Assembly: GCA_963816145.1 (NCBI GenBank)
Contig: CAWFJP010000004.1
Location: 32,001-96,000 of the forward strand
Source of the DNA: an uncultured delta proteobacterium
Lineage (GTDB): Bacteria; Desulfobacterota; Binatia; UBA9968
Reading direction: 5' to 3'
Length of the DNA: 64,000 nucleotides
The number at the start of each line of letters is the position of its first letter. Positions within the stretch are counted from its first letter, which is position 1. The translations under genes and the position numbers were made by a program. Positions 1 through 64,000 of the stretch are shown here, one piece after another. Below the pieces are notes generated by a model, which was given only the letters and a program-made list of their open reading frames with translations, was not told the origin of the DNA and did not search any database.

Positions 1-2
1 GC

Positions 3-962
3 ACCACCGCTTGGGCCTTCGCGAGCGCCGGCCTGTTGTTGCCCGGCGTGCCGGTGGCGCTGGCGTGGGTGCTGAGCGCGGCAGGTTGCAACTTCGTTAT
101 GCACTCGGCCGGACTGCGGGAACGCACCCAGCTGCGCCGCAGCTTCGAGAGCTACCTGGATCCGCGCATCATAAACCAGATGATGCAGGGCGATACCCTC
201 CCCAGCTTCGGCGGCGAGCATCGCGAGATCACCGCGATCTTTACCGACATCGCCGGCTTTACCACCACGGCCGAGACCATGGACGCCGCCACCGTGGCCG
301 GGCTGCTGGGCGACTATTTCGGTGTGCTGACCGAAGTGGTGGTGGAGAACGGCGGGCTGGTTAATGACTTCATCGGCGACGGCCTCCTAGTGCTGTTCGG
401 TGCGCCGATGCACCAGCCGGACCACGCTGACCGCGCCGTGGCCGCCGCCCTGGCGATGGCCGAAACGGCCCAGCGTTTCACTGCCGGGTTGGCGGCGCGC
501 GGCATCGAGTGGGGCCATACCCGCATCGGCGTGCATACCGGCACGGCGCTGGTCGGCAACATCGGCACCCGAGGGAAGCTCAAATACGGCGCTCTGGGCG
601 ATACGCTGAACACCGCCTCGCGCGTGGAGGGGTTGAACAAGTACATCGGCAGCCGTGTGGCTGTGACCGGCGAGACCGCGGCGCAGTGCCGGCGCCACGC
701 GTTTCGTCCGCTTGGGGACATAATCGTCAAGGGCCGAAAGAACGCGCTGGCCATCCTGGCGCCGGTCTCGCCGGCCGACTCGCCGGCGCTGCTGGCCCGC
801 TATGCCGAAGCCTATGCCGCGCTAAGCAAGGAAAAGCCTGAAGCCGGGGAACTTTTCGCGGCGCTGCACCGCGATTTTCCGGCCGACGCGCCCGCAGCCT
901 TCCAAGCCCGGCGATTGGCCGCAGGCGAAAGCGGCACTCTGGTGGTCATGCAGGAGAAATGA
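3..962 (+). CDS. Class III nucleotide (adenylate/guanylate) cyclase, 5' part outside window; membrane-anchored
   Basis: Motifs FTDIAGFTT, FIGDGLLVLFGAP, IGVHTG, GNIG, GDTLNTASRVEGLNK; hydrophobic helix before the catalytic domain; frame open to the window edge. Confidence 0.93.
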   Translation, partial: TTAWAFASAGLLLPGVPVALAWVLSAAGCNFVMHSAGLRERTQLRRSFESYLDPRIINQMMQGDTLPSFGGEHREITAIFTDIAGFTTTAETMDAATVAGLLGDYFGVLTEVVVENGGLVNDFIGDGLLVLFGAPMHQPDHADRAVAAALAMAETAQRFTAGLAARGIEWGHTRIGVHTGTALVGNIGTRGKLKYGALGDTLNTASRVEGLNKYIGSRVAVTGETAAQCRRHAFRPLGDIIVKGRKNALAILAPVSPADSPALLARYAEAYAALSKEKPEAGELFAALHRDFPADAPAAFQARRLAAGESGTLVVMQEK

Positions 963-1345
963 TCGGGTGATTTCTTTTTTACGCCCGGCTCAGGGAGAAA
1001 GCATCGTTCAAGTCACCGTCGTTTCCTGGCAATCGTCACCCCTGGTGTACTTGGGCCGTTGCCTGTCACGGCGAGCTCGCCGCGATGGACTCATTTGGAT
1101 CACGGCTAGTCGTTTCTAGCCTCTCATTGTAGAGTTGTCATCCTCCCACCCTGACATATTTTCGTTGCTGTTGGATCCTGTCAGATTCACCTTGCTACTG
1201 CATAGGCAAATAATGCCGGTTGATCGTGGTGACTATCAGGTGGTAGGATCGCGCTCGCTTCCAACTAATGAAGGCAGAAACCATGCGGCAAAAAAACACC
1301 GAGGTAGAAAGTCACCATAGTGTTAATTCGGCCTACACAGTTCGC

Positions 1346-3668
1346 ATGAAAAGGCCGGCGCTGGCATTCGCCGCAATCTTAACTTGCACAGGAATTTCCC
1401 TATCGTGGGTTCATGAGACCTTGAGCGCTAGTCTGTCCGCTACGGCAAATTTGTCGGCCGAGCAACGTATGGAACAGGGTGCGAACTCGTTCCAGCGCGG
1501 CGACTTCGAGCAGGCGATTTTGAGTTGGACGGAAGCTAAGCGATTGTACGAAGCAGAGCAGAGGCTCAGCCTGCTGAGCCGCGCGCTCACTCAGATCGCG
1601 CAAGCCTATCAGGCTCTTGGCCAATATAGCGACGCGTTGAAAAATCTTGAGCTGGCGTTAACCGCAGCAAAAAGTTCCGGCGATCGCACGCAGATCGCAG
1701 ATGTTCTCGGCCGTATCGGCAACGTTTACATTGCCATCGGACCCGCCGAAAGCGCGCAAAAGTTTCTCAACCAAGGGTTGGACGCTGCCAAGGAGCTGAA
1801 CAACCAGGAGCTTGCGGCAATTATCCTCAATAATCTCGGCAACCTGTTAACCGCGCAAAAAAAATATCCCGAAGCCCTCGCCGCCTATACTGAGAGCGCG
1901 GCGCTGGCCAAAGCGCGCAATAACGCGTCGCTGCTTACAAGTGCGACGATCAATGCAGCCACGGCGTCGATACAGAATAGGCAATTTAAAGAAGCCAAAG
2001 CCTTGCTCGACGGCGCCTCGCAGCAGATTCGCGCCATGGAGGCGACATCGGACAAGGTCACCGGCTTGATCAGTATTGGGTTGGGTTATCTGAGTCTCCG
2101 TTCGAGTACGCCCGATTCGAAAGACGCCTTTATCGTGCTGGCGCACGGCATGTTCAGTGAAGCGGGCGCCATGGCGGAAAGCATCGGAGACCATCGCGCC
2201 GCGTCCTATGCCTGGGGGCATCTCGGCAAATTGTACGAAGAGGAAAACCGATATGCGGAGGCTTTGCAGTTGACGCGCAGGGCCATCCATGCGGCGCAGC
2301 AAGTAAACTCGGCCGATTCGCTTTATCTCTGGGAATGGCAAGCCGGGCGTTTGCTGACGAAAACGGGAACCATTGACGATGCCATCGGCGCGTACCGGCG
2401 CGCCGTGCGGACACTTCAGTCGATCCGATCCGAACTCTCGGTCAGCTATGGCGCTCCACAGACGTCATTCCGTGAGACCATCGGGCCGCTATACTTTGAG
2501 TTAGTGGATCTTCTCTTACAACGTGCCGCGTCGTTGCCAGATCGCCAGCAAGCCGGCGCCTACCTGATTGAGGCGCGCGAATCCGTCGAATTGTTCAAAA
2601 CCGCCGAATTGCGGGATTACTTCCGCGACGATTGCGTGGACAATGCGTTGGCGAAAATCACCGAGCTCGACGCGATAGCCAAATCGGCCGTCGTCATCTA
2701 TCCGATTCTCCTGCCGGACCGAACCGAGTTGCTCGTCAGTCTACCTACCGGCCTCAAGCGAATTTTGGTTCCCGTAGGAGCGGAGACGCTGACCAAAGAG
2801 GTGCGGGAATTTCGCCATAAACTGGAGAAGCGAACCACCCGGGAATACCTGCCTCACGCGCAGAAGCTCTATGATTGGCTGATCCGGCCGCTGGAGGCGG
2901 ACTTAAGTTCTTTGCCAATCGACACCCTGGTATTCGTGCCGGACGGAGCGCTGCGAACGATTCCGATGGCGGCACTTGCACGACGGGAAGCAATTTCTGA
3001 TCGCCAAATATGGTGTGGGGATAACTCCCAGTCTAAGCCTCAGTGACCCGCGGCCGATCAAACGGGAAAACATGAAAGTACTGGCCGTTGGCGTGACCGA
3101 AGCGGTGCAAGGTTTTCCCGCGTTGCCGAATGTCTCCGTGGAGCTTAAAGAGATGCAAACTCTTTTGGGAAGCGAGACACTTGTCGACCGTGAGTTTCTT
3201 GCGGCCAATTTGGAAAAGAAGTTGAAAGAAGAACAATTCAGCATCGTCCACGTCGCCTCGCATGGCGAGTTCGGCAACGATGTCGATAACACGTTCCTCC
3301 TCACTTACGATGCCAAGGTGTCGTTGGACCGCCTCAATCAGATGATCGGGGTTTTCCGATTCCGTGATGATCCCTTGGAGTTACTCACTCTGAGCGCCTG
3401 CGACACCGCCGCCGGTGATGATCGAGCGGCATTGGGACTGGCCGGCATGGCGATCAAGGCCGGCGCCCGCAGCGCCCTCGCCACCTTGTGGAATATTAAC
3501 GATCAAGCCACGGTGGATCTGGTCATGGATTTTTACCGTGAGATCAAGGATCCCGGCATCTCTAGGGCTGTCGCGCTGCAGCGCGCTCAGATGAAGTTAA
3601 TCAACAATCCACGTTTTGAACACCCGGGCTTTTGGTCTGCCTTCCTAATGATCAATAACTGGCTCTGA
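1346..3668 (+). CDS. Exported TPR + CHAT (caspase-like clan CD) protease, split by a one-base frameshift at ~2977
   Basis: ORF 1268..3046 has a signal-like N-terminus (MKRPALAFAAILTC), TPR repeats and LVFVPDGALRTIPMAAL; ORF 2976..3668 continues HDG..HVASHG..LSACDT..WSAF (His/Cys dyad). Removing one base in GCACTTGCAC restores MAALHDG. Confidence 0.88.
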
Positions 3669-3737
3669 CGCGAATCGTCTTTGTCAGCTGGAACTCTTAT
3701 TCACGTCCATGCTGCGATAACCGCGGTCAGCGGCAAA

Positions 3738-4421
3738 TCACTCAGCAATTGCCGGCACGCCCACTTGACTGAGTAAAGCGGCGCGTTGCTTGCGGAGCTC
3801 CTGATTCTCGGGCGCGGCGTCAATCTGATCGGAGATCGCCTTCAACGCATCGTACCATAGACCGGCTTCGGCATAGACAAAGTAGGCTCGGTCCTTCCCT
3901 GCGTCGGTCAGTTTACTTTGCAGCTCGCTTGGCGCCTCAACTCTCTCAATGGCGCCACCGGCGAGAATATCTTTAGAGCGACGGTCGGTGTCAGGGACCA
4001 CTGCGACGAACCATCGATACGCCTTGCCAGGTGCCAGACGAACATTATGATCGGCTAAGCGGAACCGGTGCACGCCCGCTTTAACCGGCGCGGGCAGGCG
4101 GGTTTCCAAGATCGGCTCCACACCTTGTGGATCCATGATCGTCACTTCGACGGGTAAGGCTGTCTCGGTCGAAATATACCAATACAGCGAAGGCTGCTCG
4201 CTGGTGGTGAATCCGCTGTGATCCGGTGCCAAGACGGATAGTATGAACACATCGCGTTGAGTACCACCACGCACACCGCCGCCCACCCGGCCACCAGGAG
4301 CTCCCCGTTTCGGCAGTGTATAGACCGGCCCCCCCGCATCGGCGGCGAGAACCGGTAACGGCGCGCTGATGACGAGCGCCAACGAAAAAGTACTAACTAG
4401 CCTCTTGTTCATGTACCGCAT
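3738..4421 (-). CDS. DUF928 family secreted protein
   Basis: Signal peptide, RGAPGGRVGGGVRG, LAPDH-G-T...QPSLYWY, YRW, YAEAGLWYDAL, LLSQVG; SD AGGAGG 7 nt before ATG 4421. Confidence 0.85.
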   Translation of the reverse strand: MRYMNKRLVSTFSLALVISAPLPVLAADAGGPVYTLPKRGAPGGRVGGGVRGGTQRDVFILSVLAPDHSGFTTSEQPSLYWYISTETALPVEVTIMDPQGVEPILETRLPAPVKAGVHRFRLADHNVRLAPGKAYRWFVAVVPDTDRRSKDILAGGAIERVEAPSELQSKLTDAGKDRAYFVYAEAGLWYDALKAISDQIDAAPENQELRKQRAALLSQVGVPAIAE

Positions 4422-4453
4422 GCTCTTTCCTCCTTCGACTGACACTTAATAAA

Positions 4454-4470
4454 CGCAACCGTTGTGCCAG
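4454..4470 (-). promoter_or_regulatory. sigma54 (-24/-12) promoter for the DUF928 gene
   Basis: Minus strand reads CTGGCACAACGGTTGCG (GG-N10-GC, TGGCAC-N5-TTGC), about 30 nt upstream of the start codon. Confidence 0.7.
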
Positions 4471-4535
4471 CCACTACGGATCACGATAGATATTGCCTAG
4501 CACAGAACGCAGCTGGAAGAATTTTAACTGAAAGA

Positions 4536-4556
4536 CCCTCGGCTTTAAGCCGAGGG
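4536..4556. repeat. Palindromic hairpin CCCTCGGCTT-T-AAGCCGAGGG (resembles IS200/IS605-type end hairpins)
   Basis: Perfect 10-bp inverted repeat read directly; family resemblance is inference. Confidence 0.5.
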
Positions 4557-4595
4557 CTTCTGAATTCGTCGACTAGAAGTCGACTCCTCCGTGTC

Positions 4596-4679
4596 GTCAT
4601 TCCGGCGTAGGCCGGAATCCAGGTTTTGTTTTGCCTTGCAGCACGCGCGAAGATGGATGCCGGCCTTCGCCGGCATGAC
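4596..4679. repeat. REP-like inverted doublet (GTCATTCCGGCG-AGGCCGGAATCCA family)
   Basis: Arm 4596-4621 and the reverse complement of arm 4654-4679 are near-identical, each internally palindromic. Confidence 0.8.
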
Positions 4680-4766
4680 AAACCTTCTCTTCGCCCGAAG
4701 GCAAGGGATTTCAACCATCCCCGAGAGAGACATTAATATTCCACGATTTCATCCGTCCGTCCCACC

Positions 4767-6485
4767 TCAGAAGAATCCCAGAATAAATTGCATGTGAATG
4801 CCATGGTCTTGAAGCACTTTGTGTTTCGGCGATTCGACATTTTTCAACCGATGGCCCCAATAAAATTCGAACTGGGGGCGAATTGGCATCGGCCGTAACA
4901 GCGTGAGCGCCCAGCGTAGTCCTAACCCCACACTGTACAGTTTTTTCGGGTCAGGAGTTGGCGTGTTCTTGTTCCAGCCCTTGCCGAAATCAACGAAATG
5001 GGCCAGCTCTAGATAATCCGCCCAAAAGGTCTCTTTGACTACTGGCAGGCGCGCCTCTAGAGAAGTCAAGATCGCCTGGTCCCTCAAAAGAGTATTCTCT
5101 CGGTAGCCCCTCACGCTGTAGCGGCCACCAACAGAAATCTGCTCGAGGGACAAAAGCGGCGCACTGGAGAATTGGAAATCCGACCTAAAGATCAGATAAC
5201 TGTCCAGCAATCCGAGGCGTTTGACCCATTGAAATTGGCCGATCCAGGCGAAGAATTCACCGTCCGGCACTCCGTGTTTATTGGTCGTCGCACCCCACGC
5301 ATCCAGGCCGAAAGACAATCTCGATCGCGCAGCGATCACTTGGCTTTGCGTGCGATAGACAAACTCCTGAGCTGTTCGCAGTGCGGTAACGACAGTCTTG
5401 CCGTTTTGGGCGCCGGGCTCGAGGGAGAACGGCTCGCCCAGCAGAGTGGTCTTTAACGAGAGGCGCTCGCCAGTCAACTCGAGGGCGACCTCACTATTGA
5501 GTGTGCGATACACCGGCTGTCGCAATGTAAGCGTGTAAATGTTCGATTTGCTGTTGATGTCGAGGTCTTGGAAGGGTTGCTCGATCACGTTCAAGGTGTT
5601 TTTGCGATACTCGTAACTCAGAGTCGTGTCATGGGCGGTAAACGGGAACGAATATTTGATGTCGAGGAGCGGATCGAGACCTATCCCTCTGCCATATTGC
5701 GCCATCGCCACATCGCCGTTGCCGGTCAGGTTTTCGTGCAAAAGAGTGACGAGGCCGCGGTTCTCGCCGACGGCAGGTGACTCATAGTTGTCGTACTCCA
5801 AAAGCAGCTTGTAGGGTGTTCGCTCCTCGACCCGCACATCCAAAATCCCCTCGCCGCGCTTTACTCCCGGCTTGAGTTCCGCGTTCAGCCGTTGAAAACG
5901 GGAATCCTCGAGCAAAAGCTGCAACCGTGTTTGGAGGTCATTAATGTTGAGCGGAGGACCGGCATCGAGAAGGAAGCGTTTTTCTAGGTAGCTGGAACGA
6001 AACCAGCGGTTGCCCCGCACTTCGACACCCGTCAATGAACCCTCGATCACCTGATAGATAACCGTGCCTTCGGTCAACGTCTGATCCGGCAGGATCACCC
6101 CCGAATTGACATAGCCGTTATTGACATAGTGCAGCGTCAAAGCAATCCGCAGCGCCTCTAAATCCTCCGAGTTAACTTCTCGGTTCACGTAAGGGGCGGT
6201 GATTTTAGCCAGTTCTTCAGCGGAAAAAACCGTGCTGCCGGTTATGCGGATGTCGCGGATAAAGACGCGCAATGCCGGAAACGGCTCGCCTTTCGGCGTC
6301 AGGGGCACGGGAGGTAACAGCGTTCCCGGGGAAGGAATTGCCGGTTTGAAGTCCTGCGGTAGTTGCGGCGGTTCGCTGGACCGGCCAGTTGGATCGACGG
6401 CCGCCGCCTGTGCGCTGGGAGCAGCGAACAGCAGAACAATCAGAATTAGGGCGGAGACGACAGACCCCAACATGCTAACTCCCAT
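4767..6485 (-). CDS. ShlB/FhaC/HecB family two-partner secretion outer-membrane transporter (TpsB)
   Basis: Signal peptide, POTRA-like YVNNGYVNSG...VIEG, loop-6 motif GGRYSVRGY, C-terminal Phe; downstream of the TpsA gene. Confidence 0.92.
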   Translation of the reverse strand: MGVSMLGSVVSALILIVLLFAAPSAQAAAVDPTGRSSEPPQLPQDFKPAIPSPGTLLPPVPLTPKGEPFPALRVFIRDIRITGSTVFSAEELAKITAPYVNREVNSEDLEALRIALTLHYVNNGYVNSGVILPDQTLTEGTVIYQVIEGSLTGVEVRGNRWFRSSYLEKRFLLDAGPPLNINDLQTRLQLLLEDSRFQRLNAELKPGVKRGEGILDVRVEERTPYKLLLEYDNYESPAVGENRGLVTLLHENLTGNGDVAMAQYGRGIGLDPLLDIKYSFPFTAHDTTLSYEYRKNTLNVIEQPFQDLDINSKSNIYTLTLRQPVYRTLNSEVALELTGERLSLKTTLLGEPFSLEPGAQNGKTVVTALRTAQEFVYRTQSQVIAARSRLSFGLDAWGATTNKHGVPDGEFFAWIGQFQWVKRLGLLDSYLIFRSDFQFSSAPLLSLEQISVGGRYSVRGYRENTLLRDQAILTSLEARLPVVKETFWADYLELAHFVDFGKGWNKNTPTPDPKKLYSVGLGLRWALTLLRPMPIRPQFEFYWGHRLKNVESPKHKVLQDHGIHMQFILGFF

Positions 6486-6683
6486 GCGGAACGATCGCGA
6501 TAATAATCATGTTCGGTGCCGCTCACAAGCAACAGTCGCTATCCACGAAGCACCTGGCGTGGCAGAGCCGCAACCGAAAACTGGATTATCCCCCGCCAAG
6601 GCGCCAATGAAGTCGGATCAGCGGAAGTGAATTCGTTTGAGAACACTAATTTTTTCTTCCGAACTTGACGCCTTTGCGCCTTC

Positions 6684-6813
6684 AGACTGTGTCGCAACTG
6701 TCATTTCGAGGTGAAGCCGAGAAATCTCTTCTTCGTATGTGGCTGAAAACACGAGATCCCTCGCTGCGCTCGGGATGACAGATGTGGGGCATTTGCTCAT
6801 TACGACACAGCCT
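6684..6813. mobile_element. MITE-like 130-bp element with terminal inverted repeats enclosing a REP doublet
   Basis: AGACTGTGTCGCAA (6684-6697) vs TTACGACACAGCCT (6800-6813), 12/14 inverted; internal inverted arms TGTCATTTCGAG..GAGAAATCT (6699-6727) and AGATCCCTCGCTGCGCTCGGGATGACA (6754-6780). Confidence 0.6.
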
Positions 6814-6905
6814 CCTTGGCGGGAGAAATTTCCGAATCCAAAGGTCTTCAACTTCCGGATCATTTGCGCAAGCCGCGCATAGTGTTTCTCAGTGAGCACG
6901 AAGCT

Positions 6906-6933
6906 GTAAGGGCAAGGCGCGCCTTGCCCCTAC
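6906..6933. repeat. GTAG-type REP palindrome
   Basis: GTAAGGGCAAGGCG/CGCCTTGCCCCTAC near-perfect inverted repeat; minus strand begins GTAG. Confidence 0.6.
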
Positions 6934-6996
6934 GGTCACCCCTACATGTCCTTTTCGGTAGTCTAGCCGGATCAGGCCACCAACCGAGACACGGCA

Positions 6997-9900
6997 CTAG
7001 GAGCACCGAGAATTCGCCAATAGGCTGTATCGATTCAAACTCGATCCTTGATTCGCCGGCTGCAAAAGCGAGAAGCGCGGCCAGTCATAGCCGGTTATCG
7101 ATGCCGGCGCGCCGGCTTTATCGGCAAAATACAGCGGGCTTGGCAACAGTCCTCCCGGTTGCAGTGGCAGGCCATCGCGGCCACCGAGCACCAAGCTGCT
7201 GGCTTTTCCTCCAGCGAATCTTGCCGCACATGACGCGCGCAGAAGTTCCGTGGCTTGCAGTGGCGTCTCCGGCAATTGGACGACACTGCCGCTGACATCC
7301 GTGAACGTCGCCTGAATATCGATCGTTCCGGAGGTGCTCAGAGCCGACGAGGCGCTGACGATGGTATCGGAAGGAAGAAAAACATTGGCGAAGATGTTGA
7401 TGTTACCGCCCGGTCCTCCGAAGGCATCGGCGCGGATCTGACTATCGTTCAAAATAATAAAATCAAACGGCTGAGCCGCGGAGCCAATCGTGATGTTGCC
7501 TCCTGAACCGATGCCGCTTGCCACGCTGGTGGTGATTTGGCTGTCGGTCAGAAAAATCATTGATCCTGTGGTGGTGATAGAGATATTGCCGCCATCCGCC
7601 AGCGTGGCCTCCGTCGTGATGCTACCGCTCTGCATGGCGAGATCGCTGGTTACGATATTGATATTTCCGGCCGTGGCCGACGCGCTACCGGTGCTGTTCG
7701 CCGACATCGTCGCTCCGTCAAGGATTTGAACCTGCGGCGCTTGAACATTGATATCGCCCCCGGCCCCTGTGTTTGACGCCGTGCTGAACAGCCCAGTTCC
7801 TTGACCGGAGATCGAGGCCGAGTTGGCCGCTACGATAACTATATCTCCTCCCGACCCACTGCCGCTTGTGCTGCTATCAACCCTAGAGCCACCCGTTTGC
7901 GTAAAGTTGGTCACGTTCAGCGAGATATTGCCGGCATTACCCGCTCCCTCGGTCGCCACCGAGATCGTGCCGCCATCGCCCATCGTCAATGTCGGTGTAG
8001 TGACGGTGATCTCCCCGGCGTTCCCGGTGTTCGACGCCGTGCTGAACAGCCCGCCGCCACTGCCGGAGATCGACATGGCATCGGCCGCCGTGACTGTCAC
8101 ACTGCCACCTTGACCGGCACCGTCGGTATTGCTCACTACCTGAGCCCCGCCGGTTAAACTCAATTTGTTTGCCATCAGCCTAACGCTTCCCGCGTCACCT
8201 GATCCCGATGTCGCCACCGAAATCTTTGCTCCATCGGCCATCGTCAACGTCGGCACAGCCGTCAAGCCTGGCGCAGAAACGGTAATCTGTCCCGCATTCC
8301 CCGTGCTCGATGCCGTGCTCAACAAACCACTGCCGGCACCCGAAATGGAAACCAGTTCGCTCGCCGTCACTGCAAGCGTCCCGCCGGCGCCACCGCCCGT
8401 CGTGCTACTCGCAATCTGCGACCCGCTGCCAAGAGTCAAGTTACTCACGCTGAGAGAGATATTGCCGGCATTACCCGCTCCCTCGGTCGCCACCGAGATC
8501 GTGCCGCCATCGCCCATCGTCAACGTCGGTGTAGTGACGGTGATCTCCCCGGCGTTCCCGGTGTTCGACGCCGTGCTGAACAGCCCGCCGCCATTGCCGG
8601 AGATCGACATGGCATCGGCCGCCGTGACTGTCACACTGCCACCTTGACCGGCACCGTCGGTATTGCTCACTACCTGAGCCCCGCCGGTTAAACTCAATTT
8701 GTTTGCCATCAGCCTAACGCTTCCCGCGTCACCTGATCCCGATGTCGCCACCGAAATCTTTGCTCCATCGGCCATCGTCAACGTCGGCACAGCCGTCAAG
8801 CCTGGCGCAGAAACGGTAATCTGTCCCGCATTCCCCGTGCTCGATGCCGTGCTCAACAAACCGCTGCCGGCACCCGAAATGGAAACCAGTTCGCTCGCCG
8901 TCACTGCAAGCGTCCCGCCGGCGCCACCGCCCGTCGTGCTACTCGCAATCTGCGACCCGCTGCCAAGAGTCAAGTTACTCACGCTGAGAGAGATATTGCC
9001 GGCATTACCCGCTCCCTCGGTCGCCACCGAGATCGTGCCGCCATCGCCCATCGTCAATGTCGGTGTAGTGACGGTGATCTCCCCGGCGTTCCCGGTGTTC
9101 GACGCCGTGCTGAACAGCCCGCCGCCATGCCGGAGATCGACATCGATCCGCTCGCCGTGACTGTCACACTGCCACCTTGACCGGCACCACTTGTGCTGCT
9201 CTCGATCCGTGCGCCTCCCGTCTGCGTGAGGTTACCAATATTCAGCAATACGTTGCCGGCGTTGCCCTCACCTAACGTGGCAACCGTGATGGTGCCGTTG
9301 TCCATGTGAAGCGTGTCGCCGACGATGTTAATGTTGCCCGCATTCCCGGGAGTCCCGCCCAGGATAGCTGATGTTCCGGTGCTTGCGGCGGAGACGATGG
9401 CGCCGCCGCTGATCTGGAGCGAACCGGTGTCGAGGCTGATGTTGCCGCCGGCGCCGGAAGTCGCGGTGGTGCTGAAGATGCCGCTGCTCGGACTGCCGGT
9501 GAACGTAATACTCCCTACGCCGTCGGCCGGGCCCACTCCGTCGATCATCACCGAGCCCGGCGCGTTGATCGTGATGTTGCCGCCGGCGCCGGGCGCCACG
9601 ATTTGACTGCTGCTCGCGATCTGCGCTCCGTTCATCAGGCTTACCGTGTTGGCGTTCACCAGAATTGGGCCGGCGTTCCCCGCGCCCAGCGTGCTCGTGT
9701 TGATATATCCCGCGTCCATAGACAGGCTTTTTGCGGCGAACTCCATGGCGCCAGCGTTTTGCGAGAAGGCTTGACTCTCGATGCCGGCAAGGCCGGAGAT
9801 CGTGATGGAGTCCGTCGCCGTGATCCGCATGCTTTTCCCTGGCTCCGCGCCTGAACCGCCGCTGCGAATCTTCGCCTGGTCGCCGAGAAACACGTTGCCG

Positions 9901-11194
9901 GCGCTAAGCGCGATATTCCCGGCGAAGGGGAGTTCTCCGGTCAGCGGATCGGGGAAGATGGCGAACGTTCCAGTCGAAATCACGCCGTTGGGTCCAGAAA
10001 TCGTCACGGTGTTGGCGGCGTTGATGGTGATGTCGCTGCCGCTGGCGTTTGAACTCGTCCGGATCGTACCGTTGAGGATGTCGGCACTGCCAACGTTGAT
10101 ATCGATGTTCCCGGTGCGACCGGCGCCGATTGCCAGAGACTCGATAGCGGAAAAATCCGTCACCGTCAGATTCCCCGTCGCGATCGAGATGCCGCTGGCG
10201 TCGCCTGCTCCTAACGACTCCGTCCGGATCGTTGCGCCATTGCCAAGAACGATCGAGTCGGTTGCGCGCAGGTCGATGCCCACCGGGGCGCCGGCCGCGT
10301 CGACCGTGTCGGTCAAGAGCACCGCGCCGCTGTCCAAGATTAGTTTGCCGCTCCGGATAACTACAGTGCCGCCCCCTAGAAGCGGATCGAAGGTCGGGGC
10401 GAAGGTGGTGCCGGCGGTAATTCCCCCGCCCGAAATGCTCACCTGCCCGAGGCTGGCAAATGATCCGAGATTCAAGTCTTGGGCGTTCAAGAGCGCATTG
10501 CCCGGGGAGGCGACGCTGCCAATTTGCACGAGGCCGCCCGGTGCGATTAGGACCCCGCCATCGATTTGTACATCGCCGCCGACCAGTGCAAGCGTCTGAC
10601 CGGGATCGACCGCAAGCACAGCCCCTTGAACAGATATTGGAGCGGGAGCACTGCTAAGAAAGCCAAAGGCCTGCGGCGGCGCCGACGTGAGCTGGCTGAG
10701 TTCCCCGGCCACCGGTGTAGCGGAAAAGATGGCACCGTCCGCAAGCCTGATGTTGTCGGCCGTGCTCACGCGAAAGGCGCCGCCAACGTCGAGGCTGGCC
10801 CCCGACGTGAACAGCACCCCGCTCGGGTTGAGAAGGAAGAAGTTAGCGTTCGGCATCGCCGCCCGGGTGCTGATCAGGCCGTCGATTATGGACTGTTGTC
10901 CGCCCGTTACTCGGCTCAAGATATTGGCGATTGAGCTTGGCCCGAGAAAGGTCGCGCTCCCGCCCGTCGGCACATTGAACAGACCGAAGCTGTGGAAAAG
11001 ATTGTTCCCTCTGATTGTCCCCCGTCGATGCTGTAGGCATCGACGAAGCGGCCCACCACGGTTCCCAGCGTTCCGTCAGCCGTGATCGCCGGTGCCTGGG
11101 CGACGCTTGCAGTTGGCCACAGCAGCAGCACGATGAGCGCTGCAGCAGCCTTGAGACACGCGCCTCGCTCACCCGCTAGGCGGTGCGACACCAT
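6997..11194 (-). CDS. Filamentous haemagglutinin-like TpsA exoprotein (~1400 aa), frameshifted at ~11020 and ~9128
   Basis: SD AGGAGG + ATG 11194, signal peptide, ITADGTLG; TPS domain NLFHSF..NILSRVTGG..NFFLLNPSG; GNAGNI/GAGG beta-helix repeats; C-terminal SCAAR..GGRDGLP. The three ORF pieces join by single-base indels. Confidence 0.85.
7922..9188. repeat. Near-identical 534-bp tandem repeat (about 2.4 copies, 178 aa unit) inside TpsA
   Basis: GAGATATTGCCGGCATTACC starts at 7922, 8456 and 8990; only a few substitutions visible between copies. Confidence 0.95.
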
Positions 11195-11267
11195 ACATTT
11201 CCTCCTATCCAGCGCATGGGCCGTCGCGGCCGTCCGAGACCGATAGCAGTCTCGCCCGAGGGTCATC

Positions 11268-12577
11268 TCATTGGAAGATCGACGCCGTAACGAGGTCGCT
11301 ACCGGTGTCGGATCCCACGGCGAGTTCGACGGCTACCTGGTCGGGCAGCAACTCAGTGAGATTAACGCCGTGCACGGCCGCAGCGAACGTCCATGGACCG
11401 GCCGGATTCGTGCCGCGCGTGAATGTCGCGGCAATATCGACACCGTCCCACTGGCCGATGAAGGTGAAAAGCCTTCCTTGCAGGGACCGCTTGAACTTGC
11501 CCGGCGGGATTCTCAGCTGGTACTTGCCGCCAATATCCAAGTGGACCTCCTCCTTGTCTGGATTGATGCCATCGCTGGTCTTGGGTATGTCCAGCGTGAA
11601 GCGCGCGTCCAGCGCGAAGTTTTTGCGATAGACCAACAGGTGCCGCACCTCCATGCTGTCGAGCGGTGGAAGAACAGTGTTGGCAATGAGCAGCTCTGTC
11701 GGCTTAAACCCCTGAAGCGCCGCTTCCGGCGCGTCAATGGTCCCCCAGGTGGCTGGAAGGGTGACCCGGTTACTGGGCCTCTTGATGCTTATGTTTATCC
11801 TCGTCCTGAGACGCGTCCGGCAAGTCGCCTGCGCCCGTGTCACACTTGTGCTGCACCGTCTCGGTGATCTGGGTGTTGAACGACTTCGTCAAGCTTGTCG
11901 CCGTGAACTTGCACGTCGAGGTACCGGTGCAGGACGACGGCAACGACACCAGGACATCGCCGGTGCCGGCGCCCGGCGTGGCGTTGATCACATCTTGGGC
12001 GACGCGGTCGGAATCACTGATTGCCGGCACACCCGGGATGATCCCCACGGCACGGGCCCCGGCGGCCGCCTTGAGCCCGCTCGCCTCCGCCGTCATCGAG
12101 ATCGTATCGCCGTTGGGGCTGGCGGCCTGGGTCCCGGTGAAGGAGCCGGCCATGTAGACGCCGGCGGGGTAGCCAACGTTTGTTGGTTTGTCCAGGATGA
12201 AGTCGGTCCAATGAGTCGTTGCGACAACCTCCATCCGGCACGGATTCGTCGTAGGTGCAGCCGGCCGTCGCGGTGGCGGTTAACGTCGTAGGGCTGAACG
12301 TGATCTTCTGAAGGGTCCCGGACTGCGAGGCAGTCACCGTCCCGGAGATAGTGAATCCTTTGTAGGTGAAACTCGGGATTGTCAGTGTCGTAGTTCTGGT
12401 GGTGCCGGGAGCCGTCGTTCCTGGCCCTTTCGTATTCGTGGTGGTGGACGCGTCAGATGCGCAGTCCGGCACGCAGAATCTGACTTCCAAGGCCTCCACG
12501 CTCAACGGAACTGCCGAGAGGAAGAGAAGTGTTATAAGAAACAGACTGATATTTGGCCAACGAGTAATTGCCTGCAT
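11268..12577 (-). CDS. Secreted Thr-rich protein with paired cysteines, apparently one gene broken by frameshifts at ~12250 and ~11830
   Basis: SD GGAGG + ATG 12577, signal peptide (..LSVEA), then overlapping ORFs 12014..12670, 11770..12234 and 11268..11843 that read continuously with Cys pairs CVPDC, C..NPC, SCTGTSTC, KCDTG..TC. Confidence 0.55.
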
Positions 12578-12670
12578 TATCGTCCTCCATTCTGTGAACA
12601 TCATCGGTATCTTTGCCCTGTCCGAAGCGATCCCTGGTCGCGGCGTTCCATTTGCCGCGCCCTGACCCAC

Positions 12671-14476
12671 TTAGGGATTTAAGTCGACCGCTCGGATACT
12701 GTTGTTGATCAAATCCGCTATATATAGCAGCTCGCCGCTGGCATCGACAGCGACAGCGACCGGCGAATTGAGCTTCGCCGCAGTCGCCGGGCCGCCATCG
12801 TCTTCGACTGAGTAACCTGCCGTCCCATTCCCGGCCACAGTTGTGATCACTCCCGCGGTAGATACACGCCGGATCCGATGGTTGTCGGTGTCGGCGATGT
12901 AAAGAGTGCCGTCAGACGCGACCGCCAGCCCGGACGGTGATTCGAGCTTCGCGGCAGTTGCCGGGCCGCCATCGCCGCATGGGTCAGTGGAGATAGGACA
13001 GGCATCCCCCGTTCCAGCGACCGTCGTGACGCTGCCGCCGCTGACCTTACGGATCTTGTTGTTGCCCTCGTCAGCGATGTAGACGTTCCCGGAGCTGTCG
13101 ACCGCGACGCCCAACGGTGAGTTGAGCTTAGACCCCGCGACGGGGCCGTCAACATTGCCAGTCTCTCCGGTCCCGGTCCCGGCTACAGCACTTATGATTC
13201 CGGTGCCCGCGGCGACCTTTCGGACCTGCTGATTCATCGTGTCAGCGATGTAGATGTTGCCGGCGGCGTCAACCGCTACGCCCCTTGGATTGAACAGCTC
13301 CGCCTCCGTCGCAGGCCCGACGTTGACGGCGACACCAGAATTGTTCGGCGGTGTCCTGCCCACAGTTACCCCCGCCACCGTGCTGATAATTCCACCCGCG
13401 ACCTTGCGGACGATGTTATTACCCGAGTCAGCGATGAACAGATCTCCGTTCCGCACCGCGACACCGGTCGGACTGTTGAGTTGCGCGCTATCGGCGGCGA
13501 TGCCGTCGCCGTTGTAACCGGCCTCGCCGGTCCCGGCCACTAACGTAATCGTCGGCGCCTCGCCGCTGCTTCGTTTCCACACCCTATGGCTGTTGCGATC
13601 GGCGATGTAGAGGTTCCCGGTGGCGTCGACGGCGACGCCGAAGGGAAAGTTGAGGTTGTCCGCCACGGTGGTGATGCGTGGCGTTAGAGTGAAACTTCCC
13701 GCTTTGACTAATACCCACGAGTTAAAATTAGCGTCCCCTGCGTCAGCGATGGCCAGTTTGATATGGTTCGTCTGGCCGAAATTGACCGGTGCCGTCATTG
13801 TCAGGACCACCGTCAGACCGTCGGCTTGGATGTTGATCGGGCAGCCTGGTTGGCATTCATTATTGATGAAAAACTGCGGATTCTGCGGATTCGTGCCAAT
13901 TGGGTTGCCCCCATTCACGGTGTTGATCGATACGGGAGTCACCCCGTCCGGGAGCACAGCGCGGTTGACCCCGTTGACGAAGAAACCGAACACATCGTTA
14001 AAGCCCGCGTTGGCATACTCGCTATACTCCTCCGATGCAAAGACATATTGAAAGGTGACCGCACTGCCGCTAGGGACGAAGTCGAATTCGAGGACGGCGG
14101 CGTCGTAGGTGGTAAAGCCTGAAATCGTGTTTAGATCCAGATCCCCTGCTGTGTTATAAATATCTGCCCGACTTGGGCTGTCGTTCGGACCGGCCACGGA
14201 CGCCACACTTCCAGAACTCAGGATGGTCCCGCTTTCAAAGCCGATAAGTCCTGTACCGCCAGTAAAGGAGCCGAGGGCCCCAGGGTTGCCTGTGCACGTA
14301 GCGTTAGAAACCGTAATCCCCGGCCCCACTAAATTTTGGGCTAAAGTGGCACAGGTTGCTGGCGTCGTTACGAGCTGGGCGTGAGCTGAAGAAGTCATTG
14401 CACCAATACCGACCAAAGATAACCAGACCCCAAGCAGTCGCAGCGCCAGCGCCCTGATTATTTTGCGTGTCTTCAT
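12671..14476 (-). CDS. Secreted choice-of-anchor L domain + NHL-repeat beta-propeller protein
   Basis: Signal peptide AHA/Q; DAAVLEFDFVP..YVFASEEY..FNDVFGF..HIKLAIADAGD; six P-GVAVD--GNLYIAD--N--IRKV repeats. Confidence 0.85.
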   Translation of the reverse strand: MKTRKIIRALALRLLGVWLSLVGIGAMTSSAHAQLVTTPATCATLAQNLVGPGITVSNATCTGNPGALGSFTGGTGLIGFESGTILSSGSVASVAGPNDSPSRADIYNTAGDLDLNTISGFTTYDAAVLEFDFVPSGSAVTFQYVFASEEYSEYANAGFNDVFGFFVNGVNRAVLPDGVTPVSINTVNGGNPIGTNPQNPQFFINNECQPGCPINIQADGLTVVLTMTAPVNFGQTNHIKLAIADAGDANFNSWVLVKAGSFTLTPRITTVADNLNFPFGVAVDATGNLYIADRNSHRVWKRSSGEAPTITLVAGTGEAGYNGDGIAADSAQLNSPTGVAVRNGDLFIADSGNNIVRKVAGGIISTVAGVTVGRTPPNNSGVAVNVGPATEAELFNPRGVAVDAAGNIYIADTMNQQVRKVAAGTGIISAVAGTGTGETGNVDGPVAGSKLNSPLGVAVDSSGNVYIADEGNNKIRKVSGGSVTTVAGTGDACPISTDPCGDGGPATAAKLESPSGLAVASDGTLYIADTDNHRIRRVSTAGVITTVAGNGTAGYSVEDDGGPATAAKLNSPVAVAVDASGELLYIADLINNSIRAVDLNP

Positions 14477-15424
14477 CTCTTTGCACTCCTTTTTATTAGT
14501 CTCTTTTCTGCCTTACTGTCCTTTCTTGGTCCAGGGTCCCAAGTGGCGGCCAGTGCAGGCAGAGCCGTTTCCAATCATAGAAAGCTAGCGATCAACAAAA
14601 CATGAAACCTATTGAGCGAGTTCCTTTTGATGATGTGTTTCCCTATCGAAGTTCGCACTTGTGTAAGCGATTTTGGCAACATCCATTCCTGCTTACTTTC
14701 GGCCCATTATTATCCTCAATAATAGAAACTTGAATAGAAACTTGGACCGCGACTGCTTCACCTATCTTCCCTTTTCCTATTAGTTCGGTACGGAAAGACC
14801 GCCCGTCTCCCAAACCGCTCTTCCTTAGCCTACGTGCGAAGCCGAACGGCTGTGTAACTCCGCTTTAACGTTTGGCTCTCTTGCCGATAATGAATTCAAG
14901 ACTTAAATCTAGTTTCATCAAACCTCGACGGTCAACGGGGCTCTATTCCAACCGTACCGATTCACTACCGTCGTGCTGACAATCCACGGTCACGAACCAA
15001 CACGATCGCAAGTGGAGGACCACCCGGGAACGATCGCAGTGTCAACTCCCTAAGGTTTTCAGGGTACGCACGAGAGGAGTGATTGGCCGATCTTCACCGT
15101 AATCCACACTTGAATATTCGTTGTGGCCCCTATATCGCCGCCGCAATGGCCCTGTCAACCCCCACCGATCTGCGGCGCCGAGGCGTTTCTAAATAACTTC
15201 TCCAACGGGTTTTCCCGAGCGCCTCTAGCCGGGATGTCATGCACCCATGGTTATCAACTCTACAATTCAACTGTGCGCGACGAATCCCAAACTAAACAAC
15301 CTCGGTCAAGGCAGAATTTCGCTCGGCTAACCACCGCAGCGACACGCAACACCGCCGATCCGCTGCGCGTACAAAGAGCTTTACGTTGAAGAAACATCCA
15401 CCGAACTACCCGCGCATTTAACTA

Positions 15425-15560
15425 CGCACAGTTCATGCCAATAATTGTCATTCATGACTAATGCGAAAAGCATTAATAATTCATTTCATCCACTCGGTAT
15501 ACGGGTTCAGATTAAGATGATGTAAACTTTTGGTTACAGGGCTGTAAACGAAAGGACTCA
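15425..15560 (-). promoter_or_regulatory. Candidate sigma54 promoter with upstream activator palindrome(s)
   Basis: Minus strand TTGGCATGAACTGTGCG (15441-15425; GG-N10-GC); AT-rich spacer; TGTAA-N8-TTACA palindrome at 15521-15538 plus a partial second copy at 15543-15560. Confidence 0.55.
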
Positions 15561-15562
15561 GC

Positions 15563-16120
15563 TTATTTTTCGTCCAACGCAATCACACCGTCCCACGCTT
15601 CGCCGGGCGGATTAGTCTTGTACTCTTCACAAAGCATTAAAAATAGAAGCGCGCCGCGCCGTCGGCCTGCTAGATTTCAAGGCCGCGATGAAGCTTTGCT
15701 TCCGCTTCATCTCATGATCGCCGCTTAAACACACTCAGGGCCGCAGCGAAAAGCTGGTAGGATTGTTGGTGCCGGTCGTCATTGCCCTCGAGACTGCCCA
15801 ATAGTTCGTGCACGACTATAGGCAGTGCCTTACCTTTAGGCATTAGGGTGCCCACTTCGCGGGCAGCCAGTCTAGCTTCACCAGACCAGCGCCTCGGTTC
15901 CCAAGTAGTCATTGAGGCTGTCCAGCCGCGAGGCCGTGTTGACCGTATCGCCGGTGGGTGCCAGCCGCCTAACTGATTGCCCGAGCGAACAACTTATCGT
16001 CCTCAGCGACTCGGGGCTCCAGGGAATGCACGTCGAAAGTCACGATAACAGCGCCCTGTGCGGATAAAATGTTGACTAAGCGCGCGTGCAGCGAGCGCGG
16101 CCACTTTTCGGAATTCTCAG
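15563..16120 (-). pseudogene. Internally deleted CHASE2-cyclase remnant
   Basis: CHASE2-like WPRSLHARLV..GA..TFD..EP..EDD.LFA.AI abuts cyclase GDTVNTASRLDSLN..KGK and C-terminal WDGVIALDEK*; internal stops and frameshifts. Confidence 0.75.
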
Positions 16121-16252
16121 CAACGCCAAGTTGGTGCAGGCGAGCGGGCAATCCCGGCCAACACCCGCTGATTGCGCAGTGCGCGGCATTTGCCGCTGAT
16201 TTCGTTCATTGCGCAGGCATGGTAGTAGTATCTAAGGAATGAGGATTCGACC

Positions 16253-17161
16253 GTGGAATCGCTAATCCAACAATACGCCGCGCACCTGCGCAATGAGCGC
16301 AACCTGTCGGCGCACACGTTGCGCAATTACCTGAGCGACTTGGCGCAGTTCCAAAGTTTTCTGCGCGAGCGGGAGCTGGCGCTCGATGCCGACGGTGCGG
16401 TCGTTGCCGGCAAAGTCGATATTCACGTGGTGCGAGCCTACCTGGCTTCGCTGGCGGCGGATCGCAAGAAGAGTTCCATCGGCCGCAAGCTGGCGGCGTT
16501 GAAAGGCTTCTTTCGCTACCTGGTGACGACCAAGCGGCTCGACCATGATCCGCTGCTGTTGATCAACTCGCCGAAGCAGGAAAAGCCGCTGCCCAAGTTT
16601 CTCACCGTCGACGACGCGTTTCATTTACTCGATGCGGTGAAGCTTGAGAATGGCCTTGATCTGCGCGATCGCGCCGTGTTGGAAGTATTTTATTCCACCG
16701 GGATTCGCGTCAGCGAGCTGGTCGGACTTGACTGGGCCGATATCGACGTCCAATTGGGCATCGTCCGTGTGGTCGGCAAAGGTTCAAAGGAGCGCATCGT
16801 GCCGATCGGCGCGCTGGCGCTGAAATCTTTAGAATCCTATGGTGACTCGGTGCGCCAGCAGTGGCAGGTGTCCTGTCGCGGCGAAACACCGGTGTTTCTC
16901 AACCATCGCGGCCGGCGTATCACGACGCGTAGCGTCGCGCGCATCGTCGAGAAACATCTAAAGCTGGCGGGCATTCAAATCAAAATGGGCCCCCATGGCC
17001 TGCGCCATAGCTTCGCCACTCATTTACTCAACGGTGGCGCCGACCTGAGAGTGATTCAGGAGCTGCTCGGTCATGTCAGCCTATCGACGACGCAGCGCTA
17101 TACCCACTTGAACTTGGATCAACTGACCGCGGTGTACGACAAGGCGCATCCGCGGGCGTGA
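16253..17161 (+). CDS. xerC: Tyrosine recombinase XerC
   Basis: Catalytic R-K-HxxR-H-Y: TGIRVSEL, GKGSKER, HGLRHSFATHLL, QELLGH, STTQRY; C-terminal HPRA; precedes hslVU. Confidence 0.93.
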   Translation: MESLIQQYAAHLRNERNLSAHTLRNYLSDLAQFQSFLRERELALDADGAVVAGKVDIHVVRAYLASLAADRKKSSIGRKLAALKGFFRYLVTTKRLDHDPLLLINSPKQEKPLPKFLTVDDAFHLLDAVKLENGLDLRDRAVLEVFYSTGIRVSELVGLDWADIDVQLGIVRVVGKGSKERIVPIGALALKSLESYGDSVRQQWQVSCRGETPVFLNHRGRRITTRSVARIVEKHLKLAGIQIKMGPHGLRHSFATHLLNGGADLRVIQELLGHVSLSTTQRYTHLNLDQLTAVYDKAHPRA

Positions 17162-17166
17162 AGGAG

Positions 17167-17250
17167 TAGGCAATAGCCAACAGGCATTAGGCAATAGTTC
17201 AAAACTCCGAGCGAAGTCATTTCTTAACTGGTGCCTAGTGCCTGTTGCCT
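17167..17250. repeat. Inverted pair of short AGGCAAT-like heptamer arrays
   Basis: AGCCAACAGGCATTAGGCA (17175-17193) vs TGCCTAGTGCCTGTTGCCT (17232-17250), 17/19 inverted. Confidence 0.7.
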
Positions 17251-17264
17251 AAAGGATTTCAAGA

Positions 17265-17795
17265 ATGTTTGAAGGAACGACAATCTTAGCGATACGCCAT
17301 GGCGGTAAAGTGGTCGTCGTCGGCGACGGGCAGGTGAGTTTGGGGCAGACCGTGATGAAACATAGCGCGCGCAAGGTGCGCAAGCTGTATCACGACAAGG
17401 TGATCGCCGGTTTCGCCGGCGCGACGGCGGATGCGTTCACGCTGTTCGAGAAGTTCGAGGCCAAGCTCGAACAATACAATGGCAATCTGAAGCGCGCCGC
17501 GGTGGAGCTGGCTAAAGACTGGCGCACGGATCGGATTCTGCGCCGGCTCGAGGCCTTGCTGATCATCGCCGACGTGAGCGATTTGCTAGTGATCTCCGGC
17601 GCTGGCGACGTCATCGAACCGGATGACGGCGTGATCGCCATCGGCTCGGGTGGCAACTATGCGCTGGCGGCGGCGCGGGTGTTGGTCAAACATACTCAGC
17701 TCGACGCGCGCGTGATTGCCGAAGAGGCGATGCGAGTGGCCGCAGGTATCTGTGTTTACACCAACGAGCACCTGACCTTCGAAGAGCTGCCGTAG
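17265..17795 (+). CDS. hslV: ATP-dependent protease subunit HslV
   Basis: N-terminal TTI catalytic Thr, [23 protein letters not shown]. Confidence 0.98.
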
Positions 17796-17953
17796 TTCCT
17801 CTCGGTGCGAGAAACTACGAATTTCAGATTTCATATTGCAAATTCCAAAGCGCGAACGCGGCAGCCAGACGAGCGGTTCAGCACTGCGAGACGGGCTTCT
17901 CGCAGGGGAAATCATTGCATTTCCTGGCGGAATTGTTAGGAGTGTTTATTCCT

Positions 17954-19333
17954 ATGAATGACGTTGCAAAATTGCCCGCCGATGCTGGAACTTCACCGGC
18001 GCCAGTGATGACACCGCGCGAGATCGTTTCGGAACTCGACCGCTATATCGTCGGGCAAAAGGACGCGAAACGGGCGGTAGCCATTGCGCTGCGCAACCGC
18101 TGGCGGCGCCAGTTGGTGCCGGAGGACCTGCGCGACGAGATCGCGCCGAAGAACATCATCATGATCGGCCCGACCGGCGTGGGCAAAACCGAAATTTCCC
18201 GCCGCTTGGCGAAGCTCGCCCAGGCGCCGTTTATCAAGGTTGAAGCTTCGAAGTTCACCGAGGTGGGCTATGTCGGCCGCGATGTCGAGTCGATCATCCG
18301 CGACTTGACCGATCTCGCCGTCAACATGGTGAAAGAGGAAGAAAAGCAGAAGGTCGAGATCAAGGCGCGCGAAGTCGCCGAGGAGCGAGTGCTCGATTTG
18401 CTGCTGCCGGCGGGAACGCCGGTCGACGGCGAAGCGATCGACGCGGTTCGTCTGCAAGGAACCCGCGACAAACTCAAGAAAATGCTCCGCGACGGCAAGA
18501 TGGACGACCGCTTCGTCGAGATCGAAATGTCGCAGTCGATGATGCCGATGATCGAAGTGCTGACGCCTCAGGGCATGGAAGGCATGGAGTTCAATCTCAA
18601 AGACATGTTTTCCAACATGATGCCCAAGAAGACCAAGAAGAAGACCGTCAAGATTCCCGAGGCGCTGGAGATTCTCACCCAGGAAGAAGCGGCGAAGCTG
18701 GTCGACATGGATAAGGTTACCGGCGAAGCGACCCGGCGCGTCGAGCAGTCCGGCATCGTCTTTCTCGACGAGATCGACAAGATCGCCGGCCGTGAGTCGA
18801 TGCATGGCCCGGATGTCTCGCGCCAAGGCGTGCAGCGCGATCTCTTGCCGATCGTCGAAGGCTGTACGGTCAACACCAAATACGGCTTGGTGCGCACCGA
18901 CCATATTTTGTTCGTTGCTTCCGGGGCGTTTCACACCGCCAAGCCGTCGGACTTGATTCCCGAGTTCCAGGGGCGCTTCCCGATTCGCGTGGAGCTGAGT
19001 TCCCTGGGCAAGGCCGACTTCGTGCGCATCCTCACCGAGCCGAAGAACGCGCTGATCAAGCAGTACGAAGCACTGCTTGAAACCGAAGGCGTGCATCTCA
19101 AGTTTGCCGACGATGCGGTGCAGGAGATCGCCGCCATCGCCGCCGACGTCAACGAGCGGATGGAAAATATCGGCGCGCGCCGGCTGCATACGATTCTCGA
19201 AAGGCTCCTCGACGAAGTCTCTTTTGCCGCGCCGGAAATGCACGGCCAGGAAGTCGCCATCGACGCGGCTTACGTGCGCGAGCGGCTGGCGCCGATCTTG
19301 ATGAGCGAGGATTTGTCGCGCTATATCCTCTAA
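17954..19333 (+). CDS. hslU: ATP-dependent protease ATPase subunit HslU
   Basis: [43 protein letters not shown]. Confidence 0.98.
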
Positions 19334-19338
19334 ATTAA

Positions 19339-20232
<894 letters not shown>

Positions 20233-21420
20233 ATGAAGAACAAAGACGTGGCTGCGCTGACCGATAAATTCGTCGCCAAGACCTACGCGCGCACACCGCT
20301 GGCGCTGGTCAAAGGCCGGGGCGTCAAGGTGTGGGACGCCGACGGCAAGGAGTATCTCGACTTTCTCGCCGGCATCGCGGTCAATAGTTTCGGCCATTGC
20401 CATCCGGCGATCGTCAAGGCGATCAAACAGCAGGCGCAAACTTTGATGCATGTGTCCAATCTCTACCACATGCAGCCGCAATCGGAGCTCGCCCGCGAAC
20501 TGTGCCGCAACTCGTTCGCCGACCGGGTGTTCTTTTGCAACAGCGGCGCCGAGGCTAACGAAGCGGCGTTCAAGCTGGCGCGCCGCTATGGCCAGGAGAA
20601 GCTCGGCGGCAAGTATGAAATCATCTCGACGCATAACTCGTTTCATGGCCGCACGCTGGCGACTCTGACCGCCACGGGGCAAGAGAAGGTCCGCGCCGGC
20701 TATGATCCTCTGCCCGCCGGCTTTCGCCAGGTGCCGTACAACAAGCTCGACGCCATGGAAGCGGCCATCGACGAGAAAAAAACCGTGGCGATCTTGATCG
20801 AACCGATCCAGGCCGAGGGCGGCGTCATCGTGCCCAATGAGACTTACATGTTGGGCCTGCGCGAGATCTGTGATCAGCGGCGCATTCTGTTGATCTTCGA
20901 TGAAGTGCAGACCGGCATGGGCCGCACCGGCAAGCTTTTCGGTTACGAGAACTTCGGCGTCAAACCCGATATCATGACCTTGGCCAAGGCGCTTGGCGGC
21001 GGTTTGCCGCTCGGTGCGATGTTGGCGCGCGAAGAGGTTGCTAACAGCTTTGGCCCGGGGAGTCATGCATCGACGTTCGGCGGCAATCCGGTCGCTTGCG
21101 CCGCCGGGTTGGCAGTGATGCAGTTGCTCAAGAGCGGCGCGTTGAAGAACTGCGTGCAGATGGGCAAATATTTCGTCAAAGGGCTCGAAGCGTTGAAAAA
21201 GCGTTTTCCGTTTATTCGCGAGATTCGCGGCAAGGGGCTGCTCATCGGCGTCGAGCTTGAAATGGAAGGCAGCAAAATCGTCGACGCTTGCATGCTCGAA
21301 GGGTTGCTGATGAACTGCACGGCGGCCAAAGTGTTGCGCTTCGTGCCGCCGCTGACCATCAAGAAAAATGAAATCGACCGCGGCTTATCGATCCTGGAAA
21401 AAGTGCTGGCTCGCCAATAG
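20233..21420 (+). CDS. argD: Acetylornithine aminotransferase
   Basis: NSGAEANEAA, FHGRT, DEVQTG, AKALGGG, HASTFGGNP. Confidence 0.96.
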   Translation: MKNKDVAALTDKFVAKTYARTPLALVKGRGVKVWDADGKEYLDFLAGIAVNSFGHCHPAIVKAIKQQAQTLMHVSNLYHMQPQSELARELCRNSFADRVFFCNSGAEANEAAFKLARRYGQEKLGGKYEIISTHNSFHGRTLATLTATGQEKVRAGYDPLPAGFRQVPYNKLDAMEAAIDEKKTVAILIEPIQAEGGVIVPNETYMLGLREICDQRRILLIFDEVQTGMGRTGKLFGYENFGVKPDIMTLAKALGGGLPLGAMLAREEVANSFGPGSHASTFGGNPVACAAGLAVMQLLKSGALKNCVQMGKYFVKGLEALKKRFPFIREIRGKGLLIGVELEMEGSKIVDACMLEGLLMNCTAAKVLRFVPPLTIKKNEIDRGLSILEKVLARQ

Positions 21421-21440
21421 CATTTAGAATCATTAATTCG

Positions 21441-22406
21441 ATGAACAAACGCGACCTGCTAAATTTCGACGGCATGAGCCGCCGGGAGTTCGACGGCATA
21501 TTGCGAATTGCCGGTGAATTGAAGCGAAAACAGCAGCGCGGTATCTCGCATGCGTTACTGGCCGGCAAGCAGCTCGCATTGGTTTTTGAGAAACCGAGTC
21601 TGCGCACGCGCTCGACCTTCGCCGTCGGCATCACACAGTTAGGCGGCAGCGCCGTTTACTTAGGACCCGCCGAGGTTGGCTTAGGCACGCGGGAAACTCC
21701 GGCGGACTGTGCACGTAATCTCGATCGCTGGTTCGATCTGATCACCGTGCGCACTTTCGGGCATAAGATTATCGAAGAAATGGCCGAGTACTCCGCGGTG
21801 CCGGTGATCAATTCACTAACCGATTCGTACCACCCCTGCCAGGTGTTGGCCGACTGCCAGACGTTGATCGAACATAAGGGCGTGCTCGAGGGACTCAACA
21901 TTACCTTTATCGGCGACGGCAACAATATGGTTCATTCATGGTTGGAAGCCGCCGCAATTGTACCTTTCTCATTCAGATGGGCTGGTCCCAAGGGCTACGA
22001 ACCCGATCCGTCGATCGTCCAAAAAGCGCGCAGCCAAGGAGCAAAGATTATCTTAACCGATTCCGTCGAAGACGCGGTGGCTGATGCAGATGCGATCTAT
22101 ACCGATGTCTGGACCAGCATGGGTCAAGAGAACGAAGTTCAAGATCGCTTGAGGGCGTTTCGCGCTTACCAAGTTAACAATCGGGTGGTTAGCTTGGCCA
22201 AAAGCGACGCCGTTGTGATGCATTGTTTACCAGCGCATCGCGGCGAGGAAATTACCGACGAAGTCTTGGAAAGCTCGCAGTGCGTCGCCTTCGATCAAGC
22301 GGAGAATCGCCTCCATGCGCAGAAGGCCGTGATGGTCTGGCTGCTAAATGGGTTCAAAGGTTCAATCAAGAAAACCGCAAGCAGAGGTCCGAAGAAATCC
22401 AGATGA
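21441..22406 (+). CDS. argF: Ornithine carbamoyltransferase
   Basis: [29 protein letters not shown]. Confidence 0.96.
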
Positions 22407-23602
22407 ACGTCAAGAAAGTAGTATTGGCTTACTCCGGCGGGTTGGATACGTCGGTGATTTTACGCTGGCTCAAAGAAGAATACGGTTGCGAAGTTATCGC
22501 CTTCTGCGCTGACCTCGGCCAGGGCGAAGATCTCCAAGCGGTGCGCAAGAAAGCGATTCAGACCGGCGCGAGCAAAGTCGTGATCGGCGACCTGCGCGAG
22601 GAGTTCGTCAAGAATTACGTTTTCCCGATGCTGCGCGCCAATGCGGTGTACGAAGGTTCCTATTTGTTGGGTACCTCGATTGCCCGGCCGCTGATCGCCA
22701 AAGGCCAAATCGATGTCGCCGTGCGGGAAAAAGCCGACGCGGTCTCCCATGGCGCCACCGGCAAGGGCAACGATCAAGTGCGCTTCGAGCTCACTTACTA
22801 TGCGCTCAAGCCGGGCATCAAAGTCATCGCGCCCTGGCGCGAGTGGAACTTGAATGCGCGCTCGACCTTGATCGACTATGCGCGCAAGCATGGCATCCCG
22901 GTGCCGGTCACCAAGGCCAAACCCTACAGCACCGATCGAAACCTATTTCACATCAGTTACGAAGGCGGCATTCTGGAAGATCCTTGGAAAGAGCCGCCTG
23001 CAGACATGTTTGTTTGGTGCCGGCCGGTGGAGAAGGCGCCCAACCGCGCCGAATATATCGAGATCGACTATGTGCGCGGTGATCCGGTGGCGCTCAACGG
23101 CAAAAAACACTCGCCGGCAAATCTGTTGGCGCGCTTGAACGATATCGGCGCCAAGCATGGCATCGGCCGGGTCGATGTGGTCGAGAACCGTTATGTCGGC
23201 ATGAAGTCGCGCGGCGTTTATGAAACCCCTGGTGGCACGATTCTCCATGGGGCCCATCGCGGCGTGGAGTCGATCACCATGGACCGTGAGGTTTTGCGCT
23301 TGCGGGATTCGCTGATCCCGCGCTACGCCGAGATGATCTACTACGGCTACTGGTTTGCGCCGGAGCGCGAGGTGCTGCAAAAAACCATCGATGCCGCCCA
23401 GGCCAACGTCACCGGACGGGTGCGCGTCAAGTTGTACAAGGGCAACGTCATGGTCGTCGGCCGCAAGGCCGATGCCTCGCTTTACGATTCCAACGTGGCG
23501 ACCTTCGAGGCCGATCAAGTTTACCGCCAGGCGGATGCCGAAGGGTTTATTCGTTTGAATGCGCTTCGTTTGCGGTTACGGAAACTTGCCAAGGCGAAAT
23601 AA
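22403..23602 (+). CDS. argG: Argininosuccinate synthase
   Basis: [33 protein letters not shown]; ATGA overlap with the argF stop. Confidence 0.98.
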
Positions 23603-23676
23603 ATTGATAATGGACAATGGAAAATTGATAATTCCACATCCGACAATTATCCATTATCCATTTTCAATTATCCATT
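23602..23676. repeat. Inverted arrays of AATGGAT/AATTGAT-like heptamers
   Basis: AATTGATAATGGACAATGGAAAATTGATAATT followed by AATTATCCATTATCCATTTTCAATTATCCATT. Confidence 0.8.
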
Positions 23677-23698
23677 GCGCGGTGCGCTGTACACTCAC

Positions 23699-25075
23699 TT
23701 GAAGAAGTCCAACAAAAAGCTCTGGGGCGGCAGATTCAGCGGCGGCACCGCCGATTCGGTGGAAGCGTTTACCGCGTCCATCGCCGTTGATGCACGGCTC
23801 TACCGCCATGACATTATGGGCAGCATCGCCCACGCCAAGATGCTTGGCAAGCAGCGCATCATTCCGCGGCGGGACTCGCTTAAAATCGTCCGCAGCCTGG
23901 CGGCGATCGAGCGCGAGATCAAGAGCGGCAAGTTCGAGTTCTCGCCGGCGGATGAAGACATTCATATGAATATCGAGCGCCGGCTGACCGAGAAGATCGG
24001 CGCCGCCGGCGGCAAGCTGCACACGGCGCGCAGTCGCAACGATCAGGTCGCTCTGGATATGCGGCTCTATTTGCGCGACGAGGTGGCGGCGATACTGGTC
24101 ATTCTTGAAACGTTGCAACGGGAACTCGCCAAGGCGGCCAAGAAACATCTCGATGTGATCATGCCTGGCTATACTCATCTGCAGCGGGCACAGCCGGTGC
24201 TGCTATCGCATCATTGGCTGGCCTACTACGATATGTTCGAGCGCGACCGCGAGCGCTACCTCGGCTGCTTGGAACGGATCAACGTTCTGCCGCTGGGCTC
24301 GGGCGCCCTCGCCGGCACGACCTTTCCGATTGATAGAGTGTACGTGGCCAAGCTCTTGGGCTTTCCGCGGATCTCCAAGAACAGCATTGATGCGGTGAGT
24401 GATCGCGATTTTTTGCTGGAGTTTCTCTCGGTCTCGTCGATTCTGTTCGTGCATCTGAGCCGGTTGGCCGATGAATTGGTTCTCTGGTCGAGCCAAGAGT
24501 TCGCTTTCGTCGAACTGCCGGACGGTTATTGTACCGGCAGCTCGATGATGCCGCAGAAGAAAAATCCCGATGTTCCGGAGTTGATTCGCGGCAAGACCGG
24601 GCGCGTGTTCGGCCATCTGCATGCGCTGTTGACCATCATGAAAGGATTGCCGCTTGCCTATAATCGCGATCTGCAAGAAGATAAGGTGCCGTTGTTCGAC
24701 AGCGCCGATACGGTCATAGCGAGCTTGAAAATCATGGGCGAGATCGTCCGCGGTTTGAAAGTCAGGCGTGAGCGCATGTTGGCGGCGGCCCAAGACGGCT
24801 ATATGAACGCGACGGACTTGGCCGACTATCTGGTCGAGCGCGGCATGCCGTTCCGCCAAGCCCATGAGGTGTCGGGCAGGATCGTGCGATTGGGAATGTC
24901 GCTCGGCAAGCGCATTGAAGAGTTATCGCTCACGGAGTTGAGAACGTATTCGAAAAAAATCGATAAAGACATCTACGACTATCTTTCCGCCGCATCGGTG
25001 GTCGGGCGCCGGCGTGCGTTGGGCGGCACGTCGAGGAGCAATGTCGTGCGCCGGCTGAAAGAACTGGGAGTCTAG
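23699..25075 (+). CDS. argH: Argininosuccinate lyase
   Basis: [35 protein letters not shown]. Confidence 0.98.
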
Positions 25076-25510
25076 ATGAAACACGCATGGCTGCTGGTAT
25101 TGATGTTGGTCGTCGCGGCAAGCGCATGTGGCCGAAAGGGCGAACCCCGCGCGCCGGAGCTGGCGACACCGAAGTTGATCACCAATCTCACCGCGAGATC
25201 GACCGCCGCCGGCGTTGCGCTCAGCTGGAACCGGCCGACGGAATATGTCGATGGCAGCGAGCTCAAGGACTTGGCTAGCTTCGTGATTTTCCGCAAGGAA
25301 ATTTCCCAGAGCTGCCTCGATTGCCCGGTGCCGTACCGGGAGCTGACCACGGTCAACGTCGAGGATCGGGAGAAATTCGTGCGTCTCAAACAGTATCGTT
25401 TTGACGACCGCGAAGTGCGCGTCAATACCATATACCGCTATCGTGTGGCGTCGCAGTTGTTCGACGGCTCGTTGAGCGGGCCGTCCAATGAAGTAGAAAT
25501 TTCCCGCTAA
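25076..25510 (+). CDS. Lipoprotein with LptM/YifL-like CGRKG start and a beta-rich (Fn3-like) domain containing CxxC
   Basis: Lipobox ASA-C then GRKG-P-P; CLDC; located between argH and lysA. Confidence 0.65.
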   Translation: MKHAWLLVLMLVVAASACGRKGEPRAPELATPKLITNLTARSTAAGVALSWNRPTEYVDGSELKDLASFVIFRKEISQSCLDCPVPYRELTTVNVEDREKFVRLKQYRFDDREVRVNTIYRYRVASQLFDGSLSGPSNEVEISR

Positions 25511-25520
25511 GAGGTCAGGC

Positions 25521-26792
25521 ATGAATTACTTTCAATATCTCCGTGGTGAAATGTTCGCGGAAAACGTTCCGCTCAAACGTATCGCCCAGGAGGTTGGCAC
25601 CCCGGCTTACGTCTATAGTCTCGCGACGTTGAAGCGTCATTACAGCGTCTTCGACCAGGCCTTCGCCAAGGTGCCGCATATCGTTTGCTTTTCGGTGAAA
25701 GCCAATTCCAATCTGGCGCTGCTGCGCGCCTTCGCCAAACAGGGCAGCGGTTTCGATATCGTGTCCGGCGGCGAACTGTTTCGCGCCTTGAAGGTCGGCG
25801 CCGATCCCAAGCGGATCGTTTTTTCCGGCGTCGGCAAGAAAAAGCATGAAATCGAGTACGCGCTCAACTCCGATATCTTGATGTTCAATGTCGAGTCGGA
25901 AGAGGAGTTGACGGCATTAAATGACATCGCCGCCGGCATCGGCAAGAAAGCGCCGATCAGTCTGCGCGTCAATCCCGACGTCGATCCGCAGACCCATCCC
26001 TATATTTCCACGGGAATGAAAAAAGCCAAGTTCGGCGTCGATATCAAGCGGTCCATCGAAATCTACAAAAAAGCGGTGTCGCTCAAGAACTTGGAAGTGG
26101 TCGGCGTTGACTGCCATATCGGCTCTCAGTTGACGTCGCTGACGCCGTTCGTCGACGCGCTCGCCAAGCTGCGCGAGTATCTCGACCGCGTGCTGCTCGG
26201 CGAGATGAGAAAAGAAGGCGCGCGGATCCGATATCTCGATCTCGGCGGCGGATTGGGCATCAATTACAACGAAGAAGATCCGCCGTTGCCGGAGGCTTAC
26301 GCCAAAGCGATTATCAAAGGCCTCGAAGGGCTGGACGTGACGCTGATCCTCGAGCCGGGCCGGGTGATCGTCGGCAACGCCGGCATTCTTCTGACCGAAG
26401 TGCAGTTCATCAAAGAAACCGACACCAAGAAGTTCGTGATTGTCGACGGCGGCATGAACGATCTGATCCGGCCGGCGCTCTACGGATCGTACCAAGCGAT
26501 CCGGCCGGTGGTCGAGACCAAGGCGGAGATTATCAACGCCGATGTCGTTGGGCCGATCTGCGAGAGCGGCGATTTCTTCGCCAAGGACCGCGACATCGCC
26601 CGGCCCAAGCGCGGCGATTTACTGGCGGTGATGAGCGCCGGCGCCTACGGCTTTACCATGGCGTCGAACTACAATTCGCATCCCAAGCCGCCCGAAGTGC
26701 TGGTCGATGGCGATCAGTATTACGTCGTGCGCAAGCGCGAGAGCTTCGAAGATCTGATCAACGGCGAGATGATTCCGGCTGCGTGGCAATAA
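25521..26792 (+). CDS. lysA: Diaminopimelate decarboxylase
   Basis: SVKAN, HIGSQ, DLGGG, EPGR, GPICESGD, GAYG. Confidence 0.98.
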   Translation: MNYFQYLRGEMFAENVPLKRIAQEVGTPAYVYSLATLKRHYSVFDQAFAKVPHIVCFSVKANSNLALLRAFAKQGSGFDIVSGGELFRALKVGADPKRIVFSGVGKKKHEIEYALNSDILMFNVESEEELTALNDIAAGIGKKAPISLRVNPDVDPQTHPYISTGMKKAKFGVDIKRSIEIYKKAVSLKNLEVVGVDCHIGSQLTSLTPFVDALAKLREYLDRVLLGEMRKEGARIRYLDLGGGLGINYNEEDPPLPEAYAKAIIKGLEGLDVTLILEPGRVIVGNAGILLTEVQFIKETDTKKFVIVDGGMNDLIRPALYGSYQAIRPVVETKAEIINADVVGPICESGDFFAKDRDIARPKRGDLLAVMSAGAYGFTMASNYNSHPKPPEVLVDGDQYYVVRKRESFEDLINGEMIPAAWQ

Positions 26793-26830
26793 TTTCGTTC
26801 AAACGTTCAACGGTTTAAAAGTTCAAAGTT

Positions 26831-27652
26831 ATGGAACTGCAATTTACTAAGATGCATGGGGCGGGCAACGATTTCGTCTTTCTCGATTGTCTGAAGAACA
26901 ACGTCGAGAATCTCGAAGCCGTGGCCAAGCGGCTTTGCGACCGCCGTTTCGGCATTGGCGCGGATCAGTTGCTGACGGTGCATCCCTCTCAAGTCGCCGA
27001 CTTCAAAATGGAGATCTACAACGCCGACGGCAGCCAGGTGGAGATGTGTGGCAACGGCATCCGCTGTTTCGCCAAATATGTCTACGACCATGGCATCACG
27101 CAGAAGCGCGCGATCGAAGTGGAAACATTGGCGGGTATCATCAGGCCAAAGATCGTCGGCGATCTTGTCGAAGTCGACATGGGCGAACCGATTCTCGAAG
27201 GGCGCAAGATCCCCGTCGATGCCGATGGCGAAATCAAAAACCGTCCGCTTACGGTGCAGGGCAAGACTTATCAGATAACGTGCGTGTCGATGGGCAATCC
27301 CCACTCGGTGATCTATCTCGACGACATCGATTCTTTGGATCTGGCAAAGATCGGCCCCGACTTCGAACATCACCCATTTTTCCCCAAACGGGTGAACACC
27401 GAGTTCATCAAGATCATCGGTCCGTCGGAGGTGCGCATGCGCGTGTGGGAGCGTGGTGCCGGCGAGACCTGGGCCTGCGGCACCGGCGCCAGCGCCGTCG
27501 GGGTAGCCGGCGTCATCACCGGCCGCACCGAACGCAAAGTCACGGTCCATCTAAAAGGCGGCGATCTGGTCATCGAATGGCGCGCCGACAATCGCGTGTA
27601 TATGACCGGCGGAGCGACCGAAGTCTTTCACGGCACAGTTCAATTCGATTAG
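26831..27652 (+). CDS. dapF: Diaminopimelate epimerase
   Basis: KMHGAGNDF, EMCGNG, MGNPH, ERGAGETWACGTG. Confidence 0.98.
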   Translation: MELQFTKMHGAGNDFVFLDCLKNNVENLEAVAKRLCDRRFGIGADQLLTVHPSQVADFKMEIYNADGSQVEMCGNGIRCFAKYVYDHGITQKRAIEVETLAGIIRPKIVGDLVEVDMGEPILEGRKIPVDADGEIKNRPLTVQGKTYQITCVSMGNPHSVIYLDDIDSLDLAKIGPDFEHHPFFPKRVNTEFIKIIGPSEVRMRVWERGAGETWACGTGASAVGVAGVITGRTERKVTVHLKGGDLVIEWRADNRVYMTGGATEVFHGTVQFD

Positions 27653-27664
27653 GAGTCGTTGGTT

Positions 27665-28543
27665 ATGTTTACTGGTTCGATGGTTGCGTTGGTGACGCCA
27701 TTCAAAAACGGCCAAGTCGACTGGCCGAGTCTTGAGGCGCTGGTCGAGTTTCACTTAAGTAACGGCACCAACGGTATTGTCCCATGCGGTACCACCGGCG
27801 AGTCGGCGACACTTAGCCATGCGGAACACGACCAAGTGATTCGCACCGTCATCAAAGCCGTGAATAAACGCGTGCCGGTAATTGCTGGCACCGGGTCGAA
27901 TTCCACCGATGAGGCGGTTCGCTTAACCAAGGAAGCGGAAAGATCCGGCGCCGACGGCGCACTAATGATCTCGCCTTACTACAACCGGCCGACCCAGGAA
28001 GGGATCTATCAGCATTATAAGAAAGTCGCCTCGGAAGTCGGTATCCCGCTGATCGTTTACAACATTCCCGGCCGCACCGGTTCGAAGATCGAAGCCGAGA
28101 CATTAGCGCGGCTTGCCGAAATCAAGAATGTTGTCGGCGTCAAAGAAGCCACTGGTTCGGTGGACCAAGCCATCGACGTGATCCGCTTGTGCGGCGATCG
28201 TCTGGCAGTCTACTCCGGCGAAGATTCGTTGATTTACTCGCTGATGGCGCTCGGCGGTAAAGGCGTGATCTCCACGGTTGCCAATGTCGCGCCGCGACAG
28301 ACCGCGCAGCTTACCCAGGCTTGTCTGGCGGGCAATTGGGACGATGGCCGCAAGATTCAATTCCAACTGATCCCGCTGATTCGCAGTCTGTTCATCGAAA
28401 CTAATCCGATCCCGGTGAAAACCGCGCTGGCGTTGATGGGCAAGTGTACCGGGGAATTGCGTTTACCGATGACGCCGATGGCCGAGGGTAACATGAAAAA
28501 GCTAAAAATAGCCCTCGAAGATTTCGGGTTATTGCAAAACTAG
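27665..28543 (+). CDS. dapA: 4-hydroxy-tetrahydrodipicolinate synthase
   Basis: GTTGES, PYYN, YNIPGRT, GVKEA, NPIPVK. Confidence 0.97.
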   Translation: MFTGSMVALVTPFKNGQVDWPSLEALVEFHLSNGTNGIVPCGTTGESATLSHAEHDQVIRTVIKAVNKRVPVIAGTGSNSTDEAVRLTKEAERSGADGALMISPYYNRPTQEGIYQHYKKVASEVGIPLIVYNIPGRTGSKIEAETLARLAEIKNVVGVKEATGSVDQAIDVIRLCGDRLAVYSGEDSLIYSLMALGGKGVISTVANVAPRQTAQLTQACLAGNWDDGRKIQFQLIPLIRSLFIETNPIPVKTALALMGKCTGELRLPMTPMAEGNMKKLKIALEDFGLLQN

Positions 28544-29347
28544 ATGACACTGGGAATCATTGTTTGCGGCGTCGGCGGGCGCATGGGCGGCGCGGTTATT
28601 CGCGCCGCGCAGCAGTTCGCGGGCGTGAGCGTGATCGCGGCGATCGATAGACCTGGGAGCGCGCGCATTGGCAAAGACGCCGGTGCAATCTCCGGTGTCG
28701 GCAGCATTGGTGTTTCGGTCAGCGATCGGATCTTACCCGCGCACAAAGCCAATTCAGTCATCATCGATTTCACCAGTCCCGAAGCTTCCCTGGGTTATCT
28801 AAAGGAAGCGGCGAAGCATCGTATTCCAATCGTCATTGCGACCACCGGCTTCGATGCCAAACAGTCGAGCGCCATCAAGCGGCTGGCGGGGCACACTCCG
28901 ACGCTGCTGTCGGCAAACACCAGTTGGGGTGTCAATGTGTTGGTTTCTCTTCTGGGCAAAGCCGCCAAAATGCTGGGCGATGACTACGATGTCGAGATCG
29001 TCGAAGCGCACCACCGCTTCAAAAAAGACGCGCCGAGCGGCACGGCGCTGGCGCTCGGCCGCTCGGTCGCCGAAGCGCTCAATCGCGATCTCGACAAGGT
29101 CGGCATCAATGGCCGCAAAGGCATTGTCGGCGCCCGTGGCAAAAAAGAAATCGCCCTGCTTTCGGTCCGCGCCGGCGACATCGTCGGCGAGCATACGGTA
29201 ATCTTTGGCGGTATCGGCGAGCGCCTTGAATTCATCCACCGCGCCCACAGCCGCGACACCTTCGCCCATGGCGCCATCCGCGCGGCGCAGTGGCTGGCTG
29301 GAAAGAAGCCTGGCCTGTACGGCATGCCGGATCTTTTGGTAAGGTAG
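28544..29347 (+). CDS. dapB: 4-hydroxy-tetrahydrodipicolinate reductase
   Basis: GVGGRMG, EAHHRFKKDAPSGTA, GDIVGEH. Confidence 0.97.
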   Translation: MTLGIIVCGVGGRMGGAVIRAAQQFAGVSVIAAIDRPGSARIGKDAGAISGVGSIGVSVSDRILPAHKANSVIIDFTSPEASLGYLKEAAKHRIPIVIATTGFDAKQSSAIKRLAGHTPTLLSANTSWGVNVLVSLLGKAAKMLGDDYDVEIVEAHHRFKKDAPSGTALALGRSVAEALNRDLDKVGINGRKGIVGARGKKEIALLSVRAGDIVGEHTVIFGGIGERLEFIHRAHSRDTFAHGAIRAAQWLAGKKPGLYGMPDLLVR

Positions 29348-29632
29348 CTGCCGCGCGAGTTCGACACGAGTTCGGCCGGCCGGCAGCCTCGTTTTTCACC
29401 ATCGGTTCCTTCCGCTAATTTCCTCACCGGGTGGCTCAAACCAAATGATTCACTCGATTGGGTTGACTTTTCATCGAGAGGGCTCCTGCAAATTCGTTGA
29501 TCGTTCACAGAAAAATTTCTTCGCAATCGCGCCAAACTCGTCTATCATTACATACTGTAAATTCGCGTTGGCGTGTGGGCTGAAATACCAAGGGTTCGAT
29601 GCGGTGATTTTGAGCAGTAACGGGATGCGGGT

Positions 29633-31162
29633 GTGACTGGCCAAAAAAAACCTCGAGTGCTCATTTTTGTGGTCGCCTATAATGCCGAGCGGACCATTGA
29701 AAGTGTTCTGGCGCGTATCCCAGTCAGCTTGGCCGGCGACTACGAGGTCGAGATTCTTGCCATCGACGATTCTTCGCGCGATCGCACTTTCGAAGTCGGT
29801 CATAGGATTGAATTGGCCGGTTCTTCGCCTTTTCCGCTGCACGTCCTGTTCAATCCGGTCAACCAGGGCTATGGCGGCAATCAGAAAATCGGTTATCACT
29901 ATGCGATTCAGAACAACTTCGATTTTGTCGCATTGCTGCATGGGGATGGCCAGTATGCGCCGGAGGTGCTTCCGGAGCTTTTGAAGCCGCTCGATCAGGG
30001 GATAGCCGACGCGGTATTCGGCTCGCGAATGCTCAGCCGAGGGGCGGCACGCAAGGGCGGTATGCCGCTCTACAAGTTAGTCGGCAACAAGATTCTCACG
30101 TCGTTTCAAAACCGGTTGTTGCGCACGAATTTGAGTGAGTTTCATTCCGGCTATCGAATTTACTCGGTGGCCGCACTTAAAAGGCTGCCGTTCGACCGCA
30201 ACACCAACGACTTTCACTTCGATACCGAAATAATCATTCAGCTGATCAAAGCGTGTATGCGCATCCACGAGATACCCATTCCGACCTACTACGGCAATGA
30301 AATTTGCCACGTCAACGGAATCAAGTACGCCTGGGACGTCGCCAAAACGACCCTTAGATCGCGGGCTCACGAGCTGTGTATTTTTTATGACAGTAAATTC
30401 GACTGCGAGCCAGAGCAGGCGGCCAACGCTTACTATGAACCCAAGCTAGGTTACGACAGCTCGCATAGCGCGATTCTCGACCTCGTGCCGGCAGGTTCTA
30501 AAGTTTTGGATCTGGGATGCGCGGGAGGCTACATGTGCGCGTTGCTGCAGCGGGATCGCGATTGTGACTGCACCGGCGTCGATATCTTTCCGCTGCCGCA
30601 AAAAATTGTCTTGAACCGATTTGTTCAGCATGACCTGAACATGGGGCCACCTCAGTTGGAATTTTCAGACTACGACTATGTATTGCTGCAAGACGTCATC
30701 GAGCACCTGGTATCACCAGAATTGTTTTTGGATCGCTTGCGCGAAAGTATGAAGTATTGCACGGGGACAAAAATCATCGTCACCACGCCCAATGTTGGCT
30801 TTGTTATTATCCGATTGATGCTGCTGCTCGGGCAATTCAACTACGGTAAGCGCGGCATTCTCGACCTTACACACAAACGACTCTTTACCTTCGCATCGAT
30901 CGGGCATCTTTTCGACCAACATGGCTTCCAAGTTTCAACTTGCCGCGGCATCCCGGCGCCGTTTCCGGTGGCGCTTGGACAGGGCTTTTTGAGCCGATTC
31001 TTGATTGCGCTTAACAAATGCTTGCTTCGACTGTTACCCTCTATGTTTTCCTATCAGATACTTGCAGTGGCTGAACCGAGGCCTTCGTTGGAGATCCTAT
31101 TACAGCGTGCCCTGGACGAATCTGCCTCCCGCGCACAGGACTTGGCAGCGAACTTGTCGTGA
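29633..31162 (+). CDS. Bifunctional GT2 (DPM-synthase-like) glycosyltransferase / class I SAM methyltransferase
   Basis: VVAYNAE, IDDSSRD, NQGYGGNQK, HGDGQY, EFHSGYR; C-terminal VLDLGCAGG, DVIEH, GILDLTH. Confidence 0.88.
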   Translation: MTGQKKPRVLIFVVAYNAERTIESVLARIPVSLAGDYEVEILAIDDSSRDRTFEVGHRIELAGSSPFPLHVLFNPVNQGYGGNQKIGYHYAIQNNFDFVALLHGDGQYAPEVLPELLKPLDQGIADAVFGSRMLSRGAARKGGMPLYKLVGNKILTSFQNRLLRTNLSEFHSGYRIYSVAALKRLPFDRNTNDFHFDTEIIIQLIKACMRIHEIPIPTYYGNEICHVNGIKYAWDVAKTTLRSRAHELCIFYDSKFDCEPEQAANAYYEPKLGYDSSHSAILDLVPAGSKVLDLGCAGGYMCALLQRDRDCDCTGVDIFPLPQKIVLNRFVQHDLNMGPPQLEFSDYDYVLLQDVIEHLVSPELFLDRLRESMKYCTGTKIIVTTPNVGFVIIRLMLLLGQFNYGKRGILDLTHKRLFTFASIGHLFDQHGFQVSTCRGIPAPFPVALGQGFLSRFLIALNKCLLRLLPSMFSYQILAVAEPRPSLEILLQRALDESASRAQDLAANLS

Positions 31163-31278
31163 CTGCCGGCAAATCGCTCTATCTGGTTTGCGTGCCGTCT
31201 TTTTGGCTGTGTCGGTCCGGCAATTCGCGGTCGGTTGGGCAGTCGGTCTATCGTCACTTTCGATGAAATGACTTAGTT

Positions 31279-31307
31279 TTGACTCTCCCCGGCCTATCCA
31301 TTACATT
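31279..31307 (+). promoter_or_regulatory. sigma70-type promoter for GlyRS
   Basis: TTGACT-17 nt-TACATT, 32 nt upstream of ATG 31340. Confidence 0.65.
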
Positions 31308-31339
31308 GTTTGGACTTCCCTGCCGAATAGGAACGTTTA

Positions 31340-32725
31340 ATGGTCGAAATGGACAAGATTGTGTCGCTGTGCAAGCGGCGCGGCTTTATTTTTCAATCCA
31401 GCGAGATTTATGGCGGGACCGGGTCTTGTTGGGACTACGGTCCACTGGGGGTCGAGCTCAAGAACAACGTCAAGCGCGCTTGGTGGCGCGACTGCGTGCA
31501 GAACCGCGGCGACATGGTCGGGCTCGATGCGTCGATTCTCATGCACCCGCGGGTCTGGAAGGCGAGCGGTCATTTGGACCATTTCACCGATCCGATGGTC
31601 GACTGCAAGGCGTGCAAGGGACGCTTTCGCGCGGACAAGCTCGAGGATGCGCGCTGCCCGCAGAAGCCGTCGAAGCAGCCTGGCCAGCATGACGCTTGCG
31701 CGCTCACCGAGGCGCGAATGTTCAATCTCATGTTTAAAACCTTCATGGGGCCGGTGGAGGATGATGCTGCGGTTGCTTATCTTCGGCCGGAAACCGCGCA
31801 GGGGATTTTCGTCAACTTCGAGAATGTCCAGCAGTCGATGCGTTTGAAGCTGCCCTTTGGTATCGCCCAGATCGGCAAGTCTTTCCGCAACGAAATCACA
31901 CCGGGTAATTTTACGTTTCGCACCCGTGAATTCGAGCAAATGGAAATCGAATTCTTCGTCATGCCGGGGACCGACGAGGACTGGCACCAACGCTGGCTCG
32001 ACGAGCGCTTCGCCTGGTATCCCAAATACGGCATTCACAAGGAAAACCTGCGGCTGCGCGAGCATGAGAAAGACGAGCTGGCGCACTACGCCAAACGCAC
32101 CGCCGACATCGAGTATCTGTTCCCGATGGGTTGGAGTGAGCTCGAAGGGATCGCCAACCGCACCGATTTCGATTTGAAGCAGCACGCCCAGTTCAGCGGC
32201 AAGACCCTGGAATACTTCGACGAGGAGAGCAGGCAAAAGGTGGTTCCCTTTGTCATCGAGCCGTCGGCCGGCGCCGACCGCGGCACATTGGCGTTCCTTG
32301 TCGACGCCTATCGCGAGGAAGAGGTGAAGGGCGAGAAGCGCGTGGTGCTGAACTTTCATCCCGAGCTCGCGCCGATCAAGATTGCGATCCTGCCGCTCTT
32401 GAAGAAGAATTCACGGATCGTTGAGACCGCGCGGAAGCTGTGCGCCGAGCTGCGCAAACGTTGGCACTCGGTCTATGACGACACCGCGTCGATCGGCCGA
32501 CTCTACCGCCGCCAGGACGAAGTCGGCACGCCGTTCTGCGTCACCGTCGATGTGCAAACGGTCGGCGATGAAAAGTCGGCGGCCGACGAAAAAGTGACGA
32601 TTCGCGACCGCGACAACATGCAGCAGGTCCGCGTGCCGCTGGCGTCGTTGATTGGAGTGATGGAAAAGCTCATGGACGGCGAGTGGGCCGAGGTTCATCG
32701 CCAGCACGGCGTTGCGCGAGGCTAA
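31340..32725 (+). CDS. glyQS: Glycine--tRNA ligase, homodimeric alpha2 type
   Basis: [54 protein letters not shown], anticodon-binding [10 protein letters not shown]. Confidence 0.96.
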
Positions 32726-32768
32726 GATCTAAGAACGTTGAGTTGCAATCAAGATCGATAGACACCCT

Positions 32769-32850
32769 TCACCACGAAGGACACGAAGAGCACGAAGTTC
32801 GGAGTTTAAACTATCTTAACCCTTCGTGTCCTTCGTGCTCTTCGTGGTGA
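32769..32850. repeat. Inverted pair of CACGAAG nonamer arrays (long hairpin)
   Basis: TCACCACGAAGGACACGAAGAGCACGAAG (32769-32797) vs CTTCGTGTCCTTCGTGCTCTTCGTGGTGA (32822-32850). Confidence 0.85.
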
Positions 32851-32856
32851 GTTTGA

Positions 32857-34680
32857 ATGTTTTCATCGCTTGCGCCCACTGACTGCGAACCAAAGGACAC
32901 AGAGATTCTTCGCTATTACCACCGGGTCAAGTTTCTCATTGACCGCTACCGTCGGCTGCTCCTTCTCGGCGTTCTTTCGCTGATCGCGACTGATTTCTCC
33001 GGCATCGCGTTGCCATGGTTGATCAAAGGCGGCATCGACACGGCGTTGCGCGCCAAAGACGACATCGCCTCGCTAATCGCTTACCCGCTGCTGATTCTCG
33101 GCGCAGCGTCGTTGCAAGGCTTTTTTCGTTTCTGCTGGCGCATCAACATTCACGGTTTCTCGCGCCGCTGCGAGGCCGACTTGCGCGATGCAGTGTTCGC
33201 CCACCTGCAAAAGTTGCCGCTCAGCTATTTTCAATACAACAAGATCGGCGACTTGATGTCGCGCCTGACCAACGACATCCACGCCGTGCGCGAGCTCATG
33301 GGTTTCGGTTCGCTGGCGATCGTCGACGCTGTGGTGGTGATTCTTTTCAGCTTGACGCTGATGATCACCATCGATCCTTGGCTGACCCTGTGGTCGATGA
33401 TGGCGATGCCGTTTATTCCGGTCGTCGTGCGCTTCTTCGGACGGCATATTTTCCGCTGGTCGCGCGACACCCAGGATCAACTGAGCGTGATGAGCGCCTA
33501 CACGCTGGAAAACTTCTCCGGCATCCGCGTCGTCCAAGCTTACGCCCAGGAGGAAAACCAGATTCACGGCTTCGATCGGATCAGCTCCGAGTACCGCAAG
33601 AAGACCATGTGGCTGGCGACGCTGTGGGGGGTTTTCTGGCCGCTGATGCAGGTTCATGCCGGCATCGCTGGCACCATCGTGCTCTGGCTTGGCGGTCGCC
33701 AGGTGTTGGCGGGAACCATGACTCTTGGAGAATACGTCGCTTTCAACGGCTATCTCGCGATGCTTACTTGGCCGCTCATGGCGATCGGTTACACCGCCAA
33801 TCAATATCAGCGCGGCACCGCGGCGCTCACCCGGATAGCCGAAGTGCTGGACACGCCCGTGGGTTCGCGTTACGCGAGTCCCACCGATCTCGAGCCGGCA
33901 AAGGCCGTGCGTGGCGCCATTGAGCTGCGCAATTTGACTTTCTCCTATGGCACCACCCAAGCGGCGGAACTGCGCAATATTAATTTGCACATTCCCGCGG
34001 GCAAGATCTGCGGCATCATCGGTGAGACCGGTGCGGGCAAGAGCACGCTGGTGAATCTTTTGCTGCGGCTTTATGAACCGCCGACGCAGTCGATTCTGAT
34101 TGACGGCATCGATATTTGCCGCATGCCGCTGCGCCAGCTGGAGGACGCCGTCGGCTTTGTCTCGCAGGATATTTTTCTGTTCTCGGGGTCGGTGCGGGAG
34201 AATATCTTGCTCGGCGTCGAGAACGGCGAGTTGGCGCGGGTCGAAGAGGCGGCGCGAATCGCCCAATTGCTGCCGGCCGTCGAGTCGTTCGGCGCCGGCT
34301 TCGAGACGATCATCGGCGAGCGCGGCGTGCGCCTATCGGGTGGACAGAAACAGCGCACCGCGCTGGCGCGAGCGCTGATCAAGGATCCGCCGATTCTAAT
34401 TCTTGACGACGCGTTTTCCAGCGTCGATGTCGAAACCGAAGAAGAGATTCTACGCGAGCTCAAACAGTTCATGCGCGGCCGCACGACGTTGCTCATATCG
34501 CATCGCATCTCCACCGTGCGCGATGCCGACATGATCGTCTACCTGAGCGGCGGCACGATCATCGAGCAGGGGACGCACGAGCAACTCTTGGCGCAGCGCG
34601 GCGCTTATTTCAGTTTGTTCCGGCGCCAGAGTCTTGAACGGGAAGTCGCCACCTTGATGCTTGAGGACGGGCAGCGATGA
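32857..34680 (+). CDS. Heterodimeric ABC exporter subunit 1 (YheI/BmrC-like)
   Basis: TM domain + NBD: GETGAGKS, LSGGQ, degenerate Walker B LILDD; start uncertain. Confidence 0.92.
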   Translation: MFSSLAPTDCEPKDTEILRYYHRVKFLIDRYRRLLLLGVLSLIATDFSGIALPWLIKGGIDTALRAKDDIASLIAYPLLILGAASLQGFFRFCWRINIHGFSRRCEADLRDAVFAHLQKLPLSYFQYNKIGDLMSRLTNDIHAVRELMGFGSLAIVDAVVVILFSLTLMITIDPWLTLWSMMAMPFIPVVVRFFGRHIFRWSRDTQDQLSVMSAYTLENFSGIRVVQAYAQEENQIHGFDRISSEYRKKTMWLATLWGVFWPLMQVHAGIAGTIVLWLGGRQVLAGTMTLGEYVAFNGYLAMLTWPLMAIGYTANQYQRGTAALTRIAEVLDTPVGSRYASPTDLEPAKAVRGAIELRNLTFSYGTTQAAELRNINLHIPAGKICGIIGETGAGKSTLVNLLLRLYEPPTQSILIDGIDICRMPLRQLEDAVGFVSQDIFLFSGSVRENILLGVENGELARVEEAARIAQLLPAVESFGAGFETIIGERGVRLSGGQKQRTALARALIKDPPILILDDAFSSVDVETEEEILRELKQFMRGRTTLLISHRISTVRDADMIVYLSGGTIIEQGTHEQLLAQRGAYFSLFRRQSLEREVATLMLEDGQR

Positions 34681-36491
34681 TCGGCGCGCAGCTCCCGGAC
34701 GAGGAAATTCTCGGCAAGGCCTACGACGCGCGCTTGATGGCGCGCATCCTGCGCTACCTGCGGCCTTACTGGAAACTGCTCGCCGTCGCGTTTGTCTTTT
34801 TGCTGCTGCAGACCGGTACGCAGTTGCTCGGTCCCTATATCACCAAGATCGCCATTGACCGCTATGTGCTCGCCAAGGATGTTCATGGCCTTGATTTAAT
34901 GGCACTGGCCTATCTCGGCGTCGTTTTGTGCGGCTTTGTCGTGCTGTTCGTGCAGACCTACACCACCGAGTATATCGGCCAGCGCGCCATGCATGATTTG
35001 CGCCTGGAAATTTTCAGCCATTTGCAAAAGCAGGATCTGGCCTATTTCGACCGTAACGCGGTCGGCCGGTTGATGACCCGGACGATCAACGATGTCGAGA
35101 CGCTGAACGAACTATTCAGCACCGGCGTTGTCGGTCTCATGGGCGATGTTTCCATGGTGTTCGGCATCGCCGTGGTGATGCTTTGGCTCAACTGGCAGCT
35201 GGCGCTGGTCTGCCTCGCGGCGTTCCCGCTGATTATTTACTTGAGCCGTTTTTATCGCCGGCGCGCCCGCGAGGTCTATCGTCAGAGCCGGCTTATTCTC
35301 GGCCGGCTCAATGCCGGTTTGCAGGAAAACATCGCCGGTGTGGCGACGGTGCAGGCATTCGGTCAAGAGGAGCGGATGTACCGGCGCTTTCAACAGGTCA
35401 ATCTCAACTATCGCGATGTCTTGTTGCAGAGTATTCGCAACAACGCCGTGTTCTTTCCGGTCATCGAACTGTTCAGCGCGATCTCGGTGGGCTTGCTGCT
35501 CTGGTACGGCGGCGTGCAAATGGCGGGTCATGCGGTCGAGGCTGGCGTGCTGGTGGCGTTTCTCCAGTACATTCAACGCATGTACCAGCCGATCCGCGAT
35601 TTAGCCGAGAAATACAATATCATGCAAGCCGCCATGGCATCGTCGGAGCGGATTTTTCTCTTGCTCGATCAAGCGGAGACGATCAAGAACCCGCCCGAGC
35701 CCAAGCGCGTCGATAAATTCGCCGGCGCGGTTGAATTCAAAAACGTTCAGCTATCCTATCAGCCCGGCGATCCGGTGCTGAAAAACATTTCGTTTAAAAT
35801 TCGCCCCGGTGAAAAAGTCGCTCTGGTCGGCGCCACCGGCGGCGGCAAGACTTCGATTATCTCCGCGCTCTGCCGCTTCTACGATGTCGACTGTGGCGCG
35901 ATCCTGGTTGACGGCATCGATGTCCGCGAATGGAACAAGCAGGAGCTGCGCCGCCACTTGGGTCTGGTGTTGCAAGATGTGTTTCTGTTTTCCGGCGACA
36001 TCGCCACCAACGTTACTCTCGGCGACCCGCGCATCAGCCAAGAGCGCATGGCCGAGGCGGCGGCGCGGGCGCAGATTATGCCGTTTGTCGACAAGCTGCC
36101 GCATGGTTTCCAGGAAGAAGTCCAAGAGCGCGGCTCGACCATATCCCAAGGCCAACGCCAGCTCCTGTCGTTCGCCAGGGCCCTGGCTTTCGATCCGAAG
36201 ATACTCATTCTCGATGAAGCGACGAGCTCGGTGGATACCCAAACCGAAGCGCTGATTCAGGAGGCGCTCAACGAGCTCTTGAAAAATCGCACTGCGCTGA
36301 TCGTCGCCCACCGGCTGTCGACGATCAAGCACGCCGATCGCATTCTCGTCATCCACAACGGCGAGATCCGGGAAGAGGGCAATCACGACGAGCTGCTGGC
36401 TCACGGCGGCTTGTACGCGCGGCTCTACGAGTTGCAGTATCGCGTTCCGGAGCGTGACGGCGCGATGGCGGCGGCTGTTGCGCCGCTGTGA
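34677..36491 (+). CDS. Heterodimeric ABC exporter subunit 2 (YheH/BmrD-like)
   Basis: GATGGGKT, degenerate signature ISQGQ, LILDE, AHRLST; ATGA overlap. Confidence 0.92.
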   Translation: MIGAQLPDEEILGKAYDARLMARILRYLRPYWKLLAVAFVFLLLQTGTQLLGPYITKIAIDRYVLAKDVHGLDLMALAYLGVVLCGFVVLFVQTYTTEYIGQRAMHDLRLEIFSHLQKQDLAYFDRNAVGRLMTRTINDVETLNELFSTGVVGLMGDVSMVFGIAVVMLWLNWQLALVCLAAFPLIIYLSRFYRRRAREVYRQSRLILGRLNAGLQENIAGVATVQAFGQEERMYRRFQQVNLNYRDVLLQSIRNNAVFFPVIELFSAISVGLLLWYGGVQMAGHAVEAGVLVAFLQYIQRMYQPIRDLAEKYNIMQAAMASSERIFLLLDQAETIKNPPEPKRVDKFAGAVEFKNVQLSYQPGDPVLKNISFKIRPGEKVALVGATGGGKTSIISALCRFYDVDCGAILVDGIDVREWNKQELRRHLGLVLQDVFLFSGDIATNVTLGDPRISQERMAEAAARAQIMPFVDKLPHGFQEEVQERGSTISQGQRQLLSFARALAFDPKILILDEATSSVDTQTEALIQEALNELLKNRTALIVAHRLSTIKHADRILVIHNGEIREEGNHDELLAHGGLYARLYELQYRVPERDGAMAAAVAPL

Positions 36492-36574
36492 AGCAATGAC
36501 GCGCCGTTGGGTCCAGATCGCGTAGCTCGAAGTTAACGGCCAGAGGGCTTGGCATTTTTTTGTAAAAGTCCCGA

Positions 36575-37792
36575 TTAAGCGACGAACCCCAGCAGTCCAG
36601 CCGTGCGAAACCCTGGGAAAACTTTGTTCAGCTCTTTTTGGCCCAGATGGCGCGTGAGCACTTCGCTGCACACGGCGCGAAAGTCGGTCGTGAGGGCGAG
36701 GTCGCGGCCTTCGTAAAGCGTTTCCGGCGCGAGACCGGGCCAGCGGCCGTAGACTTTGCCGCCGCGCACGCGCCCGCCCATGGCGAACATTACGTTGGCA
36801 TGGCCATGATCGGTGCCGCGGTTGCCGTTCTCACGCGCCGTGCGGCCGAACTCCGACATGGTGAGAAGCGTGACATCGTCCATGCGGTCGCCAAGGTCAC
36901 GATAGAACGCGGCCAGACCGTCAGCCAATTCTCTGAGCCGATTGGCCAGCTGGCCGGTGGCGCCGCCTTGGTTGGCGTGGGTGTCCCAGCCGCCGATTTC
37001 AGTGAATGCCACTTCAATGCCGACATCGGCTTTGATCAGGCGGGCGATCTGCGCTAGACCGGCGCCAAAACGTCCTGCCGGATAGCGTTCCGAGGAGAAG
37101 GGTATTTTGGCATCGAGCCGTTTGAGCTCGGCCATGGCGCCGAAGAGATTCTCGGCGCCGAAGCGCAGTTCTTTGTCCGGGGTGTTAGCGTAGAGTTTTT
37201 GTAAGGCGTTGCCGAGCGCTTCATTGCGGAAGCGAAATTCTTCAATCGATGACAGCGTCAGCGCCGGTGCCGTGCCGGCCAACATGCGCGGCAATTGCGC
37301 GGTGAAGGCGATGCCGCGTAAATTTGACTGAGATTTTCTGCTTTCAAGTAAATAGCGGTTAAGCCAACCGTCCGGTGTGCTCTTGATGCCAGGTGTGCCG
37401 ATCTCCATGTAGTCCTGGGCATCGAAATGGGAGCGCGTGTTATCCGGCGAACCGGCTGCTTGGATAAACCCTAGATGGCCTTTGTCGTAGATGCTCTTGA
37501 GCGCTGCCAGCGCCGGATGCAGCCCGTAAAAGCCGTCGAGATCGATGGCGCTCTCTTCACCCGCTCCCGGCTCGCGCACGGCGATGCTCGGCCGGAGTTT
37601 GAAGTAGGCCGGATCTTTAAATGGAATGACGACATTCAAGCCATCCATGGCGCCGCGCTGAAACACCACGACCAGCGATTTATTTTTCGCCGATTGCGCG
37701 TGCGCCGCGCGGACGAGAAACGAAGGCGGTAAGCCCAGGGCGAGAAAGCCTAAACCGGTGCTTTGCAAAAAACTTCGGCGTGAGGAGTTCAT
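36575..37792 (-). CDS. DUF1501 family protein, Tat signal
   Basis: SRRSFL, RGAMDGLN, RSHFDAQ, GWDTH, SEFGRT..GTDHG. Confidence 0.9.
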   Translation of the reverse strand: MNSSRRSFLQSTGLGFLALGLPPSFLVRAAHAQSAKNKSLVVVFQRGAMDGLNVVIPFKDPAYFKLRPSIAVREPGAGEESAIDLDGFYGLHPALAALKSIYDKGHLGFIQAAGSPDNTRSHFDAQDYMEIGTPGIKSTPDGWLNRYLLESRKSQSNLRGIAFTAQLPRMLAGTAPALTLSSIEEFRFRNEALGNALQKLYANTPDKELRFGAENLFGAMAELKRLDAKIPFSSERYPAGRFGAGLAQIARLIKADVGIEVAFTEIGGWDTHANQGGATGQLANRLRELADGLAAFYRDLGDRMDDVTLLTMSEFGRTARENGNRGTDHGHANVMFAMGGRVRGGKVYGRWPGLAPETLYEGRDLALTTDFRAVCSEVLTRHLGQKELNKVFPGFRTAGLLGFVA

Positions 37793-37794
37793 CC

Positions 37795-39210
37795 TTATCT
37801 CCTTTGAAATTCCGGCGCCGCCAACAGCAACGCGATGGCTTGATTACCCTCGGCTTCCGCCAGGACCGTTTGCGTCGCCTGCGACAGCGAGTCCGGCGCA
37901 ATGCGGCGAACCAGACTGTCGCGATTCTTCAGTGTTTCCATCGGCACATTGGTCCCCGGCAAGCGGTTCGACAGCAGATCCGCGACGAAATTCATGCGCG
38001 TGAGCAGCATGTCGGCGCTGATCCAGGAGGCCGCGTTATCGGGATAGCCGGTGGGCGCTTGGGCCAGGAACAGCGGCTCGCCCATGCGGCCCAAGTAGCG
38101 CAGCAGTTGGTGCGTTACCTGCGCTTCGCTGCCGGTGACCCGGAGTGCGCTAGTGACGAACTCGAAAGGAGTTTTGATCTTGGCCTGATAAAAATCACGG
38201 CTGAAAAACTCCGGCGCATCGACGATGGCGCGCAAGACCGTCGGGATATCGCCGTCGCTCTGGCGAAACGCTTCCGCGGCCTTGCTGACGATCGCTGCCG
38301 GCGCTTCGTCGGCGACAAATCTGCGCGCCAATTTGGCGGCGATAAACCGCGCCGTCGACGGATGTTTGACCAGGATATCGATGACCCTTAGGCCATCGTC
38401 CATGCCGCCGCCTCGCGGGATGCGCTCGCCGAGGACGGTCTTTTCGCCGTTGTCATGCAGCCGCGGTTCAAAGCGAAATACTCCTTGACCGCGCGGTTGG
38501 ACAATTGTCCAGCCGGTGAAACAGCGGGCGACTTCCTGAACGTCCTGCTGGGTGTAGCCGCCGTCGACGCCCAACGTATGCAGCTCCATCAGCTCGCGGG
38601 CGTAGTTCTCGTTTAAGCCGCGGCGCCGATTGTTCGGCCCGCCCATGCGGGCGCCGGGGGAATCCGGACTGGCGCTCATCCAGTTGTCCAGATAAAACAG
38701 CATCGCCGGGCTTTGCGCCGTCGCTAGCAACAACTCCTTAAATTTGCCCAAGGCCAGGGGCCGGATCGTGTCGCGGTCGTAGGAAGTAGTCAACCAACGG
38801 TTGGCGCCTTTGGCGGCGTAAATGTTGAAGTGATTGCTCCAGAAATCGACCATGACTTCATAGAGTTGGCGGTTACTGTAAAGCGCGCGCAGGAGTTTGC
38901 CTTGTTGCAGCTCAAGGATCACGACGCGCGGGCCTTCCATGGACTGCATGGCCATGTCGCCTGGCTGTCTTTGCGCCCGCGGTGGTGGATAGAGTTCGAT
39001 CAGTTCGCGGCTGTTAAACCGCATGGTCTTGAGCCCCGCGACCCTTTCGTCGGCGGGGTTATCGGGGATTTTTTCCGGCGCGAGCTGCTCGTCCAGGTAG
39101 GCTCGGATGCCGATGCGCGCGGCTCTTTGCATGTTGCCCAGGGTGGGACCGAAACTGGTGCGATTCAAAAAATGGACGATTCTTTGGTCTTGACTGAGCG
39201 GCGCGGTCAT
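37795..39210 (-). CDS. DUF1800 family protein
   Basis: FWSNHFN, PAMLFYLDN, NENYARELMELHTLG, ARCFTGW. Confidence 0.92.
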   Translation of the reverse strand: MTAPLSQDQRIVHFLNRTSFGPTLGNMQRAARIGIRAYLDEQLAPEKIPDNPADERVAGLKTMRFNSRELIELYPPPRAQRQPGDMAMQSMEGPRVVILELQQGKLLRALYSNRQLYEVMVDFWSNHFNIYAAKGANRWLTTSYDRDTIRPLALGKFKELLLATAQSPAMLFYLDNWMSASPDSPGARMGGPNNRRRGLNENYARELMELHTLGVDGGYTQQDVQEVARCFTGWTIVQPRGQGVFRFEPRLHDNGEKTVLGERIPRGGGMDDGLRVIDILVKHPSTARFIAAKLARRFVADEAPAAIVSKAAEAFRQSDGDIPTVLRAIVDAPEFFSRDFYQAKIKTPFEFVTSALRVTGSEAQVTHQLLRYLGRMGEPLFLAQAPTGYPDNAASWISADMLLTRMNFVADLLSNRLPGTNVPMETLKNRDSLVRRIAPDSLSQATQTVLAEAEGNQAIALLLAAPEFQRR

Positions 39211-39225
39211 GGGTTACTCCTTGGG

Positions 39226-39873
39226 CTAGTCCTTGTCCCGGCTGCGCTGTAGCTTTTCCCGGAGCTGCTCGCGATAGCGCCGTTTCTCCTCAAGCGTCCC
39301 ATGCTCTTTGAGTTCGCGAACTTTTTCGCGTAGCTCCTGTCTCTCATGGGCCGGCATGTTGTCGTAATGTTCGCGCAGCCTCTGCCGCTGCTCCTTCGTC
39401 TCCCCCAGCCGCTCGCGCCGCTCCATCAGCTGCCGGCGCAATTCTTGGCGCTTTTCCGGCGGCATTTCGCGCAGTGTCTGCAGGCGCCGTTTGATTTCTT
39501 CGCGCCGTTCGGGCGGCAGCTTGCGATATTCTTCCCAGCGTTTCTGCAAGCGTTCGCGCTCGTCCGGCGGCAGTTTCTGAAAGCGCTCAAAATTTCGCCG
39601 TGCCGTGGTCTTCTCTTCAGGGGGCAGTTTGCGCCAGTTGTCAAACTTATCCTGTAGGTCGGCTTTTTCTTTAGCGTCGAGGCTTTTCCAACGCTGGTAA
39701 CGCTCGCGCATTTCCTGTTTTTCTTCCTGCGACATCTTTTGCCAGCGGTCGAGGGATTCTTGTTCGTTCTGGACCGGCACGGGACCGGGGCGCGCGCTTT
39801 GGCTCCAAGCCGGCGCTGCCAGAAGCAATGCTGCAAGCCCGAATGGGAGCGCCGATTGGCCAAAATTTTTCAC
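39226..39873 (-). CDS. DUF3106-like periplasmic protein with W..LPPE.R repeats
   Basis: Signal peptide, repeated W/F-xx-L-P-P-E-[KR] units. Confidence 0.7.
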   Translation of the reverse strand: MKNFGQSALPFGLAALLLAAPAWSQSARPGPVPVQNEQESLDRWQKMSQEEKQEMRERYQRWKSLDAKEKADLQDKFDNWRKLPPEEKTTARRNFERFQKLPPDERERLQKRWEEYRKLPPERREEIKRRLQTLREMPPEKRQELRRQLMERRERLGETKEQRQRLREHYDNMPAHERQELREKVRELKEHGTLEEKRRYREQLREKLQRSRDKD

Positions 39874-40118
39874 TTGGGAGCCTCCTTCTTTGTCGCCGGA
39901 GCGGACTTTCGCGGCAGGGAATTCTTGGCTTGTTCGCCCAGCGACTCGGCTCGATCCAGTTCACGCATCATTTCCAGCTGCTTGATCATTTCCATTTCGC
40001 GCAAGAACTCGAGCATCTTGAGCATCTCTTTGTCCGGCGGGTCGGCTTGCTTTGTCGCGCCGAATCCGACGGATGCGGCGATCAGGAGAATGCCCAGTGG
40101 TAACCAACGGTAGGTCAT
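39870..40118 (-). CDS. Small exported hypothetical protein
   Basis: Signal-like N-terminus; coupled within the operon; Met/Glu-rich amphipathic helix. Confidence 0.65.
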   Translation of the reverse strand: MTYRWLPLGILLIAASVGFGATKQADPPDKEMLKMLEFLREMEMIKQLEMMRELDRAESLGEQAKNSLPRKSAPATKKEAPK

Positions 40119-40129
40119 GGTGCGGACCG

Positions 40130-40648
40130 TCAAGCCGCGTCGTTGGCCGAGTTGTCCATGGCTTCCAATAAGTCCAGGTTATCCAATACATCCATGGCGC
40201 GGAAGAATTCCAAGTTCTCCGCCACCGGCAGCGCTTCGGATAATTCATCGTCCGGTAGATCATTCTTGCCGTTCCATAAGCCGCGATTGAGGGTGAACGT
40301 CAGAGCCATGGCCAGCACCGCGACAGCGGCCAGAGCGGACAGGTAGCGCGGTTGAAAAATCGCGGTTAAATCTTGCCACCAAGGTTTATGGTCAACGGCG
40401 GCGTCGATTTTGTGGCGCAGCTCGCGGCTATAATCCATCCAGAACTCATGCGGCGGCGTGTCGGTTTTGACCGTTAACGGCATGAGCGTGGTAAGTTCCT
40501 TCAGGTAGTTCGAGCAGCCGGCGCAGTCGGCGAGATGAGCTTGCAGCCGTTCACGCTCGCCGCCGTCGAGGTCGCCGAAGTGAAACAATACAAGATCGGC
40601 TTCCAAGTCTGTGCAGGCAGTCGCCGCGGATTCGATTGGTTGCGCCAT
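40130..40648 (-). CDS. Zinc-finger (ZAS, zf-HC2) transmembrane anti-sigma factor
   Basis: HLADCAGC (HxxxCxxC), single TM, directly downstream of the ECF sigma gene. Confidence 0.88.
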   Translation of the reverse strand: MAQPIESAATACTDLEADLVLFHFGDLDGGERERLQAHLADCAGCSNYLKELTTLMPLTVKTDTPPHEFWMDYSRELRHKIDAAVDHKPWWQDLTAIFQPRYLSALAAVAVLAMALTFTLNRGLWNGKNDLPDDELSEALPVAENLEFFRAMDVLDNLDLLEAMDNSANDAA

Positions 40649-40656
40649 AACTCCTC

Positions 40657-41322
40657 CTAGATCAACTCCGCCAAGCTTTGCCGCAGCGTGGTGACGGCGC
40701 GGTGCAGGTGTACTTTTACCGTGCCCTCGGCAGTTTCCATGGTTTCGGCGATTTCTCTGATCGAAAGCCCTTGGTGGTTCTTTAAAATAAATGCCGTGCG
40801 CTGTTTGGCCGGCAAGGTTTGCAGCGCGGCGTCTACTTTGCGCGAGAGCTGCCCCGCCAACACATGCTGTTCCGGCGCCAGCGGTTGAGCCGGGTTATGC
40901 GACGGTTCCATTTGATTCTCGATGTTCTCGTCAAATTCACCGGCGGATGTGCGCTTGGCGCGCCGCTTGTAATCGAGACAGACGTTGACCACGATGCGGT
41001 AAAACCAGGTGTAAAAGCTCGAGCGGCCGTCGAAGTTCTTCAAGTAGGTAAAAGCTTTTAAGAACGCTTCTTGGGACAAATCTTTGGCTTCCTCGCGATC
41101 TCGGGAGAAGCCAAAAGCGATATGGTAGGCCTTCTGTTTGTGGCGCTCGATCAGTTCATCGAACGCCCGGCGGTCGCCGTTTTGGGCCAATGCGACCAAT
41201 TCCTCATCCCCAGAGTTCGCCAATTGGCTCGTCCTGCCTTTCGTCGCTTCACGCGCGCTCGGATCACTGTGGAGGGGGCGGCGGAAGAATTCAAGTTCTT
41301 GCGCCGCTTGCAGGCATGCCAT
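40657..41322 (-). CDS. ECF RNA polymerase sigma factor (start may be later, ~41224)
   Basis: DEELV..GD..AF, DLSQEAFLKA, FYTWFYRIVVN, region 4 LSIREIAE..GTVKVHLHRA. Confidence 0.93.
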   Translation of the reverse strand: MACLQAAQELEFFRRPLHSDPSAREATKGRTSQLANSGDEELVALAQNGDRRAFDELIERHKQKAYHIAFGFSRDREEAKDLSQEAFLKAFTYLKNFDGRSSFYTWFYRIVVNVCLDYKRRAKRTSAGEFDENIENQMEPSHNPAQPLAPEQHVLAGQLSRKVDAALQTLPAKQRTAFILKNHQGLSIREIAETMETAEGTVKVHLHRAVTTLRQSLAELI

Positions 41323-41335
41323 GTCGGCTCCCGTT

Positions 41336-41731
41336 TTAGTTTGTCACGGCGTCTCGGCGGTCGCTGCGCAGTTCCTTGCGGTCCTGGCGCCGTTCGACGC
41401 GGTCCTGATGCAATTCTTTCCTGTCGCCTTTGATCTCGACCTTGTCCTGGACGATTTCTTTGCGGTCCTGGGCGATCTCTTGTGAGCTGGCGTTGTTCCT
41501 AACGTCCCGGCGCAATTCTCGACGGTCGGCGCGCAGCTGTCTAAAGTCTTTGCGCGACTCGCGACGGTCGCCCTTGATCTCCTGACGGTCGCGGTGGATT
41601 TCCTTGCGGTCCTGTCGCAGCTCGGCATTCTCCACGGGGGTGATCTTGCTTTCCGCCGCCAGCAGCGGTGATACTGCCACGGCCAAAGTAGCGACAAACA
41701 CTCCCGTGCTCATGACCGATTTACTTGTCAT
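41336..41731 (-). CDS. Secreted charged heptad-repeat (DRxEL/IR) protein
   Basis: Signal peptide then about 12 D-R-x-E-[LI]-x-x heptads; SD GGAGG. Confidence 0.7.
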   Translation of the reverse strand: MTSKSVMSTGVFVATLAVAVSPLLAAESKITPVENAELRQDRKEIHRDRQEIKGDRRESRKDFRQLRADRRELRRDVRNNASSQEIAQDRKEIVQDKVEIKGDRKELHQDRVERRQDRKELRSDRRDAVTN

Positions 41732-41771
41732 CTGGAAGACCTCCGGAGTTTAGTTTTTGCTTCTCCATCGG

Positions 41772-41800
41772 TTAGACGGCCCAAACGACGGTCGGTTTAC
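41772..41800 (-). promoter_or_regulatory. ECF-type promoter (probable autoregulation)
   Basis: Minus strand GTAAAC-16 nt-CGTCTAA, matching the AAC/CGT ECF pattern, about 40 nt before the first operon gene. Confidence 0.65.
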
Positions 41801-42048
41801 CGGCCCGTTGAGAAAATCCAGCGGTGAATTATTCAGCGAAAATTCGCTTACTTAGGATCCCATGCAGGACCATATTAGAACTCCGATGAGGGGCTTACGA
41901 GGGCTGCTTGACGTAGCCGCGGGCAAAACCGGCATTGACCCGCCAGCGCCAAGATGCGAAAGGCAGGCGGAATCTTGGGCACAGAGCTGAATCTTGAAAC
42001 TTGTAGTCGGGTCCAGAGTGACGCAGAGTGCGGATCGGACTGTTCAAG

Positions 42049-42077
42049 TTGACAAGCCATCCGGCTTCGACTAGCTT
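42049..42077 (+). promoter_or_regulatory. sigma70 promoter, leaderless geometry, for RGPP leader 1
   Basis: TTGACA-17-TAGCTT, ATG begins 7 nt after the -10; no SD. Confidence 0.75.
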
Positions 42078-42083
42078 CAAACC

Positions 42084-42380
42084 ATGTCAGTTTTTGGAGC
42101 TCGAACGGCAAACGCTTTCGGCCGCGCCGCTTGCGCCGTCACTTTGCTGTTCTTGTTCTTCCTGCCGCTGCATGTTCATTTTTCGCTGTCGCCGCAGTTG
42201 AGCAACCAATGCAGTTGCTTGCAGGGCGCGCGCGCGCAGTTCGTCGTCGCCGACAAAGCTCCGACGGTTGTGCCGGTCCCGCAATTTGCGGTTCTGCTCG
42301 AACCGCAGGTTTGCGCTTGGAGTTCTACCGCATCGCATTGCCAGTATGTCCGTGGCCCGCCTCTCTCAGTAGCCGTTTAG
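42084..42380 (+). CDS. HxH/CxC-RGPP leader peptide 1 (DUF2946/CruR-like putative arrest peptide), 98 aa
   Basis: FFLPLHVH..QCSCLQGARAQ..VRGPP; paralogous to 42918 and 51382. Confidence 0.8.
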   Translation: MSVFGARTANAFGRAACAVTLLFLFFLPLHVHFSLSPQLSNQCSCLQGARAQFVVADKAPTVVPVPQFAVLLEPQVCAWSSTASHCQYVRGPPLSVAV

Positions 42381-42467
42381 TTCGACAATTTCAGCGATAC
42401 TAGTGTGTTCTCGGTGGCGTGTGCGCAAGCCGAGGCGAGTTGTTATCTATCGAGGGAGGGGCTTGTC

Positions 42468-42737
42468 ATGAACTTTTCTGTTGTTCGGACACCGCTTGTC
42501 GTGGTGTCTGCGGCTTTTACGTTTCTGTTGTTTCTATCGGAGCGAGGTTGGGGGCAAAGTACCGAGCTTGAATCGCTGCGCGCGCTCGTCAAGGGCATGG
42601 AACAGCAGCTGCAACAGGCTTTGCAGCGCATCGATCAGCTGGAAAAAGAAAAAGGGTCGACGTCAGTAAGGGTCGAGCAAGTCGAAAAATCAATTCAGGC
42701 GGTGCAAAGCGCGCCGACGGCGCTCAATCCAGCAATC
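42468..42737 (+). pseudogene. Truncated 5' copy of the OM beta-barrel gene at 51787
   Basis: QSTELESLRA..ALQRIDQLEKEK..VRVEQVEKS.QAVQSAPTALNP matches 51787..53052; similarity stops after NPAI and the frame runs on through unrelated sequence to 42902. Confidence 0.85.
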
Positions 42738-42881
42738 ACACCGATCCAACCGCTTGTCCCGGAGCTATGTCAACGAAACTCTTCTTATTTTACCGCATTA
42801 ACAAGTATTCACCGATGGAGGCCTGAGACAAAAAGCACTCCGGTCGAGGCATCCTCTCAGCTACGCGCGGACTCGTTGAAT

Positions 42882-42910
42882 TTGACAAGTCTTAATTCCT
42901 AGGCTAACAA
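42882..42910 (+). promoter_or_regulatory. sigma70 promoter, leaderless geometry, for RGPP leader 2
   Basis: TTGACA-17-TAACAA, ATG 42918 begins 8 nt after; no SD. Confidence 0.6.
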
Positions 42911-42917
42911 GTCGGCT

Positions 42918-43214
42918 ATGGATCTCGCGCAGCTCTCGTTTCAAATAAAGCATAGACAGCGCTGCGTCGGCGTCTTATTGCTGCTAACCGTCTTTTTCCT
43001 GCTGTTTCATTTTCACCCCGCCACAGCGTCAACCGCACAGATTAATGGCGAATGTACCTGCCTGCATGGTACCCGGACCCAAATCGGAATTGCCCCGGTC
43101 ATGGTCCAGTTACCACTGCCCGTGCTGTTAGTTAGGTATTATTCATTCGAACCTCGGTTTGTGTCATTAAATACTGTTCGTTTCCGATCCATTCGCGGTC
43201 CGCCGGTTTTTTAG
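42918..43214 (+). CDS. HxH/CxC-RGPP leader peptide 2, 98 aa
   Basis: FFLLFHFH..ECTCLHGTRTQ..IRGPP. Confidence 0.8.
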   Translation: MDLAQLSFQIKHRQRCVGVLLLLTVFFLLFHFHPATASTAQINGECTCLHGTRTQIGIAPVMVQLPLPVLLVRYYSFEPRFVSLNTVRFRSIRGPPVF

Positions 43215-43333
43215 TCTCTCCGTCACCGTTTATTTTTCAGCTGTTTCTTGAAGATAGGAGCCACCTCGACCGTCCTCGGTCGCCCGCGGCCCGTTCTCCA
43301 TCCATTGGCCCTTAGCCGATTGGAGGAATATTC

Positions 43334-43819
43334 ATGAATCAAAATGTCTCTGCCGTGGCGCCCCGCTCGTGGATCGATGCCCTCGGCAGCACGTTTTCAA
43401 TTGCCTGCGCCATGCAGTGTTCGGTTTTTCCGCTGCTCATCGGCGTGTTGCCGCTGTTAGGTTTGGGTTTTCTCTTAGGCGACGGCGTCGAGAAAGTCTT
43501 TCTGGGAACCTCAGTCGTGCTCGGCGTCAGCAGCTTCACTTGGGGATTTCGCTACCACCAACGTTTTTACGTCTTTGTTTTTTTGGTTTCGGCGTTAGCC
43601 TTGATCGGCGTCGGACGCTTTTGGGTTGACGACCGATACGAGACTCCAATCGTCGTCGCCGGAACGCTGGTTTTGGCCGCAGGCCATTTCCTCAATCGGC
43701 GACTATGCCGTCTTTGCGCCGAGTGCGACCGCCATGGAAGCGCGTCCGGCTCCCATGTCGCAAGCCATATGAGCACTGTCTCCGTTGCCAACGAAAGGAA
43801 CAACGATCATGAAGTCTAA
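43334..43819 (+). CDS. MerC-domain membrane protein
   Basis: DALG..SIACAMQC..P, four TM helices, GH.LNRRLC..C; SD GGAGG. Confidence 0.75.
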   Translation: MNQNVSAVAPRSWIDALGSTFSIACAMQCSVFPLLIGVLPLLGLGFLLGDGVEKVFLGTSVVLGVSSFTWGFRYHQRFYVFVFLVSALALIGVGRFWVDDRYETPIVVAGTLVLAAGHFLNRRLCRLCAECDRHGSASGSHVASHMSTVSVANERNNDHEV

Positions 43820-44312
43820 GTTGATATTAGCTTTACTTTGTATCGGCCTGATCTCCCTGGGTTCACCCGCGGTGCATGTCTGCCGGATTATTCCCGGCTG
43901 GAGTGCGATTACCGTTGCTGGCGCTGCCAATGCTGCGGAAAAGATTCCGTCGCTTACCTGGGATAATCTCCGCAGGCTCAACCCGCAGTCGGGCAAAATG
44001 CCGGCGGACTTGAAGAAGCACGATGGTAACGTTGTGCGAGTTCCAGGTTTTATCATCCCGCTCGAAGACAATGACCAGGAAGTTTCAGAGTTTCTCCTCG
44101 TGCCCTACCCGTTGGCGTGCATTCATGTGCCGGCTCCGCCGCCCAATCAAATTGTCCATGTGAAAATGGAGAAGGGGAAGAAGGTTCCTTTCGATTTTTA
44201 CGCGCCGGTTTGGGCGCAAGGACGGCTCAAGATTCAACACGAGCAAAACATGTACACCGACACGTCGTACTTCATGAGCGGTCTCTCGATAGAACCGTAC
44301 CGAGAACGATAG
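43809..44312 (+). CDS. DUF3299 family protein (ZrgD-like)
   Basis: VRVPGFIIPLE, EFLLVPY..ACIHVPAPPPNQIVHV. Confidence 0.88.
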   Translation: MKSKLILALLCIGLISLGSPAVHVCRIIPGWSAITVAGAANAAEKIPSLTWDNLRRLNPQSGKMPADLKKHDGNVVRVPGFIIPLEDNDQEVSEFLLVPYPLACIHVPAPPPNQIVHVKMEKGKKVPFDFYAPVWAQGRLKIQHEQNMYTDTSYFMSGLSIEPYRER

Positions 44313-44321
44313 GAGTGAGCC

Positions 44322-44891
44322 ATGTTCTATAAGACATTGTTAATTTCGGCACTCGGCATCTTTGCGCTGGGCGTTAATAAAGGAACCGCAGCTGAACAGC
44401 GCCATGCCGAAGCTCATGTGCACGGCATGGCGGAAATCAACATCGTAGTCGAAGGCAAGAGAGTTGTTGTGGAATTCCACACGCCCTCGGAAGGTCTAAT
44501 GGGTTTTGAGCATGAAGCCAAGACTGACGCAGAAAAGAAAAAACGTGACGCGGCAATGAAAATCGTCAACCAGCGGTCTAACGAACTGATCGTTTTCGAC
44601 AAACGAAGCGCTTGCAAATCGCGTAGTGCTACAGCTCGGATCGCGCGCGGTGAGGACCACGATACTAAAGACAAAACGCACGCGGCGGAAAATCAAAAGA
44701 TCAGCGGCGAGCACAGCGAACTCCAAGCCGTGTACCAATTTGAGTGTGATCGGTCGCCGCTAGGGACCAAAGTGAGTTTTGGCGTCTCGAAGCTGTTTCC
44801 TGACATTCACGAGATCAAAGTACAGATCTTGACCGACACCAAGCAAACCGGAGTAACGATCAAGAACGACAAAGGGAACGTCGAGCTTTAA
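44322..44891 (+). CDS. zrgA: DUF2796 / ZrgA-like periplasmic zinc-binding protein
   Basis: Signal peptide, AHVHG, GFEH, HSE...Y.F.C. Confidence 0.82.
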   Translation: MFYKTLLISALGIFALGVNKGTAAEQRHAEAHVHGMAEINIVVEGKRVVVEFHTPSEGLMGFEHEAKTDAEKKKRDAAMKIVNQRSNELIVFDKRSACKSRSATARIARGEDHDTKDKTHAAENQKISGEHSELQAVYQFECDRSPLGTKVSFGVSKLFPDIHEIKVQILTDTKQTGVTIKNDKGNVEL

Positions 44892-44897
44892 CCGGCT

Positions 44898-45575
44898 ATG
44901 GATTACGCCGTTGACATCGAGCAATTGATTTTTTCCTACCGTGGATCGAAGGCCGTGCTGCGTATTCCCGCTCTTACGATCGCCAAGGGTGAAAAAATTT
45001 TCCTCCATGGACCGAGCGGCAGCGGCAAAACCACGCTGCTCGGAATTCTCGCCGGTGTTCTCAGGGCGACCGAAGGACAGGTGACTATCTTGGGGCAAGA
45101 TCTCGCTCGAATGTCGGGACCCCGCCGCGATGCCCTTCGCGGTTCGCACATCGGTTACATCTTTCAGATGTTCAATCTAATTCCTTATCTCAATGTGCTG
45201 GAAAACATCATCCTGCCCTGCCGCATCAGCCCGGAACGCCAACGACGCTTGAACGGCCGATCGCAACACGATGAAGCCAAGAAATTAGCGGACCGATTGG
45301 GGATCGGGCCGATTGTAAGCGACAACGTCATCGATCTGAGCGTCGGCCAGCAGCAACGGGTGGCGGCGGCGCGCGCCTTGATGGGCGCTCCTGAGCTGAT
45401 CATCGCCGATGAACCGACATCGTCGTTGGACGAAGATCATCGCGAGGGATTTCTTCAACTGTTGTTCGATCAGTGCCGCGAGATCGGCTCGACGTTGATT
45501 TTTGTCAGCCACGATAGACGGATGATGCCGCTCTTCGATCGCGCCGTGTCGTTAGCAGAGATCAATAAGGTTTAA
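44898..45575 (+). CDS. ABC transporter ATP-binding protein (ZrgB-like)
   Basis: GPSGSGKT, LSVGQQQRVAAARAL, ADEPTSSLD, VSHD. Confidence 0.92.
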   Translation: MDYAVDIEQLIFSYRGSKAVLRIPALTIAKGEKIFLHGPSGSGKTTLLGILAGVLRATEGQVTILGQDLARMSGPRRDALRGSHIGYIFQMFNLIPYLNVLENIILPCRISPERQRRLNGRSQHDEAKKLADRLGIGPIVSDNVIDLSVGQQQRVAAARALMGAPELIIADEPTSSLDEDHREGFLQLLFDQCREIGSTLIFVSHDRRMMPLFDRAVSLAEINKV

Positions 45576-45576
45576 C

Positions 45577-46842
45577 ATGTTTCTGCTCTCGCTCGCATAC
45601 CGCTCATTGGCCAATCGCAAACTGACGACGATCGTTACATTGTTGTCGCTTGGACTGAGCGTCAGCCTTTGGATTGGGATCGAACAGATTCGTAGCGGCG
45701 CGCGCGAAAGTTTTTCCAACACTATCAGCCAAACCGATCTGATCGTCGGCGCGCGCGGCAGTCCGATCCAGTTGCTGCTCTACACGGTATTTCACATCGG
45801 TACGCCGACGGCGAACGTCACTTACAAGTCATACAAGGAAATCAAAGATCACAAAGCGGTGCTGTGGACGATTCCCATCTCTCTGGGCGACAGCCACCGC
45901 GGATACCGCGTAGTTGGCACAAACGAAGATTTTTACCAGCATTACCGTTACCGGCAAGACCAGCAATTGGAGTTTGGCCAAGGGCGCGCGCCGGCTGGGA
46001 TCTTTGATGTGGCGCTCGGCAGCGATGTGGCGCAGGCGTTGCGCTACGGTCTGGGAGCAAAGATCGTTGTCACTCACGGCATCACCAACAGCCGCGGCAT
46101 CATGGATCACGACGATAAGCCGTTTACAGTTGTCGGTGTCTTGCGGCCCACGCGCACCCCGATCGACCGTTCTCTTTATGTGACACTCGAAGGTATCGAA
46201 GCGATGCACATCGACTGGAAACAGGGCGCGCCGCCGATCAAAGGACAAGAAACCCCGGCGGAGAAAATCAAAAAGGAAGACATTAAAATTGACCAGATCA
46301 CGGCGTTTTTTCTGCGCACGAAGTCACGGGTGCAAACCCTCGCGCTGCAACGGGAGATCACCAATTTCCCTGACGAGCCGCTGACGGCGGTGGTTCCCGG
46401 TGTCGCTCTGAGCGAGCTTTGGACCGGTATCAGTTACGGCGAGCAAGTGCTCCAAGTGGTGGCGATCTTTGTCGTGATCGTCGGACTCCTCGGCATGTTG
46501 ATGTCGCTCTACACATCTTTGAACGAGCGGCGGCGGGAAATTGCCATTCTCAGGGCCTTGGGAGTTGGGCCGGTGAAAGTAATTTCCCTCTTGATATTCG
46601 AGTCGGGGCTGCTGACCTTAATCGGTACGGTTTTGGGGGTGGCTATAGTTTATGGTTCTGTTGCATTGTTGCAGCCGACGATTGAGCAGCAATTCGGCCT
46701 GCACATCCCGCTTAGGCCGCTCACGGGCACGCAGTATAGTTACCTGGTTTATGTAGTCTTTGGCGGAATTGCCGTCGGTCTCATTCCAGCCTGGAAAGCT
46801 TACCGAAATGCCCTCTCAGATGGCTTAAGCGTGCGAATTTAG
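45577..46842 (+). CDS. FtsX/MacB-type ABC permease (ZrgC-like)
   Basis: TDLIVGARG..QLLLY, PISLGDSHRGYRVVGT, ERRREIAILRALG. Confidence 0.9.
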   Translation: MFLLSLAYRSLANRKLTTIVTLLSLGLSVSLWIGIEQIRSGARESFSNTISQTDLIVGARGSPIQLLLYTVFHIGTPTANVTYKSYKEIKDHKAVLWTIPISLGDSHRGYRVVGTNEDFYQHYRYRQDQQLEFGQGRAPAGIFDVALGSDVAQALRYGLGAKIVVTHGITNSRGIMDHDDKPFTVVGVLRPTRTPIDRSLYVTLEGIEAMHIDWKQGAPPIKGQETPAEKIKKEDIKIDQITAFFLRTKSRVQTLALQREITNFPDEPLTAVVPGVALSELWTGISYGEQVLQVVAIFVVIVGLLGMLMSLYTSLNERRREIAILRALGVGPVKVISLLIFESGLLTLIGTVLGVAIVYGSVALLQPTIEQQFGLHIPLRPLTGTQYSYLVYVVFGGIAVGLIPAWKAYRNALSDGLSVRI

Positions 46843-46945
46843 ATTTGCAGCGATGGGGATAGTGAAAAAAACTTCCTTGATGACGCTGCCGGTGCGGTAT
46901 CGTCGGAGGGTATACGAGTCTTGCTTATGATTTTGGAGATTTGAA

Positions 46946-47437
46946 ATGGAAAAACAAGCCGTCATTTTATTTCTGCTGTTAAGTTTGTTGCTCATCTCGA
47001 AAGGAATGAATTTTGCCGACGAATCCATTCCTGTTCGGCAACCGATTCGCGATAAGTTGGCGAACGCAGCGCGCCATTTTCTCGGGATGCCATATCGCTG
47101 GGGAGGGATGTCGGAGCGTCGCGGCATGGATTGCTCGGGGTTGGTCAAAGCGCTATTTGCCACATTACACATTGATTTGCCCAGGACTTCCCGCGAACAA
47201 TATCACGCCGGGGAAAATGTTGCTGTCGAAAACCTGCAAGCCGGCGACCTGCTCTTCTTTTCATCTGACGGCGTGACGCCGAATCACGTCGGTCTTTATA
47301 TCGGCGACAATCGTTTTGTTCACGCCGAGAAAAAAGCCGGACACGTCATCATCACGGAACTGAATCAGCCTTGGTACGTTAAGCATTTCCTGGGAGCACG
47401 CCGTATTGTGGAATCGGAAGAAGGGCGACGCACATGA
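46946..47437 (+). CDS. NlpC/P60 peptidoglycan hydrolase
   Basis: GMPYRWGG, DCSG, LPRTS, GDLLFF, HVGLY..FVHA. Confidence 0.93.
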   Translation: MEKQAVILFLLLSLLLISKGMNFADESIPVRQPIRDKLANAARHFLGMPYRWGGMSERRGMDCSGLVKALFATLHIDLPRTSREQYHAGENVAVENLQAGDLLFFSSDGVTPNHVGLYIGDNRFVHAEKKAGHVIITELNQPWYVKHFLGARRIVESEEGRRT

Positions 47438-47570
47438 AACAAATGGATCGGTTTTAGTGTTACGTGATCTATGTTTCAAGCCTGACGATAATACAGCATA
47501 GACAGGAATCGCGGCCTGGGAGAAGTTTAGGGAAAGTCAAAAAAGTAAACCCTCTGGAGACGCGCTGCGA

Positions 47571-47870
47571 GTGGCATTCGGATTTAGATTAATTACTTTC
47601 GCTGGGCTTTGCTTAATTTGGTCGGTGCACATCGCTTGGGCGGCCGGCTCTTGTCATATCCACCCGCTGGGAGTCGATATCAAGGAAGCCGAATCGAGCG
47701 CATTCGAGTGGTACAGCTCTCTTGAGCAGTGCGAGGTGGCGAATAAAAAGTTTTTCGGCGGAAGAGGAATGTGTCATTGTTTTCCTGACGGATTTATCAA
47801 CGGAGAAGGCGATGACTGGCGGTCTCGGCTGAGAGATCACGGCACGCTGCAAGAGCCGCCGTCGGAATGA
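47571..47870 (+). CDS. Small secreted Cys/His-containing hypothetical protein
   Basis: Signal peptide AWA, CHIHP, C, CHC; SD GGAG. Confidence 0.5.
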   Translation: MAFGFRLITFAGLCLIWSVHIAWAAGSCHIHPLGVDIKEAESSAFEWYSSLEQCEVANKKFFGGRGMCHCFPDGFINGEGDDWRSRLRDHGTLQEPPSE

Positions 47871-47938
47871 TCATTGATGTCACAAACGCACGGTCGTCTA
47901 CCCTGGGACCGGATGCTGACGGAACGCCTCGATGGAAA

Positions 47939-48556
47939 ATGAAGCACCCATCTAGCATGACCTTCATGCTTGGAATCGGATTGATCGCTGCATTATTCGG
48001 TGCGGTCGCTTGCACGCCAGCAATTGTCACTTCTCTACCGCAGACCGTTCGTCGAATCGCCGTTCTTCCACCCTTCCAACGTGGCGCCGTCAATGCGCGC
48101 ACTGACGCAGACAACGGTCTACCTGTTTTACAAAACATGACTGTGGGAGATGTTCTCGCCCATCAAGCACGCATCAGACTTGCGGAAAAAGGATTCGAGG
48201 TTCTCAGTCCTGGTGCAGTGAAAGTGGCAACCAAGGATCGTGTGCCCACTAGCCCAGAGATGGCGGCGCAGATTCTGCGCGAGGCCAACCTTGACGCGGT
48301 GGCGCTGTACATCGAAATACGGCGTTGGGACCCAACGCCAAGCGAGAGGGGAATGAAAGCCGACGGTGTAATCGTCGCGTTAGACGTGACGATGGTCGAT
48401 CCGAGGACAGGCGCGATATTGTGGCAGCTACACCGTCCATCCCGGCCGGTTCCGCTTTACGGAGTCGTATTGACCGGGCAAGCTAATGTCTTCGTGGCCG
48501 AGACGATCATGCGGGAGGCGCTTGCATTGGTTAAGTTGTCGCAGCCGAATGGTTGA
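47939..48556 (+). CDS. Lipoprotein (DUF799/CsgG-like alpha/beta fold suspected)
   Basis: Lipobox AVA-C, RIAVLPP, L.EKGF, EIRRW, MVDP.TG.ILW. Confidence 0.6.
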   Translation: MKHPSSMTFMLGIGLIAALFGAVACTPAIVTSLPQTVRRIAVLPPFQRGAVNARTDADNGLPVLQNMTVGDVLAHQARIRLAEKGFEVLSPGAVKVATKDRVPTSPEMAAQILREANLDAVALYIEIRRWDPTPSERGMKADGVIVALDVTMVDPRTGAILWQLHRPSRPVPLYGVVLTGQANVFVAETIMREALALVKLSQPNG

Positions 48557-48620
48557 ACATACGTCCATTAGCCGCTAATGGACCATGCTTTATGAACTCA
48601 ACACAGGTTATCCATGGGAC

Positions 48621-51186
48621 TCAATGGCCGGTGTTTTCTTCGGAGCCTGAAAGTTTATTAAGGCGCCGCTGGATCTCGTCGAATTGCTGGCGCAGCGCTT
48701 CGTACTGCTGGCGGAGCATTGCCAAATCCCGTTGATCCTGGGATTTCTCCTTCGTCTTGGAATCGCTATCTCCAGCCAATACAACTTCAGGCACCAACTC
48801 ACGCACGACAGTTTCGTAGCGACGAGCAGCGCCATCATCGCGCCCAGCGGCTGCGACGGCATAGTGATAGAGCGCTGTCCCGGCCCGACGAGCAGCGGTA
48901 ATTTCCGGCGCTGTCGGCCAAAGCGGATCGGCAGCGCCTGCCAAGCGCGTTTCAAGAATATCATAAAACGAAGCTAGACTTTCTCCGGTGAACCAATCCG
49001 CGTTGCCAAATGTGGCGGCGACACGGGTCAAGCGCGGAGCCAGGAATTCAATCAGCGGGCGATCGTCGGTATTAAGCGGAGCGCTGCCGAACAAATCAGC
49101 TACAGCTCTGAGATTTCCGGCGTAGAGCATCGACAGACCTCGCGGAGTCGAAAGAACCGGATCCTTGCTCCATTCGGGCAGTCGCAACGCGCGCTCACGG
49201 ATGCGCGCGAGGTCAAGCCGTCGCGATGTTAGCTGGCCGACCAAACCAACCACTGGAAGCTCCGCATAAAAATCATCGCGCCAGAGACTCACTTGCGGAA
49301 ATACAGCAAGAAACGTTCGCGCGATAATATCAAATTCCCCGCGGGTAAGTTGATAGAGCGGCAGCCACTGACAAAAGATTCCGTCCGGCGCGAGACGACG
49401 GGCCGCGGTTTCATACATCTCTCGCGCGTAAAGGTTTCCAGTCCCCGGATTCCAGGGTACGAACAGGTCGGAGACAATCACGTCGAAACTGTCTCGGCTG
49501 GTCGCGAGATAGCGGCGACCGTCGTCGAGCACGAGGCGTACATCGGAGCGCTCCAATAATTTTGCGTTCCAAGACGAGAAGTGCGCGCGCGCCGCGTTCG
49601 CGACTTCCGGCACGAGTTCAACAACCGTTGTATCTTCTACGCCAAGGGCAGGTGCTGCGCTTGCGCTGATGCCGGTGGCAAGGCCGATGAAGGCAACACG
49701 GCGCGGATTGGGATGGAGCAGCAACGGGAGCAGCCCCTGGCGCCGCTCGCCAACCGCTGCCGCGCTGCGCCCCAGTACGTAGTAGTTATCGAGCCGGAGT
49801 TGAAGATCTCCGCCCGCCTCCGTCACAGCGACAACGCCGCTCGCTCCCTCGATCATCTCGCGTAACGTTTCGCCTTTCGAACCGAGATGTACGAGCGGCG
49901 CTCGCAGTGGATTGGCAATCAACATGGCGAGGAGAACAACGTAAGCGAGCGGTCTAAACCGGCTTTGCGACGGCGCAAGTAGATCAGCGAGCAGAACATA
50001 CACCACCGCCGCGACGAGCAAGCTCCCGCGAACGCCGAGCGCCGGGATTATTAAGAAGCCCATGGCAACCGCGCCGAGGACTCCACCGAAAAGGTTTGCC
50101 GCCGAAAGATCTCCCAGCGGACGAGCTACACTTATCCGCTCGCCCCAGGCGGCCCAGAGGGCGGGCAAAACCATTCCGGACGCAATCGCCGCGGGGCCAA
50201 CTGTTATTGCGGTAAGTGCTATGATCCGTAAAACATATTCCAGCAACCCAGCGCGCATGCCCAAATAGGTGAGCCCATCCGTCCAGTACACGAAGAGCCA
50301 CAGCCCGCCGATGGTTGCACCCGCTGCAACCACCAACCCCATCGCTGCGACGGTATTCGGTGCAGCGCGACGCAGTAGAAACGCCGCCAGTGCCGCGCCC
50401 GCCGCGATCGCTAAAAGAAAAACAAGGATCACCGTCGTGAAGGAATAGACTGAGTTATGTAAAACTTGGGCAAAGAGATGTGTCCAAAGCACTTCGAGCC
50501 CGAGGCCCAAGGCGCCCGTACCGGCGGCGACGAGCCGCAAACGCGCGCGTTGCGGCGGCGGAAACATGGCTTTCCTTGACCGATTCGGTTATGGATGCTT
50601 TCTCACGGCGATCGCCGATCGCGATTGCCAGGAGTCCGGCCAGCAAACTGGCGCCGGCGGCGATGACGTAGCTCGCCCGCACACCGACGAAGATGGGAAG
50701 GCCAAAGCCCGCGGCTGCCGCGCCGAGCACAGCGCCTGCGGTGTTGATGGCGTAAAGGAGACCGCCGCGTTGTCCCACAGTCTCGACGCTGGCAAGAGCT
50801 TGGGCAAGAGTCGGAAGCGTTGCACCTAGACAGAATGTTGTCGGTAGAATCGCCAACGCGACGGCAGCAACGCGTCCCGCGAGTCCAATGTTGGAAAGCC
50901 AAACCTGAGCATTATCGAGGGCCAGTACCCGGAAAATAGTGAGCGACCACAGTGCGCCTCCTGCGGCGCCAAATTCGAGATATCCGTACAATCGCACTGG
51001 TCGTGACGAAGCCCGTCGCGCATAGACTGAGCCAAGGCCCAAGCCGGCAAAATAGCAGGCGAGGACGGTCGCGGCGGTGAAAGCGGTTGTGCCAAGGACG
51101 AGCCCGGCCGAGCGCATCCATAGCATTTCCAAGGCCAGAGCGGCTGCGCCTGAAAGAGCGAAACAGAGCCAAAGCATAAACCGCAT
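48621..51186 (-). CDS. Fused MFS-like/spermidine synthase family membrane protein, frameshifted at ~50550
   Basis: Two repeats of SG..LxLExLW..LG/ LYA.NT.G.V.G TM blocks, then IGLATGIS, VELVPEV, DDGRRYL, FDVIVSD, QWLPLYQ. Confidence 0.85.
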
Positions 51187-51345
51187 GCTACGTTGATTTA
51201 TGTTGTACCACAGCAAATGTAAACTAGATGACTCATCAACGGCCAAAAAATATGTTTCTGTTCGACTCCTCGCTGCCTGTTGTGTCATCTTTCGGAAAGA
51301 TTGATCTCAATAGCAAGTCGGTTACGGCTGCAGCGCAATATTCTG

Positions 51346-51374
51346 TTGACTTCGCGAAGCACATTCGTTAGGTT
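51346..51374 (+). promoter_or_regulatory. sigma70 promoter, leaderless geometry, for RGPP leader 3
   Basis: TTGACT-17-TAGGTT, GTG 51382 begins 8 nt after. Confidence 0.7.
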
Positions 51375-51381
51375 AAACGGC

Positions 51382-51678
51382 GTGGTTCTTTCAGGAATGA
51401 GAAGAGGATTTTCTATTCGCCGTCTCGTTACTGCGACGACTTTAGTATTTGTTTTCTTTCTACCATTTCATTTTCATCTTTCCGTTTCCGCGCAAATCAG
51501 TAAAGAGTGCACTTGCCTCCAAGGTGTTCGAACTCAGCTGGGTGCGATCGCGAATGTTACGGCGGTCGTCCAGCAGCTTTGGATTGCACGCGTTGCCAAT
51601 CAAGCGGTTTCTATTTGGGCCGAAGACAGATTGGAACAGCAGCATGTCCGAGGGCCACCCTTCCGAGCCTCCCTGTAG
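51382..51678 (+). CDS. HxH/CxC-RGPP leader peptide 3, 98 aa from GTG (alternative ATG 51397)
   Basis: FFLPFHFH..ECTCLQGVRTQ..VRGPP. Confidence 0.8.
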   Translation: MVLSGMRRGFSIRRLVTATTLVFVFFLPFHFHLSVSAQISKECTCLQGVRTQLGAIANVTAVVQQLWIARVANQAVSIWAEDRLEQQHVRGPPFRASL

Positions 51679-51786
51679 TTCTTTGTTCGAAATCCGAATC
51701 GTAAAATAACTACGTCCGTTTCCCTTCTATTCTCACCTCTGAATCATAGGAGGGTGACGGAATGGTATTGGAGGGGGGGTAGCAAA

Positions 51787-53052
51787 ATGTTTCTATTATC
51801 AGCGAGGCTGCAACGGGTCGCGGCATTCGTTCTGGTGAGTCTATTGATTGGGTTTCCATCGGCTGCCCTGGCGCAAAGTTCGGAGTTGGAAGCGCTGCGC
51901 GCCACGGTCAAAAACATGGAGCAGCAAATGCAAAAGGCGTTGCAGCGTATCGATCAATTGGAAAAGGAAAAAACTTCGACAACCGTGCGCGTCGAGCAAG
52001 TCGAAAAATCAGTTCAGGCGGTGCAGAGCGCGCCCACAGCGCTAAACCCCTCGATGGGGCTGGTGCTTGATGCGAATGTCCAAAATCTTGGCAAAGCGGG
52101 CGGCAATTTTGATTTCCGCAGCGCCGAGCTGGGAATCGCGGCTTCGGTGGACCCATTCGCCAGAATGTACAGTTTCTTCAACGGCTCAAAGGATGGTGTG
52201 GAGGTCGATGAAGCGGCAGCGATCACTTCTTCGCTGCCATGGAACTTGACGGCCAAGGGCGGCCGATTCCTCGCCGACTTCGGGCGCTTGCCTAAAGTTC
52301 ACGAGCATGAGCTGCCGTTTGTGACTCAGCCGCTATCGATACAACGAATGGTCGGCGGTGAAACCCAGGCGGACGGCGTAGAAATGAATTATCTGTTCCC
52401 GACGCCGTTTTATCTGCGGGCCACGTTGGGAGGAATGAACAAGATCGGCGAGGATAACGATCAGGTAAGCAATTCCAAGCCGCGCTCGTGGAGCCGATTC
52501 ACCTATCTCGGCAGGCTCAACACCTATTTTGATCTAACTGATAATCAAAGCGTTGAAGTTGGCACGAGCATGGCCTATACGCCAGACCTGCGTCTGGCAG
52601 GTGATCCCAGCGGCGGCTATCGCGCGCTTAACGGCATCGATGTGACTTATCGCTACCAGCCCCTCAACAGCGCCGTTTACCAGGGTGTGACTTGGGGTAG
52701 TGAATGGTATACCAACAGCGAGCGGATACCATTTGATACCGACGCGAGTAGTTCTGCCAAACGACAACGGTCATACGGCGGCTATAGTTACGTTGAGGCG
52801 AAGCTGAACAAGAACTGGTCGACCGGATTCCAAGTCGACTACGCTCCCATGGTCGAGACCCCGGCACAGCGGACCATGAGTTACACACCTTTCGTGACCT
52901 GGAATCTCAGCGAATTTAATCGGCTGCGCTTTCAGTACAGTTACTTGAACAACAATTTTCGCGGGGCGGACAAAGCTGAAAACGGCAATCAATTTTTCCT
53001 CCAATGGACGACGGTCATCGGTGCTCATACCCATGGTTTTCTCGGTCGCTAA
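51787..53052 (+). CDS. Outer-membrane beta-barrel protein of the zinc-regulated receptor/porin type
   Basis: Signal peptide, coiled coil, ASVDPF, KGGRF..DFG..HEHELPF, SEFNRLR.QY, C-terminal IGAHTHGF; upstream of a Zn/Mn ABC system. Confidence 0.8.
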   Translation: MFLLSARLQRVAAFVLVSLLIGFPSAALAQSSELEALRATVKNMEQQMQKALQRIDQLEKEKTSTTVRVEQVEKSVQAVQSAPTALNPSMGLVLDANVQNLGKAGGNFDFRSAELGIAASVDPFARMYSFFNGSKDGVEVDEAAAITSSLPWNLTAKGGRFLADFGRLPKVHEHELPFVTQPLSIQRMVGGETQADGVEMNYLFPTPFYLRATLGGMNKIGEDNDQVSNSKPRSWSRFTYLGRLNTYFDLTDNQSVEVGTSMAYTPDLRLAGDPSGGYRALNGIDVTYRYQPLNSAVYQGVTWGSEWYTNSERIPFDTDASSSAKRQRSYGGYSYVEAKLNKNWSTGFQVDYAPMVETPAQRTMSYTPFVTWNLSEFNRLRFQYSYLNNNFRGADKAENGNQFFLQWTTVIGAHTHGFLGR

Positions 53053-53079
53053 GGATTTTCCCAAGGGAGTCTACTTATT

Positions 53080-54009
53080 ATGATTAAAAAATTAACGCGA
53101 GGAATAAACTGGAAAACATTTCTCTTCGCTTTTACATTTCTTTCCTTACAAACGGGTTTGGTATTCGCACAGCAGATTCGTGTAGTGGCGACCTTTCCTG
53201 ATCTCGCCGACATAACCCGGCAGATCGGCAAAGAGCTGGTCACTGTGGATAGTCTGGCCACGGGAATCGAAGACCCTCACGGGGTTCCCATGAAACCGAG
53301 CTTTGTGCCTCGATTAAACAGAGCTGACGTAATAGTCCTCACGGGTTTGGATGACGAGCATTCATGGCTTCCCGCGTTACTGGAAGTGGCAGCCAATTCA
53401 AAAATTCTTCTCGGCCGTCCGGGCTACATAGATTGTTCTGTTGGAGTACCGGTGCTTGAAGCGCCGACTCTCGTGGACCGCTCGGAGGGAGATATGCACC
53501 CGAAGGGGAATCCGCACTTCATGTTAGATCCTGTCAAAGCGAAAATCGCAGCGCGGAACATCGCTTCTGGCCTTTCCCGGAATTTTCCTCAACATCAGCA
53601 GGTTTTTGACAAAAATCTCAAAGCCTATGTTGCGGAACTGGATAGTTGGATTGCACGCTGGGAAAAGCTGGCGATGCCTCTCCGGGGTATCAAATATGTA
53701 GAATATCATCCCCAATGGATATATTTCGCCGATCGATTCGGTATGAAACGGATTGGGAGTGTTGAACTGAAGCCAGGGATAGAACCAACGCCTAATCATA
53801 TCGTGGAATTGGTGCAGACAATCAAACAAGAGAAACCTCAGTTACTCCTTTACGGTGCTCAGAACCCGCGACTTCCGCAACAAATCTCAGCTGAGACAGG
53901 TATCAAGGTTCTTCGTCTTTACAGTAACGCGGGAGCGCAACCTGAGACGGATAGCTATATAAAATGGATCGATTATACTGTGCGTACTCTAGTTCAGGCG
54001 GTTAGTTAG
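53080..54009 (+). CDS. znuA: Zn/Mn ABC transporter substrate-binding protein (cluster A-I)
   Basis: EDPH, GDMHPKGNPH, YH..W.YF..RFG, ELKPGIEPT..H. Confidence 0.85.
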   Translation: MIKKLTRGINWKTFLFAFTFLSLQTGLVFAQQIRVVATFPDLADITRQIGKELVTVDSLATGIEDPHGVPMKPSFVPRLNRADVIVLTGLDDEHSWLPALLEVAANSKILLGRPGYIDCSVGVPVLEAPTLVDRSEGDMHPKGNPHFMLDPVKAKIAARNIASGLSRNFPQHQQVFDKNLKAYVAELDSWIARWEKLAMPLRGIKYVEYHPQWIYFADRFGMKRIGSVELKPGIEPTPNHIVELVQTIKQEKPQLLLYGAQNPRLPQQISAETGIKVLRLYSNAGAQPETDSYIKWIDYTVRTLVQAVS

Positions 54010-54011
54010 AC

Positions 54012-54746
54012 TTGATAAAACAGGATCGAGATGTCGACGCAATCGCAGGCGCCAGAGGTGAAGAGTCGGAAAAAAGCTCTTCGCCTCTGGTTTCTCTTGA
54101 AAATGTAAACCTGGGCTATGATTCCACCCCGGTGGTTCGAGACGTCAATCTCGCTATCTTTCCGGGGAGCCTCATCGGTCTGGCCGGGCCCAACGGTTCA
54201 GGCAAGACCACGCTGTTCAGAACAATTCTAGGGTTACTGCCGCCTGTTAGCGGAACTCTTTCCCGCAGTTGTCCCTTGTCAAACTTTGGCTACGTGCCGC
54301 AAAGCGCAGCGCTCGATCCGCAATTTCCGCTGAGCGCGTCAGAGGTCGTGGAGATGGGCGCCTACGGCCGTGTCCGCCCATATCAGTTTTTACCGGCGAG
54401 TGAAAAGGCGCGAGTCAAAGAAGTTTTGCAACAAATTGGCTTGCCGCAGCTCGCGGCGAGATCGTTTTTTTCTTTGTCCGGTGGCCAAAAACAACGGATG
54501 CTGATTGCGCGCGCGTTGATGGTAAATCCAAAGATCATGATTTTAGACGAGCCGCTTTCTGGAGTGGACGAAGAGTCCCGGCGCAGCATCGCCGATCTAT
54601 TAACAAAACTCACCCGCGAAAAGGGATTGGCGGTGTTTTTTTCCAGCCACGACCTTGAGATGGTGCAACGCGTGGCCGATGGTATCGTGCGCATCGATAA
54701 AGGACAGATTTGGTTGGACGAAAGAAAGGCACGACTTCATCCATGA
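54012..54746 (+). CDS. znuC: Metal ABC transporter ATP-binding protein
   Basis: GPNGSGKT, GYVPQ, LSGGQKQR, LDEP, SHD. Confidence 0.88.
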   Translation: MIKQDRDVDAIAGARGEESEKSSSPLVSLENVNLGYDSTPVVRDVNLAIFPGSLIGLAGPNGSGKTTLFRTILGLLPPVSGTLSRSCPLSNFGYVPQSAALDPQFPLSASEVVEMGAYGRVRPYQFLPASEKARVKEVLQQIGLPQLAARSFFSLSGGQKQRMLIARALMVNPKIMILDEPLSGVDEESRRSIADLLTKLTREKGLAVFFSSHDLEMVQRVADGIVRIDKGQIWLDERKARLHP

Positions 54747-56188
54747 GCGCTCTATTTGAAATCATAAGCCCCTCATATTTGCTCTTTCCAGCACTCGTGG
54801 GCACGATGATCATGGGCTTGGTTTGTCCACTGGTGGGATCGTTCCTGGTTCTTAGACGCACGGTGTTTCTTGGATTAACCCTTCCGGAAATTGCTGCCGC
54901 TGGAGTCGCTTTTACGTTCTGGATGCAGCAGGCGGGCCTCTTGCCACAGATGGGACAAAGCGAAAGAGGTGTTGCGATGGTGGGGTCGCTCGTCTTTACG
55001 TTCCTCGGCATGGGGCTGCTCGGTTATCTGGAGCAGCGCGGCAAAGGCCCAGCGGAAGGCCGCCTCGCCGCGGCATACGCATTTGCCGGCGCTCTAACGA
55101 TCTTGTTCATGGTTTTTAATCCCGCGGGTCAGATAGAAGTTCTCAATCTACTGAAGGGTGAAGTGATCGCACTATCCAAAGGAGAACTGCGACTTGTAGT
55201 TGCAGTGTTTGGCTTAGTTTTATTGGCGATGGTTTTCTTCCGCCGTGAGTTTCTTCTGACTTCTTTCGATCGGGACTTAGCATTCTTGCTCAAAGGCCGC
55301 CAAGTGATTTGGGACATATTGCTTTATCTTCTTGCCGGCTTAATCATCGCCGTCGGGGTGATCATCGCGGGACCGCTGCTGATTTTCGGATTCCTGGTCT
55401 TGCCGGCGCTGGCAGCTAAACCTTTGGTCCACCGGATGAGTTCTTTCCTTATGCTTTCTTCAGCGTTGGGTATGATGATGGCATTTTTCGGTTTTTACAG
55501 CTCCGTCAGGTTGGATCTTCCTTTAGGACCAACAGACGTGGCTCTGGGATGCTGCCTGATCTTTCTGGCGTACGGAATCCGGCGGATTTCAACCAGAGGT
55601 TTTGCGGCAACGATCCTGACATGCGTTGCTATTTCCGTTTCCGCTTGCAGCACGCCAGTCCCTCCACCACCCATTCCTGAGGCTAAAGCGATTCATGCAG
55701 ATCTAGTCTGGTTGGCCAAGGTCAAAAATAGCACTGCGTTGCCGCTGATATTGCCGGAGTCCAATCCGCTGCGATCGTTGGCCGAAATGGCCGGCAAGCT
55801 TGCCCCCGAGACACGCGCCAACGTGATGGATTTGCTGCGTCAAAATCTCCAAACTGAACTCGCGCAACAAGGCTTCCAGATTTTTCTACCTGAGGCCAAG
55901 GATGTGCGCTTTCCGCCGTTTGCCGCCGACGCCGTTAGCGCCGCCCGGGTGGCGCGCGAGGGGAATCTTTCGGGGTTGATTTTCGTCTGTGAGATTTGGC
56001 GCTGGGAAGGCGAAACGCAAAAGTTCGTGCGCGCTCTGGTCGATTTCAAACTCGTCCGCATCGATGACGGCACCGTCGTCTGGGAGCGCCGCGTGCAACG
56101 CGCGGTTCCCACCCCGAGCGCGACCAATCTCGGTCAGGCATCGACCGATGCCGTAAAGGCAATTATCCACGACTTATTCGCGGGATGA
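54743..56188 (+). CDS. znuB: Metal ABC permease (ABC-3) fused to a C-terminal lipoprotein-like domain
   Basis: N-terminal about 290 aa ABC-3 permease (G.FLVLRR, SFDRDLA, LDLPLGP); C-terminal VSA-C and a domain resembling 47939..48556. Confidence 0.8.
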   Translation: MSALFEIISPSYLLFPALVGTMIMGLVCPLVGSFLVLRRTVFLGLTLPEIAAAGVAFTFWMQQAGLLPQMGQSERGVAMVGSLVFTFLGMGLLGYLEQRGKGPAEGRLAAAYAFAGALTILFMVFNPAGQIEVLNLLKGEVIALSKGELRLVVAVFGLVLLAMVFFRREFLLTSFDRDLAFLLKGRQVIWDILLYLLAGLIIAVGVIIAGPLLIFGFLVLPALAAKPLVHRMSSFLMLSSALGMMMAFFGFYSSVRLDLPLGPTDVALGCCLIFLAYGIRRISTRGFAATILTCVAISVSACSTPVPPPPIPEAKAIHADLVWLAKVKNSTALPLILPESNPLRSLAEMAGKLAPETRANVMDLLRQNLQTELAQQGFQIFLPEAKDVRFPPFAADAVSAARVAREGNLSGLIFVCEIWRWEGETQKFVRALVDFKLVRIDDGTVVWERRVQRAVPTPSATNLGQASTDAVKAIIHDLFAG

Positions 56189-56950
56189 AAAGAGGATGTC
56201 ACGTCTGCTACATGGATTTATAGCCTCGCCAGCGTTGTTTTGGTGAGTCTGCTGTCGCTTGTCGGTATCGCTTTTATCTCACTGAGCGAATTGCGTTTGA
56301 AGCAGCTGATATTCGCCATGGTTAGCCTCGCTGTCGGCAGTTTGTTCGGCGACGCATTCATCCATCTGTTGCCCAAGTCATTTGAGCAGAGGCCGGAGAA
56401 GATGCAAGTGTCGCTCTCAATTCTTGCCGGAATCTTTACATTTTTTATTTTGGAAAAATTTCTTCTTTGGCGTCACAAGCACGTGCTGGAATCCGAGCAT
56501 GCGATCCACCCCGTCGGGTACATGAATCTACTGGCAGACGGCGTGCACAACTTTATTGACGGCGCGATTATCGGAGCGTCTTATCTGGTCAGCTATCAGA
56601 TTGGCGTGGCGACTACCCTGGCGGTGATTTTTCACGAGATCCCGCATGAGCTCGGAAACTTCTTCGTTTTGCTCTATGCCGGATTCACCAAGACGAAAGC
56701 GCTCTTGTTCAACTTTATATCGGCATTGTTCGCGATTTTGGGAACTGTAATTTCGTTGTCCGTCGGTTCTCGGGTGCAACAATTTGCTTCGCTGATGCTG
56801 CCGATCGCCGCCGGCGGTTTTATTTACATCGCCGGTTCCGATCTAGTTCCCGAGCTGAATAAAGAGGTGCAACTATCCAAATCGATCATGCAGATGATCG
56901 CTATAGGAACCGGCGTTGGATTAATGCTGTTATTGACGCTGCTGGAATGA
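56185..56950 (+). CDS. ZIP family metal transporter (5' end probably frameshifted in an A-run at ~56188)
   Basis: GDAFIHLLP, DGVHNFIDG, HEIPHELG, GFIYIAGSDLVPEL; in-frame upstream TWIYSLASV lacks a start unless one A is removed after ATG 56185. Confidence 0.9.
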
Positions 56951-56962
56951 GGTTATCGCACT

Positions 56963-57586
56963 ATGGCTCACCGTCGTCCTCCGCTTATGCGCGCATTGCA
57001 GCTCAATACCGCGGTTCTGGTCGTAGAGATCGCCGCCGGAATTGGCTCTAACAGTTTTAGCCTCATCATGGATGGCATCCATAATCTTTCCGACGAAGTC
57101 GCGCTTGTGCTGCTGGTGCTAGCCTATAGTCTTAGAGCGGGTCTTTCAGGCAAGCTGTTGCGCTACGCAAACCTGTTCAACTCAGTCGGACTTTTAGCGA
57201 TCTCGGTCTTCCTGACCTTGCGTGTTGTTGAGCGCCTGTCTTACCCCGTCGAAGTGGTCGGCGTTGTCCCGATCATAGCCGGTTTGATCGGAGCAGCAGC
57301 CAACTGGGGCGTCGCTCGCGTGTTGCGCGAAGCCGCCAAAGAGGACGTGGCCATTCGTCTAGCTTACGTCCACAATCTCGGCGACACTTTGGTTTCGCTC
57401 ATTCCGGTAGCAGCTGGCATTTTCATTTTTGCCTCGGGAAATTTTCTATTTGACTCGTTGTTCGCCTTGCTGATTGCCGCCGTTGTGGTGGTTACGACGC
57501 TGCAAGCCGTCGTGGGGTCCCACCAAGAGCTGCTGTGGCCGGAGAATGTTTCGTGCGGGCATGCGGAAGTTGATCTAAAGATTTGA
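56963..57586 (+). CDS. Cation diffusion facilitator (CDF) lacking the cytoplasmic C-terminal domain
   Basis: S.SL..DG.HNLSD (TM2 HxxxD), HNLGD (TM5); only 207 aa. Confidence 0.8.
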   Translation: MAHRRPPLMRALQLNTAVLVVEIAAGIGSNSFSLIMDGIHNLSDEVALVLLVLAYSLRAGLSGKLLRYANLFNSVGLLAISVFLTLRVVERLSYPVEVVGVVPIIAGLIGAAANWGVARVLREAAKEDVAIRLAYVHNLGDTLVSLIPVAAGIFIFASGNFLFDSLFALLIAAVVVVTTLQAVVGSHQELLWPENVSCGHAEVDLKI

Positions 57587-57657
57587 CCAAAATTCGCCGC
57601 TGATTTTCCAAACCTGGGTGGGGCTACCGCCCGGGCAGATTCTCCTTGGTCCAAGGG

Positions 57658-58437
57658 TCACGGCGTTCTTCGTGAAGCAAAGATAAGGGATACGCCGACG
57701 ACGAAAAAGGGAATACTGAGAATTTGCCCCATGTCCAACGGCAGTCGGCTCTCGAATGGCACCTGATTCTCTTTGACCATTTCGATTAGGAAACGCGCGA
57801 GAAAAGCTGCCGTTGTCACCGTGCCGACGACTCTGCCGGGGAATTGCGTGATCGTGGTTCTCCGATAGGTGGTATTGAGAAGGCAAAAGATAACCAAGTA
57901 CGCGAGCGCTTCGTAAAGCATCGCAGGATGCCGAGGAATGCTGTCAACACGCGCGAAAACCAGGGCCCACGGCAAGATTGACGGCGTGCCGATAATCTCC
58001 GAATTGAAAAAATTGCCGACTCTGATCAATGCGCCCGCCAACAAACAAGGTAGGGAGAGACGATCCGCAAGCTCGATGAAACTCATGTCGCGGTGTTTTC
58101 TGAGGTAAAAATAGAGCGCGATAATGACGCCGGCGAAACCGCCATGGCTGGCGAGACCACCGTGCCAGAGCATCGGAATCTCCCATGGGTGTGACAGGAA
58201 ATAGTCGGGCTGATAGAAAAGGACGTGACCCAGTCGGGCGCCGATGATCGTACCGAGCATCAAATAGAGAAATAGCTCGGATAAATTCTCGAGTGAGCGC
58301 TGTTCCCGGCGGTAAATCTGCGCCATGACCTCGTAGCCGAGGAAAAATCCGAGCGCGAAAAATAGACCATACCAACGAATTTCGACTGGGCCGAGGCGAA
58401 ATATCGCCGGATCTATGTTCCATACCCAATGTCGCAT
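57658..58437 (-). CDS. lgt: Prolipoprotein diacylglyceryl transferase
   Basis: IRWYG, IGARLGHV, LASHGG, RVGNFFNSE, RHPAMLYE, MGQILS. Confidence 0.95.
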   Translation of the reverse strand: MRHWVWNIDPAIFRLGPVEIRWYGLFFALGFFLGYEVMAQIYRREQRSLENLSELFLYLMLGTIIGARLGHVLFYQPDYFLSHPWEIPMLWHGGLASHGGFAGVIIALYFYLRKHRDMSFIELADRLSLPCLLAGALIRVGNFFNSEIIGTPSILPWALVFARVDSIPRHPAMLYEALAYLVIFCLLNTTYRRTTITQFPGRVVGTVTTAAFLARFLIEMVKENQVPFESRLPLDMGQILSIPFFVVGVSLIFASRRTP

Positions 58438-58546
58438 CAGCGATGTCACGCTAGCAGGTTTCGTCGATTATTGAAGATCGCGCCCGGTTGTCCGCGATCC
58501 TTGAGATAGCTTTTGCTACTCCAAAAGCTTTGCTATAGTCGCACCC

Positions 58547-59719
58547 ATGTCGTCAATCCTGATCAAAAACATCGGCGCCCTGGTCACTGGCAAGTTGGCC
58601 GGTCCGCTCCGGCAGGCTGATTCGATTTTTATTAAAGATGGTTTGGTTCAAGCGATCGGCACCGGTTTAAGTCAAGCTGCCGACCAGACGATCGACGCCA
58701 ACGGCATCACCGCCATCCCCGGTTTGATCGATTCGCATTCCCATCCATCGATCGGCGAGTACACGCCGGCGCAGAATACGCTGGGTTGGATCACTAACTA
58801 TATGCATGGCGGCGTGACTGCGTTGATCTCCGCCGGCGAATTGCATCTCCCCGGACTGCCGCTGCCGCCCGACGCGCGCACGGCGCTGTCGGTCGCTGTG
58901 GTGACGAAGAAATGTTACGACAATCTGCGACCGTCGGGCGTCAAGGTGCATGCCGGCACCTTGCTGTTGGTTCCAGGTTTGTCGGAAAAAGATTTCGACG
59001 AGATTCACGCGCTCGGCATCAAGCTGGTCAAGTTTATTTTTTACGATTACAGCTTGCTGCCCAACGGCGAAGCGAATCGTTATGTCGATTGGGCGCATGC
59101 TCGGGGTATCAAGGTTAAAATTCATTCCGGCGGCGTGTCGCGTTCGGGCGTCAGCCAGGTGGCCGGCTTCGACATGGTGCAAAAGATCAAACCCGACATC
59201 ATCGGCCATATCACCGGCGGGCCGATTCCGATGCCGGAACAGGACATGATCCGCATCGCCAACGAGACCGAATGCTTCATGGAAATCTGCACCTCGGGAA
59301 ATTATCGCTTGGCTTTGAGCCTGGCGCGAGTTGTAAAAGTGAACGGCCGTTATGACCGGGTGTTGATCGGTACCGACACGCCAGGCGGCACCGGCATCGT
59401 GCCGCGCGGCATTTTGCGTGAGATCGCTTTTCTTTCTTCCGTGGGCGAGATCGCGCCGGAGAATGCCATCTGCATGGCTACCGGCAACGTCGGCCGCGCC
59501 CATGATTTGAATCTGGGCATCCTAGAAGAGGGGCGGCCCGCCGATATCGTCTTGCTGCACAAGATCACCGGCTCGGTTTCCAAGGACGCGCTCGATTCCT
59601 TTGCCAAAGGCGATTTGCCGGGGATTTCCTATGTGATTATCGACGGGGTCGTCCAGGTGGCAGGACGCAGCCAGCAAACGCCGCCGCCGGAGCGAGCGGC
59701 CAGCGAAAGTTGTTGTTAA
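58547..59719 (+). CDS. Amidohydrolase, enamidase-like
   Basis: PGLIDSHSH, ISAGE.H.PG, IHSGG, GHITGGP, GTDTP; extended -10 TGcTATAGT 8 nt before the ATG (leaderless). Confidence 0.82.
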   Translation: MSSILIKNIGALVTGKLAGPLRQADSIFIKDGLVQAIGTGLSQAADQTIDANGITAIPGLIDSHSHPSIGEYTPAQNTLGWITNYMHGGVTALISAGELHLPGLPLPPDARTALSVAVVTKKCYDNLRPSGVKVHAGTLLLVPGLSEKDFDEIHALGIKLVKFIFYDYSLLPNGEANRYVDWAHARGIKVKIHSGGVSRSGVSQVAGFDMVQKIKPDIIGHITGGPIPMPEQDMIRIANETECFMEICTSGNYRLALSLARVVKVNGRYDRVLIGTDTPGGTGIVPRGILREIAFLSSVGEIAPENAICMATGNVGRAHDLNLGILEEGRPADIVLLHKITGSVSKDALDSFAKGDLPGISYVIIDGVVQVAGRSQQTPPPERAASESCC

Positions 59720-59732
59720 AGGGGAGTCGATC

Positions 59733-60714
59733 GTGAGCCAATTCGAATTCGGCGTTGGGCTTTTTCCCACCGAGCCGCTGCAAAAGATGATTCACCTGGC
59801 CAAGGTAAGTGAAGAGGTGGGGTTTAGCCACATTTGGGTGGGCGACTCCCACTTAATCTGGCGCGAGGCTTACATCAATATGGCGGCGATGATGCTCAAC
59901 ACGACCAAAGTGAAGTTGGGCACCGGTGTCACCAACCCGTTGACGCGCCATCCCTCGGTGGTCGCTAGCGGCTATGCGACTTTGGAAGAATATTCACCCG
60001 GCCGCATGATCGTCGGCATTGGCTTGGGCGACAGCTCGGTGGAAACCATGGGCATGAAGCCGTCGACGTTGGCCAACTTCGAAAAATCTCTACAGCAAAT
60101 GCGCGAGTTGTTCGCCGGCAAGGAAGCCGAACTGCCGACCGGCAGGATTCATCTGCTCCATCCATGCAAAAACAAAGTTCCGATATACGTCGCCGCCAGC
60201 GGGCCGAAGATGTTGGAACTCTGCGGGCGCATCGCCGATGGCATCATCGTTCTGGTGGGTGTCGCAGACGATTACATCGCCCATGCCAAGGAGAAGATCG
60301 CCGCGGGCGCCAAAGCCGCAGGACGAAAGTTGGACGATATTAATCTCGTTCTTGTGGGTTCCCTGCGCGGTTTCCGAAACGGCGAATGCGAAAGACGCAG
60401 TCAAAGCCCATGTCGCGCGCGTGGTTGCCCATCCGCTGCCTTACGTGCTCGATCCCAATGAACAGAAGGTTCTTGAAGAGATCCGCAAAACCTACGACTA
60501 CTACCATCATATGGATCAGCAGGCGAACCACGCCGAGGTGATTCCCGACTGGCTGGTCGACAAGTTCGCCATCGCCGGCACGGCGGCGGAATGCAAAGCG
60601 CAGATCGAGCGCATCAAGAAAACCGGCATCCAGCAAATCGCCATCATTCCCTACAGCCCGCCAGGCGGCAGCCGGGAAGAGACCATTCGCGGCTTTGCCA
60701 AGGCCATGGGCTAG
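59733..60714 (+). CDS. LLM-class (luciferase-like, Mer-like) flavin/F420 oxidoreductase, frameshift at ~60350
   Basis: WVGDSH, LGTGVTNP.TRHP, GIGLGDS, AASGPKML..G.IADG; ORF 60238..60714 supplies the C-terminus (FAIAGT). Confidence 0.85.
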
Positions 60715-60763
60715 ATTGTGGATTCTCACTACTGCTATATCATCGAGCGAAAGGGTAAGAACT

Positions 60764-61156
60764 ATGAAAATCGTCCACACTATGATCCGCGTCAACAATC
60801 TCGACGAGAGTTTGAAGTTCTACTGCGACGGGCTCGGCATGAAGCTATTGAAGAAACGCGACTATGAGTCGGGCCGTTTTACCAACGTTTTCGTCGGTTA
60901 CGGCTCGGAAGCGACCGACGCGGTGATCGAGCTTACCTACAATTGGGACACTCATTCTTACGATATTGGTAATGGCTTCGGCCATATCGCCCTGGGCGTG
61001 CCGGATGTCTACAAGACCTGTGAAGAGTTGCGCGCCAAAGGCGTGAAAATTACCCGCGAGCCCGGCCCGATGAAACATGGCAGCGGCGCCAACGCCATTG
61101 CATTCCTCGAAGACCCCAATGGCTACAAAATCGAACTGACGACGCGGGCGGAGTAA
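60764..61156 (+). CDS. gloA: Lactoylglutathione lyase (glyoxalase I)
   Basis: HTMIRV, IELTYNW, GFGHIA, REPGPMKHG, DPNGYKIEL. Confidence 0.95.
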   Translation: MKIVHTMIRVNNLDESLKFYCDGLGMKLLKKRDYESGRFTNVFVGYGSEATDAVIELTYNWDTHSYDIGNGFGHIALGVPDVYKTCEELRAKGVKITREPGPMKHGSGANAIAFLEDPNGYKIELTTRAE

Positions 61157-61174
61157 CGATTTACACTGCCGAGA

Positions 61175-61494
61175 TTAATCCTTGCGCCGCTGGACGACTT
61201 TAGGATTTTTATCTTCCATGTCGTTAAGCGGCCCCGCCTTACGCAAGAGCCCAGGCGCGACATTCCAGCGCTGGCCGCCGTCGGTGATCACTGTGACGGT
61301 TTTTTATTGTAGCGGGTGATGATGCCGAATAACGGCGGGCGTCGGTCCGGGTGAAAAGTCACTCGGTCGCCGATCCCGAAGTCGAGCATCTGCGAGTGGG
61401 CGCGCATTTGATTCAAGAACCGCAGACGCGCGACGATACGGTTGTTCAGATCGATCAAATCGTTCTCGCTGAGTTTGTCGCTGTCGATATTCAC
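61175..61494 (-). CDS. Small conserved-looking hypothetical protein, frameshift in an A-run at ~61300
   Basis: MNID.DKLSE..LIDLNNRIV.RL..IGDRV.F..TRYNKK continues TVTVITDGGQRWNVAPGLLRK in the shifted frame. Confidence 0.6.
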
Positions 61495-61576
61495 GACGAC
61501 CTCCGCCTTGAATTTGGCGCACCGCTTGAAAAGAAGTCAATTGAGCTTGGGCGAAATTGCCGGTAACCTTTTTACC

Positions 61577-61942
61577 ATGGCAAAACTTATATCAGCACCG
61601 ACCGTTATTCCTGCAGCCGGCAAGCCGCCGAAAATCATCGAAGAGTTCATTGGCCGCGTCAACTCGCAGACCGCGAATATCAGTATCGCCAAGATGACCA
61701 GCCCTTCGGGCTGGCGCGAACCAGGACAAATTCCGGAGTTTGACGAATACACGATTGTTCTGTATGGCGAACTGCAAGTGGAAACGCGCGACGCGATCCA
61801 CAAAGTTGCGGCCGGACAAGCGATCATCGTTCATGCCGGCGAGTGGGTGCGTTACAGCACACCAAGTCCGGCTGGCGCGCAATACGTCGCGGTTTGCCTG
61901 CCTGCGTTCGCGCCAGTAACCGTTCACCGCGACGCGGAATGA
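61577..61942 (+). CDS. Cupin domain protein
   Basis: EPGQ.PEFDEY..VL.GEL, AGQA..GEWVRYSTP; promoter TTGAGC-17-TAACCT ends 8 nt before the ATG. Confidence 0.85.
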   Translation: MAKLISAPTVIPAAGKPPKIIEEFIGRVNSQTANISIAKMTSPSGWREPGQIPEFDEYTIVLYGELQVETRDAIHKVAAGQAIIVHAGEWVRYSTPSPAGAQYVAVCLPAFAPVTVHRDAE

Positions 61943-62455
61943 TTTCATGGCAGTTGTTGGCGATGCGATTGGGCGGCGGAGGGCGTTCTGGTACCCGGTA
62001 CCCTGGTCCATCATTGCAGATCGTTTGTCTAATCCGGATTCTTGACGAGAATATTTTTAGCCGCGTCTAGACAGACCAGCCGCATTACTCCCAGGACATC
62101 TTGCGTGAACGGGCAGACCATGAAGTCTGCAAACCTAAGCGAATCGGCGGTGACTAATTGCGCGACGATATCGGGTGGGATGTTTTCATAATTGGGCAGT
62201 AGGAAACGCCCGTCCGAAATGCCCAGAAGCCGCTTGCTGCCAATCGGCCATATGCGCAAAGCCGGTGCGCCGTTTTAGATGGACAATCTGCCGCGAATTT
62301 GAAAGCAGGGATTGACGAGTTGGGGATGCTGTCGACAGGGCATTTTCCGGATGGTTCGGGTGCCCCTGGATTATCGGCTGCAAAGTGCCGTATCAAGGGG
62401 AGTAACACGAATGCCACCCACCGGGATCGCTACGCCACTTTTACGCCCCATGATT

Positions 62456-62941
62456 TCATAAGAACCGCACTACCGCGAAAATTCCAATCATGGCAAGTGA
62501 CATGGCAATCTTCAGCGCCGAGCCGATGACGAGGCCGATGGTGGCGCCGATGCCGGCGCGGGTGGCTTGTTGCAGACCACGGCGGGCTGACAGTTCACCG
62601 ATCACGGCGCCGATAAAAGGGCCAAAGATGACGCCGGAAAGGCCGAGAAACAGACCGGCGACGACGCCGATCAGAGCGCCGATGATTGCGCGTTTGGATG
62701 CGCCGAACTTCTTGGCGCCAAAAATCGTCGCCCAAAAATCCACGGCGTAAGTCAATCCCGCCAAAACCGCAAGAACGATTATCGTCCGCAGGCCGACGTG
62801 GGTAAAATTGTCGGCCCACGCGCCGAGGATGAGGCCGATCAGAATGAGCGGCGCGCCTGGTAGGCCGGGCAGGACGAGTCCGAGCAAACCCAGTCCCACC
62901 AGGAGAACTGCGCCGACCCAGTAGATAATAACATCTTCCAT
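62456..62941 (-). CDS. DUF456 family membrane protein
   Basis: LPGLPG, GAKKFGASK, GPFIGAVIGE. Confidence 0.85.
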   Translation of the reverse strand: MEDVIIYWVGAVLLVGLGLLGLVLPGLPGAPLILIGLILGAWADNFTHVGLRTIIVLAVLAGLTYAVDFWATIFGAKKFGASKRAIIGALIGVVAGLFLGLSGVIFGPFIGAVIGELSARRGLQQATRAGIGATIGLVIGSALKIAMSLAMIGIFAVVRFL

Positions 62942-62984
62942 GGTCTTGCTTTCGTTATTGCGGACATGGCTGCGGTGACTGGTT

Positions 62985-63746
62985 TCAGCGCGGCAGTTTC
63001 TCTAGTCTCAGGCGCCGCCGACGCCGCACCGTTGGCGCGGCATCGTGCCCCGAGAACCGCTTCAGCCGCTGCGCGATGACTTTGTAAACATCGGCGGAGA
63101 AACCAAATCCGAGGTGAGTCGATTTGACTTCGACATGTTCTATGTTGTGAGTGTGATGGTCGATACAGGCTTCCCAGGCCACCAACCCGTCCTTTTGCGA
63201 ATAAATCGCCACTACCGGAACCTCTAGGTTGGCGATACGATTACGCTGTTCGACCTCGGCAGCGATGGCTTCAATATCGATACCGCGCTTGCGATAGGAT
63301 TCCGCCGCTGCCGTGTATTTCGGGCCGCCGATGACCGGTGTACCCAGAGTAATCACCAGACGAACAAGCTCGGGACGCTCGCGCGCCAGCTCGCGCGCTA
63401 AGTAACCGCCGAAGCTCCAGCCAACGATGGCGACCTTTTGTTTGCTCCGTCGGGATAAATTCCCCAACCGTCGCAAAAGGCGCGGCAGCGAATCGCTGGC
63501 AGCGCGGTGATTTTTGCCCAGACCCCAACCCCGCGCACGATAGCCGAGTAAACGCAGATAGCCCTTGAGAATCATCGTCGAACCGTCGCCGGCGCCGTAG
63601 CCGGGAAAGACCAGAACCGGCTCGCCGTTGCCGCGCGGTTGGCGCGCCAGGGACGGAAACCTCAACAAAAGCCGCGGCAACTCGATCAAGCCGCGCGCTT
63701 CGCGCATTACATGGGCCGGTGAGGGCGCCTGCAGAGTTTCATTCAT
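62985..63746 (-). CDS. Alpha/beta hydrolase
   Basis: PVLVFPG, GWGLG.N, GWSFGG nucleophile elbow, ITLGTP, YS..DG.V, HLG. Confidence 0.88.
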   Translation of the reverse strand: MNETLQAPSPAHVMREARGLIELPRLLLRFPSLARQPRGNGEPVLVFPGYGAGDGSTMILKGYLRLLGYRARGWGLGKNHRAASDSLPRLLRRLGNLSRRSKQKVAIVGWSFGGYLARELARERPELVRLVITLGTPVIGGPKYTAAAESYRKRGIDIEAIAAEVEQRNRIANLEVPVVAIYSQKDGLVAWEACIDHHTHNIEHVEVKSTHLGFGFSADVYKVIAQRLKRFSGHDAAPTVRRRRRLRLEKLPR

Positions 63747-64000
63747 GATCCGAAGCCTAAGCCATGGATTACCAATGCTAGCCAACTTTGCGCAGCGGAA
63801 CAATGATAAAATGGCCAAACCGGAGAATTCCCCGCCATAAAGACCGATATTGGGACTTGGCGCGACGATCGACAATACGACATCAGTCTCAAAGATCCGC
63901 CAAACCTTCCGTCAAAGAGGGATAGATCAGACAGGGCGCGATTTCACCTTTCTTCCGTCTGGTGTCGGCGACAACCGAAGTCATGCCCATCTGAATAATG

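Follow-up and report, generated by a model that had tools for sequence, protein, structure and literature searches.

The exported SecM leader of secA in Escherichia coli carries its arrest site a few codons before the stop codon, and arrest exposes the Shine-Dalgarno sequence (SD) of the next gene until a pulling force releases the ribosome. The leaders described here are predicted to resemble SecM in these respects, whereas SecM monitors export and no metal, arrests at RAGP and has a normal 5' UTR. RAPP and RGPP are reported to be arrest motifs whose arrest is robust and EF-P-refractory; proteomes avoid them, and they are over-represented close to the C-terminal end of small secretory proteins whose genes lie 5' of metal genes (PMC12992588). 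As here, in ApdA, ApdP and a Streptomyces lividans set the motif stands only a few residues from the stop, the protein is small and secretory or membrane-bound, and its gene lies 5' of a presumed target gene; SLIV_16130 of S. lividans further resembles the leaders in its conserved Cys and His residues and in the metal-related gene behind it (PMC12992588). The downstream classes published there (sec/yidC, TonB receptors, YcnI, PCuAC, PepSY, DsbA and thioredoxin) differ from those found here, and the word zinc is absent from the main text of that paper (PMC12992588); apart from the motif, these peptides have no sequence relation to the present family.

CruR (Bp2923) of Bordetella pertussis, a member of Pfam DUF2946, is a small exported uORF standing first in a metal-uptake operon, as the present leaders probably are, and like them has a Cys motif, a fixed-length linker (45 residues in CruR, 44 here), a C-terminal RxPP (RAPP in CruR), a short tail and a C-rich 3' end; it governs an uptake system that the metal should turn off (PMC9426467). 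Unlike them, CruR is 145 rather than about 98 aa long, has CXXC where the leaders have CxC and an invariant LPxHxH, responds to copper where zinc is predicted here, and precedes a TonB-dependent transporter, whereas a TonB-independent barrel with ZnuABC, Zrg and ZIP genes follows here; its output is Rho-dependent termination, whereas a long-range helix sequestering the SD is predicted here (PMC9426467). CutF of Rhodobacter capsulatus, also DUF2946, matches the scheme proposed here in its exported nascent chain, its Cys motif, its Pro-rich C-terminal stall site, and a stem-loop that covers the next gene's SD until the stalled ribosome unfolds it (10.1101/2025.02.05.636593). It differs in having CXXXC, a PPP motif and EF-P dependence, and in that copper induces its stall and turns a detoxifying oxidase on, a polarity opposite to that needed by an uptake system (10.1101/2025.02.05.636593).

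The window, the whole stretch of 64,000 nucleotides that was analysed, contains three 98-codon ORFs (Table 1) that a first-pass annotation had proposed as metal-sensing leaders; their coordinates proved exact. The peptides are 33-36% identical when aligned, and the invariant columns (R14, L21, F25-F26-L27, H30, H32, Q38, C43, C45, L46, G48, R50, Q52, V63 and R90-G91-P92-P93) contain every motif that had been listed, namely FFLxxHxH, CxCLxGxRxQ and [VI]RGPP. A genome search found no further copies in the window's own genome. A profile of the three leaders detected relatives in 18 of 24 genomes of the same genus and in three of five sister-family genomes, and matched full-length relatives with a best E-value of 1.4e-36. 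A sample of 300 further genomes from elsewhere in the phylum yielded none. When a 23-sequence profile was compared with 1.84 billion representative proteins, 145 clusters were recovered at E <= 1e-3 and 128 at E <= 1e-10, and 130 of the 145 cluster representatives carry all motifs. Since full-length relatives occur elsewhere at E-values down to 1.4e-36 and in 145 clusters, the likeness of the ORFs is far beyond chance, and on this sequence evidence they are real genes. In addition, a single 188-nt metatranscriptome contig of identical sequence spans 51526-51713 of the leader 3 region, a weak indication, as an RNA library can hold DNA. Leader 3 begins with GTG, and an alternative in-frame ATG lies 15 nt downstream, at 51397.

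Table 1. Features of the three leader loci (ORF coordinates include the stop codon).
Feature	Position	Strand	Remarks
Promoter of leader 1	42049..42077	+	TTGACA (42049-42054), 17-nt spacer, TAGCTT (42072-42077); start 6 nt past -10
Leader peptide 1	42084..42380	+	98 aa; basic and hydrophobic N-terminus, LPLHVH, CSC, 44-residue linker, RGPP, 5-aa tail
Predicted arrest site, leader 1 RGPP codons	42351..42362	+	CGT GGC CCG CCT
Internal GC-rich hairpin, leader 1 intergenic region	42410..42434	+	
SD and ATG of truncated barrel gene	42452..42470	+	SD GAGGGAGGGG
Truncated outer-membrane barrel remnant	42468..42902	+	only signal and coiled-coil part kept
Promoter of leader 2	42882..42910	+	TTGACA, 17 nt, TAACAA; start 7 nt past -10
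Leader peptide 2	42918..43214	+	98 aa; LLFHFH, CTC, linker, RGPP, 2-aa tail
Predicted arrest site, leader 2 RGPP codons	43194..43205	+	
SD and ATG of MerC-like gene	43322..43336	+	SD GGAGGA
MerC-family membrane protein	43334..43819	+	PF03203, E 1.3e-22
DUF3299 protein ('zrgD' of the first-pass annotation)	43785..44312	+	PF11736, E 4.2e-32
ZrgA-family zinc uptake protein	44322..44891	+	PF10986, E 7.2e-39; NCBIfam ZrgA E 1e-31, below cut-off
ABC ATPase, Zrg-type unit	44898..45575	+	generic ABC ATPase matches
FtsX/MacB-type permease, Zrg-type unit	45577..46842	+	
Promoter of leader 3	51346..51374	+	TTGACT, 17 nt, TAGGTT; GTG start 7 nt past -10
Leader peptide 3	51382..51678	+	98 aa; LPFHFH, CTC, linker, RGPP, 5-aa tail
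Predicted arrest site, leader 3 RGPP codons	51649..51660	+	CGA GGG CCA CCC
Internal hairpin, leader 3 intergenic region	51716..51760	+	
SD and ATG of barrel gene	51770..51789	+	SD GGAGGGGGGG
Outer-membrane beta-barrel, N-terminal coiled coil	51787..53052	+	first downstream gene in 39/44 loci
ZnuA-family metal-binding protein	53080..54009	+	PF01297, E 6e-50; best NCBIfam AztC, below cut-off
ABC ATPase, ZnuC/AztA-like	54012..54746	+	
ABC-3 permease, ZnuB/AztB-like, fused to C-terminal GNA1162-like domain	54710..56188	+	
ZIP-family transporter	56240..56950	+	PF02535, E 4.6e-42; best NCBIfam match ZupT
CDF-family transporter	56963..57586	+	PF01545, E 8.6e-18

By alignment the leaders form a conserved peptide family whose only invariant parts are the LPxHxH block, the CxC block and the terminal R-[G/A]-P-P; in the 23-sequence alignment the invariant columns are L27, H30, H32, C43, C45, R90, P92 and P93. 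The loci were compared in 45 distinct members with flanking DNA, 44 of which have downstream sequence. All 45 are full length and carry R-[G/A]-P-P (17 RGPP, 28 RAPP), followed in 44 by a tail of 1-6 aa; the 130 representatives with all motifs have RAPP (104), RGPP (22), RSPP (3) or RDPP (1). The view that RGPP is of a ribosome-stalling type agrees with the published status of both motifs (PMC12992588). HxH and CxC lie 12 to 16 residues apart in the cluster representatives, and the distance from the first Cys to the Arg is 47 residues in 44 of the 45 locus members and 118 of the 130 representatives, that is, 44 residues intervene between CxC and RxPP. The 45-residue spacing of CruR varies by no more than one or two residues among more than 2000 DUF2946 proteins, and altering it affects regulation (PMC9426467); when CruR arrests in vitro, its two Pro codons occupy the P and A sites (PMC12992588).

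The invariant His and Cys residues, the export-type N-terminus and the constant partnership with the barrel gene would also suit stable small exported or membrane-anchored metal-binding proteins, for instance proteins that serve the barrel/ZnuABC importer as chaperone or accessory subunit, in which RxPP would be a structural or sorting feature and not a regulator; CutF itself was originally described as a factor required for CutO maturation, as the title of PMC8456105 has it. The linker, however, is hypervariable (mean column entropy of 3.2 bits over its 34-column core, against 0.2 for the motif) while its length is constant, which is unlike the behaviour of a folded domain. The motif, moreover, arrests ribosomes and is avoided in proteomes (PMC12992588), the first genes behind this one type of peptide are of three unrelated kinds (barrel, MerC-like and DUF3299), and the codon choice of the tail is tuned to the next SD, as discussed below, so that a stable protein is very unlikely.

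Each leader ORF is the first gene of a zinc-transport unit, and the earlier assignments of a truncated barrel, a merC/zrg unit and a barrel-znu-ZIP-CDF unit directly behind the three leaders are correct. The barrel remnant behind leader 1 matches the full barrel at its N-terminus, with 82% identity over 61 aa and none beyond. The full barrel itself has no match in Pfam, NCBIfam or PDB beyond coiled-coil noise and belongs to no described family. Among the 44 loci the first downstream gene is a barrel in 39, MerC-like in three, a DUF3299-ZrgA-ABC unit in one and an NlpC-like gene followed by a barrel in one; in the 39 barrel-headed loci ZnuA comes next wherever the sequence allows. In the profile search that had been proposed as a check, all 44 members with downstream sequence head gene types of the window's zinc clusters.

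The neighbouring genes point to zinc as the probable metal. Sites made of His and Cys bind copper, among other metals, as well. An arrest peptide answering to another signal (a metal such as copper, the thiol/disulfide state of CxC, or export capacity as in SecM) would accord with the copper response of all characterised DUF2946 members (PMC9426467; 10.1101/2025.02.05.636593), with the CutF model, in which pulling force comes from disulfide formation (10.1101/2025.02.05.636593), and with the inclusion of Mn and Fe binders in the ZnuA family, MntC models being the second-best NCBIfam matches of the ZnuA-family protein here. It is nevertheless quite improbable, given that the best NCBIfam names in the units are AztC/A/B, ZrgA, ZupT and ZitB, so that every associated unit has zinc-labelled best matches (ZrgA, AztABC, a ZupT-like ZIP, a ZitB-like CDF), and that a separate RAPP leader with a different His-rich/Cys motif occurs at the Cox11/SCO1 cluster of this genome. 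The suggestion that the leaders are used in place of a repressor is borne out to the extent that the 99.5%-complete genome has no recognisable Zur-like Fur paralogue and that no Zur-box-like palindrome was seen near the leaders. The genome has only two Fur-family matches, with identical scores; the one that was read is a 131-aa protein closest to PerR/Fur, for which the Zur model scores weakest (21 bits).

The start codon of leader 1 lies so close to the -10 hexamer that the mRNA is predicted to be leaderless, and all members have a TTGACA-type promoter in a position that should likewise give a leaderless mRNA. In 35 of the 45 members 28-31 nt separate the end of the TTGACA hexamer from the start codon, with no SD before it. 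A consensus promoter scan did not call the promoters of leaders 1 and 3; that of leader 1 was missed because its -10 matches at only 3/6 positions.

The motif and tail codons (45% C, 23% G) are predicted to pair with the SD of the next gene, and in 37 of 44 members the SD has its main partner within the final ~36 nt of the leader. In leader 1 the RGPP codons and CU-rich tail pair with the SD at 42452-42461, and the predicted cost of opening it falls from 20.0 kcal/mol in the free RNA to 6.9 with a ribosome parked at RGPP; none of 20 synonymous recodings reaches the native cost. In leader 3, RGPP and the next codons pair with the SD at 51770-51779 (MFE fold, z = -2.97; 14.1 kcal/mol free, 7.1 with a parked ribosome), and for leader 2 a three-sequence consensus fold pairs the S-I-R-G/A-P-P codons with GGC..GCCGAUUGGA, immediately ahead of the SD and reaching into it. 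Over the 44 members the mean SD/start opening cost of 13.5 kcal/mol for native sequences falls to 10.7 when the tail is shuffled, to 10.5 when it is recoded synonymously and to 9.1 when a ribosome is parked on the arrest codons; this last drop averages 4.4 and reaches at least 3 kcal/mol in 27 members. The native cost exceeds the mean of synonymous recodings in 34 of 44 members, and among 40 members compared, a leader's own tail:SD duplex outdoes the average unrelated pairing in 32 and falls within the top 10% in 15. In the four MerC-type and Zrg-type members (W2, L037, L054 and L051) the opening energy shows no drop on parking, and RNAalifold gave no consensus structure for a MAFFT alignment of 38 sequences. 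The simplest folding measure, the mean SD-unpaired probability in the modelled folds, shows no switch (0.22 free, 0.30 with a stalled and 0.33 with a terminating ribosome, 0.26 after tail shuffling), as the SD, being G-rich, pairs with alternative C-rich segments.

The similar values for terminating and stalled ribosomes would also fit the same arrest device with reversed wiring, in which the metal would bring on or strengthen the stall, as copper does for CutF, or a stalled ribosome would hold the next gene silent, since only ribosomes that reach the stop codon would open the SD helix, by translational coupling. Under such wiring, excess zinc would shut down uptake by lengthening the stall. 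CutF, which besides CruR is the characterised member of DUF2946, does stall with copper bound (10.1101/2025.02.05.636593), and in about 14 of the 44 members (about a third) the tail nucleotides paired with the SD are found at +12 to +26 from the Arg codon, on the edge of the assumed footprint of the parked ribosome or partly outside it. In about 24 of 44, however, the partner is formed by the R-G/A-P-P codons and the next one or two, inside the footprint, and the drop in opening cost on parking argues in the same direction, as does CruR, which also controls uptake and in which the stall is the on state and metal the release (PMC9426467). Reversed wiring is accordingly unlikely.

By analogy, and with moderate confidence, we favour the reading that each ORF is a regulatory leader of the CruR/CutF kind, which this uncultured soil bacterium seems to use for zinc, and in which an exported nascent chain stalls at R-[G/A]-P-P and metal at the His/Cys site modulates the stall. 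A sigma-70-type promoter, visible in the sequence and presumably constitutive, would produce a leaderless mRNA starting at the leader start codon, and the basic and hydrophobic N-terminus would engage the export pathway. The ribosome would arrest, as the published RAPP/RGPP work suggests, once the first Pro codon occupies the P site. CxC would then stand at a fixed 47-49 residues from the P-site residue, a spacing that is seen in the sequences and that should put it just outside the exit tunnel. The arrested ribosome would cover the arrest codons and first tail codons that otherwise pair with the SD of the next gene, so that the downstream zinc-uptake genes would be translated, and it may in addition deny Rho access to the C-rich tail. 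Under zinc sufficiency the metal would be bound by His30, His32, Cys43 and Cys45, and the resulting folding or pulling would release the arrest, let the helix re-form and switch the operon off. Such a device, with the stall as the on state and metal as the release, would have the polarity of CruR, which suits an uptake system. If this is true, three paralogues control three units in a genome without a recognisable Zur.

The comparison with DUF2946 that had been drawn at the outset holds for the Cys-to-RxPP spacing, which is close to that of CruR, and fails for membership, which is ruled out by CxC in place of CXXC and by the lack of any match at E <= 10 between the Pfam model and seven members (the three leaders and four other core members). 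A probable evolutionary link is seen in another family of the phylum, where a DUF2946-like leader with CxxC-45-RAPP precedes a homologous barrel (31% identity to the window's barrel, E 2e-40), which is followed by ZnuA and an ABC-3 permease. Profile comparison of the leader family with a DUF2946-like leader gives a probability of only 15.9% over 29 columns. The window's own genome also contains a distinct RAPP-terminal leader, with another His-rich/Cys motif, before a Cox11/SCO1 copper-chaperone cluster, which suggests separate sensors for separate metals.

The first-pass annotation had placed three open reading frames of 98 codons on the forward strand, and its coordinates for these ORFs, termed here leaders 1, 2, and 3, are exact. 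Pairwise identity among the leaders is 33–36%, and alignment bears out the motifs that had been described for all three (H30/H32, C43/C45, and RGPP), the residues in common being R14, L21, FFL, H30, H32, Q38, C43, C45, L46, G48, R50, Q52, V63, and R90-G-P-P. The window's genome (7.8 Mb, 99.5% complete) contains these three copies only. The genes behind them had also been called correctly, including the truncated outer-membrane barrel ahead of the MerC/Zrg unit. Leader 1 is followed by a 144-aa barrel remnant, which matches the full barrel's N-terminus with 82% identity over 61 aa and shows no relation to it past that point; leader 2 is followed by MerC, DUF3299, ZrgA, an ABC ATPase, and an FtsX-type permease; and leader 3 is followed by the full barrel, ZnuA, ZnuC, an ABC-3 permease, ZIP, and CDF. 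The promoter of leader 2 sits within the 3' end of the truncated barrel ORF, so that the leader 2-MerC-Zrg unit seems to have displaced the rest of an older operon, apparently leader 1-barrel-ZnuACB.

Coordinates of the leaders and associated features (window positions, except for the last line)
Feature	Coordinates	Strand	Remarks
Leader 1	42084-42380	+	98 codons + stop
Region of truncated barrel ORF	42405-42917		behind leader 1; barrel remnant at 42468-42902
-35 element of leader 2 promoter	42882-42887		
Leader 2	42918-43214	+	98 codons + stop
GNA1162-like lipoprotein ORF	47867-48556		
Leader 3	51382-51678	+	98 codons + stop; GTG start, alternative ATG 15 nt downstream
RNA contig	51526-51713		188 nt
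Six-codon mini-ORF	51763-51783		ATG..TAG
Full barrel gene	51787-53052		N-terminal coiled coil
ABC-3 permease gene	54710-56188		
Second RAPP-terminal ORF, unrelated	C31:79004-79438 (= L096:7005-7400)	-	outside the window, on another contig of the same genome

Searching with a profile of the three leaders uncovers full-length relatives both in the same genus (18 of 24 genomes) and in a second family of the order (3 of 5 genomes). None is detected in 11 genomes of a third family, nor at E ≤ 1e-3 among 300 genomes sampled evenly from the rest of the phylum, with 16 candidates scored per genome. The profile of a 23-sequence alignment (A2) matches 145 clusters among 1.84 billion representative proteins, 128 of them at E ≤ 1e-10. 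The profile search that the first-pass annotation had proposed thus reveals a narrow family of real genes, and the alternative that the leaders are chance ORFs or non-coding DNA is ruled out by the preservation of open frames and motifs across genera. Word-index homologue searches, which perform poorly for such short proteins, return five matches for the representative protein P0003 and, for representative P0152, only the query itself; in public sources the members are nameless or annotated as "hypothetical". One member (L020/L053, from the unpublished genome G005) is counted among the loci, each locus count being one lower without it, and was left out of alignments A2–A5 and of the 38-sequence RNA alignment described below. 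At three loci of relatives (L032, L033, and L043) the barrel, ZnuA, and other operon genes are broken into several ORFs, perhaps by assembly indels or real decay, and at L043 a frameshift divides the leader itself in two.

Invariant columns of A2 are L27, H30, H32, C43, C45, R90, P92, and P93, with C-x-C present in 23 of 23 sequences; P28, L29, and R50 are near-invariant. A logo of 107 representatives, anchored on the first Cys and picked for the spacing of 47 residues so that the motif columns are fixed by construction, begins R-R-(hydrophobic)x13-L-P-L-H-x-H, continues after 10–13 residues with K-E-C-x-C-x-x-G-x-R-T-Q, and ends, after a linker, in (I/V)-R-A/G-P-P. By inspection the N-terminus comprises one or two Arg and then ∼15–16 uncharged hydrophobic residues up to L-P-L-H-x-H. 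Distinct full-length members are 96–108 aa long, and all 45 of those in loci carry the terminal motif, as RGPP in 17 and RAPP in 28. Among 130 complete representatives the motif is RAPP in 104, RGPP in 22, RSPP in 3, and RDPP in 1; fifteen of the 145 representatives miss one feature, these being fragments, frameshifted forms, two CxxCH variants, and one LGPP. After Pro-Pro, 44 of 45 members have a tail of 1–6 aa; that of L051 is 14 aa long.

Counted from the first Cys, the Arg of the terminal motif lies 47 residues on (44 intervening) in 44 of 45 members and 48 in the other; in the 130 representatives this distance is 47 in 118, 45 in 7, 48 in 4, and 50 in 1. The distance from HxH to CxC is not fixed and ranges from 12 to 16. 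The linker is the least conserved part of the protein, with a mean column entropy of 3.2 bits and one frequent Pro in the 107 representatives. A folded domain would not be expected to keep its length constant while its sequence varies freely; such a spacer is expected if, at a particular point during synthesis, it matters where the Cys residues stand relative to the ribosome.

Downstream sequence is available for 44 of the 45 distinct members, and all 44 are the first gene of a metal-homeostasis operon, so that the position before metal-transport-type clusters, noted originally for three leaders, extends to every homologue that could be tabulated. Immediately downstream stands the barrel in 39, a MerC-like gene in 3, a DUF3299-ZrgA-ABC-permease unit in 1, and an NlpC-like gene in 1; in the NlpC-like case a second leader and the barrel come next. 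Wherever there is enough sequence the barrel is followed by ZnuA and then ZnuC/ZnuB, with ZIP and CDF in several operons. The best NCBIfam names of the transport genes are AztC/AztA/AztB, ZrgA, ZupT, and ZitB, all below the equivalog cut-offs, and the next-best models are those for manganese MntC/MntA. By gene association only, zinc is the likeliest metal. The barrel, the constant first gene after the leader, has no match in Pfam, NCBIfam, or the PDB beyond coiled-coil noise and is a candidate metal (zinc) entry channel of an undescribed family.

The relatives also differ in arrangement. Those with leader-1-like peptides retain the full leader-barrel-ZnuACB operon. Two leaders stand in tandem on one contig at L054 (leader, MerC, NlpC, GNA1162-like, second leader, barrel) and at L077 (leader, NlpC-like ORF, second leader, barrel-ZnuA). 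At L035, L036, L039, and L040 a gene of ∼900 codons lies between ZIP and, where present, CDF; it is absent from the window, in which ZIP is directly followed by CDF.

Nearly all members share a promoter layout consisting of TTGACA, 17 nt, and TAnnnn (TAGGTT, TATCAn, and similar), with the start codon 5–8 nt further on. The distance from the end of the -35 element to the start codon is 28–31 nt in 35 of 45 members and exactly 30 in 23, the other ten being members for which the simple rule used here chose a second TTGAC or an earlier in-frame start. GTG is the chosen start in 20 of 45, leader 3 included. This spacing leaves no space for a Shine-Dalgarno sequence ahead of the leader, and the leader mRNAs should, on this layout, be leaderless.

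No conserved palindrome is seen in or around the members' promoters. A Zur-box search (TGTTAT-N5-ATAACA-like, at most 2 mismatches) gives no match near the leaders and one match in the window, at 14708, which is the chance level. The Fur-family model PF01475 has two matches in the genome, with identical scores, and no others; one of them is a 131-aa protein that is nearest to PerR/Fur models and for which the Zur model is the weakest. Control by Zur accordingly looks unlikely, the PF01475 protein examined being unlike Zur and the leader promoters having no Zur box. From this combination, which covers the Fur family and fits control after the start of transcription, we infer that a repressor is probably absent.

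Such control could act through the mRNA between the leader and the next gene. When leaders 1 and 3 are folded for minimum energy, the Shine-Dalgarno sequence (SD) and start of the next gene become paired with the R-G-P-P codons and CU-rich tail, and a stable hairpin is nested between; z is -2.97 for the fold of leader 3 and -1.68 for that of leader 1. In 37 of 44 members the SD finds its partner mainly within the final ∼36 nt of the leader. The mean energy for opening the SD and start in the 44 members is 13.5 kcal/mol for the native sequence, 9.1 kcal/mol when a ribosome is parked with the first Pro in the P site, 10.7 kcal/mol with a shuffled tail, and 10.5 kcal/mol with a synonymously recoded tail. 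Parking lowers the energy by at least 3 kcal/mol in 27 of 44; the native value exceeds the recoded mean in 34 of 44, and none of 20 recodings matches the native value in 14 of 44. The tail pairs better with its own SD region than the mean of unrelated pairings in 32 of 40 cases and ranks in the top tenth in 15 of 40, in a test that allows register shifts and whose trials are not independent, since the sequences are kin. The opening energies and the own-versus-foreign pairing were adopted after the SD-unpaired probability proved unhelpful, this measure showing little change (0.22 free, 0.30 stalled, 0.33 terminating, and 0.26 with a shuffled tail).

A consensus fold of three MerC-type members brings the S-I-R-G/A-P-P codons into pairing with a stretch reaching into the SD, and in four MerC/Zrg-type members parking gives no drop in opening energy. 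When 38 sequences spanning leader end and intergenic region are aligned with MAFFT, RNAalifold yields no consensus structure, which is attributed to misalignment of the intergenic hairpins. The missing energy drop, the missing consensus, and the little-changed SD-unpaired probability all weigh against a clean switch. A scan of the intergenic region for intrinsic terminators finds a hairpin and U-tract in 5 of 44, and by eye a U-rich stretch follows a hairpin in more. The segment comprising motif and tail is 45% C and 23% G, and the first 30 nt past the stop are U/C-rich; such a composition would be favourable to Rho loading of the kind known from CruR. A six-codon mini-ORF that overlaps the SD of the barrel gene behind leader 3, and whose own SD-like GGAGGG falls within the internal hairpin's 3' arm, may be due to chance.

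The first-pass annotation had likened the leaders to the copper-linked DUF2946 leaders CruR of Bordetella pertussis and CutF of Rhodobacter capsulatus. This likeness holds for the C-terminal RxPP, the spacing of the Cys motif, and the operon-first position, but neither for a Pfam DUF2946 match nor for CXXC. In CruR, CXXC and RAPP are 45 intervening residues apart, a spacing reported to be conserved to one or two residues across DUF2946 (PMC9426467), compared with 44 in the window family; the DUF2946 motif is CXXC, whereas the C-x-C of the window family is invariant; and the C-terminal RAPP conserved in DUF2946 appears here as RAPP or RGPP. The DUF2946 model (PF11162, gathering score 23.7 bits) has no match at E ≤ 10 in leaders 1–3 or four other core members, and in a six-frame search of the window's genome it gives one weak unrelated match (15.8 bits). 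The only members that score with it are P0152 (20.1 bits) and P0153 (16.5 bits), both below the cut-off; these are the most distant matches of the family profile, with LPLHYH, CxxCH, and SRAPP, and CxxC is restricted to these two outliers.

A genome from another of the phylum's families has a DUF2946 match below threshold (22.2 bits), which corresponds to a 94-aa ORF with LLLPALHRAH, CSIC, 45 intervening residues, and RAPP followed by two residues. Behind it lie a barrel homologue (31% identity, 345 aa, E 2e-40), ZnuA, and an ABC-3 permease. This arrangement indicates that the leader-barrel-ZnuA module is older than the leader family, and that the leader slot of the module is fillable by a CxxC type or an HxH+CxC type. 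A profile comparison of the window family with this DUF2946-like leader is weak (15.9% probability), and together with the missing Pfam match it limits the claim to one of the same layout, not of DUF2946 membership. Judged from the sequences, the family probably works like CruR and CutF as a distant relative of DUF2946 and not as a member. In Caulobacter a DUF2946 protein is listed before the czrCBA zinc/cadmium efflux genes (PMC4176598), which hints that leaders of the DUF2946 type are not copper-only.

The identification of RGPP as a known arrest motif agrees with PMC12992588, in which RAPP and RGPP are reported to cause robust arrest that is unrelieved by EF-P and to be avoided in proteomes. 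The same source describes them as enriched towards the C-terminal end of small proteins, secretory or membrane-bound, encoded upstream of sec and metal-homeostasis genes, the latter including TonB receptors, YcnI, PCuAC, and PepSY, and reports that the two Pro codons of CruR occupy the P and A sites when it arrests in vitro (PMC12992588). Proteins of the ApdA/ApdP class have RAPP/RGPP a few residues before the stop and are shorter than 300 aa, and the same is true of the window family.

We consider it somewhat probable that the leaders constitute a CruR-like arrest-peptide device. In such a device the leaderless mRNA would be translated immediately and the ribosome would arrest at R-G/A-P-P, with the CxC 47–49 residues from the P-site residue. 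The ribosome exit tunnel accommodates ∼30–40 residues, so that the CxC would then lie just beyond it. The parked ribosome would block pairing of the tail with the SD, and the uptake genes would be made; metal bound on His30, His32, Cys43, and Cys45 would fold or pull the chain, the arrest would be released, and the SD would be hidden again. A published force-profile study reportedly found that SecM arrest is released when a small domain folds with zinc close to the exit of the tunnel. For CruR, copper sensing that does not depend on the signal peptide has been proposed (PMC9426467), and CutF is described as sensing copper in the periplasm during export, with metal-bound CutF stalling (10.1101/2025.02.05.636593).

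The full reading, in which the nascent chain of a leaderless upstream ORF is a zinc sensor that sets a three-operon zinc-uptake regulon without Zur, is offered more tentatively, as possible rather than probable. In it a His2Cys2 site 47 residues from the peptidyl-transferase centre would bind zinc co-translationally and so release the RGPP/RAPP arrest. If true, this would be the first zinc-responsive arrest peptide and a re-tuning of the CruR/CutF principle to a second metal, with the ligand set changed and the ruler kept. Metal-sensing nascent chains would then reach from copper to a second metal, and the ruler from ligand site to arrest site would be the transferable core of the device.

Bacterial zinc homeostasis is attributed, in the literature consulted, to DNA-binding regulators, chiefly Zur. 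Metal-sensing nascent chains with RAPP-type arrest have been published for copper, and the authors expect them to occur widely (PMC12992588, PMC9426467, 10.1101/2025.02.05.636593); the main text of PMC12992588 does not mention zinc. No zinc-responsive arrest peptide was found in the literature searched, although the supplements of PMC12992588 and PMC9426467 may contain family members or classes of downstream genes relevant to novelty. Nothing was found that joins arrest peptides to zinc uptake, and the papers found on DUF2946 and zinc describe no such family. What would be new is a family missed by the Pfam model and having a different ligand set, its link to zinc uptake, its leaderless layout, and three paralogues forming a small regulon in a genome with no visible Zur. 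Clean tests are favoured by the small size of 98 aa, the few invariant residues, and three natural paralogues standing before three different first genes, and a gene family so far listed as "hypothetical proteins" in public sources gains a name.

A natural comparison is provided by the differently built RAPP leader on contig C31 of the same genome, which stands before a copper-chaperone type cluster. In this ORF, which has no Pfam match, a hydrophobic N-terminal segment closes with PHRVHH; there is also a His-rich stretch, a single Cys lies 48 residues before RAPP, and the tail is 2 aa long. It heads genes for a BNR-repeat lipoprotein, a redoxin, three CtaG/Cox11-like proteins, SCO1/SenC, and DUF4382. 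Its presence suggests that the organism employs different RxPP leaders for different metals.

The ABC-3 permease behind leader 3 has a C-terminal extension of ∼190 aa that is homologous to a separate GNA1162-like lipoprotein ORF in the window (28% identity over 132 aa, E 1e-10), and at L042 and L053 the permease and its extension are separate ORFs. Part of the stretch is contained in 20 of 24 listed sequencing runs, all at small shares, and uncovered parts carry no meaning; these runs are listed as soil, wetland, and plant metagenomes. The RNA trace consists of one contig, from a single RNA run among four runs compared, which extends from within leader 3 to beyond its stop codon.

Follow-up and report, generated by a model that had tools for sequence, protein, structure and literature searches.

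Three short reading frames in the stretch of DNA analyzed here (64,000 nucleotides, referred to as the window) probably encode cis-acting regulatory leader peptides, which would act as translation-arrest uORFs of the CruR/CutF type in which zinc releases the arrest and import is turned off. The leaders appear to form a zinc-linked branch, not previously described, of the copper-sensing CruR/CutF leader peptides. The idea that such a leader contains a length ruler is not new, having already been published for CruR, and the present result mainly bears it out for another subfamily; the novelty lies in the zinc-operon context, with an outer-membrane-protein (OMP) gene and ZnuABC in 26 of 29 loci and MerC-ZrgDABC in the window.

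Three leader peptides with a fixed spacer

The three leaders and their motifs are as follows:

42084..42380, + strand: leader ORF c1, 98 aa from ATG with a hydrophobic N-terminus; HVH 42171-42179, CSC 42210-42218, 44-aa linker, RGPP 42351-42362, tail LSVAV
42918..43214, + strand: leader ORF c2, 98 aa from ATG; HFH 43008-43016, CTC 43053-43061, 44-aa linker, RGPP 43194-43205, tail VF
51382..51678, + strand: leader ORF c3, 98 aa counted from GTG 51382; HFH 51469-51477, CTC 51508-51516, 44-aa linker, RGPP 51649-51660, tail FRASL

The CxC motif occupies residues 43-45 in c1, 46-48 in c2 and 43-45 in c3 (counted from GTG 51382), and RGPP residues 90-93, 93-96 and 90-93, respectively. The initial annotation had counted 44 aa from the second Cys of CxC to the Arg of RGPP in each copy, and this is exact in all three. 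It had also given every ORF as 98 aa, which stands for c1 and c2 from their ATG codons and for c3 only from GTG 51382; the mechanical ORF list has c3 as 132 aa from TTG 51280, and use of ATG 51397 would give 93 aa. The c3 start at GTG 51382 is favored by its TTGACT-17-TAGGTT-7-GTG layout, which matches that of c1, c2 and 21 related loci.

Pairwise, c1, c2 and c3 share 26-36 identical residues, and past the LxGxRxQ segment the linkers have as little identity as had been noted (2/37 for c1-c2, 7/37 for c1-c3 and 2/37 for c2-c3, ungapped). The common spacing is more than a chance agreement: the three copies are old lineages, each closer to some relative outside the window (68, 50 and 57 of 98 residues shared for c1, c2 and c3) than to the other window copies.

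A profile search of 1.84 billion proteins yielded 136 cluster representatives, 124 of which carry HxH, CxC and xxPP; the remaining 12 are truncated, frameshifted or missing one motif and were left out. The histogram of CxC-to-RGPP distances that had been proposed as a check is as narrow as possible, with a Cys-to-Arg spacing of 44 in 119 of the 124 clusters, 45 in four and 42 in one. A partially overlapping set of 29 genome loci, found by N-terminal peptide patterns alone, has 44 in 28 loci and 45 in one. Fixed length with variable sequence thus holds across the family: pairwise identity averages 15.4% over the 37 variable positions of the linker, compared to 68% for the block containing the end of the TM segment and HxH. 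The spacer between HxH and CxC is 10, 11 or 12 residues (32, 77 and 15 proteins, respectively) with no compensation in the 44-residue distance, and the anchor of the ruler is CxC, not HxH.

In CruR, toeprinting puts the third RxPP residue in the P site (PMC12992588), and if this is so here the second Cys lies 47 residues from the P-site residue. Approximately 30 extended residues span the ribosome exit tunnel (PMC4571824), so that CxC would be beyond the tunnel or in the translocon; the earlier suggestion of a metal motif just outside the tunnel or engaging the translocon is therefore geometrically right. As part of the same overall reading, we think it probable that the linker is a spacer whose length, not sequence, sets the tether over which a bound metal could exert force on the peptidyl-transferase center.

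Conserved motifs

Six residues are invariant in 127 aligned family members (H30, H32, C43, C45, P92 and P93), and L27, P28, G48 and R90 are conserved in at least 90%. The cysteine motif is CxC rather than CXXC in c1-c3 (CSC, CTC and CTC) and in 124/124 motif-bearing relatives. The arrest motif in 125 proteins is RAPP in 98, RGPP in 22, RSPP in three, LGPP in one and RDPP in one, and it sits 2-8 residues from the C-terminus, the tail after PP being 2-8 residues long. RAPP and RGPP are robust, EF-P-refractory arrest motifs of equivalent strength that proteomes avoid, and they are over-represented at the C-termini of small proteins, secreted or of the membrane, whose genes precede regulated genes (PMC12992588).

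The N-termini of c1-c3 combine 2-4 basic residues with a run of about 15 uncharged hydrophobic ones after them, and this segment is a putative export signal. In part of the family an AxA-like site lies between HxH and CxC; signal peptidase cleavage there, if real, would split the proposed HxH plus CxC site into two halves.

Promoter-like sites and predicted leaderless starts

Each leader is preceded by a promoter-like site:

42049..42077, + strand: c1 site, TTGACA 42049-42054, 17 nt, TAGCTT 42072-42077, 6 nt to ATG
42882..42910, + strand: c2 site, TTGACA 42882-42887, 17 nt, TAACAA 42905-42910, 7 nt to ATG
51346..51374, + strand: c3 site, TTGACT 51346-51351, 17 nt, TAGGTT 51369-51374, 7 nt to GTG

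The layout TTGACA-17-TAnnn[T/A] followed after 5 to 8 nt by an in-frame start codon is present in 24/32 loci but in only 6/2235 control windows. Putative promoters so near to the start codon would imply leaderless mRNAs. The −10 hexamers agree with TATAAT at only 3/6 positions, and a consensus promoter scan reported none of these sites.

Complementarity between leader tails and downstream Shine-Dalgarno sequences

The leader-to-next-gene spacers are 73-121 nt long across the family, and those in the window (87, 119 and 108 nt for c1, c2 and c3) are:

42381..42467, + strand: c1 intergenic region, GAGGGAGG Shine-Dalgarno predicted to pair with the RGPP and tail codons
43215..43333, + strand: c2 intergenic region, C-rich and G-poor at its start, with the merC Shine-Dalgarno in a local hairpin
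51679..51786, + strand: c3 intergenic region, tail codons GCCUCCCUG predicted to pair with the GGAGGGGGGG Shine-Dalgarno

For c1 the predicted pairing (dG −19.3) beats all 60 control windows, and masking the footprint of a stalled ribosome raises the unpaired probability of the Shine-Dalgarno from 0.00 to 0.30. In the c3 region (z −2.29) the pairing (dG −18.5, rank 0 of 60) encloses an inner CCCUUCU...AGGAGGG hairpin, and masking raises the unpaired probability from 0.00 to 0.18. The merC hairpin behind c2 forms without the leader tail (pairing rank 11 of 63), and masking changes nothing.

Across 30 loci, the segment from the Arg codon to the stop is the best Shine-Dalgarno complement among approximately 60 same-length uORF windows in 22, with a mean dG of −17.0 compared to −9.7 kcal/mol for the uORF windows. 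Compared with synonymous recodings, real tails also form the better pairing (mean z −1.6; 27/30 below the median and 11/30 in the top 5%), with the caveat that the 30 loci are related and the Wilcoxon p overstates the case; the window copies themselves are not distinguishable from their recodings (z −1.0, −0.2 and +0.07). The Shine-Dalgarno is paired in all models, its mean unpaired probability rising from 0.04 to 0.18 with the footprint masked, and the gain is 0.2 or more in only 10/30 loci, with none for c2 or for one further locus, L012. RNAalifold found no consensus structure. A model in which the arrested ribosome unmasks the Shine-Dalgarno receives no more than moderate support from these predictions.

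An alternative for the output step only is Rho-dependent transcription termination, which is the output of CruR (PMC9426467). Around the stop codon C is abundant and G scarce (34.5% C and 20% G over the arrest region together with the initial 45 nt of spacer, compared to 28% and 29% for whole loci), the spacers are long, and c2 and L012 lack tail-to-Shine-Dalgarno pairing, all as would suit Rho. However, tails and Shine-Dalgarno sequences are strongly complementary, more so than either control in most OMP-type loci, and we regard Rho in place of unmasking as somewhat unlikely, although the two may combine.

Operon context suggests zinc

The genes behind the leaders are:

42468..42902, + strand: 5' remnant of an OMP gene behind c1, residues 30-90 82% identical to the intact copy
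43334..46842, + strand: operon behind c2 (MerC, ZrgD-like, ZrgA, ABC ATPase, permease)
43334-43819, + strand: MerC, the first gene behind c2
43785-44312, + strand: DUF3299/ZrgD-like
44322-44891, + strand: ZrgA
44898-45575, + strand: ABC ATPase
45577-46842, + strand: FtsX/MacB-type permease
51787..57586, + strand: operon behind c3 (OMP-ZnuA-ATPase-permease-ZIP-CDF)
51787-53052, + strand: coiled-coil plus outer-membrane protein
53080-54009, + strand: ZnuA-type binding protein
54012-54746, + strand: ABC ATPase
54710-56188, + strand: ABC-3 permease
56240-56950, + strand: ZIP
56963-57586, + strand: CDF

Homology in the remnant behind c1 stops near 42735, and c1 at present heads nothing else. A homologue of the same outer-membrane protein lies directly behind the leader in 26/29 loci, and ZnuA, the ABC ATPase and the ABC-3 permease come next wherever sequence is available. 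The window ZnuA is the only one in the 7.8-Mb genome and has His at all three positions aligned to the PH, PH and HP motifs of Synechocystis ZnuA, the third of which is Glu in PsaA. These three His are presumably metal ligands, and three His are the mark of zinc-specific binding proteins. It is only from the gene neighborhood that zinc suggests itself as the ligand of the leaders.

The same arrest mechanism could instead read copper or another thiophilic metal. The characterized relatives are copper sensors (PMC9426467, PMC9973294), Cu(I) binds to Cys motifs, and MerC-family proteins are associated with mercury. However, none of the 29 loci was seen to be followed by a copper gene (PCuAC, YcnI, CopC, multicopper oxidase or TonB receptor), and ZnuA/ABC-3, ZIP, CDF and ZrgA are found instead; the window ZnuA has the three-His pattern; and the invariant HxH and CxC would together provide four ligands, suiting tetrahedral zinc. 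We therefore consider copper or another thiophilic metal an unlikely ligand.

Relationship to CruR, CutF and other arrest peptides

The closest parallel is CruR (Bp2923, a DUF2946 protein of Bordetella pertussis), also the small first gene of a metal-uptake operon followed by a long intergenic region, in which copper relieves arrest at RAPP and the uptake receptor is shut off (PMC9426467). CruR shares with the leaders an N-terminal export signal (here putative), a Cys motif, a spacer of about 45 residues and a proline motif near the end (RAPP, three residues from it, in CruR). More than 2000 DUF2946 proteins keep its 45 intervening residues to within one or two, and an insertion of five strongly reduces the copper response (PMC9426467); spacer length thus matters in CruR, and relief of arrest by metal to turn uptake off would be a further likeness. 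The leaders differ in having CxC plus an invariant HxH rather than CXXC, a spacer of 44 that is more strictly kept, RGPP in c1-c3, and a context of ZnuABC/Zrg zinc import behind a porin-like protein rather than a TonB receptor. Their proposed output also includes Shine-Dalgarno unmasking, and their putative promoters are of leaderless type.

No Pfam family matches the leader peptides. The DUF2946 model (Pfam PF11162) does not match c1-c3 even at E up to 10, and in the 127 family members it has one match at E 0.11 but nothing at E ≤0.1 or at the gathering score of 23.7 bits. With hhalign the family aligns to four CxxC-45-RAPP peptides (89% probability, E 2.3e-6, 74 columns), a possible remote link to DUF2946, on whose model two of the four score 23.4 and 17.1 bits (cut-off 23.7) and two have no match. 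These peptides likewise precede OMP-ZnuA operons, and in the CxxC sister group the spacing is 45 in 25/30 scored.

By the measures used for CutF-like proteins (PMC9973294), c1-c3 are 98 aa long with PP 2-5 residues from the end and gaps of 87/119/108 nt. CutF of Rhodobacter capsulatus is an exported nascent sensor of fewer than 150 aa with a C-terminal proline motif, and a stem-loop shielding the ribosome-binding site of the next gene is opened by the stalled ribosome, as the predicted pairing might allow for c1 and c3; CutF-like proteins form many sequence clusters (29) with Cys and/or His motifs (PMC9973294; bioRxiv 10.1101/2025.02.05.636593). In contrast, copper prolongs CutF stalling and induces a detoxifying oxidase, whereas leaders of uptake genes, as here, would have to work with the opposite sign. 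The main text of the CutF paper (PMC9973294) contains no mention of 'zinc', and that of PMC12992588 mentions neither 'zinc' nor 'znuA'.

ApdA, ApdP, ApcA and a Streptomyces lividans set share the core arrest motif close to their C-termini and are, like the leaders, small secreted or membrane proteins whose genes precede a regulated one, but they monitor Sec or YidC or have inputs that are unassigned (PMC12992588, PMC10951233, PMC7897499). In an engineered construct, the His2Cys2 zinc finger ADR1a releases SecM arrest only with Zn2+ and only within a narrow tether window (PMC4571824). The leaders resemble it in carrying a putative His2Cys2 site on a nascent chain with a narrow tether range, with a zinc effect that is proposed; ADR1a-SecM is artificial, with an optimum of 24-26 residues and folding in the tunnel, whereas the leaders have 47 and would act outside the tunnel or at the translocon.

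The peptides might instead be stable small periplasmic or membrane metal-binding proteins, such as chaperones of the OMP or ZnuA, their length reflecting a fold and R[A/G]PP being incidental. The first gene of an operon could encode a structural partner, Pro at +19 past the second Cys is kept in 89/119, and hydrophobicity alternates along part of the linker. Set against this are a linker of about 15% identity rich in Ala, Val, Ser and Pro, a near-invariant R[A/G]PP at fixed distance in spite of its avoidance by proteomes, tail codons complementary to the Shine-Dalgarno of the next gene, and a family profile that finds no solved structure at E below 0.05, its weak PDB matches being transmembrane helices. 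We consider a stable protein quite improbable. A monitor of secretion or oxidative folding (SecM- or ApdP-like, or through a CxC disulfide), released by translocation force or DsbA, is more improbable still: the N-terminus is export-like and RAPP/RGPP peptides have been described in front of sec, yidC, dsbA and thioredoxin genes (PMC12992588), but none of the loci examined has a Sec, YidC or Dsb gene behind the leader and the invariant His pair would have no role.

A model for zinc-responsive arrest

The motifs, spacing, operon context, RNA complementarity and promoter layout observed here can be combined into the following model of a zinc-released arrest leader. Each leader would have a promoter of its own and a leaderless mRNA, and its basic-plus-hydrophobic N-terminus would target the nascent chain to the membrane. 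The ribosome would arrest at R-G-P-P, holding the first Pro in its P site and the codon for the second in its A site, which would leave CxC beyond the exit tunnel, at 47 residues from the P-site residue, and HxH 10-12 residues further out. The arrested ribosome would then cover the C-rich arrest and tail codons, otherwise partners of the Shine-Dalgarno and maybe a Rho entry site, so that arrest would mean zinc-uptake genes ON. When zinc is available, in the cytoplasm or periplasm, HxH and CxC of the tethered chain would bind it, and the compaction would pull on the peptide and release the arrest; the ribosome would terminate and leave, the Shine-Dalgarno would be re-sequestered and/or Rho would terminate transcription, and import would be OFF.

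Bacterial zinc import is generally ascribed to the repressor Zur. We suggest, tentatively and at less than even confidence, that the leaders are natural nascent-chain zinc sensors that in these uncultured lineages do Zur's usual job without a protein regulator, with HxH of a Sec-engaged chain at the membrane surface, CxC emerging at arrest, and a zinc bridge between them releasing the arrest and so gating the only ZnuABC and a Zrg system. Periplasmic or cytoplasmic zinc would then gate translation directly, and perhaps also Rho termination.

If true, a zinc-reading arrest leader would represent a second, post-transcriptional mode of control beside Zur, the CruR/CutF principle would reach from copper to zinc, and the engineered ADR1a-SecM force sensor would have its equivalent in nature. 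The near-absolute 44-residue spacer on CxC provides a natural gauge of ribosome-translocon position for a metal site transmitting force to the catalytic center, and a peptide this short and well defined makes the question posed by CruR, how metal binding releases arrest, directly testable.

Three leader ORFs share a fixed spacing

The window encodes three small leader ORFs, c1, c2 and c3, each with HxH, CxC and RGPP motifs and each a putative translation-arrest uORF.

42084-42380, + strand: c1 leader ORF, 98 aa from ATG
42918-43214, + strand: c2 leader ORF, 98 aa from ATG
51382-51678, + strand: c3 leader ORF, 98 aa only from GTG 51382

These are the only copies in the genome (7.8 Mb, 31 contigs), and they have a common layout in which a basic and then hydrophobic N-terminus runs to FFLP(L/F)HxH, followed by 10-12 residues and a CxC-L-x-G-x-R-x-Q block. 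The initial annotation proposed a length ruler of 44 residues from the second Cys to the Arg of RGPP, and this distance is exact in all three copies. The linker past the CxC-L-x-G-x-R-x-Q block has, as was also claimed, little identity between copies (2/37, 7/37 and 2/37 in ungapped comparisons). The statement that every ORF is 98 aa long stands for c1 and c2 from their ATG codons, and for c3 only if the GTG at 51382 is used; a TTG at 51280 gives the 132 aa of a mechanical ORF list, and an ATG at 51397 gives 93 aa.

Closer relatives in public data match the three copies at 68, 50 and 57 of 98 residues, compared with 26-36 among the copies themselves, and because each is closer to an outside relative than to its sisters the copies represent old lineages. 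One public database protein (P0016, 95 aa) shares 56 of its first 62 aligned residues with c1 and diverges after that; it looks like a copy with a frameshift, or like a close relative affected by a sequencing error.

The spacing is a property of the family

With a profile built from c1, c2, c3 and four close homologues, a search of 1.84 billion cluster representatives yielded 136 proteins at E up to 1e-3. HxH, CxC and xxPP are all present in 124 of them, the other 12 being left out for contig-end cuts, frameshifts, fusions to the next gene or a missing motif. A histogram of spacing among homologues had been proposed as a test of the ruler, and it bears the ruler out: the distance is 44 residues in 119 of the 124, 45 in four and 42 in one. 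Two proteins whose HMMER alignment covers the N-terminal part only (P0124 and P0125) still have a spacing of 44 by our own count, so the search seemingly did not hide other lengths. A second sample of 29 genome loci, recovered with two N-terminal peptide patterns and partly overlapping the first, gives 44 in 28 loci and 45 in one.

Mean pairwise identity over the 37 variable linker positions is 15.4%, versus 8% from composition alone, and it is 68% over the block containing the transmembrane end and HxH. Column entropy in the linker is mostly 2.5-3.9 bits, with the sole exception of a proline at +19 that is kept in 89 of 119 proteins. The shorter neighbouring segments do vary in length, the HxH-CxC spacer being 10, 11 or 12 residues (32, 77 and 15 proteins, respectively) with no compensation for the 44, and the tail past PP ranging from 2 to 8 residues. 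What is conserved is thus how far CxC lies from the arrest motif.

Relationship to CruR

The C-terminal motif in 125 proteins is RAPP (98), RGPP (22), RSPP (3), LGPP (1) or RDPP (1). RAPP and RGPP are reported to give the most robust arrest and to be refractory to EF-P; proteomes avoid both, and the two are enriched close to the C-terminus in small secreted or membrane proteins whose genes lie ahead of regulated ones (PMC12992588). CruR, the copper-sensing DUF2946 leader of Bordetella pertussis, contains CXXC, 45 intervening residues and RAPP; changes of 1-2 residues in its spacer are tolerated, and addition of five strongly cuts the copper response (PMC9426467). The length ruler is therefore an already-published property of CruR, the closest known family.

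No Pfam or NCBIfam model matches c1, c2 or c3, and among 127 aligned members DUF2946 has no match at E 0.1 or better and a single one at E 0.11. A PDB sequence search with the leader profile returned nothing at E < 0.05. Three weak matches in the window's own phylum (loci L035, L041 and L042) are peptides of 87-94 aa in which a hydrophobic N-terminus is followed by a His cluster, CxxC, 45 residues and RAPP. Using hhalign, the CxC family aligns with four such CxxC-45-RAPP peptides with a probability of 89% and an E of 2.3e-6, the 74 columns running from FFLPLHFH to RAPP; with a single CxxC peptide the alignment is confined to RAPP. One of the four scores 23.4 bits on DUF2946 against a cut-off of 23.7. 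Among 33 relatives of the CxxC peptides, 30 could be scored, the other three having long tails or a degenerate motif; the spacing is 45 in 25, 44 in two, and 46, 48 and 43 in one each, the 43 being measured from a CSC that overlaps a CSIC, from which it is 45. We read c1, c2 and c3 as a distant, Pfam-unassigned branch of a superfamily that includes CruR and CutF (a copper sensor of Rhodobacter capsulatus), outside DUF2946 as defined.

The named records are metagenome-assembled genomes labelled Deltaproteobacteria, Binatia, Syntrophobacteraceae, Acidiferrales, Chloroflexota, Eisenbacteria and Udaeobacter. Only two of 300 other genomes sampled from the window's phylum have matches, both weak, indicating a patchy distribution.

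The leader family heads zinc-import rather than copper operons

The genes behind the three leaders are as follows.

42468-42902: gene remnant behind c1, the first ~90 codons of a second outer-membrane gene
Behind c2: operon of MerC, DUF3299 (ZrgD-like), ZrgA, ABC ATPase and FtsX-type permease genes
Behind c3: operon of six genes, in order outer-membrane-protein-like (421 aa), ZnuA-type binding protein, ABC ATPase, ABC-3 permease, ZIP transporter and short CDF protein

The 421-aa product of the first gene behind c3 has a signal peptide and a coiled coil and no family match; a PDB sequence search with it returned nothing at E < 0.05, and we read it as a putative outer-membrane protein. Residues 30-90 of the c1 remnant are 82% identical to this intact copy (79% in DNA, 42551-42730 versus 51870-52049). 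The remnant is followed by unrelated sequence and then the promoter of c2, and c1 with its remnant looks like a duplicated leader-plus-porin module truncated by the c2-MerC-Zrg cassette.

In 29 related loci the next gene is the outer-membrane homologue in 26, MerC in one, and an NlpC/P60 gene followed by the outer-membrane gene in one, the last ending at a contig edge. ZnuA and ABC partners are present wherever ~1.5 kb or more is available downstream, and the CxxC-45 peptides likewise precede the outer-membrane protein, ZnuA and ABC partners. The window ZnuA, the only one in the genome, has histidines at all three positions aligned to the PH, PH and HP motifs of Synechocystis ZnuA, in contrast to the manganese protein PsaA, which has Glu at the third; these are presumably the metal ligands, and three histidines are the mark of zinc-specific binding proteins.

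We saw no shared palindrome by eye that could be a Zur box between the -35 and -10 elements. The genome has two Fur-family matches with identical scores on separate contigs (C4:172988-173332 and C25:17897-18241), and with a reported contamination of 6.7% these may be a duplicated or co-binned stretch. Neither 'zinc' nor 'ZnuA' occurs in the main text of the papers on CruR, CutF and the RAPP/RGPP peptides, and the literature searched gave no arrest peptide or uORF tied to znuABC or zinc import. The supplementary cluster tables of the CutF and CruR papers might include this family. A DUF2946 gene is listed ahead of the Caulobacter czr efflux operon in a report that did not study it (PMC4176598).

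Several other genes nearby are of note. An NlpC/P60 peptidase gene recurs by the leaders, after the Zrg operon (46946-47437), after MerC in locus L012 (2274-2675), and in locus L026 between the leader and the outer-membrane gene, ~280 nt past the leader. The ABC-3 permease (54710-56188, ~490 aa) has its ABC-3 domain at residues 24-287 only, with homologues in L009, L010, L013, L031 and others; its C-terminal 200 residues have no family match here and match HEAT repeats in L020. Between the two zinc operons, a 99-aa ORF (47571-47870, +) with a signal-like N-terminus, SCHIH and MCHCF motifs and no Pfam match may encode another small metal-binding protein. Just upstream of c1 on the opposite strand are genes for a 131-aa secreted protein of repeated DR(K/R)E(I/L) units (41336-41731, -) and an adjoining ECF sigma factor (40657-41322, -). 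A membrane protein of 648 aa (48621-50567, -), one domain of which resembles spermidine synthase, overlaps a 277-aa MFS-like ORF (50455-51288, -) by ~110 nt in another frame, and the two may be one frameshifted gene.

Putative promoters adjoin the start codons

Upstream of the c1, c2 and c3 start codons are TTGAC(A/T), 17 nt, TAnnnn and then 6-7 nt. In frame with the leader, the strict pattern is found at 24 of the 32 loci compared (29 related loci plus c1, c2 and c3) versus 6 of 2235 control windows, and by eye the distance from TTGAC to the first His codon is identical in 31 of the 32. Such a site directly before the start codon predicts that the mRNAs are leaderless, and it sets the N-terminus at 28-30 residues ahead of HxH. 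Counted from the promoter-defined start, the leaders are 97-101 aa long, with 12 of 24 at exactly 98. The -10 hexamers resemble TATAAT only weakly, and the three leader promoters were not among the sites called by a consensus promoter scan. A 188 nt metatranscriptome contig is identical over 51526-51713, which shows presence in an RNA library only, with no start, end or strand; none of the sequencing runs screened with sampled words contains half of them.

Predicted pairing of the arrest codons with the downstream Shine-Dalgarno

From the Arg to the stop, the codons abound in CCUCC-like words, and in 22 of 30 loci this segment complements the Shine-Dalgarno region of the next gene better than any of ~60 leader windows of the same length (mean dG -17.0 versus -9.7 kcal/mol; L018 and L026 were left out as their downstream start is undefined). 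Compared with synonymous recodings that fix the amino acids, the real tails pair more strongly, at a mean z of -1.6, with 27 of 30 below the median and 11 of 30 in the top 5%; those of c1, c2 and c3 are unremarkable (z -1.0, -0.2 and +0.07). RNAalifold found no consensus pairs in 28 leader-to-start regions; per-sequence duplex energies were used because the position of the anti-Shine-Dalgarno in the tail differs between loci.

In minimum-energy folds the tail pairing encloses an inner CCCUCC...GGGAGGG hairpin. By partition function, the unpaired probability of the Shine-Dalgarno is 0.04 without a ribosome versus 0.18 with a stalled footprint masked, with a rise of 0.2 or more in 10 of the 30 loci (c1 from 0.00 to 0.30, c3 from 0.00 to 0.18); c2 and L012 are unchanged because their Shine-Dalgarno sits in a separate hairpin. 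The arrest region with the first 45 nt of the spacer is 34.5% C versus 20% G, and such a C-rich, G-poor stretch would also fit a Rho entry site, as in CruR. No intrinsic-terminator-like sites were found in the three intergenic regions, and Rfam gave no match at E up to 1 (41500-53500). The U-run past the inner hairpin was not taken as a terminator since, read by eye, several bases separate it from the stem. The c3 spacer also contains a mini-ORF of six codons (ATG...TAG, 51762-51782), which sits behind the inner AGGAGGG, runs into the true Shine-Dalgarno and stops 4 nt short of ATG 51787; it was dropped, as L005, the single other locus checked, did not show it.

A proposed model for metal-responsive arrest

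We propose that arrest at R[A/G]PP would hold the ribosome on the anti-Shine-Dalgarno, C-rich segment, in which case arrest should mean downstream expression; as these are import genes, homeostasis would then require that metal release the arrest. This is the same sign as in CruR, where metal releases arrest, and opposite to that in CutF. For c1, c2 and c3, arrest and zinc binding are both inferences, as are the direction of the switch and its output, which may run through Shine-Dalgarno unmasking, Rho termination or both.

In CruR, toeprints are reported to show residue three of the motif occupying the P site and codon four the A site (PMC12992588). In an arrested leader the second Cys would stand 47 residues away from the P-site residue, and with ~30 extended residues reported to span the exit tunnel (PMC4571824), CxC should lie outside it. 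If the chain were threaded through SecYEG, CxC would be near the far end of the channel, and HxH, at the end of the hydrophobic segment, 10-12 residues further out. Zinc may be read in the cytoplasm or in the periplasm: the signal peptide of CruR is dispensable (PMC9426467), and CutF reads copper in the periplasm (PMC9973294). When a His2Cys2 zinc finger is fused to SecM, release of the arrest is reported to require both Zn2+ and a tether of 24-26 residues, with baseline regained by ~30 (PMC4571824), indicating that zinc-driven compaction can pull the chain off an arrest site with sharp length dependence. By analogy, this property would explain a spacer that is kept in length and not in sequence.

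The ruler principle is already known for CruR. What appears novel is a well-delimited CxC-44-R[A/G]PP subfamily, with a CxxC-45 sister group, heading zinc-import operons in uncultured lineages, the CxC-44 leaders having a predicted leaderless promoter and a putative anti-Shine-Dalgarno built into the arrest codons.
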